Origin: Antedon mediterranea
Taxonomy: Eukaryota; Animalia; Echinodermata
Direction of reading: 5' to 3'
Assembly (NCBI RefSeq): GCF_964355755.1
Contig: NC_092670.1
Span: 23,794,795-23,858,794, forward strand
Length of the DNA stretch: 64,000 nt
In this document: positions 1 through 64,000 of the stretch, in pieces
Position numbering within the stretch: the first letter of the stretch is position 1
Layout: each line of letters begins with the position of its first letter
The notes under the pieces: model-generated
Databases searched by the model: none
What the model was told of the DNA's origin: nothing
Seen by the model: only the letters and a program-made list of their open reading frames with translations
Translations under genes and position numbers: made by a program

Positions 1-600
1 CAATTCGACGTGCTCGTATTGACGTAATTTTAAGTCGAAATGGTTCCATATTTGGTAAAATTACTATAAAAGGCTGGAAAAATATGATTTATGTAAAACA
101 TTGACGTATTTCACGCTTTGTGTACACCGCGCGCGCAAAAATTTGCGCATCCGTGGGAATTTTTGACATGCTTAAAATGACATGAAACGCGTAAAAAGTT
201 GATTAGAAATAAATTTTGCGCATTTTGAAATTTTAAATGCGCGTGCGCGCGTAACTTCTTGTAAAACATGCCATTTTTAATCCACAAAAAGTTTGCCCTT
301 GATATGACTTAAATTTTCACAAAGTGTAAAAAAAAAATTATGTTTGGTTTTTAATCTATGATCAATCATTGAAATTCATAAAATCGCACGTAAGTCATGT
401 TGCGCAACTCTGACGTATTTAAAAAATACATGCTGCACAACTTCATATAAATGTTCATATGTTGACAAAGTTATGAAATGTTATGTTAACACATTTTAGA
501 GATACATGAGCCACAAAAAAGTGGAGGAAAGAAAGAAGAAAAACATAGAAATTGATCCAGTACAGTTACAAGGAGTTATCCGCTCAATGCGGATAACTAA
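1..600 (-). mobile_element. Non-autonomous Helentron-type (HINE) element, subfamily A, cut by the window start
   Basis: Homologous to the right-hand ~600 bp of the A units at 2648-4241 etc. Ends in the hairpin AGTTATCCGC-tcaat-GCGGATAACT-AA. Confidence 0.8.
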
Positions 601-602
601 AA

Positions 603-945
603 AGATGTGTGGAGAGGAGCTCATAGAACACTAGGAATAAATGAAACAATGATGTAAAAGGATTGTTATGAGGAGTAGTTTTAAATGGATGGGACATATT
701 CTAAGAAAGATGAAGATGAACCAGTATTAAAGAGAGCTCAGATTTGGAGGCATGTAGATGAGAAAGAGGCCTATGGCCAAACGTTATGTGGAAAGATATG
801 GTAAAGAAAGAAGGAAAGTTGGTTTGGAGGAACATGATGCACAATACAGGAAGAAGTTGAGAGATTGTGTAGCAGCCTCAAATGAATGATAGTCAGTAAC
901 TCTTTGGAAAGAGAGAAAGCTGGCTCAAATAAAAGATGATGATGA
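603..945 (+). pseudogene. Degenerate 3' end of an RTE-like LINE
   Basis: Frameshifted peptides RSSFKWMGHILRK / DEDEPVLKRA / PNVMWKDMVKKE / KVGLEEHDAQYRKKLR resemble the RTE C-terminus (RLRWxGHxxR...RPxxxWxD...AxDRxxWR). Followed by a (GAT)n tail. Confidence 0.65.
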
Positions 946-2647
946 AAGCAGGATGTTCTCCACCGTTACCTGAAACTGTTGCAATTTCATATCTTTTCCA
1001 AGTTTGGATGTCTAGATTTTTTCTTTCTACTTTTCATATCCCCAGCAGAGTTTTTCATACAGGTATGTAAATCATAAACTTCCATCAATCTTCATTTTAA
1101 CACACCCAGAAAAAATAATAATAATAATAACTAGAATTTAATTCGTCACTTTGACGAATTATAGGTGATCATTTTATCATTTTAATAAAATTAACATTTG
1201 TTAAACATGCATGTACGTTAACATACGATCGTTAAAAGTTGATGTACGCCATCCTATGACATGATGCATATACACTTATAGTGCTGAGTTCTACCTATTA
1301 TGTGTCATACAATATGTACAGTACTGTATAGCTATATACAGTGTAGCATAGGTGAAATTACGGGACTCATATCGTGTTCTAATTTTTTGGTATGATGGAA
1401 TTTTCAAAATAAACTCGAAGATAACAATTTCGAAAGATAATGAATTGAGCAAATAAATATAAGGATTGGAAGAAAATTTGACACGTAGAAGCGCAATGCG
1501 CGGTCTTTGTAATTTGTATAACTTTGACTAAAGAAATTTAAAAACTACTTTTTAACTTCAACTGGCCATATGATAACATCACAACATCCGATAGGCTTAA
1601 TTTTAATATGAATTCATATCTACATTTCATCAGCTTTCATAATAAGTTATAATCTTCAAGGTCACCTTTAATTCTGAAGAGCTATAAGATATTCAAATGT
1701 ATGGTGTAGCTGAAATTACACGACCTAGGTTATTCAAGTTTTTACGCGTGATGACGTCATCAAAATAAAAATGTTGACAACTCATTAGAAGAATAATTAA
1801 TTGAGCAAGCACATACTAAAAGTTGTGCGAAAATCAGGCTCAAATAACGGAGATGCGCTCTATTGAATGTGATAACCCACACAAAAAGATACAAATTCCT
1901 AATTTTTAAATTCAAGTGGCCATTTGATGACGTCATACCATTTTGTACGTCTAATGTGTATATACATTTGTATCTACAACTTATTGGCTTCCATAATAAG
2001 TTAAAAAAATTGGGGGTCATCTGCCATTCTGAAGAGTTATATTCATTTTAAAAGGTCCTTATTTTTTACCATTTTTAGCACTTTTGTACAATTAGTGTGC
2101 GCATTTTGTCATTTTTAACGTGCTCGTATAGCATTATTTTAAATCGAAACTGACTCAAATTTGGTGAATGTACTAAGGATGGTGAGTAGAATGAGATTTG
2201 TTAAAAAAAAAATGTTTTTACGCTTTTTAAGTATCGCGCGCGAAAATTTTTTTTTGCGCAGTAATTTTTTGAAACACGCAAATGGCCTAATTCATGCTCT
2301 AAATTGATCAAAACTTAATTTTGAGCGTTTTAAATTTTTAACACGCGAATTCACGCGCATGACCCTACGTGCGCGTGCGTTTTTATTTGCTAATATTTTA
2401 CCCTTGACCTGAAATTTACGTGTAGTGAATTTCATTAATATGTGATAATGAATTATGGAGATATGATTGATAATGTGATTTCGCAAAATGGCGTATAAAC
2501 GACGTCACGGATGAGTGATCACGCTGGAAAGCTTATTAGGATTAAGTTATATTATTTGAAAGATATTCTGAAATTTTGGTAATCATTGACATTAAACTTT
2601 TTGAGATAATTGTTACACAAAATAGTGTACAGAAACAATAAAAAGAA

Positions 2648-4241
2648 CTAGACATGTAACTCGTCACTTTGACGAGTTAGTTATCCGCACGACAAACGCC
2701 ACGCGCACGTCATACGTTGGAATTTTGTACACGGAAAAAGATTATGGCATTATGACCTGAACTGAAGAATATCAATGCTGTTAGTGCTGAATTCTGTCAA
2801 TTTTGTGTCATATAGTATATACAGTGCAAACGGTATAATCTGTATACATGTTACATACAGTGTAGAATAGGTGAAATTACGGGACCCCCCGTTTATTCTT
2901 ATTTTTAACTTGGCGACGGTATCAAAATGAAACACTAAGATAGCAATTTTGGAAGGACATTATCTCAGCAATCACATATTACCGTGTAGAAGAAATTTGA
3001 ATACGTAAAATATAGATGCGCGCCCTTTTAAATGTGATGAACTATTACGCAAAATATGAAAATACGACTTTTATTATTCAACTGGCCATATGATGACATC
3101 AGAACGTCGGATTGGAAAAATGTTCACATGAATTCGTATCTACAATCCAATAGCTTCCAGGAAACATTTTAATGATGATTATCACTTTTTATTCTGACGA
3201 GCTATAACAGATTGAAATTTACTGTAAAGATGAAAATAATTGACCCACGTTATTTACGTTTTTAGACATGATGACGTAATAAAAATTAAAATATTTTTAC
3301 CTCATGCGAAAGATAGTCGATTGATCTAGACAATATCACAATCGGGGTGAAAATGGAAAACGGATAAGTAGAGATGCGCTCTATTAAATGTGATGAGCTA
3401 CGACGAAAGATACAAAAATCCTATATTTTTTATACGTGTGGCCATACGATGACGTCACAATGTCCGGTTAGCCATATTAATACATGATCCGATATCTATA
3501 ACTCATCAACTTCAAGAATATGTCATCCACAAAAAATTGACCGTCCAGTTTAGAAATTACGACTGTTTAAAAAAAGACATAATTTTGACAAATTTTGACA
3601 AATTTGTTAACTTTTTCATCAAAAACTCGCGAAAATTATCCAATTCTACGTGCCCGTATGATGTGATTTTAAGTCGAAATTGTTTAAAAGTTTGTAAAAT
3701 TACTAGAAAAGGCAGGAAAAACATAAATCACGCGAAAAAAAAAGTGTTTTGCGCTACGTGCGTCCGCTTGCGTAAAAAAATTGCGCGCACCTGGGAATTT
3801 TTGACATGCTTAAAATGACATGAAACGCGTAGAAAATTGATTAGAAATTGATTTTTCGCATTTTGAAATTTTAAACGCGCGTACGCGCGTAACTTCGTGT
3901 GAAACATGTCATTTTTTTTACACATAAAGTTAGCGCATGATATAAATTAAACTTATGCTAAGTTTCATCTGAAATTGTTATATGGTTTTCGATCTATGTT
4001 AAATACGCGAAAAACGTAAAAACGTGCGTAAGTCACGTTGCGTAACTCTGACGTCATTCACAATAAGAGGGGCACAACTTCACGCGAATGCCCATATGTT
4101 GACAAAGTTATGAAATGTTATGTTTACATGTTTTAGAGATACGCTCTGCACAAAAATGACAGAAAGAAAGAAGAATACAGAAAAAAAAGAAGATGAAACA
4201 GGACAGTTACAAGGAGTTATCCGCTGAATGCGGATAACTAA
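2648..4241 (-). mobile_element. HINE subfamily A, complete copy A1 (~1.6 kb)
   Basis: Runs from CTAGACATGTAACTCGTCACTTTGACGAGTTAGTTATCCGC to AGTTATCCGCTGAATGCGGATAACTAA. Confidence 0.85.
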
Positions 4242-4825
4242 CTAGAATTTAATTCGTCACTTTGACGAATTATAGGTGATCATTTTTATCATTTTAGCGT
4301 TATTTTAAGTCGGAATGGACTCAAAATTGGTGAATGTACTAAGGATTGTGAGTAGAATGTGATTTATACATCAAATTAGATTTTTTACGCATTTTAAGAA
4401 TCGTGCGCACAAAAACGCATTTTTGCGCAGTAATTTTTTGAAACGCGCAAATGGCCTAATTCATGCTCTAAATTGATCAAAACCTAATTTTGCGCGTTTC
4501 AAATTTTTAACGCGCGATTTCACGTGCATGACCTTGAAACACACAACTTTTTATTTGCTAATATTTTTACCCTTGACCTGAAGTTTACCTGTAGTGAATT
4601 TCATTTATATGTCATAATGAATTATGGAGATATGATTAATAATGTGATTTCACAAAATGGCGTATAAATGACGTCACGGATGAGTGATCACGCTGGAAAG
4701 CTGATTAGGATTAAGTTATATTATTTGAAAGATATTCTGAAATTTTGGTAATCATTGACATTAAACTTTTTGAGATAATTGTTACACAAAATAGTGTACA
4801 GAAACAATAAAAAGAAAAAAAATAA
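4242..4825 (-). mobile_element. HINE subfamily B copy B2, internally deleted and interrupted
   Basis: B-type end CTAGAATTTAATTCGTCACTTTGACGAATTATAGGTGATC. Near 4296 it jumps to sequence matching B1 ~2129 (roughly 0.95 kb missing). Broken at 4825 by A2. Confidence 0.8.
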
Positions 4826-7800
4826 CTAGACATGAAACTCGTCACTTTGACGAGTTAGTTATCCGCACGACAAACGCCACGCGCACGTCATACGTTGGAA
4901 TTTTGCACACGGAAAAAGATTATGACATTATGACCTGAACTGAAGAATATCATATGCTGTTAGTGCTGAATTCTGTCAATTTTGTGTCATATAGTATATA
5001 CAGTGCAAACGGTATAATCTGTATACATGTTACATACAGTGTAGAATAGGTGAAATTACGGGTCCCCCCGTTTATACTTATTTTTAACACGGCTTTGGTA
5101 TCAAAATGAAACACTAAGATAGCAATTTCGGAAGGAAATTATCTCAGCAACAACATATTAACGTGTGGAAGAAATTTGAATACGTAAAATATAGATGCGC
5201 GCCCTTTTAAATGTGATGAACTATTACGCAAAATATGAAAATACGACTTTTTTTATTCAACTGGCCATATGATGACGTTACAACATCCGATTGGCAAAAT
5301 TTTTACATGAATTTGTATCTACAATCCAATAGCTTCCAGAAAACGTTTTAATCATGATTATCACGTTTTATTCTGACGAGCTATAACAGATTGAAATTTA
5401 CTGCAAAGATGAAAATAAGTGACCCACGTTATTTTCATTTTTAGACATGATGACGTCATAAAAATTAAAATATTTTAACTCATGCGAAAGATAGTTGATT
5501 TACCTAGATAATATAAAAATCGGGGTGAAAATGGAAAACAGATAATTGGAGATGCGCTCTATTAAATGTGATGAGCTATGATGAAAGATACAAAAATTCT
5601 ATTTTTTATATTCGCATGGCCATACGATGACGTCACAATGTCCGGTAAGCCGTATTGATGCATGATACATGATCTACAACTCATCATCTTCCAAAATACG
5701 TAATAAAAATAACTTTTACCGTTTAGTTTAGAAACTACGACTGTTTAAAAAAAGGTATAATTTTGACAAATTTTGACCAATTTTTGAACTTTTTCATCAA
5801 AAACGCACATAAATTATCCAATTCGACGTGCCCGTATGACGTAATTTGAAGTCGAAATTGTTTAAAAGTTTGTAAAATTACTAGAAAAGGCTGAAAAAAC
5901 ATAAATCACACGAAAAAAATCTGTTTTTAACGGTACGTGTGCTCCGCGCGCGTAAAAATTTGCGCGCGCCTGGAAATTTTTGACATTCTCAAAATGACAT
6001 GAAACGCGTAGAAAGTTGATTAGAAATTAATTTTGCGCATTTTGAAATTTTAAATGCGCGTACGCGCGTAACTTTTTGTAAAACACGCATTTTTTTTTCA
6101 ACAAAAAGTTAGCGCATGATATAAATTAAACTTTTGCAAAGTTTCAATTTAAAATGTTATTTGGTTTTTGACCTATGTTAAATATGTGAAATTCATAAAA
6201 TCGCGCGTAAGTCATGTTGCGCAACTCTGACATAATTCAAAAATAGGAGGTGCACAACTTCACGTGAATGCCCTCATGCTGACAAAGGTATAACATGTTA
6301 TGTTTACAAGTTTTTGAGATACGTGAGACACAAAAATGGGGGAGAAGGAAAGAAAAAACTAGACATGAAACTCGTCACTTTGACGAGTTAGTTATCCGCA
6401 CCACGACAAACGCCACGTGCACGTCATACGTTGGAATATTGCACACCGAAAAAAATTATGTCATTATGACCTGAACTGAAGAATATGATGTGTTGTTAGT
6501 ACTGAATGCTGTATATTTTCTGTCATATAGTATACACAGTATAATCTGTATACATGTCACAAACAGTGTAAAATAGGTGAAATTACGGGACCCGTATTTT
6601 ATTTTAATTTTCAAAAGGAAACGCGAAGGTACTGTAGTAATTTCGGAAGAAAATTATCTCAGCAACAACATATTAACGTTTAGAAGAAATTTGAATACGT
6701 GAAACATTAATGCGCGCTTTTTTAAATGTAATGAACTATGACGCAAAAGATGAAAATATGACTTTGTTTATTTAACTGGCCATATGATGACGTCACAACA
6801 TCTGATTGGCGAAAAGTTCACATGATTTCGTATCTACAATCCCATAGCTTCCTAAAAATGTTTTAATCGTGATTATCACATTTTATTCTTACGAGCTATA
6901 ACAGATTAAAATTTACTGTAAAGATGAAATTAATGACGCTGTTAATTAAAATTTTTAGGCATGGTGACGTCATAAAAATTAAAATATTTTTAACTCATGC
7001 GTAAGATAGTTGATTGACCTAGACAATATTAAAATCTCAGAGAAAAAGGAATACAGATAGGCGTGATGCGCTCCATTGAATATGATGAGCAATAATGAAA
7101 GAGACAAAAATCCTATATTTTACATTCGTGTGGCCATACGATGACGTCACAATGTCCGGTTAGCCATATTGATTCATGATCCGATTTCTACAACTCATCA
7201 ACTTCCAGAATATGTAATTAAAAAAAAGTTCACCTCGTTGTTTAGAATCTATCACTGTTTAAAAAAAGGCATAATTTTGACAAATTTTTGAACTTTTTCA
7301 TCAAAAACGCACGTAAAGTATCCAATTCAACGTGCCCGTATGACGTAATTGTAAGTCGAAATTGTTTTAAAATTGGTAAAATTACTATAAAAGGCTGGAA
7401 AAACAATTCAATAAAAAAAAAATACTTTTAGCGCTACGTGCGCACCACGCACATAAAATTGTTCGCGCGCGTGGGAAATTTTGACATGGTCAAAATGTCA
7501 TGATCAGCGTAGAAAGTTGATTAAAAATTAATTTTGCGCATTTTGAATTTTAAATGCGCGTGCGCGCGTAACTTTGTGTAAAACACGCAATTTTTTTTCC
7601 ACAGAAAGTTAGCGCATGATATAAATTAAACTTTTGCTAAGTTTCAATTTAAATTGTTATATGGTTTTAAATCTATGTTAAATACGAGAAATTCATAAAA
7701 TCGTGCGTAAGTCACGTTGCGCATTTCTGACGTCATTCACAATAGGAGGTGCACAACTTCACGTGAATGCCCATATGTTGACAAAGTTATGAAATGTTAT

Positions 7801-9879
7801 GTTTACACGTTTTTGAGATACGCGAGATACAAAAATAGAGGAGAAATGCGTATGCGCGCGTAACGTCTTGTAAAACATGGCATTTTTAATCCACAAAAAG
7901 TTTGCCCTTGATATGACTTAAATTTTCACAAAGTGTCAAAACAAATTTATGCTTGGTTTTTAGTCTATGATCAATCATAAAAAATCATAAAATCGCACGT
8001 AAGTCACGTTGCGCAACTCTGACGTCATTCAAAAATAGGAGATGCACAACTTCACGTAAATGCCCATATGTTGACAAAGTTATGAAATGTTATGTTTACA
8101 AGTTTTTGAGATACGTGAGGCACAAAAATGGAGGAGAAAGAAATAAGAAAAAAAAAAAAAAAAAAAGTAACAGGACGATTACAAGAAGTTATCCGCTACT
8201 AAGCGGATAACTAACTAGACATGAAACTCGTCACATTGACGAGTTAGTTATCCGCACCACGACAAGCGCCACGTGCACGTCATACGTTGGAATATTGCAC
8301 ACAGATAAAGATTATGGCATTATGACAAGAACTGAAGAATATGATATGCTGTTAGTGCTGAATTCTGTCAATTTTGTGTCATATAGTATATACATGCAAA
8401 CAGTATAAATCTGTATACATATTACATACAGTGTAGAATAGGTGAAATTACGGGACCCACCGTTTATTTCAATTTTTAACATGGCGACGGTATTAAAATT
8501 AAACACTAAGATAGCAATTTCGGAAGGACATTATCTCACCAACAACATATTAACGTGTAGAAGAAATTTGAATACGTAGAATATGAATGCGTGCTCGTTT
8601 AAATATGATGAACCATGACGCAAAATATGAAAATACGACTTTTTTTATTCAACTGGCCATAGGATGACTTCACAACATCCGATTGGCAAAATGTTCACAT
8701 TAATTCGTATCTACAGTCCAATAGCTTCCAGAAAACGTTTTAATCATAATTATCACTTTTTATTCTTACGAGCTATAACAGATTAAAATTTACTGTAAAG
8801 ATGAAATTAATAACCCTATAAATTATAATTTTTAGGCATGATGACGTCATAAAAATTAAAATATTTTTAACTCATGCGAAAGATAGTTGATTGACCTAGA
8901 CAATATTAAAATCTCGGAGAAAAAGGAATACAGATAGGCGTGATGCGCTCCATTGAATATGATGAGCAATAACGAAAGAGACAAAAATCCTATATTTTTC
9001 ATTCGTGTGGCCATACGATGACGTCACAATGTCCGGTTAGCCATATTGATTCATGATCCGATATCTACAACTCATCAACATCCAGAATTTGTAATTTTAA
9101 AAAATTTCACCTCGTTGTTTAGAATCTTTGACTGTTTAAAAAAAGGCATAATTTTGACGAATTTTGACAATTTTTTTAACTTTTTCATAAAAAACGCACG
9201 TAAATTATTCAATTCAACGTGCCCGTATGACGTAATTTTAAATCGAAATTGTTTAAAAGTTGGTAAAATTACTAGAAAAGGCTGAAAAAACATAAATAAA
9301 AAATAAAAAAAATGTTTTCAACGCTACGTTCGCACCATGCGCGTAAAAAAAGGCGCGCGCGTGGGAATTTTTTACATTCTTAAAATTACATGAAACGCGT
9401 AGAAAGTTGATTAGAAATTGATTTTTCGCATTTTGAAATTTTAAACGCGCGTGCGCGCGTAACTTTGTGTGAAACAAGCCATTTTTTCCCCATAGTCAGT
9501 TAGCGCAAGATATAACTTAAACTTTTGTCAAGTTTCATATTAAATTGTTATATGGTTTTCGATCTATGTTAAATACGCGAAATTCGGAAAAACGCGCGTA
9601 AGTCATGTTGCGCAACTCTGACGTCATTCAAAAATAGGAGGTGCACAATTTCACGTAAATGCCCACATGTTGACAAAGTTATGAAATGTTATGTCTACAC
9701 GTTTTTGAGTTACGCGAGACACAAAAATGACAGAAAGAAAGAAGAATACAGAAAAAAAAAAAAAAAAAAAAGATGATGAAACAGGACAGTTACAAGGAGT
9801 TATCCGCTCAATGCGGATAACTAAAAAAAAAAGTAACAGGACAGTTACAAGGAGTTATCCGCTCAATGCGGATAACTAA
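4826..9879 (-). mobile_element. HINE subfamily A copy A2 containing A3 (6359-8214) and A4 (8215-9824)
   Basis: A2 body stops in its purine tract at 6358. An orphan A terminus (AAGTAACAGGACAG...GCGGATAACTAA) appears at 9825-9879, directly after the terminus of A4. Confidence 0.8.
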
Positions 9880-9891
9880 TAATAATAATAA

Positions 9892-11318
9892 CTAGAATTT
9901 AATTCGTCACTTTGACGAATTATAGGTGATCATTTTTATCATTTTAATGAAATTAACATTTTTTTAACATGCACGTACGTTAACATACGATCGTAAAAAG
10001 CTGATGTACGCCATCCTATGACATGATGCATACGCTTATAGTGCCGAGTTGTGCCTATATATGCCATATACAATATGTACAGTATATACTGTATATCTAT
10101 ATACAGTGTAGCATAGGTGAAATTACGGGACCCACATCATGTTCTAATTTTTTGGTATGATGGAATTATCATAATAAACTCGAAGATGGCAATTTCGAAA
10201 GATAATGAATTGAGCAAATAAATATAAGGATTGGAAGAGAATTTGACACGTAGAAGCGCAATGCGCGCTCTTTGAAATTTGTATAACTTTGACTAAAGAA
10301 ATTTAAAAACAACGTTTTAACTTCAACTAGCCATATGATAACATCACAACATCCAATAGGCTTAATTTTTATATGAATTCATATCTACATTTCATCAGCT
10401 TTCATAATAAATTATAATCATCAAGGTCACATTTAATTCTGAAGAGCTGTAAGATATTCAAATTTACGGTGAAGGTGAGATTACACGACCTATGTTAATC
10501 AAGTTTTTACGCGTGATGACGTCATCAAAATAAAAGTAGTGGCAAGTCATAAGAAAGTCAATTAATTGAGCAATCACATACTGAAAATTGAGCGAAAATC
10601 GGGCACAAAATAACAGAGATGCGTTCCAGAAAAAGTTAAAAAAATTGGGGGTCATCGTGCATTCTGAAGAATTATTTTCATTTTAAAAATGCCTTATTTT
10701 TCACCATTTTCAACACTTTGATGCAATTAATTTGCGCATTTTGTCATTTTGAACCTGCTCGTATAGCGTTATTTTATATCGGAACTGACTCAAATTTGGT
10801 GAATGTACTAAAGATGGTGAGTAGAATGCGATTTGTAAAAAAAAATTGTATTTTTTACGCTTTTTAAGTATCGCGCGCGCAAACAATTTTTTTTGCGCAG
10901 TAATTTTTTCATGCTCTAAATTGATCAAAACTTAATTTTGAGCTTTTTAAATTTTTAACGCGCGATTTCACGCGCATGACCCTACGTGCGCGTGCGTATT
11001 TATTTGCTAATATTTTTACCCTTGACCTGAAGTTTACGTGTAGTGAATTTTATTAATATTTGATAATGAATTATGGAGATATGATTGATAATGTGATTTC
11101 ACAATGGTGTATAAATGACGTCACGGATAAGTGATCACGCTGAAAAGCTTATTAGGACTAAGTTACAGGACTTGAAAGACATTGTGAAATTTTGGTAGTC
11201 ATTGACATTTAACTTTTTGAGATATTTGTTACACAAAATAGTGTACAGAAAGAAGAAGAAGAATAAAGATTTCATACAATAACAATAGGTGATCATTTTA
11301 TTCTAAATGATCACCTAA
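9892..11318 (-). mobile_element. HINE subfamily B, copy B3 with both termini
   Basis: B-type CTAG end at 9892, (GAA)n tract near 11248-11263, hairpin TAGGTGATCATTT-tattct-AAATGATCACCTA. Short internal deletion near 10625 relative to B1. Confidence 0.82.
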
Positions 11319-12679
11319 TAAAGATTTCATACAATAGCAATAGGTGATCATTTTATTCTAAATGATCACCTAAAAATAAAGATTTCATACAATAACAATA
11401 GGTGATCATTTTAGAATATTTTATTCTAAATGATCACCTAATAATATTGATATTCTTCTTTAATTTTCGATACTGATGACTATGTCTGAATATTAAACTT
11501 TTATTAGACGCACACAGCTATGAGATATTGAATTTGGGGTCAATAGACATGACCTACATTGGAGGTACAAATAACTGACCAAATTGAGTAACTAAAGATG
11601 ACAATAAAATTATGTTTTATGTGTTCTACAAATTAAAGGAATATCATGTTAAATATCAATTGTACAGATAAAATGTACCTTTTAGAAATTAGACAGTTGT
11701 GAAGATACTCCAACATTTTAGGTAATGCAGTATAAACTTTATTACTACAACTCCAGCAATATTAAACAATCTGTTTTGATAATTCTGCAAACTACACAAA
11801 ACTATTTCAGAAAACTTATTTGAAGCGAACTTTAAATCATCCCAACCTAAAATTTATTTGAGAGATTTGTTAATTGTGAAAAACAACAGAATGCCAGTGA
11901 AATTTATATTTGATCATCAGGATAAAGTTAATTTGTACAATAAGTAAAAAGAAAATGATTGAAACGTGAATAACTTAAAATATCAAATTAATTTTATATT
12001 TATATTTCTTGTGCTACAGTATGTTGAACTAAATAAATAAATAACAATTTCTCTGAAAACTCATACAAAAAAGAACATAAAAGCTACGCTCGCGCTAACC
12101 GCTCGCCAATTCGCCAATGGCGACTGGAGTCTCCATTTGGCGAAAATAATTATTGCCTCGTTCGCCAAATTGGCGAAAATACATTTCCAAGCCTAGGCCT
12201 AGCTTGGTCGGCGTGACTTCTTATGGGAGCGAGAATTCGCCACACTTCGGTACTTTCTGACTCGGGTACACTTTTTATTTTATGTGACGACGTCACGATC
12301 GCCGTGTTCATTTTTTTAGTTCTGTTTAAACATGCGCAGAGCGTGCCTCGATGACGTTTTAATGACACACAGTTAATGTGATTGGTTCGTGGCCGGTGTA
12401 AGATTGAATTGTGTCCAGCATTCAAAAGTGTCCGGGTGGACACTTTTCAGCATTGGATAGTGTCCAGTTGCATGTTTCAACGGGTTCGTGGGCGTTTATC
12501 AACAATTTAATGCTGTCCGGCCCGTTTAATAATGTTTGACCCATGGATTGAAATGCGTCCACTATTAAATACTGTATCATACGTTTTATGATAGGTGGTT
12601 GTTTTTATCACGCCTGCACTTGTCTTGTCTTCTTTTAATAACCAATAATACTTAATGATGTCAAACAAATTTTTTTTTC

Positions 12680-14150
12680 TAATTAAAGATCGCTTTGCCT
12701 AAACACCTCCAATTAGGGACCATTATATTATTTGGTATGTGAAAATACAAGAAGAATAAATAATTGTTAAGTAATTGACAAAAACAAGTAAATGAAGTGG
12801 TCCTCTTCCAATTAAAAATCACTTTACCTAAAACACCTCCAATTAGCGACCATTATATTATTTAGTATTAATAAAGCAAGAAGAATATATAGTTATTAAT
12901 TATGTGACAAAAAACAAGTAATTGTACTGGACCTCTTTCAATAAAGGACCACTTTACTTAAAACACCTCCAATTAGCGACCATTTTATTAATTGGTATGA
13001 GTAAAGACAATAATAATTAATAGTTTTAATTATGTGACAAAATTAAGTAACTGTACTGACTGGTCCGCTTCCAATTAAAGATCACTTTACTTTAAGACAC
13101 CTCTAATTAGTGACCATTTTTATTAATTGGTATGAGTAAAGGCAAGAATAATTAATAGTTTAATTATGTGACAAAATTAAGTAAATGTACTGGTCCGCTT
13201 CCAATTAAAGGTCACTTTACTTTAAGACACCTCTAATTAGCGACCATTTTATTAATTGGTAGGAGTAAATACAAGAAGAATACATAGTTTTAATTATGAT
13301 AGTGACAAAATTAAGTAACTGTACTATAGTCCTCTTCCAGTTATAGATCACTTTATTTAAAGAAACCTCCAATTAGTGACCATTATATTATTTAGTATGA
13401 ATAAAGACAAAAAGAATACATAGTTTTAATTTTGTGACAAAAACAAGTAATATTGTACTGGTCCTCTTCCATTAAAAACCACTTTACTTATAGACACCTC
13501 CAATTAGCGACCATTTTATTAATTGGTATGAGTAAAGACAATAATAATTAATAGTTTTAATTATGTGACAAAATTAAGTAACTGTACTGGTCCGCTTCCA
13601 ATTAAAGATCACTTTACTTTAAGACACCTCTAATTAGTGACCATTTTTATTAATTGGTATGAGTAAAGGCAAGAATAATTAATAGTTTAATTATGTGACA
13701 AAATTAAGTAAATGTACTGGTCCTCTTCCAATTAAAGATCACTTCAGTTTAAGACACTTCCAATTAGCGACCGTTATATTATTTTGTATGAATAAAGACA
13801 AGAAGAAGAAATAGTTTATAATCATGTGATAAAAAACAAGTAATTGTACTGGTCCTCTTCCAATTAAAGATCACTTCAATTTAAACACTTCCATTTAGCG
13901 ACCGTTTTATTATTTTGTATGAGTACAGACAAGAGGAACAAATAGTTTATAATCATGTGATAAAAAACAAGTAATTGTACTGGTCCTCTTCCAATTAAAG
14001 ATCACTTTACTTTAAGACACTTCCAATTAGCGACCGTTTTATTATTTTGTACGAGCACAGACAAGAGGAATAAATAGTTTATAATCATGTGATAAAAAAC
14101 AAGTAATTGTACTGGTCCTCTTCCAATTAAAGATCACTTTACTGTAAGAC
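12680..14150. repeat. ~131-bp tandem satellite, ~11 copies, inside the Ginger1-like element
   Basis: The motif CCAATTAAAGATCACTTTAC...ACACCTCCAATTAGCGACC recurs about every 130 bp from ~12681 to ~14124. Confidence 0.92.
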
Positions 14151-14169
14151 AGACACGACTAAAAGGTGA

Positions 14170-14237
14170 AATAATAATAACAAATAATAATAACAGGATT
14201 TTTAAAGCGCACATACCACAGGGTGCTCAAGGCGCAT
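14170..14237 (-). mobile_element. L2/CR1-type LINE or SINE 3' tail remnant
   Basis: Minus strand GCGCCTTGAGCACC...GTGCGCTTTAAAAAT...(ATT)n resembles the L2 3' stem-loop plus short-repeat tail. Confidence 0.45.
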
Positions 14238-15827
14238 TAAAAAAAAAAAAAAAAAAAACAAATCATACAACTCTCCCGGTCCCGAGAGCCGCTGTTTTGA
14301 GGTTGACCTGACAATTGTGGCAATTACCAATTGGGACATTACCCTTGCTTGACATCTGGTAAAAATAAATACTGATTATGCTGCCACTTTAGTACACAAA
14401 ACGATAAATAAAAAAAAATAATACAACTTGTAGCATTCCATTTAAACTAATACAGTAGGCCTTGTTCAAAACTGCTAGTGTAGAAAAGTCAAATCCACCC
14501 ATATAATAAAACCTAGAACTAGCTAATGATGTAGAAACACCAACAGCTTATTTATTAAATAAAAATCAACATTATACTAATGTACAACTCAACAGGTAAT
14601 GTAGTAACGAAAATTGCCTCACAGCTAAAACAGCTAATAAAATATTATATATTTTACAAACCTAAATGTCTAAATCATGTGCAAATGTATTTCTCTACTT
14701 GCCGTCAGTCTATCGACCTCTCGTAAGTGATCGGCTTTCAAAACTTAGCACTCTGATCGTAAGCAACCACCCTTGTTAGCGACCACCTTTAATATTTAAA
14801 AGGGACTACCTCTGTTAAAGGACCGCTTCTCACAATGGACAACCTCCTGAAGGGGTAACCACCTCTCATAACGGACTGCTTTCATAAACTACCACCGCTC
14901 GTAGACGACCACTTCTTTTACCGACTACACCTCCCGTAAGTGACCACCTCAATAGAGGTGGTAATTTGCGAAAGCTGGTCGTTACGGAATTATGAGAAGT
15001 GGTCCCTTAGGAGAGGTGGACGTTTTTTTTAGAGATTATTCGAAAAAAACAAAAAACCGAAATACCCCTGAGTGAACGAATAATTATGATGCGCAATTAA
15101 GGTGTTTATTTTGCCATATAAAATATAAAAAAATAAATATTTTTTGGTAATATGCATCAACAATATTTTTCAAATGTATTTTAGATAAATAAATAAATAA
15201 TGTAAAATCTCTAGAAACAAAAAAAATATTGTGACTAACCAATTCAATGTTTTATTAAATAAAACCAAAAATCAGGCATCTGTGAAAAAAAATATAATGA
15301 AAAAGAACTCACTTTAACAATGACGAACGTACTTGTTTAAAGCACTTTTGTTATCAGTTAATATTATTAAATTAGTAAAAGTATTATGAATATTACAAAA
15401 TAATATTTTGAGAACTGAAAAATATTTTGAGGGAACAAATATATTCAGGGAGAACAAAATAAGATTTCAAGAACTGAACAATATAAAAAACGAATTACTA
15501 CTTCGAGACAAGGAATGATCGAGAGAACGAAATAATTTCGAGGGAAATTATTTCGAATTCCAATGAAATAATATTTCGAGAGAACGAAAATAGGTAGGCC
15601 CTATGCCTATATGATTTAGTGATATTCATTCCCTAGAAATAATAATACAGTACCGGTAGGCTATATATTTTTTCAAGTTGTCGATTTACTTCAAATTGAC
15701 AACAGGTTGTATATACTCAATCAAAAACAAACAATTTAATTTGATTAGACTATATGTCTCCAGATATAATAATAGTAATATTTATTTCAATCGACTTGAT
15801 ATTTTGCGATTCAAGTTGGTATTCTAA

Positions 15828-16620
15828 GGGCCTGTTTCTATAGAGCAGAGAATACGGTTTTGACACCACAAAAAAGAACCGATCTTAAAAACGGTTTCAA
15901 AAACCCCAATTGATTGCGGTCTCGATCGCAAAGAACCGTTCTGAAACCGGTTTCCGCGAAGCAATTTTTAGCTGCAACACAATCGCGGTCTCAATTTGAC
16001 CCCAAAAACTGAACTCTGCAGTCTGCTGCACTGGGATGATTGCGGTCAACTCACAGTCAAACTCGCGCGATAGGACCTAGGCCTAAGTCATTTTTATTTC
16101 TCTAGATAGTGAGTATTTTATTTAACTAAAAAATGTTGACCGATGCCATTACGAGGTTCGTAAAAAATATGTGAAGGAAAGAAGATGAGGGGACTTGTCG
16201 GGAGTCGGAAGAAAGACTCACGTATTATAGGCCTACATGTTTTTAAGAAAATTGTAAAGCGTGTGAAAAATAGACGAGTTCAACTTGACAATATCAGAGG
16301 GTGCGACGTACCTATACTTTAACCAAGGACCACAATAACGTTTCAGGTAATAATTCTCCCTTCTATGATGAAATGGATGCTATTTCTTGGGGATCGCGCT
16401 ATGCGAAAAAAAGTAAACATGACCTCGATCAAATCGCGCTTCCGCCTAATGAACTGCATTGTGGTGTATATAATGACGTCATTCATAACGAACGCACATG
16501 GACGGAACCGGTTTTATTGGAGTAAAAATTGAGCTGCAACGCGATCTTTATTTATAAACAACAGCCGAAACCGGTTTCCAAAAAACCGTTCTTTTTTTAT
16601 TTTTCAATAGAAACAGGCCC
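15828..16620 (+). mobile_element. PIF/Harbinger deletion derivative retaining a Myb/SANT-like gene fragment
   Basis: TIRs GGGCCTGTTTCTAT / ATAGAAACAGGCCC with TAA on both flanks. Internal peptide RRTYTLTKDHNNVSGNNSPFYDEMDAI (16304-16385) matches the Harbinger Myb/SANT-like C-terminal motif (KDHNNxSG...PFYDExDxI). Confidence 0.85.
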
Positions 16621-17555
16621 TAAGGAATTATAATTACCCTAACGGGAGTTGGTGACCGTCCAGTGCCCTAGTTTTTATGGGGTTAATATGATGTCGATGT
16701 TGATGGTCCTACTTTTTTATCGATGAAAGCTGCCCGGGTGGTTGCAGCCATTTTCAACAGCTGGTATTACACTATTCAATGCTGAAAATTGTCCAGTGGA
16801 CACTTTCAAACACCGGACACATTTAAATCTTACACCGGCCGTCGTTGACGTGATATGATGAGCGAATATAAGGGGAAGTCCCTATTCTTCGACGTAGAAA
16901 ATGAACTTCGAGAAGAAAATGTAAACAGAAACATGTGGACGAATACTTCCGTAAACGAGGCTGTTCTGTTATTTAAAAAGGGGAATTTTAAATTTAACAA
17001 AGTAATTACCTCAATAGTATAATGTTAACATGTTTAATTTTATTTCCCTTTCGATTATTCTAACCGAAAGTTGCGCTTTAAATTGAATAGCTAAGAAACA
17101 GCGTATACTGCAACGGCAACCATGGCCAAAGCGCGTTTCGGCCGCCTGCATAGAATGGGTTACGGCCGCTGCATAGCAAATTCAAAGCTTCTTAAATTTC
17201 TGCGGTACATTTCTTGTTTTATAGATAGATAGATAGATTGATAAATATTCCAATTATTAAATAATTTAATAAATCGGTAAAATTGACGTTTCGAAGCAAA
17301 TATTCCATGATGAGAGGCGACATTTTTCGACATGCCTCGTGTGCGGCGAAGACTAGTTCAGAAAATGGAACAGTCCACTGCGGGGGTTATCCAATCATTA
17401 ATTAACGCGCTAATACATGCATACCATGCAAATTGCCTGGGCGACGGTAATTTAGTAATAAGCGGAGAACTGAATCCCCCGTAAGGAAAATGGTAAACAC
17501 TGATATTTATGGTAGGGATTATTTTTTTCAGGGGTTGGTCTTGTTGGCCTCTTCG

Positions 17556-17807
17556 CACGAGGTCCACGCAAAGTCAAATAAAACGATGTGTTTTATCAAA
17601 CAGAAATATAAATTAGCTTCAATTCTATACTAAATTAGCCAGATTTTGATAATGAGAAAGACTCAAAAATCAATTTTTATCGTTAAAATTGACATTTGAG
17701 GCGGATGTACATAATAATAATAACCGATTTACATATCAAAATAAAGAGTATTTAAAGCCTGATAACATGCAACAAAAATTACTCCACCACCTATTATGGA
17801 CCTCGTG
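17556..17807. mobile_element. Small MITE with CAC termini (possibly CACTA/EnSpm-type)
   Basis: CACGAGGTCCA / TGGACCTCGTG inverted repeats with CG on both flanks; the inverted match extends to 14 bp. Confidence 0.5.
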
Positions 17808-19239
17808 CGATCGGGTGCGAAAATGGGTAGGTGTTTTCCAAAGTTATTTTTAGCGCGTGGATTTCGGCTCGCCGGCTTTTGTACCTCATTTTTAACTCAC
17901 GTTTTCTATTAAAATATTTAATAAACATAGATTATAAATATATAAAAATAATCCCTTAAACAAGATCTTTCCAGGCATATAATTTTTTTTCTCATGGGTA
18001 CATAAGAAATAGTATATTTTTAACTTCAAAGACACGTCACTTTTTGAAATTTCACGAACGTGTTAAAATCCCGGTAACGAAAATCAGGTTCATTGGGATA
18101 CCTAATAATAATATAAATGTAAAAGAAATAAAATATAAAAAAAATACATGCATTATTTCTTTAATAAACATTTTTTCGAATTTTTATGGTTTTTTAAATT
18201 TGGCTAAAGGATTTTCAATTTGGCTAATGTTTTTCAAAACCTTTCGCCATTTTGGCGAACGAAAATTTGACCTTAGCGCGAGCGTAGAAAAGCATTTGCT
18301 AAAATTGTTTACCAAAATTTCATTCAACGTACATTAATTTAAATTGATTTTTACTGATCAGATTGTTAAATAATTCATAGAAATTATTTTATTTTAGTCA
18401 GAAAAACTAATCAATGGAAAATTTAAATTGATGCTAATGTGGATAGAATCTTGAGCGGATTACTATCATGATACAAGATACAACTCTTCTTAGTTTTAAT
18501 TATAATTCATTCTTCTGTAATCGGGTCCATAGGGAGAAACGTGCACTATGCATAAAGATAATGAAGCTGTCGCGGACGATAAAAACCGAGTATAATGACG
18601 GAGATGATAGCCATGAGCTAAACTTATAAATGTTAACATGAACATTTATAACCATCAATGTCCAAAAAAAAAAATGTGAACATCTAATATTTTGCAAATG
18701 ATATACAGTAATACTCTTTAAAACCGGATGCTCTAAAAACCATGAATTTAAGATAAACCAGGCTTTTTAAAACAAATCATGCATAATATAAATTAATGTA
18801 TATTTCTACTGCTGTAGATTCATTTACTCCCCACTCACGTTTAAAATATATTTATAACTATGGACCTCATTGCATTATCATATATGGTTATTTGGAAGGA
18901 TACCATACTTTAAATGTATAATTTAGTTATAATGCAAGATCATTAATAAAATGTAGAATACTCCGGTTCTAACAGGCAGATAAAGACTACTCATCATTGA
19001 AGGAACAATGCATTAAGCAGGTCTCCTGCAGGGCTTTCCATAACAACTTTCCATCACTCTTTTTCTTCGGCTCTTCTCTTCATATGTCACATCTTCTTCC
19101 ATTCTCGATGTCATCCACAACCCATAATTCTTTTTTCTTGCTTCATGGACTTTTTCTTTCCAGTTAAAAAGTTCATAATGAAATAATAAAACAATCAAAA
19201 GTGATGCTTGTTTGGTTTGTTAAACATGAAATAACTTAC

Positions 19240-19380
19240 CTTTCCAAAGCTTCCTTTGCCTAAAACGGTTAAGAAGTTAAAATCACTTGCTCTGATAACA
19301 TCAGAAACTTTGTTAGTTATTTGATCTCCTGAAAGTGGCTCTCGCTCCTTCTCATCTGATTTTTCACTTAGATGCTGCCT
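19240..19380 (-). CDS. PKC: Conventional PKC exon (hinge and kinase Gly-rich loop)
   Basis: Acceptor ttcttcttgcaacAG, donor AAG|GTAAGT, 141 nt, phase 0-0. Translates RQHLSEKSDEKEREPLSGDQITNKVSDVIRASDFNFLTVLGKGSFGK. Confidence 0.96.
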
Positions 19381-21725
19381 CTGTTGCAAGAAGAAAAAAA
19401 GCATTTAAGATAAAAATAGTTTTTCTAATTTGAATAAAAACACACATTCTCCATCTTAAAAGTGCCTTTCTGAACTGCAGTTGAGAGCTCATAGTCTATG
19501 CAAACCCACATAGGGCAATCTGTGTGGAATTTGAGCAATCTATGTGGAATTTTGGCAACTAGTAAGACACAAATTCTTTTATTAGGGGATTTAAAAAAAA
19601 AATTTAAAATACATCTCACACATGCTTCTAAGAAATTTAAAACAAATTACACAGTATCTTGGTTTAAAATTACCAATAAATTGACCTGTCTCTTTACAAG
19701 AACATAGCATGTAATTAATGATAGCTCAGCTCAACCAGAAGTAAACGATTGTTCAAATAAACCGGAAATTCAGTAATGTATTAACCGATATATTCCATCA
19801 TGAAGTGTGACAGCTTAACACTTTGAATACTCATTAATTCTATCTGCATGATAGAATTAGCTATAATGCCATGTTCTCCTAACATTTGTTAGTGTTCAAC
19901 TTTATATCATGAGAAGGCGGATGACAAAAGGACACATATAACCCCAATTGGGATATCATTTGTCATTTTCTTTAAATAACACAAAAAGAAACAATGACAA
20001 ATATTATGTGAATATTGTGGGCAGCAATATTTGTATGGTAAATTGGTAATTTTTAATATACCAGGCATTAAAATTGTAGGATGCAAATTAATGTTTAAGG
20101 CAACTAGCACAACTAAAAACGATACAAGTAGTAATATTTCTTTGTTCAAACAGGTTGTTCATCACTAACTTACAAAAGTAATTATTTTCTAAATAAGAGA
20201 TAAAGTAGAATTTACTACTATTAAAAAAACCTTTGTAAGGTATTTGTATGGGAAATTCCCTTACAGTAACGGTATTGTACTATACAATAGATTGTCATAA
20301 TTTATTTTTGAACAATTATGGTTACAACCAAACCCAAAGGTGGTATGAATGCATTACAATGCGATTACTGAATGATCTCTGTGTTTAGAAAGCAAATGGA
20401 AAAGGTTACATAAGAGCAAGCCAAAAATAGAATACAGTTATTGTGCTTGCATGTCAATTCATCAGATGGGTAAAAAGGAGATTTAGAAGCATGAAAGCCT
20501 AGAAATAAGTTACATTTTTATCTAGCAAACCCTTGTCGGTTTCTAAAAATCTGAAAAATGGAGCAGACAACTTAATACTATAGTAATTGCCAATAGCAAG
20601 TTTGTTTACAGAAATTGGCAAAAACAGTTTGCAGACAAAAACATAACTAATATATTTACAAAAATTGTAAGTTAGCAAACATTAGATAGCCTAATACTGT
20701 AGCAACCATGAGTTGATCTGGGCCTTTGTGGTTAAATAAAGCTGAATTGAAAAATCTACTATCCGCAAATTGCTAGTTTGATACAGTAAATTTTGAGCCC
20801 TGAGATGTAAAATTACCTCATCGAAATGTATTTTTAATTTAAAATATATTAAATTTCGTATATACATATTGCTTGATGAAACAAAGTGATTTTAGTTTAA
20901 AACAGTATTTGATTCTTGGATCTAATTTCTCATCTTTGACCTATCCCCTTCAAAAAATCATACAGGTACTGTATATCTGTTTTCTGTACGTTTGATTCAA
21001 TACAGAAAACAGCAAAACTATTTGCTCCATTATACAATTAAATTACATGTTTACAAAATTACATTTAGTTTTCTTATGGCAATGGCAAAATGCCTTTTTA
21101 ATTCTCTTACAGCTTTAGTCATTTTACGACTGGAACATATTATCCAGTAAAATGTTCCAGTTGACATTTAAGTCACATGAAACATTGCTATATCTAAATA
21201 CAGGATTGTAAAACTTTTCAATAAAATCTTTTATTTTGTATTATTTGATTGGTTTTCATTTATTTCCTATTCTATGAACATTTGTAAGCTTACTTGAAAT
21301 ATTTTAGAAAAACCTTAATAACATTAAAAACATTGGAAGGAAAATGTCCAATTCTAAAAAAACTAATTCAATGATTGAGATTAAATAATACATATTTAAC
21401 TTAAAGTCAATAAAAATTTAAGAATTTTACTGAAGTAGTATTCACTTTTAGAGAGAATTTCTTAAATGTAACATTTTTCGTGATAGTATGATTGGTGAAA
21501 ATCAAACAAAAGTTTATAAAAATTGTTATGTTGGAGACTAAAAAATTAATCCTAATTCAAACTGTAAATAGTTTGGCAAACATCTTAATGGAAAATCTTA
21601 AGTTTTTTAGAGAATTTACTTTAGTTTTAAAATGCATTAACTTTGGGACACATATTAGAAGGGTTGACAGGGAGTTCAGTTTTTGGAAATTATTTATATT
21701 ATGTAATATATATATATATATATAT

Positions 21726-22092
21726 GCACTGATGAAGGGCTAGTGTTGCCCGAACGCTCTGCTAACTTTTCTTTATCATTTTGATTTAGCTTTTCGCTTT
21801 TTTTTGTATCTCCATTGAGATCCAGCCACTGATACCCGCAGCATTGTCATTTTTTTCATTTATTTGCCTTTGTATTTATTATGTAAATGTATATATAATC
21901 AATATAGTAGTAGTAGTTTCTGTGTATATAGAATACATTAACAAAGGCTAATGACTTAAAAAAATTACAATGCTATGGTTATCAGTGGATGGATCTAAAA
22001 AAATTAAACAAAAATCTAAATAAACACAATAAAGTAAAACAGCTAGAAAAAATTCCAGAGCTTTTGGGCAACACTAGCCCTTGTTCATTGCA
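21726..22092. mobile_element. Inverted pair of Penelope-like terminal-repeat remnants with degenerate hammerhead motifs
   Basis: + strand GCA-CTGATGA-AGGGC-tagtgtt-GCCC-GAAC-GCTC-TGC at 21726-21762, right after (TA)n. Reverse-complement copy at 22056-22092. Downstream AGATCCAGCCACTGATACCCGCAGCATTGT is mirrored at ~21966-21997. Confidence 0.65.
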
Positions 22093-22417
22093 AGTGAGAG
22101 TAATTTAGACAAGAATATTAATTAATACTTAATCAATGGATACAAACAAATTGCATTGACAAGATGCCAAGTAATTAGAAACTAAATCTAATCACAAAGC
22201 CGCAAACTATCATTTGAAATTAATAACTAGAAGAGTAATAAACGCTCTAATAACCTCAAGAATTAATGATTGCATTGACAACTAGGTTTCTTTTATATAC
22301 AACGTTGAATACAAAACTAGAAGTTACAATTGCAAGTTAAATGCTGCGAGCAAAATGATATTCTATTCTTAATTCACTTTTGTGTCAGGACAATATACAG
22401 TAGTTTTATATATAGAT

Positions 22418-22675
22418 CTGAAGTCTTCTCAGATAAGGACTATAAACCAGTGTACATAAAATTCATATGTGCACTTAAAAGAACCTAGTATATCTTTTGA
22501 GATGAGTAGGGGTTGACCCAGTGTTCTAGCTCACACCGCCACTGTTGTGGACAGACAAGATAACTGGCAGCACTAACATGACCCTTAGGGGATAAGCAGA
22601 TAGTAGCTGAAAAGTGTAACAACTAAGTCCACAGTACATTAAGACGAAATTCTTTGTGGATTGCGATATAAAAAT
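22418..22675 (+). mobile_element. Deu/Nin-domain SINE remnant
   Basis: GTCTTCTCAGATAAGGACTATAAACC...GCACTTAAAAGAACC...GAGTAGGGGTTGACCCAGTG follows the order of the conserved Deu/Nin SINE core blocks, recognised from memory. Confidence 0.55.
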
Positions 22676-25324
22676 ACAACATTATTACACTATATCTAGA
22701 TGGTAACCAGCAGAGTTAACAGGTGATTGGTTGAAGTTCATACCACACACTTGTAAGAAATTAATTCTCTTCTATTGGGCTATAATATTTCATTTTCATA
22801 AACTCAGTAGGCCTATTTATTTTCAAAAAACCCGCCAAAACATGTTTATGCGTGTATTCTAAGGGAGAGGTAACACATTAACGCAGCAACTTAAGATGTT
22901 TACCAAGTTGTAGGAGCTTAAAACATAGAATATATGTCAATGTGGGGGCGATAAAATGGATAAAATATTTAAAAATATTTGATATTCTTGCATCTAGCAG
23001 CACCAATATACAAAATTGCTGATGTAATTAAGTAATTTAATATGTAAACAACATGTGGATACAAAACAGATTTTCCTAGAATTTCACATAATAATCATAT
23101 GTAAATTAGTACAATGACGATAAAGCCATATGATGTTGACAATAACAAAATTGCTAAATAAAGAGAATGAAATCAACAACATGATGTTCTTAAATAAGTT
23201 TAAACAAATACATTTGATAGAGTAATTTTTAATTAACAGATATTAGATGAAAACATGATGAAGAGGAAACTGTTGATGATAACATGGAGGAAATCAATGA
23301 TAAAGATAGACATTTTACACTGACCTAAATTCAAAACCAAATCTATCACATTCTATGTTGAAGAAGGTTTTAATGTGTGCCACTTTAGATGTTGGTCTAT
23401 TAGCAAAGGCAGCGTGAACTTAACATTCTCTGTTGTCTAAATACTAAAATGCCACTACCAATTACTACCTAATGGGTAATGGAAAATCAATATAAAGGTA
23501 TAATGTTTTCTAAAAACCAAATAACCATTTCTCATATGATCTGCTGCCCTCTATTTAAACCTGTTATTCACAAAACCACATACTGGTCTGTTTTGAGGAG
23601 CTCTACTATTCAGACTCTTCACTGTTTCTATAAGAGTAGATTTCAATCAATTTTTCTTCCTTAATGTTTGTGTGCATTATGACTATGAGTAGAAGTAATA
23701 CTGATAATTATAAACAGCACATGGAAAGTAATTTGAAAGAATCATAAATCAAATTGTATCTAATCACCTAATTACATCATCCACAAATATAATTAGATTT
23801 TTGGATGTCAATATATACAAAGGATTAATTGTGTAGGAGTTTAGAAAAATGATGGTGTGGTCACATACAAAGTTATGTAAATTACTCTTATGTGTTAAAG
23901 AATCTAAAAAACAGCAATTACATAACAATTTTGAACAATTTCAATTTGTTTGTTTTTTAAAAGATGAATTATTAAATTTTTTTTTTTAATGGAACTTGGG
24001 AAATAGTTTGTATTGTTATAAGATAGGAATATCTTAAATTGATTTTCAAATACAGTAGAACCCTTCAGGACCGCAGAAATTGTCCCCTAAATCAGGGTGT
24101 GCTGTGAATAGGGTTGGTTGTAGTGTTTAAACATATATTTCTCCTCATCCATTTCATGATATAGTGTCCTCTGGAGAGGAATAATATCAAATGAGACATT
24201 TGTTGTAATACATTATTTGATTTTTCCATATTAATATTATACCTTTTTTCTTGCACTATTTCCCATTTGATAAAATAAATGCCATCAGTTCCTCTCTTTA
24301 ACATTACAGAAAGTCCTGTAGTCAGAATTAATAACCAATAGAAGTTTTAAGCCCGGAGTTACCCTTTAAACTATAGGTTAAATGATGTTGTCTCTATTCA
24401 GAATTGGTTTTTAGATACATGGTAAACCCAGGTGTAGCAAAGGTGTAGGTTCAAATTTTTGATGATGGCTTTAATTGCTAGTTGTTATATGGTTCGTAGT
24501 GCTATGCAACAAACCTAATTTGAATATATATTAGGTCTCTCAGTTAGAATTTTAAAGAATGCAGAACATCTGAATATCAGAAAGCTTGTCTGTGTTTTGT
24601 GTTATTGTTAGTGCTTGAGATGTTGGAGCCTATGCTATTGACCCCTAAGAAGTCCCCTCATACTGTATAACTCATTGAGATGACAAAATTCATGATATAA
24701 GGGATCATAAATTGCAACTGCAATGTATGATTATATTTTGTTGCAAATGTAGAAATTTATGAGGCACTCACTGCAAACACTGTAAACAAAATGTAGTTAC
24801 CCTAATTTCAAAAAAATTTTGACATGGCCTCTTGAACAAAAAATATTTTTTTATCTACCATCTAAAAATGTGTTTTCACCCTAAATTATGTTTGGTCGAA
24901 ATGATTTTGTAGTTGACTATTTAAAAATGCTGTAAAAACCTATGGGCCACATAAATAAATACATATTCAATATTACAGTAAGGAGCTTTTGATATGCAAT
25001 GACTGACAACTTGGACTACAGATAGAGGTGTCGTTAATCGTCATCTGGACACAGAAACTTCTTAATCCATGTCGAGAAATACAGCTAGGAAGCATACAGT
25101 ACCTCAACCTTCCTGCATGAATTGACATCACCTAAATTATTGTTCATAGGTTGTCAGAGGTTGCAAATCCGAAGCTCTTTATAACAGAACAGCTAAAACA
25201 ATGTTGTACCAGCTAAAATTATTAGGTCAAACATAAATTTTTATTCATCACTTTATTCATCAAAGCTTTTATGAACACTAACTGAAATAATACTATATAC
25301 AACATTCATTTGAATTTATTTAAT

Positions 25325-25573
25325 GGTTGATAATTTTATATTTAGATGTATATAATTCTATATTTAGATGATTATATTTCTATATTTAGATGTTGATAAT
25401 TCTATATTTAGATGTATATAATTCTATATTTAGATGATTATAATTCTATATTTAGATGTAAATAATTCTATATTTAGATGATTATATTTCTATATTTAGA
25501 TGTTGATAATTCTATATTATTTAGATGTTTATAATTCTATATTTAGATGTTGATAAATTATATATTTAGATGA
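25325..25573. repeat. 20-22-bp minisatellite (TATAATTCTATATTTAGATG...)
   Basis: About 11 direct copies visible. Confidence 0.9.
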
Positions 25574-26104
25574 TATGCATAAATAAATTTAAATATGATA
25601 GAAGATGATTAAAAATGATATATCTTAATATTATGTCAAAGAAGATTAAAATTATGTCTAAATAAAATCGAAATCTAGCAGTCATTTTTTATGAGTACTG
25701 TGATTACAAGAATGCTGATTTGTTTTTTGCAGAGACAATCTATTTTTTTTTAATTGAAAGTTGATTATCCATAATGCGATAACTTATTGTTATTTAGTGA
25801 GTCACGTTTTTACAACTCGGTAGCGACACTGTGTTTTTCAAATTTTAAATAAATCTGTCAAAAGCAGTTTCTAATATATTAGACAATGTTGAGAGATATG
25901 TTAACGGGATGTTCTTATCTAGAAAAGCTACTGTTTGCCATGTTACTATCAAATGAGAGATGAGGGTCAACGATCATAAAATAAACCATAATTTTGATGA
26001 TGCTTGTTTTGTCAAAGAAGCCATTACAATGTTTCAAGCATGTTTTAAGCATTGTCTAAGTTGAGATGGCAGGGGTATGTGGTTGGTACCATCATTTTGA
26101 TATT

Positions 26105-26590
26105 AGAGAGGTTTCGCAATCTTACGAATACGATAACGAAAATGGATACGTCACGCACACGTATTCGTTTTCGTAAGCCATAAAAAAATATTGAGGCGCG
26201 TCCAAAATATGACTGCGGTAAATTTGAGCAAAGCGCAGGTACGTGTTGCTTGGTGCTTGGCTGCCTAGGCCTAGCGTAACATCAAAGCGAGTGAGGACTT
26301 TAAAAACTGCTATTTATCAAAATTGACTTGGCATTTTAGTAAATTACTTTAGTAAATTACTTTCAATAAATCTATAATTATATTATAATCATGAATCATT
26401 CCTGATTCAAATGCAAAATGTGCAAAATAGATCAAAAACTATACTCGTTTTGTAGTTAAGAATATGACTGGTGATATTCGTCAACACGAATATGCTTTAC
26501 AAATATGAAATGGGGATCAGCTCAAAAGTTTCACAAATGTATGATGTATCCGTTTTTGTTATCGTATTCGTAAGGTTGCGAAACCTCCCT
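26105..26590. mobile_element. MITE family X, copy 1
   Basis: ~50-bp TIRs AG(G/A)GAGGTTTCGCAATCTTACGAATACGATAAC / GTTATCGTATTCGTAAGGTTGCGAAACCTCCCT. Near-identical copies at 41493 and 49314. TSD is either TA or an AWT-type 3-mer (PIF/Harbinger-like). Confidence 0.9.
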
Positions 26591-26709
26591 ATTAACAACA
26601 TATTGCCATTACATTAAAATTACCAACCTGAAGACTGGATTGTCTAGGCCTAAGTTTTGTTTGCTATTGTTTAGCCAGTGGCAGCTATTAGTGCTCACTT
26701 GCTGAACCC

Positions 26710-26792
26710 ATGGACGCCAGAGCTTAATGGACGCCAGAGCTTAATGGACGCCAGAGCTTAATGGGCTCCAGAGCTCAAGGGGCCCGAGAGCA
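26710..26792. repeat. 17-bp tandem repeat ATGGACGCCAGAGCTTA
   Basis: Three perfect and two degenerate copies. Confidence 0.85.
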
Positions 26793-26939
26793 CGAGTAGT
26801 GGAATTAATGCAACTACCTAGCGTTGGAGTGCCCTTTAGGAGTGCAAGACTGTCACTTCACAAACCTATGCTGACAATCTTTAATGCCATACTGCTCTAT
26901 CAACTTTTGCAAAGACAAACAATTAGGAACTGAACTTAC

Positions 26940-27168
26940 TTGAAGCATTAGTGTAGTTTCAGCTATGCTTTCATCCTCTTTTACGGCTGGAACATTGTAA
27001 TATTCTCCTTCCTCTTCATTTAAAAGTTTAAACCATCCTTCCATCGGTGTTTTCAAAAGCTCCGAGACTCCAAAAGAAAGCGCACCCATGAAGTCATTAC
27101 GAGATGTTCTATCCCAGTCCCATACTGCAACTGATAAACGACGCGCTTTATCTTCTTCCTTTAATGGG
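26940..27168 (-). CDS. PKC: Conventional PKC exon (C2 domain second half and start of hinge)
   Basis: Acceptor cttatttAG, donor GTAAGT, 229 nt. Translates (F)[86 protein letters not shown] supplies three Ca2+-ligand Asp. Confidence 0.97.
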
Positions 27169-30100
27169 CTAAATAAGACATAGATGGATCGATTTAAACA
27201 TCATATCATATTTTAAAAATCTTCCATATAAATAACTTGTGTCATTATCAACTTGAAACATCCTTTTGGAAAGGGATCCGCAGCTATGGGTTATACTCGG
27301 ATACCATCAATTTTGGTTGATTGTAAAATTGTTTTTATATCAGCCATGTATCCTTGCCATTTGATTGGTTAATTTCATACCATGTGTAGTTCAATATTAG
27401 TTATAGTGTACAGTAAAATGTTCTTCTTTAATGGTCCTATATAAACAGCAGCTTTAGTAAATGTTAAAATTAATAATACAATATCATGGATTTATATAGT
27501 GCCTAATGTTTTGAAACCTCTAAGCGCTGAATATTAGTATTAATATTTCAAAAAAAATATTTTAATTATTTATTATTATTCTAACTGGATTCACCACAAT
27601 TGACCAGGTATGTTTTTTCCAATTGGTGACAGAAAGATATATGAAATAAATTTGTTTGATTTTGACAATGACATGCACGACAGAAAATTTGTCAATTTCC
27701 TAGCTTTATACTCGACCACTCAACAAGACTCATGATACTTGATAATCTACTCAATATAGTGTTTTACTGTAGATTTAGCAGTAAATTGATGACTGAAATA
27801 GTAATTACAATGAAATCATCTTAAATATATATTTCAACAATTTATCAATGCGGACAGATCTTGTTTCTTCAGATGGAAACTAACAGTACATGTATGCATA
27901 TCACAATGTTCTAAATATAGCAAATTCATTAACCAATACCAGGGTTTGTACATTTTATGTTTGCTAACTTCGCCACGGCTTATTTCAACAAGCATCTATA
28001 AATTATGCGTAATTCTGAGATAGACGGACATAATGAATGCCAAAACCATCGTGGATACCTACACAGGCTATCTCAGATAGATATTTTGTAAAACGTAGAT
28101 TTGGTAATACACAATGATGGTAATATCAACAAACCAAACCGAATGGGTTTTCCTTTTTCAATTTTCGTTGATACACACATGCTTAAGTCACTTACACACT
28201 CAATGGATTTTATATAAAATCTTATCATTTGTATATTATCTTTCTCATGTCTTTTAATGCCAAGTATTATCTTTATGTACAGAATAAACAAATCTACTTT
28301 ATTCCCTTTTGGATAGTTTTCACATGTTTAAGATTTAAACTATTTCTTGTAACTTCTCGAGAAAAACAGTGTCTCTTTAAGATAAAGACAAAGAATCACA
28401 TATTTGTGTTGTTGTTATATGAAATAGATAAGGAATCAGATGTGCCATTTCTCATCGAATGCAACATGTACAAAGCGCTGTTTCCAATCTGACCTTTCTG
28501 AGCCAGACAATCAATAAAAGACACACAACTCTAGTACATTAATGTTTTACGTACATCTTTAAATGTCATGTTTTCTAGGTTGAGAGTTAATAGGCTGATT
28601 TGAGACGCACTATAGCATAACAGAGTTCTTTTTAATAATTTGTATTGTGGCTGGCAGAACACTATCCGTCTAAATACACTGAATATATTTGCTTGCAATT
28701 CTAATTATTGCATTCTGTATGACTATTGTACGCTAGTCTTATCTTGCATTGATGCAGAAAATATAAAATTAAAATGAAATATTAATCAATGATTGCAAAT
28801 TGATTAATAGTTTTTTCAAATCTGGTTGAATGAATGAACAAGTGAACGAAGATTATATACTTAATATACATATTTTGTCCTATACGATGTGTCGATCGGT
28901 AACGACAGAGATTTCAAAAACAAGACAGCCCTTAAGGCCTTTTCTTATATATACTGTATTACTATTGCACTTTCTGTTCCCAAATTTTACATTGCAGAGG
29001 GAAGTTCAAAATCTGAATGGAATCAATAACTTTGGCTAAATGAATGAAAAAGATACTCATCAATATCTTATGGCCTCTAGATTGAAAAGGGCACCTCAGG
29101 AAAAAGAGGGGTTCGTTCAGAAAAGCAAACCTGACTGGCTAAGTAACATTCTATAGCACTATGATTACATTGTATTATTATTTCTTTTATGATGAGTAGG
29201 ATGCGGGTTGGAAAAGTGATCTTGGTGTACTCATTCAAATGTACAGTCCCTGTCATGGATAGATGAGATTTAACTCATCTATTAAAATGTCTGTTTTCAG
29301 CTACTTTGGACATAATTAGTCTTTTATTGAAAAGTTTACATCTTGTTGACATTATACAGCTATTAGCTATATATAAATCGACCTATTATTATCTATATAA
29401 AATAGAATAATTATTTAATTGGCATATTTATTTGTTTAACTTATTTAAAGATTATAAGAAGTAGTCAAGCTGAAGAAAATGGTTTAAATCAGAAGCATGT
29501 TAAAGCTAATGTATATTAACAGACATCAGCTTCAATTATTTTCAGTGGCAATGGCACATACTTTAAATGTCAAATTTAAAACATGTGATGAATTCTTTCA
29601 CTAAAGAACATATTTCTTACAAATGTTTGCTAATAATATCAGCAGAAATATAAAACAACAGAATCTTATAGGCTGTTATGATCAATTATAAAATGTCAGA
29701 AAAATATTTAAAATTTTCAAATAAAATATTTAATGGTACAGGTACTTTTTAAATTAAAAAATTCTCATTAAGAAAATTGAAAACATTTATCAAGAAATTA
29801 TTCAGTTAAATTTTTTTAAATTGTCAGTGTATTTAAATATTATTTATATATTCTCTTTTGTGTGACTCTTCATTCGATCTTTAATAGTTTAATTATTATC
29901 TCTAAATACTCTCTACAATTTTATGATTATATTATACTCACTATTGAAAGGATTACTTGAAATAATGTAAATATATAATAAGTATATAATAATCAGGTGT
30001 TAGAAATCAGACACGTGCAGAAAATCCCATGAGATCAGAGATGATCATTATAAAGACATATGATTATTATCCTTATCTTAAAATAAATCAGAGAAGCACA

Positions 30101-31737
30101 TTTTGTCATACATAAAAAATCATCTGAATAATGTATGTTTCTGTATTTTTTGCTTTTTTTTCTTCTAGGCATTGAATGCCACTTTTATGGAAATTAATGC
30201 AAAATATTGATCTTTGATTTAATTATTTATTAGATCGACACATAAGAATGTCTAACGCAAATACTACCACGTTTACTTGTTACGTGAACATTCACATGTA
30301 TCAATTGGAATGAAATGTGCTTATAACTTGACTTGTAATTAAAATACTGTATGCTAGTGGAAAGCTAGTCCATATTGGCCTACATGTCTCGAAATGGAAT
30401 ATGATGGTGGTTTGTAAGAAAGCTCCAAATTTTGGGCATGGTTTGTGGACTGTATTATTTATGGAAAAGGGTATTCAATGAATTGTCTACTTTTACAAGT
30501 ATAACTCAATCTTTGAGAAAAATATGGCTATTGGTGATTTATCCAGGTAATCAAGACACAAAATAGACTACAGTGTTCTGGCAAGTCATGATGTTTTGTT
30601 AAAAATATTACTAGGACAATCTCAGCATTTATTTCTTGGAGGCCGAATATTACACCCAGACACCTGATGAGAATAATGTCTTGTATTTCAGGTCAGCTTC
30701 AGAAATGAATTGCATACATATAAATATAGTCTGGGCTCCAGACGGAGTTTTGTAAAAATATAAATATTTTTGCACATATGGCGTTTCATACGTGTATTAC
30801 TTGAGTTTTGATACTCCGTCTGGGGAGACACGCATAAGTCACGTGGTTTGACACCAAGAATTCTTGGTGCATAAATTATCCAGTTGACTAGTTTCAGCCG
30901 CATGCCATTGGCTACTCACTCGTACGTCGTTTTAATATTCATATTTCAGAATTTCAAAGACTCAACGTCTAAGACGATGTGCATGCGCTATGTTACGTTT
31001 AGACAATGTGTACTTGGGTACATTGATGAAAGTTTCTGAAGGCTAAAAATGATTTTATATGCCTAGTAGTCTGGTAAACATTTGATGAGATTTTTCCCAA
31101 GAACATGAAAACTCGTCGTGATATGATAGGCTAGCTTCTCCGCCAAATCAAACATTGAATGGATCATTTATTATGCGGAGAAAATTTGATTTAATTCCCA
31201 CCCAGACCCTGTCCTGTTCTGTGTGGTGGTGTAGTCCTGTTGTGTGCCGGTCGGTGGTGGTATGTACCTTATTGGCGTGGTGGGTCGTTTTATTTGGAAG
31301 GTCATACGTACGAGTTGAGTAGCCCTACGAACCCGCCTACGAAGGAGGCCTAGGCCAGAACAATTAATAAACAAAACAACTTGGCAACACGATTTTATAT
31401 TTCAACAGTTGTTCAGTCTCGATCGTACATTCAGCACACTGTACGTACGTACTCGATCTTTTTCATTTTGAAACAAAATGATCATTGGTTGATTCGAAAT
31501 CCATATTTACATACCGCCTGCCCCATATAGCCAAATACGGTATGATAACCTACGTCATTCTTATCGGATGTTTGCGGTTTGCAAATCGATTTCTATACGT
31601 GTTTCACAAGTCTGTATTTTCAGACAAAAATCGCGGTCGAAATAAAAACAAATAAATAAAAAAAAAGACAATAAATACAGACTTGGGGCAAGTCTAATAT
31701 AAATATTATGTCAAAAGAAATACTAAATAAAACTTAC

Positions 31738-31891
31738 AATACAAATGACTCGTTCCATGTTGGGTTAAGGCATGTCTTGATTGTCTTTGTTTTTTGTTTA
31801 GATCTTCCGGTATCAGGAATCAATTTAAGCTTCACGTATGGATCAGAAGATCCATTGGGATCCATAGGAATAAGATTCTTTGCTGATAAAA
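31738..31891 (-). CDS. PKC: Conventional PKC exon (C2 domain, first Ca2+-binding loop)
   Basis: Acceptor ctttttcAG, donor GTAAGT, 154 nt. Translates [51 protein letters not shown]. Confidence 0.97.
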
Positions 31892-33439
31892 CTGAAAAAG
31901 AGGAAAATGCATATGGATTCTTGATATATTTCATTTTTTAAGGTACACAAACTTTCTGTACTGTCTCATGTCTGTGAAAGAGATGGCATTTGGAAATTAT
32001 TACTGACATGGCCAAGCTCCAATCAAATTTTTAAATTAACACGCACATGAGTGCATACATTACATTACATATTACCGATGTTTGCAATAATACAATTTTA
32101 TCTGTATACTATTAAACACAAACAGTGGTTTTGTTTTGATAAATGGTAATTAACAAAGTGCATTGCATTTTAGTATTTATATATCCAAACTTGTATACCT
32201 ATCATTGAACTATTATTTATGCAATGGATTAAAGCACATGTTTTTAATATCATGCATCTATTGTGATACTAATAACTAAAATTTTTGAATTATAGATATA
32301 TTATGTAACATATGTTGATATTGATGCTACAATAATTATTACAACTTTTATGTGTCAGTTATTTTAAGATTTATATTTATGCATTCTACATATTACAGAC
32401 TCTTTTATTGACAGGTAGGGGTGTTCCCTCATTATGTAGGAAAGGGCTAATGTTGGTTTATCCAGGTAGCTAGGCACGAAATAGATGACAAAGGAAACTA
32501 GACATTCTATCTGAAATTTGTAAGAGGCTATGATAATTAATATCTATTTTATTGATAATAATAAATTTAAAACATTTTTTCCAGGACAGCAATACATCAT
32601 TTTTAAACTCCACTAAATCACTGCCTGTAAATAATAAATCTCAATTGGTTAAGAGAAGTATTCTTCAAATAAATTCTTCAATTAAAGTAAATTTATAGAA
32701 AGGAAGTATTTCTAAAGAGTAATAATGAACTTGTCCGAGTGATTTGTTTTGACAAGGGACGTGCTGGAGGGAACGAATATTAATGGACATGTTGATGAGA
32801 ATTGCATTGGTAAAGAGGTGGGTAGGTATTATGCTTACGTTGATGAAGAACTTTGTGATGACTGACTGTGATGTAGTAGGGAATGAAGTGGGAGTAATTA
32901 ATGAAGGGGATGAAAAATTGTTAAATGAGTTTACAAGAGAGAAGAGAAACGTTCATTAAGGAAAAGAGAAAAAGGGTATAATGTTGGAGATATTAGTATT
33001 CATGTTAATGAAGATTAGAAATGGTTCAAATTCACCATAGTAGTAAATTTGCTCGAAGTTTTTCATAATTACTAGGTAACAAATTAAAATCTAGTTATTT
33101 TTGGTATTTGAGGTTCTACCTGCCAATTCTGTATTAATTCAACATTTTATAGAATGAATTAGGTAATTTTATCAACAAATTTGCTTGATATGTTATACCC
33201 AAGAGAAATTGTTTACTTAGGGGATAAAAAAGCAAAAAGGTCTTTGATAGATGATTGATATAATACATCATTGGGAGGAGTATGGTGTTAGTTATACTAG
33301 AATAAATATTAAACGATGATGGTGAAAATGAAGATGGTAATATTGATTTTAGTATTAAGTGATAATGATGTTTAAGTTAATTGACAATAATTTGAATTTA
33401 CTGTTTTTGATCTTCGAAATTGATGAGGAAAGTTAATGT

Positions 33440-33712
33440 AATATTATCAAGATAATGATTTTAATGTTATCAAGATATATTGTTATCAATAAAATAATAT
33501 GTTATCAAGATAATATTCGTAATGATCAAGATAATGTTGTTAATGTTATCAAGATAATGATGTTAATGTTATCAAGACAATGATGTTAATGTTATCAAGA
33601 TATATTGTTAATGTTAACAAGATATATTGTTAATATCATCAAGCTAATGATGTTAATGTTATAAAGAAAACAATGTAATTGTTAGCAAGATAATGTTGCT
33701 AAATGTTATCAA
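33440..33712. repeat. ~21-bp minisatellite (AATGTTATCAAGATAATGATGTT-like)
   Basis: TTATCAAGATA core recurs at ~21-nt spacing. Confidence 0.85.
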
Positions 33713-33951
33713 AATCTTTGAATTTGTTTCAACCTGAAAATCTTTCTTGCTTTCTCTTCAATCTAGCTTTCTGAACTAATTTATTTTACTTATTTTTCTT
33801 GGCTCAATATAGTTACAGCAATTATTTTGCTTAAGCTGTCCCTGCCCAACATTTTTCATCTATTCTTGTTATTTTGTATATTATTGTATTAATATTATGC
33901 TGCAAAATGAAACGATATAAAAAGAAAGAAACATAATTCTTTTAAATATAC

Positions 33952-34080
33952 CTTTAACATGAAGGTTGCTACCTTCAACAGTGACATTTAATTGAATACG
34001 TCCACGTCTCTCTGTGTGATCTGACCCACATAGATTCGGCACATGTTTGATACAACGATCATGTACATTCATTTCACAAG
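33952..34080 (-). CDS. PKC: Conventional PKC exon (end of C1B, start of C2)
   Basis: Acceptor ttttttcAG, donor G|GTATAT, 129 nt. Translates (S)[42 protein letters not shown], containing the cPKC signature [12 protein letters not shown]. Confidence 0.97.
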
Positions 34081-34160
34081 CTGAAAAAAAAAACATTACC
34101 ATTAAAACGGCTTTTGAAATGAATTCCTTAATGTTTTAGTTGGTCAAATGTAGTATATCT

Positions 34161-34216
34161 AAATTTCTTCCGCAGAAGAATGGATAGTTCTATCCATTCT
34201 TCTGCGGAAGAAATTT
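34161..34216. repeat. Perfect 27-bp-arm palindrome
   Basis: AAATTTCTTCCGCAGAAGAATGGATAG-tt-CTATCCATTCTTCTGCGGAAGAAATTT. Confidence 0.92.
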
Positions 34217-34539
34217 CATAGATGTTTTGTGGGTGGTAGGCCAACTTTAGTGGTGGATTTTGTAATAGTTGGAGAAGTTAAATTAAAGTGCTGAACTTAA
34301 CGAAATGATCAATATATTGCATTGTACTAAACTTAGTCTAAATCTAGGACAGAGCGGAGGAGAAGAATAGCTTGCCCTAACTTGGATCTGCCTCTGGAAC
34401 TGTAGCTATTGCTCTTTAATTCCATATAAGCAAAAGGCCAATTTTTTAGCGTGATGTTGTACTAAATATGATGAAAAGATTTGTTCATTATGGAGCTGTT
34501 TTAGGCGATCCGATAAAATTTCATTTGTAAACGTTTACG

Positions 34540-34772
34540 ATTGGAATAGTATTATAGTTATACGCACGATCGCCGACCGCCGTACCCCAGCGCGAGCGAG
34601 CCCTTCTTGACGGCCACATGGTGTACAGTATTCGACTAGTAAGAAAAAACACTGTTTTGATGAAATATAAAGTGCATCTTATACATCGACGATATACAAA
34701 ATACCGATATTTTACTCTCAGTTAGGGGGTGCGTCTTATACACAGGTGCGACTTATACACCGAAATATACGG
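34540..34772. mobile_element. One end of a Tc1/mariner-pogo-type MITE
   Basis: Ends GGTGCGTCTTATACACAGGTGCGACTTATACACCGAAATATACGG|TA, a pogo/Tigger-like CCGTATATTTCGG terminus at a TA. Other end not found, left boundary approximate. Confidence 0.55.
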
Positions 34773-36104
34773 TATATTATATGTGAATAAAGTTGTTGAA
34801 CATTTCTTTTTTATTTTAGTGAATATTTCATACTAAAAAATGTTCATTGTATTAGTTTAACCACCTACAACATTTAGTTTGCAAAGATTCGTTGCAGACG
34901 TGTATCAAATCATTTCTGTTGTAAAAAACACTCTAGCGTGTATTAAAGTTTGAAGATTTTTCTAGTATTCAGTGTGTCGATATGTATGGCTGTCTCTGTC
35001 TAGACTATCAACAAGTACAGTAAATAAAACTAGATACCATACAGCACAACAAACCAATTTTCAAAAGTCTTTTTAGTAGGTTGATAATATGAGATATATA
35101 CACAGTATTTGTCTAGACTTTGGAAGTATGATAAATAAAACAATTAGGTGTATCATAAAGATGAATATGAACATTTAAAAAAAAAACTTTCTTAGAAATA
35201 CAAACAATTTTAAGTCTTAAGAATTGGAATCCATATAAATTTTCACAAGGAAAATTAATGCCTTCTAGACATTTAAATATTTATAAAAAATGAACGGCGG
35301 CAGACTGGAGCCTTTTCAACATGAATATTGATTAATACTAGTATAGTTATACACATTATTTCTAATATGCTCTTAACATAGAAAAGGAAGAACATTTGAT
35401 ATCCAAACACATTAGGTTCGAATTAAACATAATAATTTTGACATTACAGACAAAGTAAGACTTTAATAGTTTATTGTTTTGAACAAATGCATTTGTGACA
35501 ATAAAGAAATTAGTAAAAGTTTTCCAGTACACCATGTTTTTCCAAAAAGTTAAAATAAATGAAGACTTTATTTTATTTTTTTAAATACATTGACTGCAAG
35601 CTTTACTTTTAATCACCATGCTAGCAACAACAAACAATACAAAATAAAAAATGAGTACGCTCAGACTATGAAACCTCGTACATGGTTTTATGATCATCAT
35701 CCAACCTTTGACATTTTCTGGGATAATACTTGTATTAATACATTAAATTAGATTACATTAAAGCTTTATCACAGAATTACAAAATGCTATCTTCCTCAAT
35801 TATAGTAGTTAATGTATACATTCATTCATTCATATTAACAACAAACGCATAAAAACTCATGATATCTTCATATAATCCTTTGAATAGCTGCTTCTTGCGT
35901 TTTATGTTTCCTTAGAATAATTGAATGTTGGATAAAATTCGCAAAGAAAATCGTTTGAGAATGCAAAGGTTAAAATAAAGTTCAAAGTGGATACGGTAAA
36001 GTGTTTTAATATTGCATTTTACATTATTCATTTCAGTTCACTATATGAATATATTTCAATTTAAAAAAGTGTTGATATATTTTTAAATAAGAATCTAAAA
36101 GATT

Positions 36105-36805
36105 TAAGCAGTTTTGTAAAGAACTAAGCATTGGGAAGTATCAAGGGGTGTGGTAAAGTACCAATTGGTGTATACTGGTAAACCAAATGGTGTTGGAAAG
36201 AACAAAGTATATAGTAGTTTGGTAAAGAACCAAGCAGTTTGGAAAAGAACCAGGCAGTTTGGAAAAGAACGCAGTAAGGTAAAGAACCAAGTAGTGAGGT
36301 AAAGAACCAACCAGTTTGGTAAAAACCAAGCAATGTGTTAAAAAAGCAAATGATGTGGTAAAGAGTGCCTACAGTAGTTTGATAAAAAGTAGTTTGGTAA
36401 ATAACCAAGCAGTGTGGTGAAGAACCAAGCAGTTTCGTAAAGAACCAAGCAGTGAGGTAAAGAACCAGGTAGTTTGGTAAAGAACCAGACAGTGAGGTCA
36501 AGAGCCAAGCAGTGAAGTAAAGAACCAATCAGTGTGGTGAAGAACCAAGCAGTTTCGTAAAGAACCAAGCAGTTTCGTAAAGAACCAGGTAGTTTGGTAA
36601 AGAACCAGACAGTGAGGTCAAGAGCCAAGCAGTGTGGTAAAGAACCAGGTAGTTTGGTAAAGAAATAAGCAGTGAGGTAAAGAACCAAGCAGTTTGGTAA
36701 AGAACCAGGCAGTGAGGTCAAGAGCCAAGCAGTGAGGTAAAGAACCAATGAGTGTGGTAAAGAACCAATAAGTGTGGTAAAAAGCCAACAAATGTGGTAA
36801 AGTAC
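36105..36805. repeat. 20-bp minisatellite (GGTAAAGAACCAAGCAGT(G/T)(A/T))
   Basis: More than 30 degenerate copies with higher-order blocks. Accounts for the four overlapping ORFs in the track. Confidence 0.93.
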
Positions 36806-36896
36806 TGTAGCATAAGCGGAGTGTAAAAGTAGCAAGTACAGACTGTACTACATCATCACTAAATGGAGTAGAACATTAAGGCATGTTTTTACTTAC

Positions 36897-37008
36897 AATT
36901 ACATTTCATTCCTTGGTGGTATAGCCCGTACAGAAGAGATCCACAATGGTCACAAAAAGCCGGGCTACTATATGAATGAACTCTAAACTTATGTTGACTT
37001 CTTGGGTC
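36897..37008 (-). CDS. PKC: Conventional protein kinase C, internal exon (C1B zinc finger, first part)
   Basis: Not in the ORF track. Reverse strand reads ttttttaaatAG|GAC CCA AGA...AAA TGT AAT T|GTAAGT, 112 nt. It translates [37 protein letters not shown], the C1B motif of PKC alpha/beta/gamma. Its phase-1 end fits the next exon. Confidence 0.97.
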
Positions 37009-39309
37009 CTATTTAAAAAAAGACAAAACAACATGTTAAAATTTAATTATTGTTACATTAAAATTTATATATTTATTCAGATAGACTCTACAATGCTTTT
37101 TATACTACATAATTCAAGAGTATGGCTGGTCAAGTGGCAAAGGTAAGTAATAATAGTGAAAATAAAGATATAAAAAACATTATAATCTAGGCCTAAAATC
37201 TACATTAATACCAAATGTTTTAAGATTTGCATTTATGCAGCAAAGGAAGTCATAAAACAAAGGGAAATGAGGATGAACATGGTTAAAGTTCCTCATTCGG
37301 GAAAAAAAACCTGACCTAGATGAATTAAACGGTTGATGGTCTGACATTTGTAAAGTGCAGAACAAACAATGTCATATTTCCTCTCTAAATTCACTCAAGT
37401 TGAAGTTGGCAAAGCTTTCTGTATGGATTAGTAAAGTTGAAGAAGTCAGAACTATTATTATCTTATCTTTAAATTATCCATCTGTATGTCAATTTAATTT
37501 GATTGATAATGCAGTATAACAATTTAGGTAGTACTAGTATTGAAAACAGTTTTTCTAAATAGAAACAAGAAATTACTATCAGTACTTTCTTTCTTTCATA
37601 AAATCATTTTTGCCATAAAGTACAATATATAGAGTATCACAACATTTTCGGGATAAAGTTTACAGGATATCAGTGTTTTTGCTTTACAAAATGGATTACA
37701 TCCGAGAGAACAAACTAATAACCACATACCATAATTAGATACTTTGCTAAAATAAATGAACTTAATGTTTCCTTTATGTTTAAAACTAATAAATATTGAT
37801 GTTATGTATCAAGAAATGTCTAGCTTAAACTTCCTTATACTGTTTATTTTAATATTTAATATGAATTATTACTGTATTTTACCAAAGTACTGCACTAAAA
37901 CATTAAATTATTTTCCAATCAGGATGCAGTGGAAGTATCATTAAAATTACGGTTACTGGTTAACTACTTTTTGTAAATTCATATGCTTAATTCACATGGT
38001 ATTGCTATAGGATATTGGAATAGCATGTGAGGCATGGGTTCGATAACTGACTATGTCATAGTCCTATAGGAAAGATATTTTACTCTCATTGCCTCATCTA
38101 TTGGATGAGATGTAAAGCTGTTGATCCTGAGGCTGTGTATACATTGCTCATATGTACGATAGACCTTGGTACATTAATCAAAAAGAGTTGGAGGTTTGTC
38201 TCCAGGACTGTGTGCTGATCTACTAGGCACTTTGGGAGAACAATCTTGTACTGAAGAGGTCTCCCAGTAGAAGGTAGAAGTACAAAAAGAAACAAAATTT
38301 CACATTAGTGATATTGTAGGTTCACATGGGAGTAACTTGATCATGATGTAAATCTATAGAACCCTGGCCTAAATGCATATTCAAAGCCTCATACTCTTAG
38401 TATTCATTGTCAACTTCTTTTACGTTTTGCATAATACATCCATCAAGATTCTTTAGTAAATTGCCTTGCTGTAAGGTCATAATACGTGGCTTGATATTAA
38501 ATTCTCATTGGTTTCATTAGGGAATACAAACTCTATTAGTTTAGTCTTCTTCATTAAATTGTTTCTATTAATCTCACTGTCATAGTGTCAGAAGTAAATA
38601 TATTTGATTTAAAGGTATGTTTGAATAACAGCAAACAAAAGAACTGGGGAAAATTATAATTTCTATGTAATAAAGCTTAAATAAAATGATTTTTTCGTCT
38701 TGGTTCCATTTTCTGATAAAAAATTTAAACATTTGTATACGTAAATCCAGTTTAATCCAGCACAGATTATGGCATGTTAAACACTAACAGCGATTCCAAT
38801 TTTGATGAATTTCCTAATATTTTTACTAAGAAGAGTATGGCTGTATAAATTATATACCGACTAATATTAAAATTCTGACTTTTGCTTGATAAGTAGTAGA
38901 GTAATAAGTAATTAGAAAATCTTGGCATTAAACTGGATGGTACTACCGATGTCAAATACTTCTATATTTGCCTAGAAATGTACATGCCTGTTATGAAAAA
39001 GAAGATATGGTGATTTTCTTTGTAATATATACTCAAGTAATAAAATGTACATAATAAAGTATAAGAGCTTCCTCATACTAAAATGTACAGAAGCCCAAAG
39101 CAGTTACATAATGATAGAACACAATTCAGAAACATGCAATTATTACAAAGCTTGGAAGGCATTAAAATATGAATAACTGAATACTAATGAAATAGAATAT
39201 AAAAACATTTCAATTTGAATATCATTAAATATAACACGATGAATAAGCAGACATCATATTACTGTTTTTATGATAATTATTGAATCTGAAGTAATAATGT
39301 CTGTACAAT

Positions 39310-39648
39310 TTACTAGGATGCATTTGTCCAAAAAACTACTCTAAAATCCTACAAGGTGTGTCTTTTAAGATTTTGTCTTATAGAACTGTCTAGATGCTAT
39401 TTGTCCTACAGACAACTCTAAAATCTTATATGGTCTTTCTTATAGGATAATAGATTACTTGTGAGAATTGTCTAGTTATGCTATTTGTCCTACAGACAAC
39501 TCTAAAAACTGATATGGTCTTTCTTATAGGATCATATATTACTTGTCCTATAGAATTGTCTAGTATGCTATTTGTTCTACAGACAACTCTAAAATACTAT
39601 ATGGCAAGACAGTAGGATCCTATGTTACTTGTCCTATAGAATTATTTC
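39310..39648. repeat. ~70-90-bp degenerate tandem repeat, ~4 copies
   Basis: TGCTATTTGTCCTACAGACAACTCTAAAA recurs near 39395, 39479 and 39566, with a degenerate copy near 39319. Confidence 0.8.
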
Positions 39649-39655
39649 TATATTA

Positions 39656-40300
39656 CAGTCGACTCCGCCTAAGTCGAATTCGCGTAAGTCAAAAAATCGC
39701 GAAAGTCGAATTTTTAGGAAAGTCCCAATTCTTTCCTATACATTACTGTGTAATTTTCTAAGTCGAAATTCGTCTAAGTCGACGTCTTTTTGCGGTCCGA
39801 ATACACACATTCTTTAGTGATTTATATCATATAAGTCAAAGTCACAAATTACGTGGCAACAACGCGTTAAAAAAGCCGATGAAACGTACGTAATTCGATA
39901 AACAAACAACAGAGGAGATAGTGGGACCATATCGGTTCTCTCAAGCAGGTTGTATAGTATAGGCGGCGTCCTACAACTCGCGCTAGTATATAGTGTATGA
40001 GTTGTTTCAGAGTTGAGAACTTGAGCGGCGTTTTGTGGGTACCTGTTTTGTGCTAGACAGATGGCAATAAACAATGGATACCGATTTCGAATAAGAACCG
40101 AAATGTATTTATTATACGTTTTTGTATTGTTTCGGAAAAATACAGTTTATCATTGCCGATAAAGAGGCTTAGCATTTATTAGGCCTAGCTAGCTAGCTAA
40201 GCAAATTCAATTCAAGAAGGCTCATCGCGTGGGCCGCGATCGCGACAGGGCAGGGTCCACTAGGCCTAGTCATAGAGATTTGTCCTATGAGATTTGTCTT
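39656..40300. mobile_element. Truncated Tc1/mariner-type element end
   Basis: TA|CAGTCGACTCCGCCTAAGTCGAA... with repeated TAAGTCGAA subterminal motifs and a CpG-rich body. No matching right TIR, right boundary approximate. Confidence 0.5.
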
Positions 40301-40983
40301 AAAGGCCAGGTGCAAAAAAAATTTCTATTGATCATACATTCTAATAATTATCGATCTATAGTTTCCCCTATGTTTCATAATTTTTGGGATTTTATTTGTG
40401 TTACACGAGCTTGTTGAAAATTAGAACTTTCTTATCAGATAGTTCAAATTACACAGTAAAATCTCTATTCTTTTGTACACAAATTTTGAAAATAGAGAGG
40501 TATTTTAAAAAACTATGAAAAATAAACGGTGTGGTAAAAAATGTTATCAGATGACTAAATATATAGGTAATTTAACTTGAATTTTACATTTCTGGTATTT
40601 TTATTTAACTTCAGAATTTTATTTTCATGCTATAGCAAAAATTATCCACCGTATATCCACCATCTTTTTTCACTATCTAGGGAGTCACCAGACATGTTAT
40701 TACATTATGTTAACTACCCAACTATTGAAAAAAAGTCTTCCTGGTTTTTTTGGCAGAATTTTGCCAAATTTTGTATTTGACCATATTAGGGGGAATTCAT
40801 GGTTTTTCGTCTTAATTTCTGTTACAAATATTTATGTTTAGGTACAATTAACCAGATATTATATTTAAAATTAATGCCTGTACCTGAGCTTTAAGTGGTA
40901 AAAATTACTCTGATTTTATAGTGTCCTTTCGCATCTTATAGGATCCTATATGTCAGGGTTAATTTAAATTTCTGAACTACTAT

Positions 40984-41386
40984 TGTAACGGTGGAATTTT
41001 AGTGTATCCGTTACGATATCATATAGTCTCAGCGGCAGGATTTCACACAGTCACAAAATGTACCAACAGCAAATATGGTTTATGGTCAGATACAGTTTTA
41101 TTTAAATATGCAATGTAATACAGTCTGTTCTGGCTATATTACATACCTTTTCTTCTCTCTATTATAAATGTTTTATTCTACCAAGCTCTTTTCCTTCTCT
41201 TCTCTCCTCTTACCAGTGCATCCATATTTTAAGGAACGGTCCTAATTAATATGCATGTACTGGGAGGGGACTATTTAGTAAAGGGAACATTCCATGATGA
41301 TGGGAAGAAACCACTAGGAATGTTAATAGATGGAGTAGGGAGAAATAGTGAAAAAGGGTTGTTGACCTGATGGTCAGAGTGTTACA
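40984..41386. mobile_element. Solo LTR (403 bp), Gypsy-like
   Basis: TGTAAC...GTTACA termini with an exact 4-bp TSD CTAT (40980-40983, 41387-41390). AATAAA motifs on the minus strand. Confidence 0.78.
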
Positions 41387-41492
41387 CTATTGTGAGTAGT
41401 AGAAGCTCAACCAACTAATGTAATTAGTAATTGTAAATCAATATAAACACACAACATATATACACTAATTATATATCGTGTTTTGAAATATT

Positions 41493-41996
41493 AGGGAGGT
41501 TTCGCAATCTTACGAATACGATAACGAAAACGGATACGTCACGCACACGTATTCGTTTTTACGTAAGCCATAAAAAATCTGTTTCGCATGGCAACGAAAT
41601 ATTCAGGCGCGTTCAAAGTATGACTGCGGTAAATTTGAGCGAAGCGCAGGTACGTGTTGCTTGGTGCTTGGCTGCCTAGGCCTAGCGTAACATCGAGTGA
41701 GGACTTTAAAAACTGCTATTTATGAAAATTGACATGGCATTTTAGTAAATTACTTTAGTAAATTACTTTAAATAAAAGTATAATTATATTATAATCATGA
41801 ATCATTCCTGATTCAATTGCAAAATGTGCAAAATAGATCAAAAACTATACTTGTTTTGTAGTTACGAATATGACTGGTGATATTCGTCAACACGAATACG
41901 CTTTACGAATATGAAATGGGGATCAGCTCAAAAGTTTCACAAATGTGTGACGTATCCGTTTTCGTTATCGTATTCGTAAGGTTGCGAAACCTCCCT
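41493..41996. mobile_element. MITE family X, copy 2 (most complete)
   Basis: Same TIRs and body as 26105-26590, same orientation. Confidence 0.9.
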
Positions 41997-42417
41997 AATG
42001 TTTTTTTTATAAATCAAATTTGATTCAAAATAATATCATGGTACAGTTCAGATCAGATAGTTTCATCCAAGTGATGCAAACATATTATGTATTTATTCTT
42101 AAGAGAATTGGGATTGAAGTGATACTGATATGTATAATAAATATTATTGCGACTGTCTATTTGTCATAATACTGTCTCACTGGATATCCATATTATGACA
42201 ATTTTCTAACAATATTGTTTTGCAAATTATGAAGAAAATATAACTATAGTAAACTTATTATACTCATATTATAATACACAGTTCTCAAACACTTTGCGTC
42301 CAAATGCTTTCAAATTATGCGATAAATTATGTGAAAGTTAATATATGTTTTTATATCCATTTGTAAGTGATATCCTTTCATTTCTATTGCCAATATAAAA
42401 TACACTCATATGGTCAC

Positions 42418-42906
42418 TAAGAAACATAAGTATTAAGGGATTTTAATGAATTATTTAAACCATTTCTTATTTAATTTTTATTCCACAAATTCATGAGGTG
42501 TAATTTTCGGCATATTCAGATTTATTGGTGAGACTATCAAACACATTAGATTTGCATGAGAAATTATCGACGGGAGGAGTGGAAAACAACCAGTATGCAC
42601 AAAAAGATATTAAACACTGCATGATAAAGGATGGTCATTAACCCATCATAGACAACGTCTATGTTAAGAAACATAAGTATTAAGGGATTTTAATGAATTA
42701 TTTAAACCATTTCTTATTTAATTTTTATTCCACAAGTTCATGAGGTGTAATTTTCGGCATATTCAGATTTATTGGTGAGACTATCAAACACATTGGATTT
42801 GCATGAGAAATTATCGACGGGAGGAGTGGAAAACAACCAGTATGCACAAAAAGATATTAAACACTGCATGATAAAGGATGGTCATTAACCCATCATAGAC
42901 AACGTC
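42418..42906. repeat. Recent 247-bp tandem duplication
   Basis: TAAGAAACATAAG...GACAACGTC at 42418-42659 and 42665-42906, with only ~2 visible substitutions. Confidence 0.92.
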
Positions 42907-43513
42907 CTGCTTGACGGCATTTCTTCATCTTCACTCATTTAGATATCATTACGATTATGAACATATTTAGGACTTATTATGTATTACAAGAATAATTATA
43001 TATGATTTCAAATGCATTCTGATATCCGCACATTTTAGGACAGATAGAGTAAAGATGTCCTTTTTAGTATTACTATAGTTAGTTCAGTAACCCAAATTTC
43101 AGAGCAGTCGTAACCTGAGAGATGGATTGATCCGTTCCAATTCATTTTATCTCTGTGTTTAAGATACGATGATTCAGTGGATTTACAACAGTTTTGCTAA
43201 AGCTAAACTCCAACTCGCATATTCAACAACCATTAAATAAACATGCAAAACACGTCATTACAGTTGATGGAGATCTATTTCGCTCGTTCTATGCCATCAA
43301 ATACCGCCAACATGTCAAGTTTCAGTTCAGTAAAGGTATTGCCAACGGATGATAAAGGATAGGCTAAAGAGATTTGTTTGTATTTTGTTGCTCTAAAATA
43401 CAAACAAACAAACCAATTATATGAGCAAATTTATCATTATTAACTCTCCGATTTTCAGTGGATGAAGTAACAATAATCACAGTTAAACTTTGTTATAAAC
43501 AAAACCTGATAAA

Positions 43514-43840
43514 AACAAGCACGAATGTGCAATACTCGGGGTACAGCAAAGAAGCTGTAATGATGTCATAAGACGGGATGTGACGTCACATACACATCAA
43601 TAACCTCGCTACCAAATACGGCTATATCAGAACCATCTTCGAGACGTCATATGGCTGCATCCGGTTTGAAATTAAAAAATCCGGCTCTATAGCTTTGAGG
43701 ACATGTCTCTGTAGTATATTCATGCCAAATCCCATCTCAATAAGGGAGGAGTAGTACTTTATAAATAGCACTTTTTACTCAATAGTGTCGGATGGAAGAG
43801 GAGAAGATGAGAGAGTCTTAGACTCGGGTACCCCGAGTAA
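43514..43840 (-). mobile_element. Short Helentron-type (HINE) element, family D, no tRNA cargo
   Basis: Minus strand reads TT-ACTCGGGGTACCCGAGT hairpin ... TACCCCGAGT subTIR + GCAC-attc-GTGC stem-loop + TTGTT. Homologous to both ends of 45930-47327. Confidence 0.8.
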
Positions 43841-43999
43841 CAATAATATATAAACGACATAATGGCAGGTGTGTACGTGTGTGGGATATTAATTATAGAA
43901 TTTTTTATTTATTATTTTATTTCAATGAAGATTCCGAGGCAACAGGTGAAGCACATCTGCAATTAACATTTAGTCACAATCTAGTGGCCATCTGTAAAG

Positions 44000-44166
44000 A
44001 GGGTGTTCACATGGAGTGTGTTCACATGGAGTGTGTTCACATGGAGTGTGTTCACATGGAGTGTGTTCACATGGAGTGTGTTCACATGGAGTGTGTTCAC
44101 ATGGAATGTGTTCACATGGAGTGTGTTCACATGGAGGGTGTTCACATGGAGGGTGTCCACATGGAA
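44000..44166. repeat. 15-bp minisatellite (GAGTGTGTTCACATG)x11
   Basis: Nearly perfect tandem copies. The stop-free unit creates the VHMEC/CSHGV/PCEHT ORFs. Confidence 0.95.
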
Positions 44167-45185
44167 TGACTGGATTTAAACCAACCTGGGACAGGTATTT
44201 ACTATGCAAAATGTAATACAGGTGTATTAAGATAAGATTACTGGACCCAACCCTTATAACATTATATTTTTCTCAGGACTATATTTTCCCGAAGTGCATA
44301 GCTGAGAGCAGATAAAAGCAGTCAATATCTTTTATATTACTACAGGCCTAGACCTCATACCTTTAGCGAAGAATGAACTAGCCTAGGCTCAGACTACTTC
44401 ACTTAGGCTTCTTGGTTTTAAACTTCACAGACAGCAAGGTTTACTTGCGCAACAAGGATCCAATCCAAAGATGACAGCATCGGTCAGTTATCAATTATAA
44501 CCCACCAATCGTTCCGCTATAATTATTTTGGAATGGTAGTCATGTGATGTCATTTTGACCAATCACGTTTTAGTATTTACATAGGCCATGTAATATTATT
44601 AAACTACACTATATTAATAAACCATTGTATTACATCTTGTCTTATTATATAATCAGCCCGATATCATAATAGTAAAATAAGTTGGTATGTTGCCACTGAA
44701 TCTTTTGGGAAATTCCCTGTTTATTTGTTACAGTAGATTTTCTTTAGTGTAAAACTACTAATAAACAATTTCCATTATATATATATTTAACAATTGTGTT
44801 TATATTTTGTGTTAGATTTTCAATTTCCTTTTTAAGTTTTATACTTTACAAAATGCTTTATAAATAATTGCATTTAACAGGTTAAAACAAAAAGAATACT
44901 TTTGACATGGTCCCTGGATTTTACTTCTTGGATAATCAAATTTTAGTTATTATAATAAATCATCATAATTCAAAATATTACCTTTAATTAAGGTTAATCA
45001 ATTCTCCTAGGTCAATCTAATATCTACAGTAACAATTAATTACTAGTACCATGCCATATTTATTATATTAATAAATTATAGCTGAAGGGGATATTTATTA
45101 AAGTTTATATAGCTGATGGTCAATTGAATCGTACAATTACATACCTACAGTTGTTTCATCGTTGTTTGTAATATACAAACTTGTG

Positions 45186-45659
45186 ATGGTACTCGAGTTC
45201 TTAGGAGATGACTATGCATTTCACGAGTCTCAGCCTGCGCCGTCATCTAGACGTGTTTCTATGTGCGGCCTGCTCACACCGCTGAAGAAGGCCAACACAT
45301 GCTCAGTAGTGTCTCTTGACCCGGAGCAAATAGAACGGGTCAACCTTCTCGCTAAGGAGGCAAAAATTCCTAATCCTGCGCCGTTCGTTCTTGGAGCGGC
45401 TTTTCCAGTGAGTGATCATTTTGAACGTTATGGTACGGCACCTGCCATTCCGGACGGCGCTAAGATACGGGTCCGCGAAGACCAAGGCTTAGACGGGAGT
45501 AAGAAAAGTTTTCTTAATGCAGCTAGTTCCAGGTCGGAGGAGTTTCTGTCAACAGAGCGGCACGCGAGACAATCAGAGCAACATCTATGGCTGGATATCT
45601 TCTTTCCTTTTCGGAAGGAAGACAAATTGGTGCGGAAGAGGGAATCTTTGTTTCTTTGA
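45186..45659 (+). other. GC-rich orphan ORF (157 aa from ATG 45186), possibly a retroelement (DIRS-type Gag) or viral fragment
   Basis: Longest non-repetitive ORF in the window, visibly GC/CpG-rich against AT-rich flanks, antisense to PKC. Only a weak by-eye resemblance to known proteins. Confidence 0.35.
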
Positions 45660-46199
45660 TAACAGAATTAACAATCTTATTCGGTTGCAACCATTTATTC
45701 AAGTTATGCAGAATGATATTAAATTAATTTCAGTTCTGTCTATTTTGCCATGATGTTAAACAGTTACCTTGTTTATTACGGTATTTATGAAAAGAGTTAA
45801 ACAAACATAAAAGGTGCCTGGGATATTTAATTGGCATTTTATACACTTTTGGCAAGTCTGAGATATTAAGAAAAATATTATATAGGCCTCAACAGCATGC
45901 TTACAAACATTGTTATATACTTCTTGTTTTTACTCGGGGTACCCGAGTCTAGTACTTACTCATTTTCTCCTTCTCTTCCTCCATCTGGACACTATTGAGT
46001 AAAAAGTGCGATTTTTAAAGTACTACTCCTCCCTTATTCGTTATAGTATTGAGCTGGGATTTGGCATGAATATACTACAGGGACATGTCCTCAAAGCTAT
46101 AGAGCCGGATTTTTAATTTGTTGTTAATTAATTTGTTTAATTAAGAAGCCGCAATGTGTGACACACACCACAGCGTTATGTAGTTATATGGTTATATGC

Positions 46200-46272
46200 G
46201 GCTTCTTGGCGTAGTGGTTATCACGTTTGCTTAACACGCAGAAGGTACCTGGTTCGAGCCCGGACGAAACCT
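46200..46272 (+). pseudogene. tRNA-Val(AAC)-like pseudogene copy 1
   Basis: TGGCGTAGTGGTTATCAC (A box), TTTGC-TTAACAC-GCAGA, GGTTCGAGCC (B box), T-run terminator. Acceptor stem mismatched. Confidence 0.75.
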
Positions 46273-46622
46273 TTTTTTTTTAAACTTTATGGTGAAAAGT
46301 ACTGTATACGCAATATGATAATTATACAGAGTATATTTTATTTTTATTATTTTTACTCGGGGTACCCGAGTCTAGTACTTACTCATTTTCTCCTTCTCTT
46401 CCTCCATCTGGACACTATTGAGTAAAAAGTGCGATTTTTAATGTACTACTCCTCCCTTATTCGTTATAGTATTGAGCTGGGATTTGGCATGAACATACTA
46501 CAGGGACATGTCCTCAAAGCTATAGAGCCGGATTTTTAATTTTTTGTTAATTAATTTGTTTAATTAAGAAGCCACAATGTGTGACACACACCACAGCGTT
46601 ATGTAGTTATATGGTTATATGC

Positions 46623-46680
46623 GGATTCTTGGCGTTTGCTTAACACGCAGAAGGTACCTGGTTCGAGCCCGGACGAAACC
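46623..46680 (+). pseudogene. tRNA-Val(AAC)-like pseudogene copy 2 (D-arm deleted)
   Basis: As copy 1 but lacking ~14 nt spanning the D-loop. Confidence 0.7.
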
Positions 46681-46892
46681 TTTTTTTTTAACTTTATGGT
46701 GAAAAGTACTGTATACGCAATATGATAATTATACAGAGTATATTTTATTTTTATTATTTTTTAAAATACTTATTTTGTGTAATCGGTAATTATCACTTTT
46801 ACACATGTTTATTTTGCTTTGTGCTTATTACCATTTATTTGTAATTTAAATGGATTAAAAAACTTTCTGTAACCCACATTTTTAATGTAAGA

Positions 46893-46964
46893 GGTTTCGT
46901 AGTGTAGTGGTTGTCAAGTCTGCTTAACACGCAGAAGGTACCGGTTCGAGCCCGGACGAAACCT
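46893..46964 (+). tRNA. tRNA-Val(AAC)-like copy 3 (probably a pseudogene)
   Basis: Acceptor GGTTTCG/CGAAACC, anticodon arm TCTGC-TTAACAC-GCAGA, T-arm CCGG-TTCGAGC-CCGG, then oligo-T. D-stem mismatch (GTG/CAA). Confidence 0.65.
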
Positions 46965-47175
46965 TTTTTTTAAACTTTATGGTGAAAAGTACTGTATTCG
47001 CAATATGATAATTATACAGAGTATATCTTATTTTTATTATTTTTTTAAATACTTATTTTGTGTAATCGGTAATTATCACTTTTACACATGTTTATTTTGC
47101 TTTGTGCTTATTACCATTTATTTGTAATTTAAATGGATTAAAAAACTTTCTGTAACCCACATTTTTAATGTAAGA

Positions 47176-47247
47176 GGTTTCGTAGTGTAGTGGTTGTCAA
47201 GTCTGCTTAACACGCAGAAGGTCCCGGTTCGAGCCCTGGCGAAACCT
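47176..47247 (+). tRNA. tRNA-Val(AAC)-like copy 4 (probably a pseudogene)
   Basis: Perfect acceptor and anticodon stems, recognisable A and B boxes. One T-stem and one D-stem mismatch. Confidence 0.65.
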
Positions 47248-49313
47248 ATTTTCTTTACTTTCTAACTGTATACGTCTGTATACAGCTTCTTTCGCTGTAC
47301 CCCGAGTATTGCACATTCGTGCTTGTTAAATCTATGAATATAATAGTTTTTTAAAATGCGTTTTTTTTTTCTTTTCTTTTTTAATGGAGGCCATGGGTGT
47401 ATGTATTAGAAACATGTTTTTTTTTAAAAGCAGGGAAATAAATGTTCAACAGAAACAATATACATTAGGAAAACCTGTATGCATATCATATCTCACTAGG
47501 GACTAAACAACGATCATTAATATTTATGAAAATACTATGTGGTAATTTATCATAAGACCAGATGAAAAAACAGCATTCATATGCAACTATGGTTTGCATT
47601 TGAATTGAAGGCTGCAAATGCTAATGATTACTAAATAGCAAAAGAGCAATTGTTTTGCTGGTCACCAACTCGGTAAAGATTTTTTCTTTATAGTATGTGA
47701 ATCAGATAGGACACCCCTATTAAGGGGACAGTGTGTTAGGTTGTAAAGGTTTCCTTTAATAGGGATTCTACTGTACTGTTTTAACGTCTATCTCCTCTGT
47801 TAAACTCTTAAATCTTTTGTACTCATTTCGCTACCACGTCCAGACTGCTGGTTTTGTTCTTTAATCATTTGCATGCATTGCATGTTTCGAAATTCATTAA
47901 CGAATATGAAGTGACAGATAATAGAGTCTAATATGTTTTTAGCATAGATGAATACACTGTCAATTATTTACTGTTTTTGCAAGGAATATTCTGTTTGAAA
48001 TAATTATTTAATCAAAACATTTGCAATTAATGTTTTAGTTGCATCAATACAGCAAAAGCAATACAAACAATATGTAAGCCTAGCCAGATGTTTTATTGGA
48101 TAGCAATTGGAAAACTAACCAACCAACTTCAAGCAAGCTTAAGAAACTAAACAATTTCAGAGTGTCAGAAATACCTTTGGGACACCTTACAATGATTGGG
48201 GGGGGGGGGGGGGGCGGGGGTGGAAATATATTGTTTCACATAGTAAACTTTAGTTTACCGAAATGCGGCTAGTAAATTGTAAATCTATGTACTGTACTAT
48301 CAAGATGTTGAGGAAATTGAACCTTTTGTGGAAAATGAGAGATTACTCAAAATAGACTGAAAGATGTACTAAAGCAAGCATGAAAATGTTATTAAAAGAG
48401 AAAAATATCACCAGGAGTTTCAGTCAATTAAGTATTTGAATAAAGATGCGTTACACTAGATGGAAGAAACTCGCTTAAGTGAGACCTCACACTGTGATAT
48501 AATCGATGTATGCGCCAGTCATCATTGTACATGCAGCTAAATATGTAGCCCGAAGATTAAGGTCTTAAAAGTCTGAATCTAAGCTAAAGGAAGAGTAATA
48601 TTAGGACTTAAATCTTTACTAATGGTTGGATGTAATTTACTTGATGTTATTTACGCTACAGGCGAAATCACCATCCATACACAAAAGGATGTAGAGTTGA
48701 TTTATAGGATTGAAGTAAGCTTGCGTTTTATATAGCCATGTATTCAAACCTACATATATTATAATTAGTATTGTTTACTATAATCACCTGCTGGTTGGTA
48801 AACATTGAAACATTTTAAATAATCAATGACAATTACCATGCTAACAGTACACGAGAACAACAGCTTAATTTATTAAAACTGGTATGTAAATAACCAAATC
48901 CCGATTTAAAAAAAAAAGAAATCATTGTTGGTGGTGGTTTTTTTCTACAAGTTTATCCTTTTTTAATGACAGTGGGTGGAACAGGATTTTGAAACATTAA
49001 AACTAAGTACTGAACTTATCTGATGTAAAAAACGAAAAATCAATGTGCAGATTGCTATAACCATATATTCTCAGGTAATCCCACTTCAGGTCTAATCCCA
49101 GCCACTCAGTTATTTCACAAACAGGAATATCTCCGGTATAGTCTCAGTATTGAAATTTGATCTTATCTGGATGTAGTCTTCTCTCTAACCAGTTCAGATG
49201 ATGGATATATCAGAGAATATACGGCAATATTGATGGTAGTAATTATGCTGATTTTGAATTATAGTTACAACATTTTTTGGGAGTCAAAGTTTGACTGTTG
49301 TCAAAATAACAAT

Positions 49314-49752
49314 AGGGAGGTTTCGCAATCTTACGAATACAATAAAGAAAACGAATATGTCACGCACACGTATTCGTTTTTCGTAAGCCAGTAAAAATCT
49401 GTTTCGCATGGCGCCGGTACGTGTTGCTTGGTGCTTGGCTGCCTAGGCCTAGCGTAACATCAAAGCGAGTGAGGACTTTAAAAACTGCTATTTATCAAAA
49501 TTAACTGGCATTTTAGTAAATTACTTTAGTAAATTACTTTCAATAAAAGTATATAATCATGAATCATTTCTGATTCAAATGCAAAATGTGCAAAATAGAT
49601 CAAAAACTATACTCATTTTGTAGTTACGAATATGACTGGTGATATTCGTCAACACGAATACGCTTTACGAATATGAAATGGGGATCAGCTCTAATGTTTC
49701 ACAAATGTGTAACGTATCCGTTATCGTATTCGTAAGGTTGCGAAACCTCCCT
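49314..49752. mobile_element. MITE family X, copy 3 (internal deletion)
   Basis: Same TIRs. About 55 bp missing near 49413 relative to copy 2. Confidence 0.88.
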
Positions 49753-50451
49753 ACTGTCTCAATCTCAATTGCAATTACATTTGCTACATTATCCTTGTAT
49801 ATTCCTTTTAGCTAATTTAATGCCACAGAAAATGAGAATTTCTTTGAACTACACAATTGAAAATGATTTCAGTATCTGATTACCAATGCAATTGTCTTTG
49901 TAAACTATTCCCTACAGAACCTGAATAATAAACTCCTTAGAAAAGGGCAAAATAATTTGTCATGCATGAATGAACACTAGTCACATGGTTTCACAGGTGG
50001 CTGGTTTTAAAATTAGGAATGTTTTCTTTCTGATGATGAATGTATAAACCTCCATGCCAAACACCCAAAAAAACATTTAAACTTATTTTTTTCCTTATTA
50101 TCTTATTCACAAACCACTCCTTATATCTAACAATTTTGAATGTATTTCCGATTTCTGGGTGATTTTTATTAATAAAAGATTTTTCTTCAATAGGACTAAC
50201 CTAGAAATGATCTTTGAATTTTTTTTTTGCACATATCCAAAGGATGAGGTAAAATACAAGGGCTATTGAACCATGTCTTTCACATGCTAGTCCGATATCC
50301 TATACCATGCCGCTCTCTCTATAGTGTATAAGAAATATACAAAGACAGATGAAATCGATGGGTAATAATAAGCTATAACCGATGATCTACTGAGTATTCA
50401 ATACATCACATGATTAATGATACTAGCCCTCTATCTAAATCGCTAAACCAG

Positions 50452-50562
50452 CCATCAGTTAAATTCACAGGTGTTGAATTAAATTCACAGGTGTCCATCA
50501 GTTAAATTCACAGGTGTCCATCAATTAAATTTGCAGGTGTCTATCAGTTAAATTCACAGTAT
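50452..50562. repeat. 23-bp tandem repeat (CCATCAGTTAAATTCACAGGTGT)
   Basis: About 5 copies. Confidence 0.8.
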
Positions 50563-52486
50563 ATCTATTTTAAATATCAGGTGTAAATAGGAATTAACAG
50601 ACGGAATGAGGAATAAATCTGTATGGTGCTAATATTTAACTAAAAAGACAATATGAAAAATTTTAAATTTTTTAAACACCAAATTCATGGAGTCTGATCT
50701 AGTTAATAATTCGAAACAAGCCCTGTAGACAACAATGTTGATTTTCTGCAACAAGTTCATGATGACAGAAACATTATGTCCTGAATTAGTGTTAAAACTA
50801 GGAAAATTATTATATTATTATTAAAATACTTCAGTCCTGACTTAAATTAGATGGTGCAGTTAAAACTTTTCCTACCAATTTAGCATTATGTTGAAAAAGA
50901 AACGAAATTAATATCAACATAATGTTATATTAATATCCATGACATTTATTTACTTTTTATGTTGTTACGTAACTAGAAGAATAGACTATACAAATATCAA
51001 AACAGAAGTGACAGATGACAGATGGACGTTTTAATTCTAATTTTCTAATAACATGTCAATCACAGTCTTACAATAAAACCTGAAGAAAATCAATATGCTT
51101 GTTCACATTAAATTATGACCAGCTGAATCATAGAATCTACATAGGTATACAATAGCTGAAATATATTGTGTGTTTATTTGCAATTAAACTTTGCTGCAAT
51201 GATCTCTTCATGTTTCAGAATGATCTATACACCTCAGTACATACATGTATGGTAAACATTGATTCTTGATAATGTTTTTGTACAGTTTTGTTTTTGATGG
51301 GCTCAAAAATCCATCCTAATCTTCTCCCTTCCTTAAATGTTGAAAAACAAAATGGTAAAACATTAATATAGAAGCATTCAAAGCTTAATTTGTACAGTTA
51401 AGCCTTTGGTCCTCCTACTTCGAAAAAAAATCCTGGATCTGCCACTGGGCCAGAGTTTATATATAATTTGTGGTGTGTGTGGGTTGAAAAATAAGAATTT
51501 AGAAATGCTGTCTTCTCTAGGCTGCTATTCAAAGGAATAATGTGTCTGGGAGTTTTTCTTTAATGAGGAGCGGGGGGATTGAAAATAACATTGTCTTTTT
51601 CATTTGGCCTTAATGGGTTATGTTGAGTTATTGCAATGACCATCTGCTAATTGATACTCATTAAAGACGAGGAGCACATTGATTGAATAATCAAAATACA
51701 TAAAGCTACTAATCAACTGTATCTGCCAATTATATCAATCCAATAAAAAGACAATTAGAAAGCTTTTAACTAATAACACTATTTCATCATATTGTTTAAA
51801 TTCCAATCAAATTGAAGAACTATAATAGTTAATATAGTTTATGTTAAATTTTGAATTTAAACAAACAATAAAGGTTATTTAGACTTAGATTCTCTGAGGT
51901 TTTAAAGATTAAAAACTTAAATTGGCATTTTAGAATTTTGCGTCAATAAACTTAAAATACTTTAGTGTCAAAAGTGTTTATATTCAACATTTCAATAAAT
52001 CAACTGTGGTCTATGAATTATAGGCCTACTGCTTGTTTACATATCAGGAATAAATGATGAATGTATGAGTCAATCACATGACTCAGGGGGAAAAGGCCTA
52101 CAGTACGTTGGTTTATCCAGGTTACAACTTAAAAAGAATACTATATACATTTATAAAGGCACTTATAAAACAAATTCATAAATAATAAAGCTTTATCTTT
52201 TGTCATGTTTAAATACAAATAAAGAATTAGATACAAGTCATAATAGATTTTTAAAAAAAAGAGACTAGATTAGGTATTCATATTTTGTCACATTTTTTGT
52301 ATATAGTTGTAATAATAGGCCTATAAATGTAGTACCACTAAGGTGTGTGTTCAAAATTGCAATTTGTGATTGGAAAATGTTTATTATAAGGTTTGAATTG
52401 TTCTGATCGCATCGTTTTTGTCAACTCTGATGTGAAAATGAAGCCAAACAGAACATTTGTCACAAAATATGGAAATAAGGTAATTA

Positions 52487-55400
52487 CTAGACATGTAACT
52501 CGTCACTTTGACGAGTTTGGTTATCCGCCGCGCAAGTGGTGCAACATTAACATTAAGGGGATAGGTTGAGGACAAAGGGAAGTGTTCACGTTGGCATTAT
52601 GACCTGAACTGAAGAGTATGATATGTTGTTATTGCTGAACTTTATTATTTAAATTCATATATAGTATACACAGTATAATCTGTATCCATATCACATACAG
52701 TGTAGAATAGGTGAAATTACGGGACCCGCTATTTATTGCAATTGTTAACATGTTGACGGTTTTAAAATGAAACGCGAAGGTAGCAATTCCGAAAGAAAAT
52801 TATCTCAGCAACAACGTATTAACGTGTAGAAGAAATTTGAATACGTTAAATATTGATGCGCGCTCTTTTAAATGTAATGAATTATGACGCAAAAGATGAA
52901 AATACGACCTTTTTTATTTAACTGGCCATATGATGACGTCACAACATCCGATTGGCAACATTTTTACATAATTTCGTATCTACAATCCAATAGCTTCCAG
53001 AAAAAGTTTTAATCGTGATTATCACATTTTATTCTTACGAGCTATAACAGATTAAAATTTACTGTAAAGATGAAATTGATGCCACACGTGATTTAAATTT
53101 TTAGGCATGACGACGTCATAAAAATAAAAATATTTTTAACTCATGCGAAAGATAGTTGATTGACCTAGACAATATCAAAATCGGGGTGAAAATGGAAAAC
53201 GGATAAGTGGAGATGCGCTCTATTCAATGTGATGAGCTATGACGAAAGATACAAAAATCCTAAATTTTATATTCGCGTGGCCATACGATGACGTCACAAT
53301 GTCCAGTTAGCCATATTAATACCTGATCAGACATCTACAACTCATCTACTTCCAGAATATGTCATCCACAAAAAGTTGACCGTCTAGTTTAGAAATTACG
53401 ACTGTTTAAAAAAAGGCATATTTTAAACGAATTGTTTAACCTTTTCATAAAAAACGCGCGCAAATTGTCCAATTCGACGTGCTCGTATGACGTATCTTTA
53501 AGTCGAAATTGTTAAAAATTTGGTAAAATTACATGAAAAGGCTGGAAAAACATAAATCACGCGAAAAAAATACGTTTTCAATGCTACGTGCGCACCGCAC
53601 ACGTAAAAATGTGCGCACGCGTGGGAATTTTTTACATGCTTAAAACGACATGAAACGCGTAGAAAGTTGATTATAAATTAGTTTCGCGCATTTTGAAATT
53701 TTAAATGCGCGTGCGCGCGTAACTTTGTGTAAAACACGCAATTTTTTTTCAACAGAAAGTTAGCGCATGATATAAATCAAACTTTTGCAAAGTTTCAAGT
53801 TGAAATGTTATTTGGTTTTCGACATATGTTCAATACGAGAAAATCGTTAAATCGCGCGTACGTCACTTTGCGCAATTGTAAACATCATGAAAAGCTTCGC
53901 TTGACGACGTTACATAAATGTCAAAATGTTAACATAGTTAACAAAATGTTATGTTTGCAAGTTTCAGAGAAAAGCGTTACACAAAAATCATACAGAAAGA
54001 AAGAAGAAGAACTAGACATGTAACTCGTCACTTTGACGAGTTTGGTTATCCGCCGCGCAAGTGGTGCAACATTAACATTAAGGGGATAGGTTGAGGACAA
54101 AAGGAAGTGTTCACGTTGGCATTATGACCTGAACTGAAGAATATGATCTGTTGTTATTGCTGAATTTTATTATTTAAATTCATATATAGTATACACAGTA
54201 TAATCTGTATCCATATCACATACAGTGTAGAATATGTGAACTTACGGGACCCGCTATTTATTGCAATTTTTAACATGTTGACGGTTTTAAAATGAAACGG
54301 GAAGGTAGCAATTCCGAAAGGAAATTATCTCAGCAACAACGTATTAGCGTGTAGAAGAAATTTGAATACGTGAAATATTGATGCGCGCTCTTTTAAATGT
54401 AATGAATTATGACGCAAAAGATGAAAATACGACCTTTTTTATTTAACTGGCCATATGATGACGTCACAACATCCGATTGGCAACATTTTTACATAATTTC
54501 GTATCTACAATCCAATAGCTTCCAGAAAAAGTTTTAATCGTGATTATCAAATTTTATTCTTACGAGCTATAACAGATTAAAATTTACTGTAAAGATGAAA
54601 TTGATGCCACACGTGATTTAAATTTTTAGGCATGATGACGTCAAAAAAATTAAAATATTTTTAACTCATGCGAAAGATAGTTGATTGACCTAGACAATAT
54701 CAAAATCGGGGTGAAAATGGAAAACGGATAAGTGGAGATGCGCTCTATTCAATGTGATGAGCTATGACGAAAGATACAAAAATCCTAAATTTTATATTCG
54801 CGTGGCCATACGATGACGTCACAATGTCCGGTTAGCCATATTAATACCTGATCCGATATCTACAACTCATCTACTTCTAGAAAATGTCATCCACAAAAAT
54901 TTGACCGTCTAGTTTAGAAATTACGACTGTTTAAAAAAAGTCATATTTTAAACGAATTTTTTAACCTTTTCATAAAAAACGCGCGCAAATTGGCCAATTC
55001 GACGTGCTCGTATGACGTATCTTTAAGTCAAAATTGTTTAAAATTTGGTAAAATTACTAGAAAAGGCTGAAAAAACATAAATCACGCGAAAAAATTACGT
55101 TTTCAATTCTACGTGCGCACCGCACACGTAAAAATGTGCGCACGCGTGGGAATTTTTGACATGCTTAAAACGACATGAAACGCGTAGAAAGTTGATTATA
55201 AATTAATTTTGCGCATTTTGAAATTTTAAATGCGCGTGCACGCGTAACTTTGTGTATAACACGCAATTTTTTTTCAACAGAAAGTTAGCGCATGATATAA
55301 ATTAAACTTTTGCAAAGTTTCAAGTTGAAATGTTATTTGGTTGTCGAGCTATGTTAAATACGACAAAATCGTTAAATCGCGCGTAAGTCACGTTGCGCAA

Positions 55401-57209
55401 TTGTAAACGTCATGAAAAGCTTCGCTTGACGACGTTACGTAAATGTCAATATGTTAAGATAGTTACCAAAATGTTATGTTTGCGAGTTTTGGAGAAAAGC
55501 GTTACACAAAAATCATACAGAAAGAAAGAAGAAAAATAAAAAGATGATGATTTCGTACAATCACAAGAGGTTATCCTGCAACTTCGTTGCGGATAACCAA
55601 TAAAAAGTTGACTAGACATGTAACTCGTCACTTTGACGAGTTTGGTTATCCGCCGCGCAAGTGGTGCAACATTAACATTAAGGGGATAGGTTGAGGACAA
55701 AGGGAAGTGTTCACGTTGGCATTATGACCTGAACTGAAGAGTATGATATGTTGTTATTGCTGAACTTTATTATTTAAATTCATATATAGTATACACAGTA
55801 TAATCTGTATCCATATCACATACAGTGTAGAATAGGTGAAATTACGGGACCCGCTATTTATTGCAATTGTTAACATGTTGACGGTTTTAAAATGAAACGC
55901 GAAGGTAGCAATTCCGAAAGAAAATTATCTCAGCAACAACGTATTAACGTGTAGAAGAAATTTGAATACGTTAAATATTGATGCGCGCTCTTTTAAATGT
56001 AATGAATTATGACGCAAAAGATGAAAATACGACCTTTTTTATTTAACTGGCCATATGATGACGTCACAACATCCGATTGGCAACATTTTTACATAATTTC
56101 GTATCTACAATCCAATAGCTTCCAGAAAAAGTTTTAATCGTGATTATCACATTTTATTCTTACGAGCTATAACAGATTAAAATTTACTGTAAAGATGAAA
56201 TTGATGCCACACGTGATTTAAATTTTTAGGCATGACGACGTCATAAAAATAAAAATATTTTTAACTCATGCGAAAGATAGTTGATTGACCTAGACAATAT
56301 CAAAATCGGGGTGAAAATGGAAAACGGATAAGTGGAGATGCGCTCTATTCAATGTGATGAGCTATGACGAAAGATACAAAAATCCTAAATTTTATATTCG
56401 CGTGGCCATACGATGACGTCACAATGTCCAGTTAGCCATATTAATACCTGATCAGACATCTACAACTCATCTACTTCCAGAATATGTCATCCACAAAAAG
56501 TTGACCGTCTAGTTTAGAAATTACGACTGTTTAAAAAAAGGCATATTTTAAACGAATTGTTTAACCTTTTCATAAAAAACGCGCGCAAATTGTCCAATTC
56601 GACGTGCTCGTATGACGTATCTTTAAGTCGAAATTGTTAAAAATTTGGTAAAATTACATGAAAAGGCTGGAAAAACATAAATCACGCGAAAAAAATACGT
56701 TTTCAATGCTACGTGCGCACCGCACACGTAAAAATGTGCGCACGCGTGGGAATTTTTTACATGCTTAAAACGACATGAAACGCGTAGAAAGTTGATTATA
56801 AATTAGTTTCGCGCATTTTGAAATTTTAAATGCGCGTGCGCGCGTAACTTTGTGTAAAACACGCAATTTTTTTTCAACAGAAAGTTAGCGCATGATATAA
56901 ATTAAACTTTTGCAAAGTTTCAAGTTGAAATGTTATTTGGTTTTCGACATATGTTCAATACGAGAAAATCGTTAAATCGCGCGTACGTCACTTTGCGCAA
57001 TTGTAAACATCATGAAAAGCTTCGCTTGACGACGTTACATAAATGTCAAAATGTTAACATAGTTAACAAAATGTTATGTTTGCAAGTTTCAGAGAAAAGC
57101 GTTACACAAAAATCATACAGAAAGAAAGAAGAAGAATAAAAAGTTGATGATGATGATGATTTCGTACAATCACAAGAGGTTATCCTGCAACTTCGTTGCG
57201 GATAACCAA
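52487..57209 (-). mobile_element. Cluster of three Helentron-type (HINE) elements, subfamily C
   Basis: CTAG-hairpin ends with subTIR TTGGTTATCCGC at 52487, 54012, 55612. Opposite hairpins GGTTATCC(T)GCAAC-ttc-GTTGCGGATAACCAA end at 55600 and 57209. Body homologous to subfamily A. Confidence 0.85.
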
Positions 57210-58941
57210 TTATATTTATAAACAGGTGTTATGATGAAGTTAGGAAGATATTTTTCTGGAAAATGCAAAAAAAAAATAATCCTATAGCTCACGTACAGCG
57301 CATTCTTTAATCACACACAACAATATGGAATACATTTTTATTGTCTACGATGCTATAAACGTGCATTGCATTTATTGTGATTGACGTCAGAGAACCAATT
57401 TATGGCTAAAATTACTGCAGAACCTTCGAGAAACATTGGCATTTGGCAAGTACTGTACACACATATTATTCTTTTGGGTGATTACATTGTGTTATTTATA
57501 ATTGTCTATAATTATTACAATAACAGACAAGGATGCAGAAAGGGTATATGGTATCAGGTTTCATTATAACAATGAAATTAATTGCTATAAATGTATATAT
57601 TTAACATTTAGAATTTGAAATCGAAATTTAATTATGGTAGAAGGGTTTTTGTAATATTATATTTCACAGTGAGGTAAAACCGAAGGCTAGAGGGCGTACT
57701 CCAGACTGAAAAGTGATTCTAACAGGAGGGGAACCAACAAGATGGCGGCCTTAAATGTGTTCAAAAACATTATTTAATATAAAAAATAATAATCTAATAT
57801 AATACATTAAGACCACATAAATTACAACACATATTCTTGCTAAAGCACAGTGAAGTTTTTATAAAATTAAATATAATTATTATTAATCGCAATAGAATGA
57901 ATAATTTCTTGGTAATCCAGCATTTTTTGTATACGAGGATATGGCAAGGTCTGCGGTACATGGTTTTGAAATATTTATTCGCTCAGTTCCCTCTTACTAA
58001 GTATAAATATACAGTTTTCAAACGTTATTAATGCCTAAAATAAACTTTAGGTAATGTTTACTTAGATGGCAGTGTTTAAAATGAATCAGAATATATTCTA
58101 TAACTATACAAGCGAAAATATTTTGATAGAAAACACTATCCAACTAGTTTGACAAAAAAAAGTGTGATGTTCCCGAATATCGTAGTGATATTACATCATC
58201 ATGTCCATATATGGGTACATCACATTTTTTGTCACATAAAGTGTATGTATAATGTATACAAGGCTTTACTGTCATGCTAAGAGGCAAATATGGAACAATA
58301 TTCTATAGTTAGGCTATAAATGTTATCGAATCTATATTTGTGGAACATCTGAGGTGGAATAGGGAGGTAATTCAAGATGGTTATCAAAAAAGTTTTGCAT
58401 TTTGTCCACATATCCTCGAATTTATTTTATATTTATAACTTTGAATTAAAAACACTTGTAATTTATAGGTGGGCTTAGACCAAATACAAGTATGATTTAT
58501 ACAGAATTAGACAACATTTCAAATATCATCAATACTGTATTAGTTCATATTGCAAGGACATGCTTGAATAGGCAAGAAGGATATGCTTCAGCGAGTAGCA
58601 TGCATGAATGAGCAGCAGCAGGTAGTGAGTCTATCTTATAATTATTGTTTAATAATAATAATATTACTACTACTACAAAATACAGAGCAGGATAAAGCTG
58701 ATTGAAAACTGCGATGTTTTTAACGAAACAAAACAAATCATTTTAATTCAGATTTATAATATTATACTGGTATTTCAGTTGTCAAAGCATATATGCAAAT
58801 AACCTAGAAGTATAAATTAAAATATATTTAAATAATACCAAGTGTATTAATTAAGGTATCTTATAAAAAATAACACACATAACTAAATTTCATTGCAGTC
58901 TATTATCAATGAAAAGAAGGACTTATTTTCATTAGTAATAG

Positions 58942-58992
58942 CAGGAAAGAGTTAAATTACTGTAATTTAATTTGTAATTTAACTCTTCCCTG
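58942..58992. mobile_element. 51-bp collapsed TIR element with 7-bp TSD
   Basis: CAGGAAAGAGTTAAATTAC / GTAATTTAACTCTTCCCTG arms. GTAATAG directly repeated on both flanks. Confidence 0.65.
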
Positions 58993-60906
58993 GTAATAGT
59001 TATTTCAGTATAAAGCCTCAAAAGAGGAGGTACACACAATAAATGTAAATATATGATCACTTGGTGGTTTAGAATTATGTGCTTTATGATTTATTATACA
59101 AATGTACCGTTATATGCAAATAAGTTATGCAAATAGGAGATGTTTACAGATTTTCAATTCAAAGATACTATTGATAAAAATATAATTGTGAAGATTACTA
59201 ATTGAGAAAATATTTAAAATACAAAACCTATGACAATCTAAAATTAATCCTGAAATAATAATCTGTTAACGTGTGTAACATATTCTAACTAGCTTCGGTG
59301 TTTGGACACGCACCTTACAGGTATAAAGTAATTAACAGAATGGTAAGACGGTCTCATGAGACACTGTATTATACAGTTCATATTCTAAGTGCATTAGCAC
59401 AAAACTAAGACTAGGTCCAAAGGGAAATTAATTATTTTTAATCAATTACATATCTGATATTCATCCAACTTAATTTATTTTTAATTATTAATTTAAATAA
59501 AAAGAGAAGTAAAAGCTAATATTAATTATATCTGTCCATATTCTACTATTATTTATTAAACAAATGTAAATAAAATGTAATAATTATTTTTAGTAGAAAT
59601 GGTGCAGCTTCAGTAACTTTATTAAAATAATATCATTAGTGAAAGATGGGTGAAATATGGAAAAAAAAAAGAATGATGCTAGATAACAAAAACCATAAAT
59701 CTACTGCATTGATGTGGGTATAAGCCTAACCCACCATTTCAACATTAAAACCATGTCAAGTTTGGGGGTGGGGGTTTAAATATCGTTCATACATTCACAG
59801 ACAGAAGGCATAATTTGTTTACATCATTTGTGGATACATAAAGATAATTATCATTTTAAGTGATGTTTTATATTAAAAAAGTTAAATCTATCTTTATTTC
59901 GTATATTTAACATGAACATAAACTTCTGAAATATAAATTAAATCCATCCTTTAGTAAAGTATTATTATAACAGTGCATAGATCAACAATAGTAATATATT
60001 CTGAATAGTCAAATAGATAACAATTTTCAGCTAATGCATAGCCCGCTCAGTTTAGCCAGGTAAACATGCGCTGAGTTAATGAACAAAATCTATACTGAAT
60101 TGATTAAGTTTACTATCAACAAGACTTCATTATTTATATTCACCAGAAGTGAATATTGTAGATTTACCATCACCTTGCAAAATGTCAACAATATAATTGA
60201 TTTTTATACTGTATTTTACTGTAATCTCTTAAGGGCCTGTTTCAGTCTACTGAAACATTCTAAAAGAATAGTTTTCTTGAAAAATCGGTATTGGTAGTTT
60301 ATAAAGATAGCATTGCTTGTTTCATTGACTTTTATTAATTATTTCACAGTTCGATATAGTGGAAGTGCTACTGTCAATGTTCGACTGTTTTCAGATAAAT
60401 TAAGACACTGGTTATATTTCAGCTAGAAGTTGTTCCACAAGTCGGGTTCTTGGCGATCAAAACCGAAATCAATCTTTTAACAGTTTTTAAGTTATTTTTC
60501 TCACGTTTTTTTGTGTGTATGGACACATTTTCTTCTGGCAAGAGAAATATCCTTGAAAAGATAGTTTTAAAAACTGTATTCTTCTGCTTAAAGAGGCCTT
60601 TAGTGTTACAGGTAATAAATTACAAAACAAGAAAATACAGAAAACATTAATAAAAAAGATGTACAGTATTTGTATATTGCTACTGTATTATTTTATATAT
60701 TCATTTATATATATAGACGGATCGAGTTCGAGTCTCGGTTGGGGCGACTTTTTCTCATTCTCACAGATTTCCTTATCTTTATCGTTTCAAATTAATTAAT
60801 TAAATTTCAGTATAACACCAGGCGGTTTAGAATTAATGTTCTTTGCCTAATGTGTTTATATATATTCAATGAAGTAACCAAGTTTTCTGCTGTTATTTTA
60901 ATTTTA

Positions 60907-60937
<31 letters not shown>

Positions 60938-61167
60938 TACGCTCCTCTACTTTCTGCTATATACATATATATAGTATGTTGTTTTGTAGAGCACTCTTCA
61001 GTTCGAAACGGTGCATTTTTGTTGTGAATACTATTAGCATTTTGCAAAGCACGCTCGTTGAGCTTGTGCACTCTTTGTGTTCATAATCAGTGTACCATGT
61101 CCCGCATACCTGGCTCAGCCTATATATTGTGCCAGTTCTGCGGTACATTTCATTTCGAAAACCTGAG

Positions 61168-61212
61168 CTGCACTGACGAGATCTAATAAGATCGAAACAG
61201 TACTGTCTGCAG
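61168..61212 (+). ncRNA. Minimal type I hammerhead ribozyme (Penelope-like element/retrozyme type)
   Basis: Helix I CTGCA/TGCAG; core CTGACGA; helix II GATCT-aata-AGATC; GAAA; palindromic helix III ACAG-TA-CTGT; cleavage triplet GTC (cut after 61207). Confidence 0.85.
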
Positions 61213-61934
61213 ATTGGATATATATATATATTATATATATTTTGTATTTTTATTATTTAGCGTTTTATAGACCAGGCCATTAATTCCTCCATGATTTATA
61301 GTGCACGGCAGTATATTCACTTTTAATCATTTTTGGGACTCAACTCATTGTGGTTAAACATTTAAATACATTGCAAGTAAATTATGGCTTTTATATTTAT
61401 CTCAGTTCAGTTTTACAATATATTAGTAGGATTAGCACAATTCTGTACAGTTAAAATTTATTTGTTATTTAGATGTTAAGTTCATGATGAATTATCAATA
61501 ATTGATGATAAAAAAGCACAGTTTCTATCTTTATAAATGTTGCTAGAGGATCTTATAACAATACCTTGAAAGGTTTTTAAAACATATAAAACACCAAACT
61601 GTTATCGGCATAAATCTTTGAAAATTGTTATGTGTAAAAAATGCACATAAATTTAAACCTTAATCTGGCTATCTATCAAATGCTAATCACTGCCGTCGTT
61701 TACGGGATTTCTAAAAAGAAAATGGGTTTGCATATAAAAATAACAAATTAGTACAGTAGAAAAAAACCAGTAGTGTTACAGTTTGAAATGAAGCTTATTT
61801 ATGGATTATAACTATACTTATTTTATATATGTAAATTATATCTTTGGCGTTGTTAAGAAAAGAACCAACATAAAATTATCTTATGACGACGATTACCCTA
61901 CTTAAATAAAAATAGTGCATCTAGTTATTTATCA

Positions 61935-62100
61935 TCATCCACATGCATTTACTGTAAATAGGACTGCTTTATGTCTCATCCAAAGGATGAGGCATTGAGA
62001 TTAACAATCTTTACCTAAAGGATATTAAAGCAATATATAGGACAGACAGGTTCTGAACCTGTACGTCTAAAATGCCATGTCTTGCGATATATTAGAACCT
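61935..62100 (-). mobile_element. Degenerate Deu-domain SINE remnant
   Basis: TTTTATGTCTCATCCAAAGGATGAGGCA is the reverse complement of a GCCxxxTCCTTxGGATGAGACxTAAAA-type SINE core. A related motif lies near 50233. Confidence 0.45.
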
Positions 62101-63393
62101 GGAAAGTTATATACCAAAGCGCGATTCCCACTATGCAAATTATGTACACGCAAATAATTTGACCAATCACAAGCGACAGAAAAAATAAAAAATTACATTG
62201 CTTTTATGCTCTTTTTATTTCATCCTTAGTGGCAACTAAGCTTTAATCAAGTCATTTATTAATACTTTTTGAACACAAGTTGAATAACATGTTGAAGTAA
62301 TGGTCTATTAACATCAAGACTTTTGTTAGTATCACTTACAGCCTTGCGTTCATCTATCCATAACATATGCAAAACTTGACATTTAGCTACTAATATAGCG
62401 ATGATATTTGCTCTACACTTTCTACTATAGTATAAACTTTGTATACAAATTGATGAGTATAATCTAAAATTGTAAACATCGATGTATTACATTCCTTCTA
62501 TTGAACATGGTAGTGTATTTAAAAATGGTTACCGGTACTTTAATTCGCAGCAGAGAATAATAAAAACTAAAGATGGCTCGAAATTTAACCAAACTAGCAA
62601 TTTGTAGATTTTTTAATAATTGCAAGTTGAAAATTTCAGTAGTTACGTTAAGTCTAGTCTAGCAAATTCTTTTGTAGATTTTTTAAATTCCTATATTTCA
62701 TATGCAAAAAGTACCTTATCACTGAAATCTATGGTTGTTGTAATATAGTGTGTTTGTGTTGTGTTGAAATAAATTAATGTAATAGGGTTACACACCCCAC
62801 GGTGCCCTCAATTTCATGTACAAGTGTACATGCCATTTTATTATTTAAAGTTAATCAGGTTTCATCACCCTTTATCCCTCCTGTGCAAGTGTACTGTACA
62901 TTTTTATTATTGACATCAGGTATGACTTGGTTTGTTAAATATCACTTACAATTTAATATCCATCTGTCTACAGTATAACAACTTATGCAGAAACTGACAT
63001 TTAGTTAAGTGTACAATACGGAACATCGAAGCAGACATGCAACATAATTAGTCAGTCACCGGAGAGTGCTTAGTAATAACTATCTATACTATGACCCATA
63101 TACTAAATACATATATAATAAAAATATATTGCATATAATAAAATAACAGTAATCTATCAAATATATGCAATTATTATTAAGTTGTGGTTTATTTAATAAT
63201 GGATATATAATAAAGCTCAGAAATCCATCTGTTTATTATTCATTGATCAGGAAATACATATTATTATTTAATAGTATTTAATAAACAAATTATCATAGCA
63301 AAGCAAAGTATAACTCAAAAGGTTGGAGACATATGTGTCTTGTCTATGGCATAAATATCTATGTAAACTTTCTACAGTATCTATGACAAAATG

Positions 63394-63598
63394 CACACAC
63401 ACAATACTGTGGTATAGGGGACTAAAGATTGAGATCAAAACTACAAGTGAAACTTTCCTAGTATGTCAAACTCCTGAACAAACAGCAAGTAGTATGTAAA
63501 AAGTGAATTCCATCAGATACCAGATTCACACACACACACACACACAATACTGTGGTATAGGGGACTAAAGATTGAGATTTAAACTACAAGTGAAACTT
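63394..63598. repeat. ~62-bp direct duplication anchored on (CA)n
   Basis: (CA)nATACTGTGGTATAGGGGACTAAAGATTGAGAT..AAACTACAAGTGAAACTT at ~63394-63455 and ~63537-63598. Confidence 0.8.
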
Positions 63599-64000
63599 GG
63601 GTGTCTAGAAAACTCAGATCTATAAAGATGTAGAAATCTAGATGTAGAAAAGTCAGATATCTGAGTTTTCTAGATCTAGAAAACTCAGATATCAATATCT
63701 GACTTTTCTAGTTCCAAAATGGAACTAGAAAACTCAGATCGTCAAATGATTGGTTGGTAGGTCATTTCATTATTAATCAGAAGGTAGAGTTTAAAACTGA
63801 TTACTGTGTAGGCCTATATTTTCTTACTAATAATAATAATTGTAACATGTAGAAGCGGCCTACGGCTTAAATCATAAAGAAAATACAGTGCATGTTACCG
63901 TTAAAATGTAGGCTTAAAAATTAGGTATGTACGAGTTGGTGTGGATACAAGTTGATTGAGGTACGAGTTAGCCAAGTGGGGAATATTTATGAGTTATTTT

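What the first reader, a model, noticed from the sequence alone, without database searches (positions are those of the whole stretch)
1131..11441. Self-targeting nested stack of rolling-circle elements whose termini balance like brackets
Seen: what looks like a ~1.5-kb tandem array parses as a nest. There are three B-type CTAG ends (1131, 4242, 9892) and three B-type hairpin ends stacked at ~11262-11441. There are four A-type CTAG ends (2648, 4826, 6359, 8215) and four A-type hairpin ends (4241, 8214, 9824, 9879). The simplest parse is B1[A1 B2[A2[A3 A4] B3]]. Every interruption is at an AA (TT on the element strand), either in the A/GAA/AAT tract ~55-70 bp inside the host's hairpin end or immediately at a sibling's terminus, and all copies share one orientation. 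Tail subtype supports the pairing: the orphan end at 9825-9879 has the AAGTAACAGG tail seen with the GGAG-type tract (as in A2), whereas A1 and A4 have GATGAAACAGG. Established: Helentrons/HINEs have subTIRs and a 3' stem-loop, insert at TT and leave no TSD. Inference: each element carries its own landing pad, so insertions pile up at one intronic site without destroying the host's termini, and the composite might move as a unit. Caveat: the chimeric A3 makes the A2/A3 closure ambiguous.
Basis: partly seen in the sequence, partly recalled or inferred. Interest (0 to 1): 0.85.

Follow-up and report, generated by a model that had tools for sequence, protein, structure and literature searches.

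The report
Rolling-circle transposons nested behind their heads
Seven copies of two small non-coding rolling-circle-type transposons sit inside or against one another in 10.3 kb, a block that appears absent from another version of the same site, likely because new copies keep landing in a short T-rich repeat that each copy carries just behind its front end, a habit already proposed for fungal and maize relatives.

Summary
The nest is real. All 14 termini are where stated and balance by type; removing inner copies restores B1, B2 and A2. The 4 breaks lie 55-68 bp inside a host's 5' hairpin end, in a tract holding 1-4% of an element's possible sites. Neighbours are only 84-89% alike, so this is no tandem duplication. 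Contigs of one sample show the right junction without the element in 4 of 4 runs, and nest-type junctions at several times single-copy depth. In 4 metagenome loci with other terminal repeats, 5 of 5 3' ends also abut a relative. Corrections: base-exact boundaries give 5'-TT...CTAG-3' ends and A^T at 5 of 7 sites, not always TT; A3 is a chimera broken in its own tract, and a second cluster (52.5-57.2 kb) has three 3' ends but two 5' ends, so balance is not general. Self-insertion and multi-terminus Helitrons are already proposed for Fusarium and maize. This scan noted similar stacks before on other DNA, three in this genome. Verdict: new variant of a known kind; no autonomous partner seen.

The parts
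1131..2647 (-). B1 body and 3' end (CTAG at 1131, stem-loop, 3' ATIR); outermost element, broken in its tract
2648..4241 (-). A1, intact A element inserted in B1's tract
4242..4825 (-). B2 body and 3' end, internally deleted; abuts A1's 5' end exactly; broken in its tract
4826..6358 (-). A2 body and 3' end, inserted in B2's tract, itself broken in its poly-A tract
6359..7846 (-). A3 body and 3' end; stops inside its own tract
7847..8214 (-). A3': 5' 370 bp of an A0-like copy with hairpin end, joined to A3 at a short A run (chimera)
   Evidence: 85.5% to A0, 83.1% to A3 body; junction
8215..9824 (-). A4, intact A element; its 3' end abuts the A3' 5' end exactly
9825..9879 (-). Orphan A 5' end (55 bp), best read as A2's
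   Evidence: joint 6353 to 9823 in contigs
9880..9891 (-). 12 bp of B2's (TAA)n tract left between the A2 and B3 insertions
   Evidence: restores an in-phase (TAA)6
9892..11318 (-). B3, intact B element inserted in B2's tract
11319..11373 (-). B2's displaced 5' end (55 bp)
11374..11441 (-). B1's displaced 5' end (68 bp) with a 10-bp longer hairpin loop
   Evidence: variant is exact in a contig at about 4 times single-copy depth
1116..1130 (.). Chromosomal (TAA)n target, left part; continues at 11442
   Evidence: empty form
1..600 (-). A0: 5' part of a further A element running off the window start
52487..57209 (-). Second cluster: A5 (52487-54011 plus 55601-55611, no 5' end), A6 (54012-55600), A7 (55612-57209)

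Best explanation
The block is a nest of seven non-coding elements with Helitron2-type ends, likely built by successive rolling-circle insertions into a T-rich (TTA/TTC/T)n tract that every copy carries 50-90 bases behind its 5' hairpin. Shown: the anatomy (5'-TT, 12-13 bp asymmetric inverted repeats, 5' hairpin, 3' stem-loop, CTAG-3'), the break positions, no target duplication, A^T or T^T sites, one orientation, and a version of the site without the element. Inferred: a RepHel transposase encoded elsewhere circularises copies and integrates them at W^T in T-rich tracts on the element strand; B1 landed in a chromosomal (TTA)n that resembles the internal tract; each newcomer displaces the host's 5' 55-70 bp intact, brings a fresh tract, and leaves a T^T at its own 5' junction that a sibling can use (this would give the order B1, A1, B2, then A2 and B3, then A3, A4). 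Inferred and weaker: copying can start at an inner 5' end and run to an outer 3' end, which would make composites lacking the outer 5' end, as in cluster 2 and the A3 chimera.
For: Typed balance and excision. 4 of 4 host breaks in the nest and 2 in cluster 2 lie 55-73 bp from the host's 5' end, in a tract with 1.4-3.7% of an element's W^T sites; the second A-rich run about 500 bp further in is unused in the 7 A copies. Removing A6 gives A7's tract letter for letter. Neighbours 84.5-88.7% alike with no excess for adjacent pairs (tree); A and B have different ATIRs yet abut exactly. In contigs: A2-type tract joined to orphan-type end and B2-type tract joined to a B end (about 9-11 times single copy), and 7 nest-type junctions at 4-19 times single copy. 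Right junction without the element in 4 of 4 runs. 5 of 5 3' ends in 4 metagenome loci, found with a pattern that said nothing about the flank, follow a relative's tract (2) or hairpin end (3). 22-113 comparably A/T-rich tracts lie in the 48 kb outside elements; simulated chance of 8 of 11 insertions in element tracts is 6.5e-5 or less.
Against: No autonomous partner was seen, so the enzyme is inferred. Balance fails in cluster 2 (three 3' ends, two 5' ends) and A3 needs an extra event. Only 15 of 234 joints were shown, with 20-27 letters on the short side, and the tool warns that depth is no copy number. The four runs are one sample, perhaps the source; the empty form rests on 16-22 loose letters, mostly microsatellite. 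The filled junction is listed only in X7 and X9, with 23 letters on the element side. Low-coverage metagenome contigs favour multi-copy junctions, and the window was selected for the nest, so both enrichment figures are inflated by an unknown amount. Insertion order was not tested by divergence (no family consensus).
Confidence: 0.78

Rival explanations
1. Origin-guided targeting: the hot spot is set less by tract sequence than by transposase bound at a resident copy's 5' hairpin, which would expose single-stranded element strand just behind it; the tract only supplies the nearest W^T.
For: All 6 breaks fall 55-73 bp from the 5' end although other A-rich runs exist in the copies and many in the flanks; exact abutment at a sibling's 5' end in 2 window junctions and 2 metagenome junctions; position conserved in loci with other ATIRs.
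Against: B1's chromosomal site is a (TAA)n with no hairpin nearby; A lands in B and B beside A despite different ATIRs; T-rich and microsatellite targeting is already reported for HINEs and MINE-1. Compatible with the best explanation as a refinement.
Confidence: 0.3
2. The block, or much of it, was assembled elsewhere and moved here as one composite by read-through of 3' ends or as a mixed concatemer.
For: The whole block seems absent from another version of the site; exact 3'-to-5' joints at A1|B2 and A3'|A4 resemble circle junctions; cluster 2 fits copying from an inner 5' end as drawn for maize; nest-type junctions are multi-copy.
Against: Seven intact CTAG ends would all have to be bypassed; joined neighbours differ by family or by 11% and so are not one circle's concatemer; the nest still had to be built by self-insertion somewhere.
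Confidence: 0.12
3. Tandem duplication or unequal crossing-over of a 1.5-kb unit, with slippage multiplying the 55-bp ends.
For: Stacked B ends are 94% alike with a 55-bp period; A5 and A7 differ at 1 of 1525 bases; loss of one stacked end by slippage could explain cluster 2 and A3.
Against: Units alternate between two families, are 84-89% alike, and break at different phases; each orphan end begins exactly where its host stops; B1's end is a variant present elsewhere.
Confidence: 0.06
4. Assembly artefact from collapsed or mis-joined repeats.
For: No contig spans the nest; runs of the likely source sample hold only 42-60% of sampled words.
Against: Copies are too diverged to be confused; base-exact complementarity of distant pieces; right junction exact in two runs; same junction types in other organisms.
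Confidence: 0.04

Closest known systems
Helitron2 / HLE2 non-autonomous elements (Bao and Jurka 2013, PMC3627910; HELIANO, PMC11417382; passages read; section 24)
   Same: 5' ATIR at the end forming a hairpin, 3' ATIR just upstream of a 3' stem-loop, 5' T, no target duplication.
   Different: Ends in CTAG and inserts mostly at A^T; those passages give T-T for HLE2 and do not describe deep self-nesting.
HINE / DINE-1 and oyster Cg_HINE (Thomas et al. 2014, PMC4067079; PMC7492417; passages read)
   Same: Non-coding, subterminal repeats plus inverted repeat at the 5' end, microsatellite near the 5' end, T-rich targets, ambiguous terminal Ts.
   Different: In the passages seen the microsatellite is not described as a landing site for relatives; no endonuclease-bearing partner is shown here.
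FoHeli multiple 5' termini by self-insertion in Fusarium (Chellapan et al. 2016, PMC5148889; passages and section 10 read)
   Same: Short 5' ends (31-85 nt) repeated; self-insertion proposed as the cause; composites that move.
   Different: There inferred from partial copies with one nested example; here both ends of most nested copies survive, four levels deep, across two families, with a likely empty allele.
Maize Helitrons with multiple termini from nested copies (PMC3288121; passages read)
   Same: Insertion near or inside other Helitrons; copying from an inner 5' end gives several 3' ends, as in cluster 2.
   Different: Canonical Helitron1; inner 3' ends there are mostly damaged (99 of 100), here all keep CTAG; no fixed landing tract described.
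proto-Helentron-Pi of Phytophthora (PMC4067079 passage; PMC11417382 section 24)
   Same: 5'-TT and 3'-CTAG ends, A^T site, no duplication.
   Different: Its stem-loop lies at the 5' side (HLE2-reverse-like); here the layout is canonical HLE2. No protein to compare.
Double insertion into one target (McGurk and Barbash 2018, PMC5932611, passages) and microsatellite-targeting MINE-1 helitrons (review PMC3812793, passage)
   Same: Target preference makes tandem or stacked copies; a Helitron-like family that targets a short repeat.
   Different: The target there is chromosomal; here it travels inside the element.

Membership tests
Helitron2 / HLE2 | 5' ATIR 0-2 bp from the 5' end, pairing into a 5' hairpin | tested here: met
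   12-13 bp ATIR at offset 0-1 in 9 of 9 end pairs; hairpins z -6.9 to -8.1 in 3 of 3 folded
Helitron2 / HLE2 | [quoted passage not shown] | tested here: met
   ATIR begins about 29-31 bp from the CTAG end; 9-10 bp stems, z -3.2 to -4.0 in 3 of 3 folded
Helitron2 / HLE2 | No target-site duplication | tested here: met
   A5 tract minus A6 equals A7's tract exactly; (TAA)n restored in phase
Helitron2 / HLE2 | Insertion between T and T | tested here: inconclusive
   A^T in 5 of 7 and T^T in 2 of 7 with a 5'-TT element; fits TT only if one T is counted as a variable terminal T, which PMC4067079 allows
Helitron2 / HLE2 | RepHel of the partner falls in the HLE2 clade | not testable with these tools
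   No whole genome held; no RepHel in the elements (longest ATG ORF 63-86 aa)
Helentron / HINE (strict) | Autonomous partner with endonuclease sharing the subTIRs | not testable with these tools
   No partner found
Helentron / HINE (strict) | Non-coding, with a microsatellite-like segment near the 5' end | tested here: met
Canonical Helitron1 / HLE1 | 5'-TC start and no terminal inverted repeats | tested here: not met
   Starts TT and has ATIRs
Canonical Helitron1 / HLE1 | CTRR-3' end after a hairpin, A^T site | tested here: met
   CTAG at 10 of 10 window ends; A^T at 5 of 7 sites
proto-Helentron | Stem-loop at the 5' side upstream of the left repeat (reverse layout) | tested here: not met
   Stem-loop follows the right repeat, next to CTAG (definition)
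Satellite / tandem array | Head-to-tail units in one phase, neighbours most alike | tested here: not met
   Two families, 84.5-88.7% identity, no excess for neighbours

The most novel reading that the evidence does not exclude
An animal lineage of Helitron2-type elements with 5'-TT...CTAG-3' ends keeps a landing tract at a fixed distance behind its 5' origin across species and uses transposase bound there to steer new copies, of its own and sister families, into resident copies without harming their ends; the resulting nests then move in part as composites and create 10-kb presence/absence alleles inside genes.
Probability: 0.25. Interest if true: 0.75.

Novelty: new variant of a known kind. 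Interest (0 to 1): 0.5.

Why it matters
Target choice of Helitron2-type elements has not been worked out biochemically (PMC4067079 calls for such studies). Nests like this give base-exact sites, a readable order and an apparently empty allele, so tract-only versus origin-guided targeting can be tested by counting in one genome. They also show that 1.5-kb 'satellites' in invertebrate assemblies can be nests that repeat annotators would misread, and that such stacks can make 10-kb structural alleles in or beside a conserved kinase gene. The underlying habit is already proposed for fungi and maize, which limits the surprise.

Tried and rejected
No whole genome was held, so no genome-wide count. 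Head-pattern scans found nothing in viral contigs and nothing with a stricter pattern in metagenome contigs (that pattern also would not match the B ends). Rfam gave 0 matches in 1-12000. No ORF in the elements exceeds 86 aa from ATG (5 copies checked). A CTAGAATTT match at 23076 is a chance 9-mer with no element behind it. Motif searches found no later PKC kinase exon below 19,300 on the minus strand, so no exon is shown left of the nest (motifs recalled, not from a call); Pfam C1_1 scored 24.7 bits, under its 26.5 cut-off. The idea that B3 was duplicated from B1 together with its flank was dropped: the shared flank is only (TAA)n, which belongs to B2's tract. In one search the A6 and A7 ends were set one base too far; one search corrects this. 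A search of earlier findings by sequence returned nothing. An Alu-in-Alu analogy is recalled only; one search gave no usable paper and it is not used.
Full report
Observation. The window is AT-rich animal-type DNA (GC 27-38%); no whole genome is held. Motif and self-BLAST searches put CTAG ends at 1131, 4242, 9892 (B) and 2648, 4826, 6359, 8215 (A), and hairpin ends at 4241, 8214, 9824, 9879 (A) and 11318, 11373, 11441 (B), all in one orientation. The 14 termini are type-balanced as B1[A1 B2[A2[A3 A4] B3]]; 0.34% of 200,000 shuffled orders balance (a naive null). Removing inner copies by coordinates gives continuous elements: B1 92.1% to intact B3, B2 87.2% (internally deleted), A2 89.7% to A1 and 87.9% to A4. 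The breaks lie 68, 67, 55 and 55 bp from the host's hairpin end.

Anatomy. On the minus strand each element starts with TT, has a 12-13 bp repeat at offset 0-1 that folds into a 5' hairpin (z -6.9 to -8.1, 3 of 3 folded) and recurs inverted about 30 bp from the other end, followed by a 9-10 bp stem-loop (z -3.2 to -4.0, 3 of 3) and CTAG. A and B share the stem-loop core and about 70% identity over 500-750 bp but have different terminal repeats. Longest ATG ORFs are 63-86 aa in 5 copies checked; Rfam finds nothing in 1-12000. This is the Helitron2/HLE2 layout as described in PMC3627910 and PMC11417382 (passages).

Boundaries. Two conventions were compared (corrected for A6 and A7). With a 5'-TT element and no duplication, removing A6 from A5 gives A7's tract letter for letter, B2's tract becomes an in-phase (TAA)6, the chromosomal site an in-phase (TAA)n, and abutting siblings join with no base between them. 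With a single 5' T each site gains a stray base.

Is the site special? The tract holds 1.4-3.7% of the W^T sites of an intact copy (4 copies), yet all 4 breaks in the nest and both in cluster 2 fall in it. A second A-rich run about 500 bp further in is unused. Outside elements, 48 kb of the window hold 22-113 comparably rich tracts (18 to 16 of 25 bases); with 20 such targets the simulated chance that 8 of 11 insertions land in element tracts is 6.5e-5, and 0 of 200,000 with 50 or 100. The window was chosen for the nest, so this overstates the case.

Not a tandem duplication. The four A bodies are 84.5-88.7% alike; adjacent pairs (88.4, 86.5, 88.7) are no closer than the others (84.5, 87.4, 87.2) (tree).

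Imperfections. A3 stops in its own tract at 7846 and continues with the last 370 bp of a copy closer to A0 (85.5%) than to A3 itself (83.1%), so five A bodies share four pairs of ends. A second cluster at 52487-57209 has three 3' ends and two 5' ends: A5 is broken in its tract by A6, then 11 bp of tract, then A7, which differs from A5 at 1 of 1525 bases; A5's own 5' end is missing. Both fit copying from an inner 5' end through to an outer 3' end, as drawn for maize (PMC3288121, passages), or loss of one of two stacked ends by slippage; I cannot tell these apart.

Sequencing runs. Ten runs hold part of 400-5200; four of one sample (X7-X10) hold 42-60% of the words and may be the source. Laying X7, X8, X1, X6 on 300-12300 gave single-copy flank contigs at depth 255-283 (X7) and 44-52 (X8). 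Of 234 joints 15 were shown: 2 restore hosts (A2-type tract to orphan-type end, B2-type tract to a B end; about 9-11 times single copy), 5 are nest-type (A tract to A 3' end four times, A 5' end to an orphan B end), 8 are other mosaics or deletions; 2 further nest-type joints appear among 12 of 272 rows of table 5c. Nest-type joints run at 4-19 times single-copy depth. Short sides are 20-27 letters and the tool warns that depth is no copy number, so this shows recurrence, not a rate; it cannot separate repeated insertion at one base from spread of composites. No piece spans the nest. Laying X7-X10 on 11400-11620 showed in 4 of 4 runs a contig in which the right flank is preceded by (TAA)n instead of the B hairpin; in X10 the 22 loose letters match the window's left flank with one change. 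Its depth is about half that of the flank in X7-X9 (147, 26, 4.7). The filled junction is exact in listed contigs of X7 and X9 (23 letters on the element side, below the tool's 31-letter rule) and is not seen in X8 or X10 (32 of 290 pieces shown). The simplest reading is a presence/absence allele of the whole block; it is one sample and no spanning read. Summed depth over the B end is about 1,000 times single copy in X7-X9, a rough sign of a large family.

Other organisms. A pattern for the 3' end alone found 4 metagenome loci with 5 matches (two searches found none). They have other terminal repeats (11-19 bp) and only patchy 67-90% similarity to the window's elements. All 5 ends abut a relative: 2 follow a host's A/AAT tract, 3 follow a sibling's hairpin end by 0, 0 and 4 bases. 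Low-coverage contigs favour multi-copy junctions, so the share is biased, but the junction types are the same.

Setting. Minus-strand exons of a conventional protein kinase C lie at about 36.9-19.3 kb (Pfam C2 29.7 bits over cut-off; C1_1 24.7 bits, under cut-off; motifs). No later kinase motif was found below 19.3 kb, so the nest is likely in a long intron, but no exon is shown on its left.

Mechanism. Shown: ends, breaks, no duplication, one orientation, recurrence. Inferred: a RepHel elsewhere makes circles with joined ends (as shown for Helraiser, PMC5876387, passages) and integrates at W^T in T-rich tracts; the tract's strand asymmetry fixes orientation; each insertion leaves the host's ends intact though separated and adds a new tract and a T^T at its 5' junction. 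Whether tract sequence alone or transposase at the neighbouring hairpin sets the hot spot is open.

Comparison and novelty. Self-insertion giving repeated short 5' ends is proposed for Fusarium FoHeli (PMC5148889, passages and section 10); nested origin of multi-terminus Helitrons for maize; T-rich targets for HINEs; microsatellite targeting for MINE-1 (review passage); double insertion for Drosophila elements; the Xenopus paper seen describes minisatellite arrays rather than self-nesting (passages). Searches listed no paper whose title or seen passages describe deep balanced nests at a fixed internal tract in animals; only listings were seen for most hits, and subscription papers are not covered. 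Earlier notes of this scan report similar stacks in other genomes and three in this one; they are unchecked, and their naming of the host as a feather star was not tested. Verdict: real, well explained, a clean variant of a known habit; interest 0.5.

Noticed in passing
window:52487-57209: Second nest of three A-family copies with three 3' ends and two 5' ends; A5 and A7 differ at 1 of 1525 bases, so it is very recent.
   Followed up: yes
window:1-600: A0 runs off the window start; contigs in X7 and X8 match 599-841 exactly and then run on unlike A0, hinting at an empty allele here too (records 17 and 25).
   Followed up: partly
window:11439-11507: The empty form in X10 lacks the one-base loss at 11483 and the loose end at 11507 seen in X7-X9, although all carry one sample code; perhaps a third haplotype or contig simplification. 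Unexplained.
   Followed up: no
window:19260-36945: Minus-strand exons of a conventional protein kinase C (C1, C2, start of kinase domain).
   Followed up: partly
window:12677-14151: 130-bp tandem array, about 11 copies, 85% matches.
   Followed up: no
window:45913-47261: Three tRNA-Val(AAC) genes in 423-bp and 283-bp duplications, next to a 180-codon stop-free frame at 45117-45659 with no Pfam match.
   Followed up: partly
window:26094-26601, 41481-42003, 49313-49757: Three copies of a roughly 500-bp repeat with about 60-bp terminal inverted repeats, MITE-like, unrelated to the nest.
   Followed up: no
L003:1-1480: Host tract, then a complete element, then the next 3' end abutting it: the same arrangement as B1[A1 B2] in another organism.
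   Followed up: yes
L004:1245-2300: A relative of the element carries an internal tandem repeat of about 150 bp, as HINEs with central repeats do.
   Followed up: no
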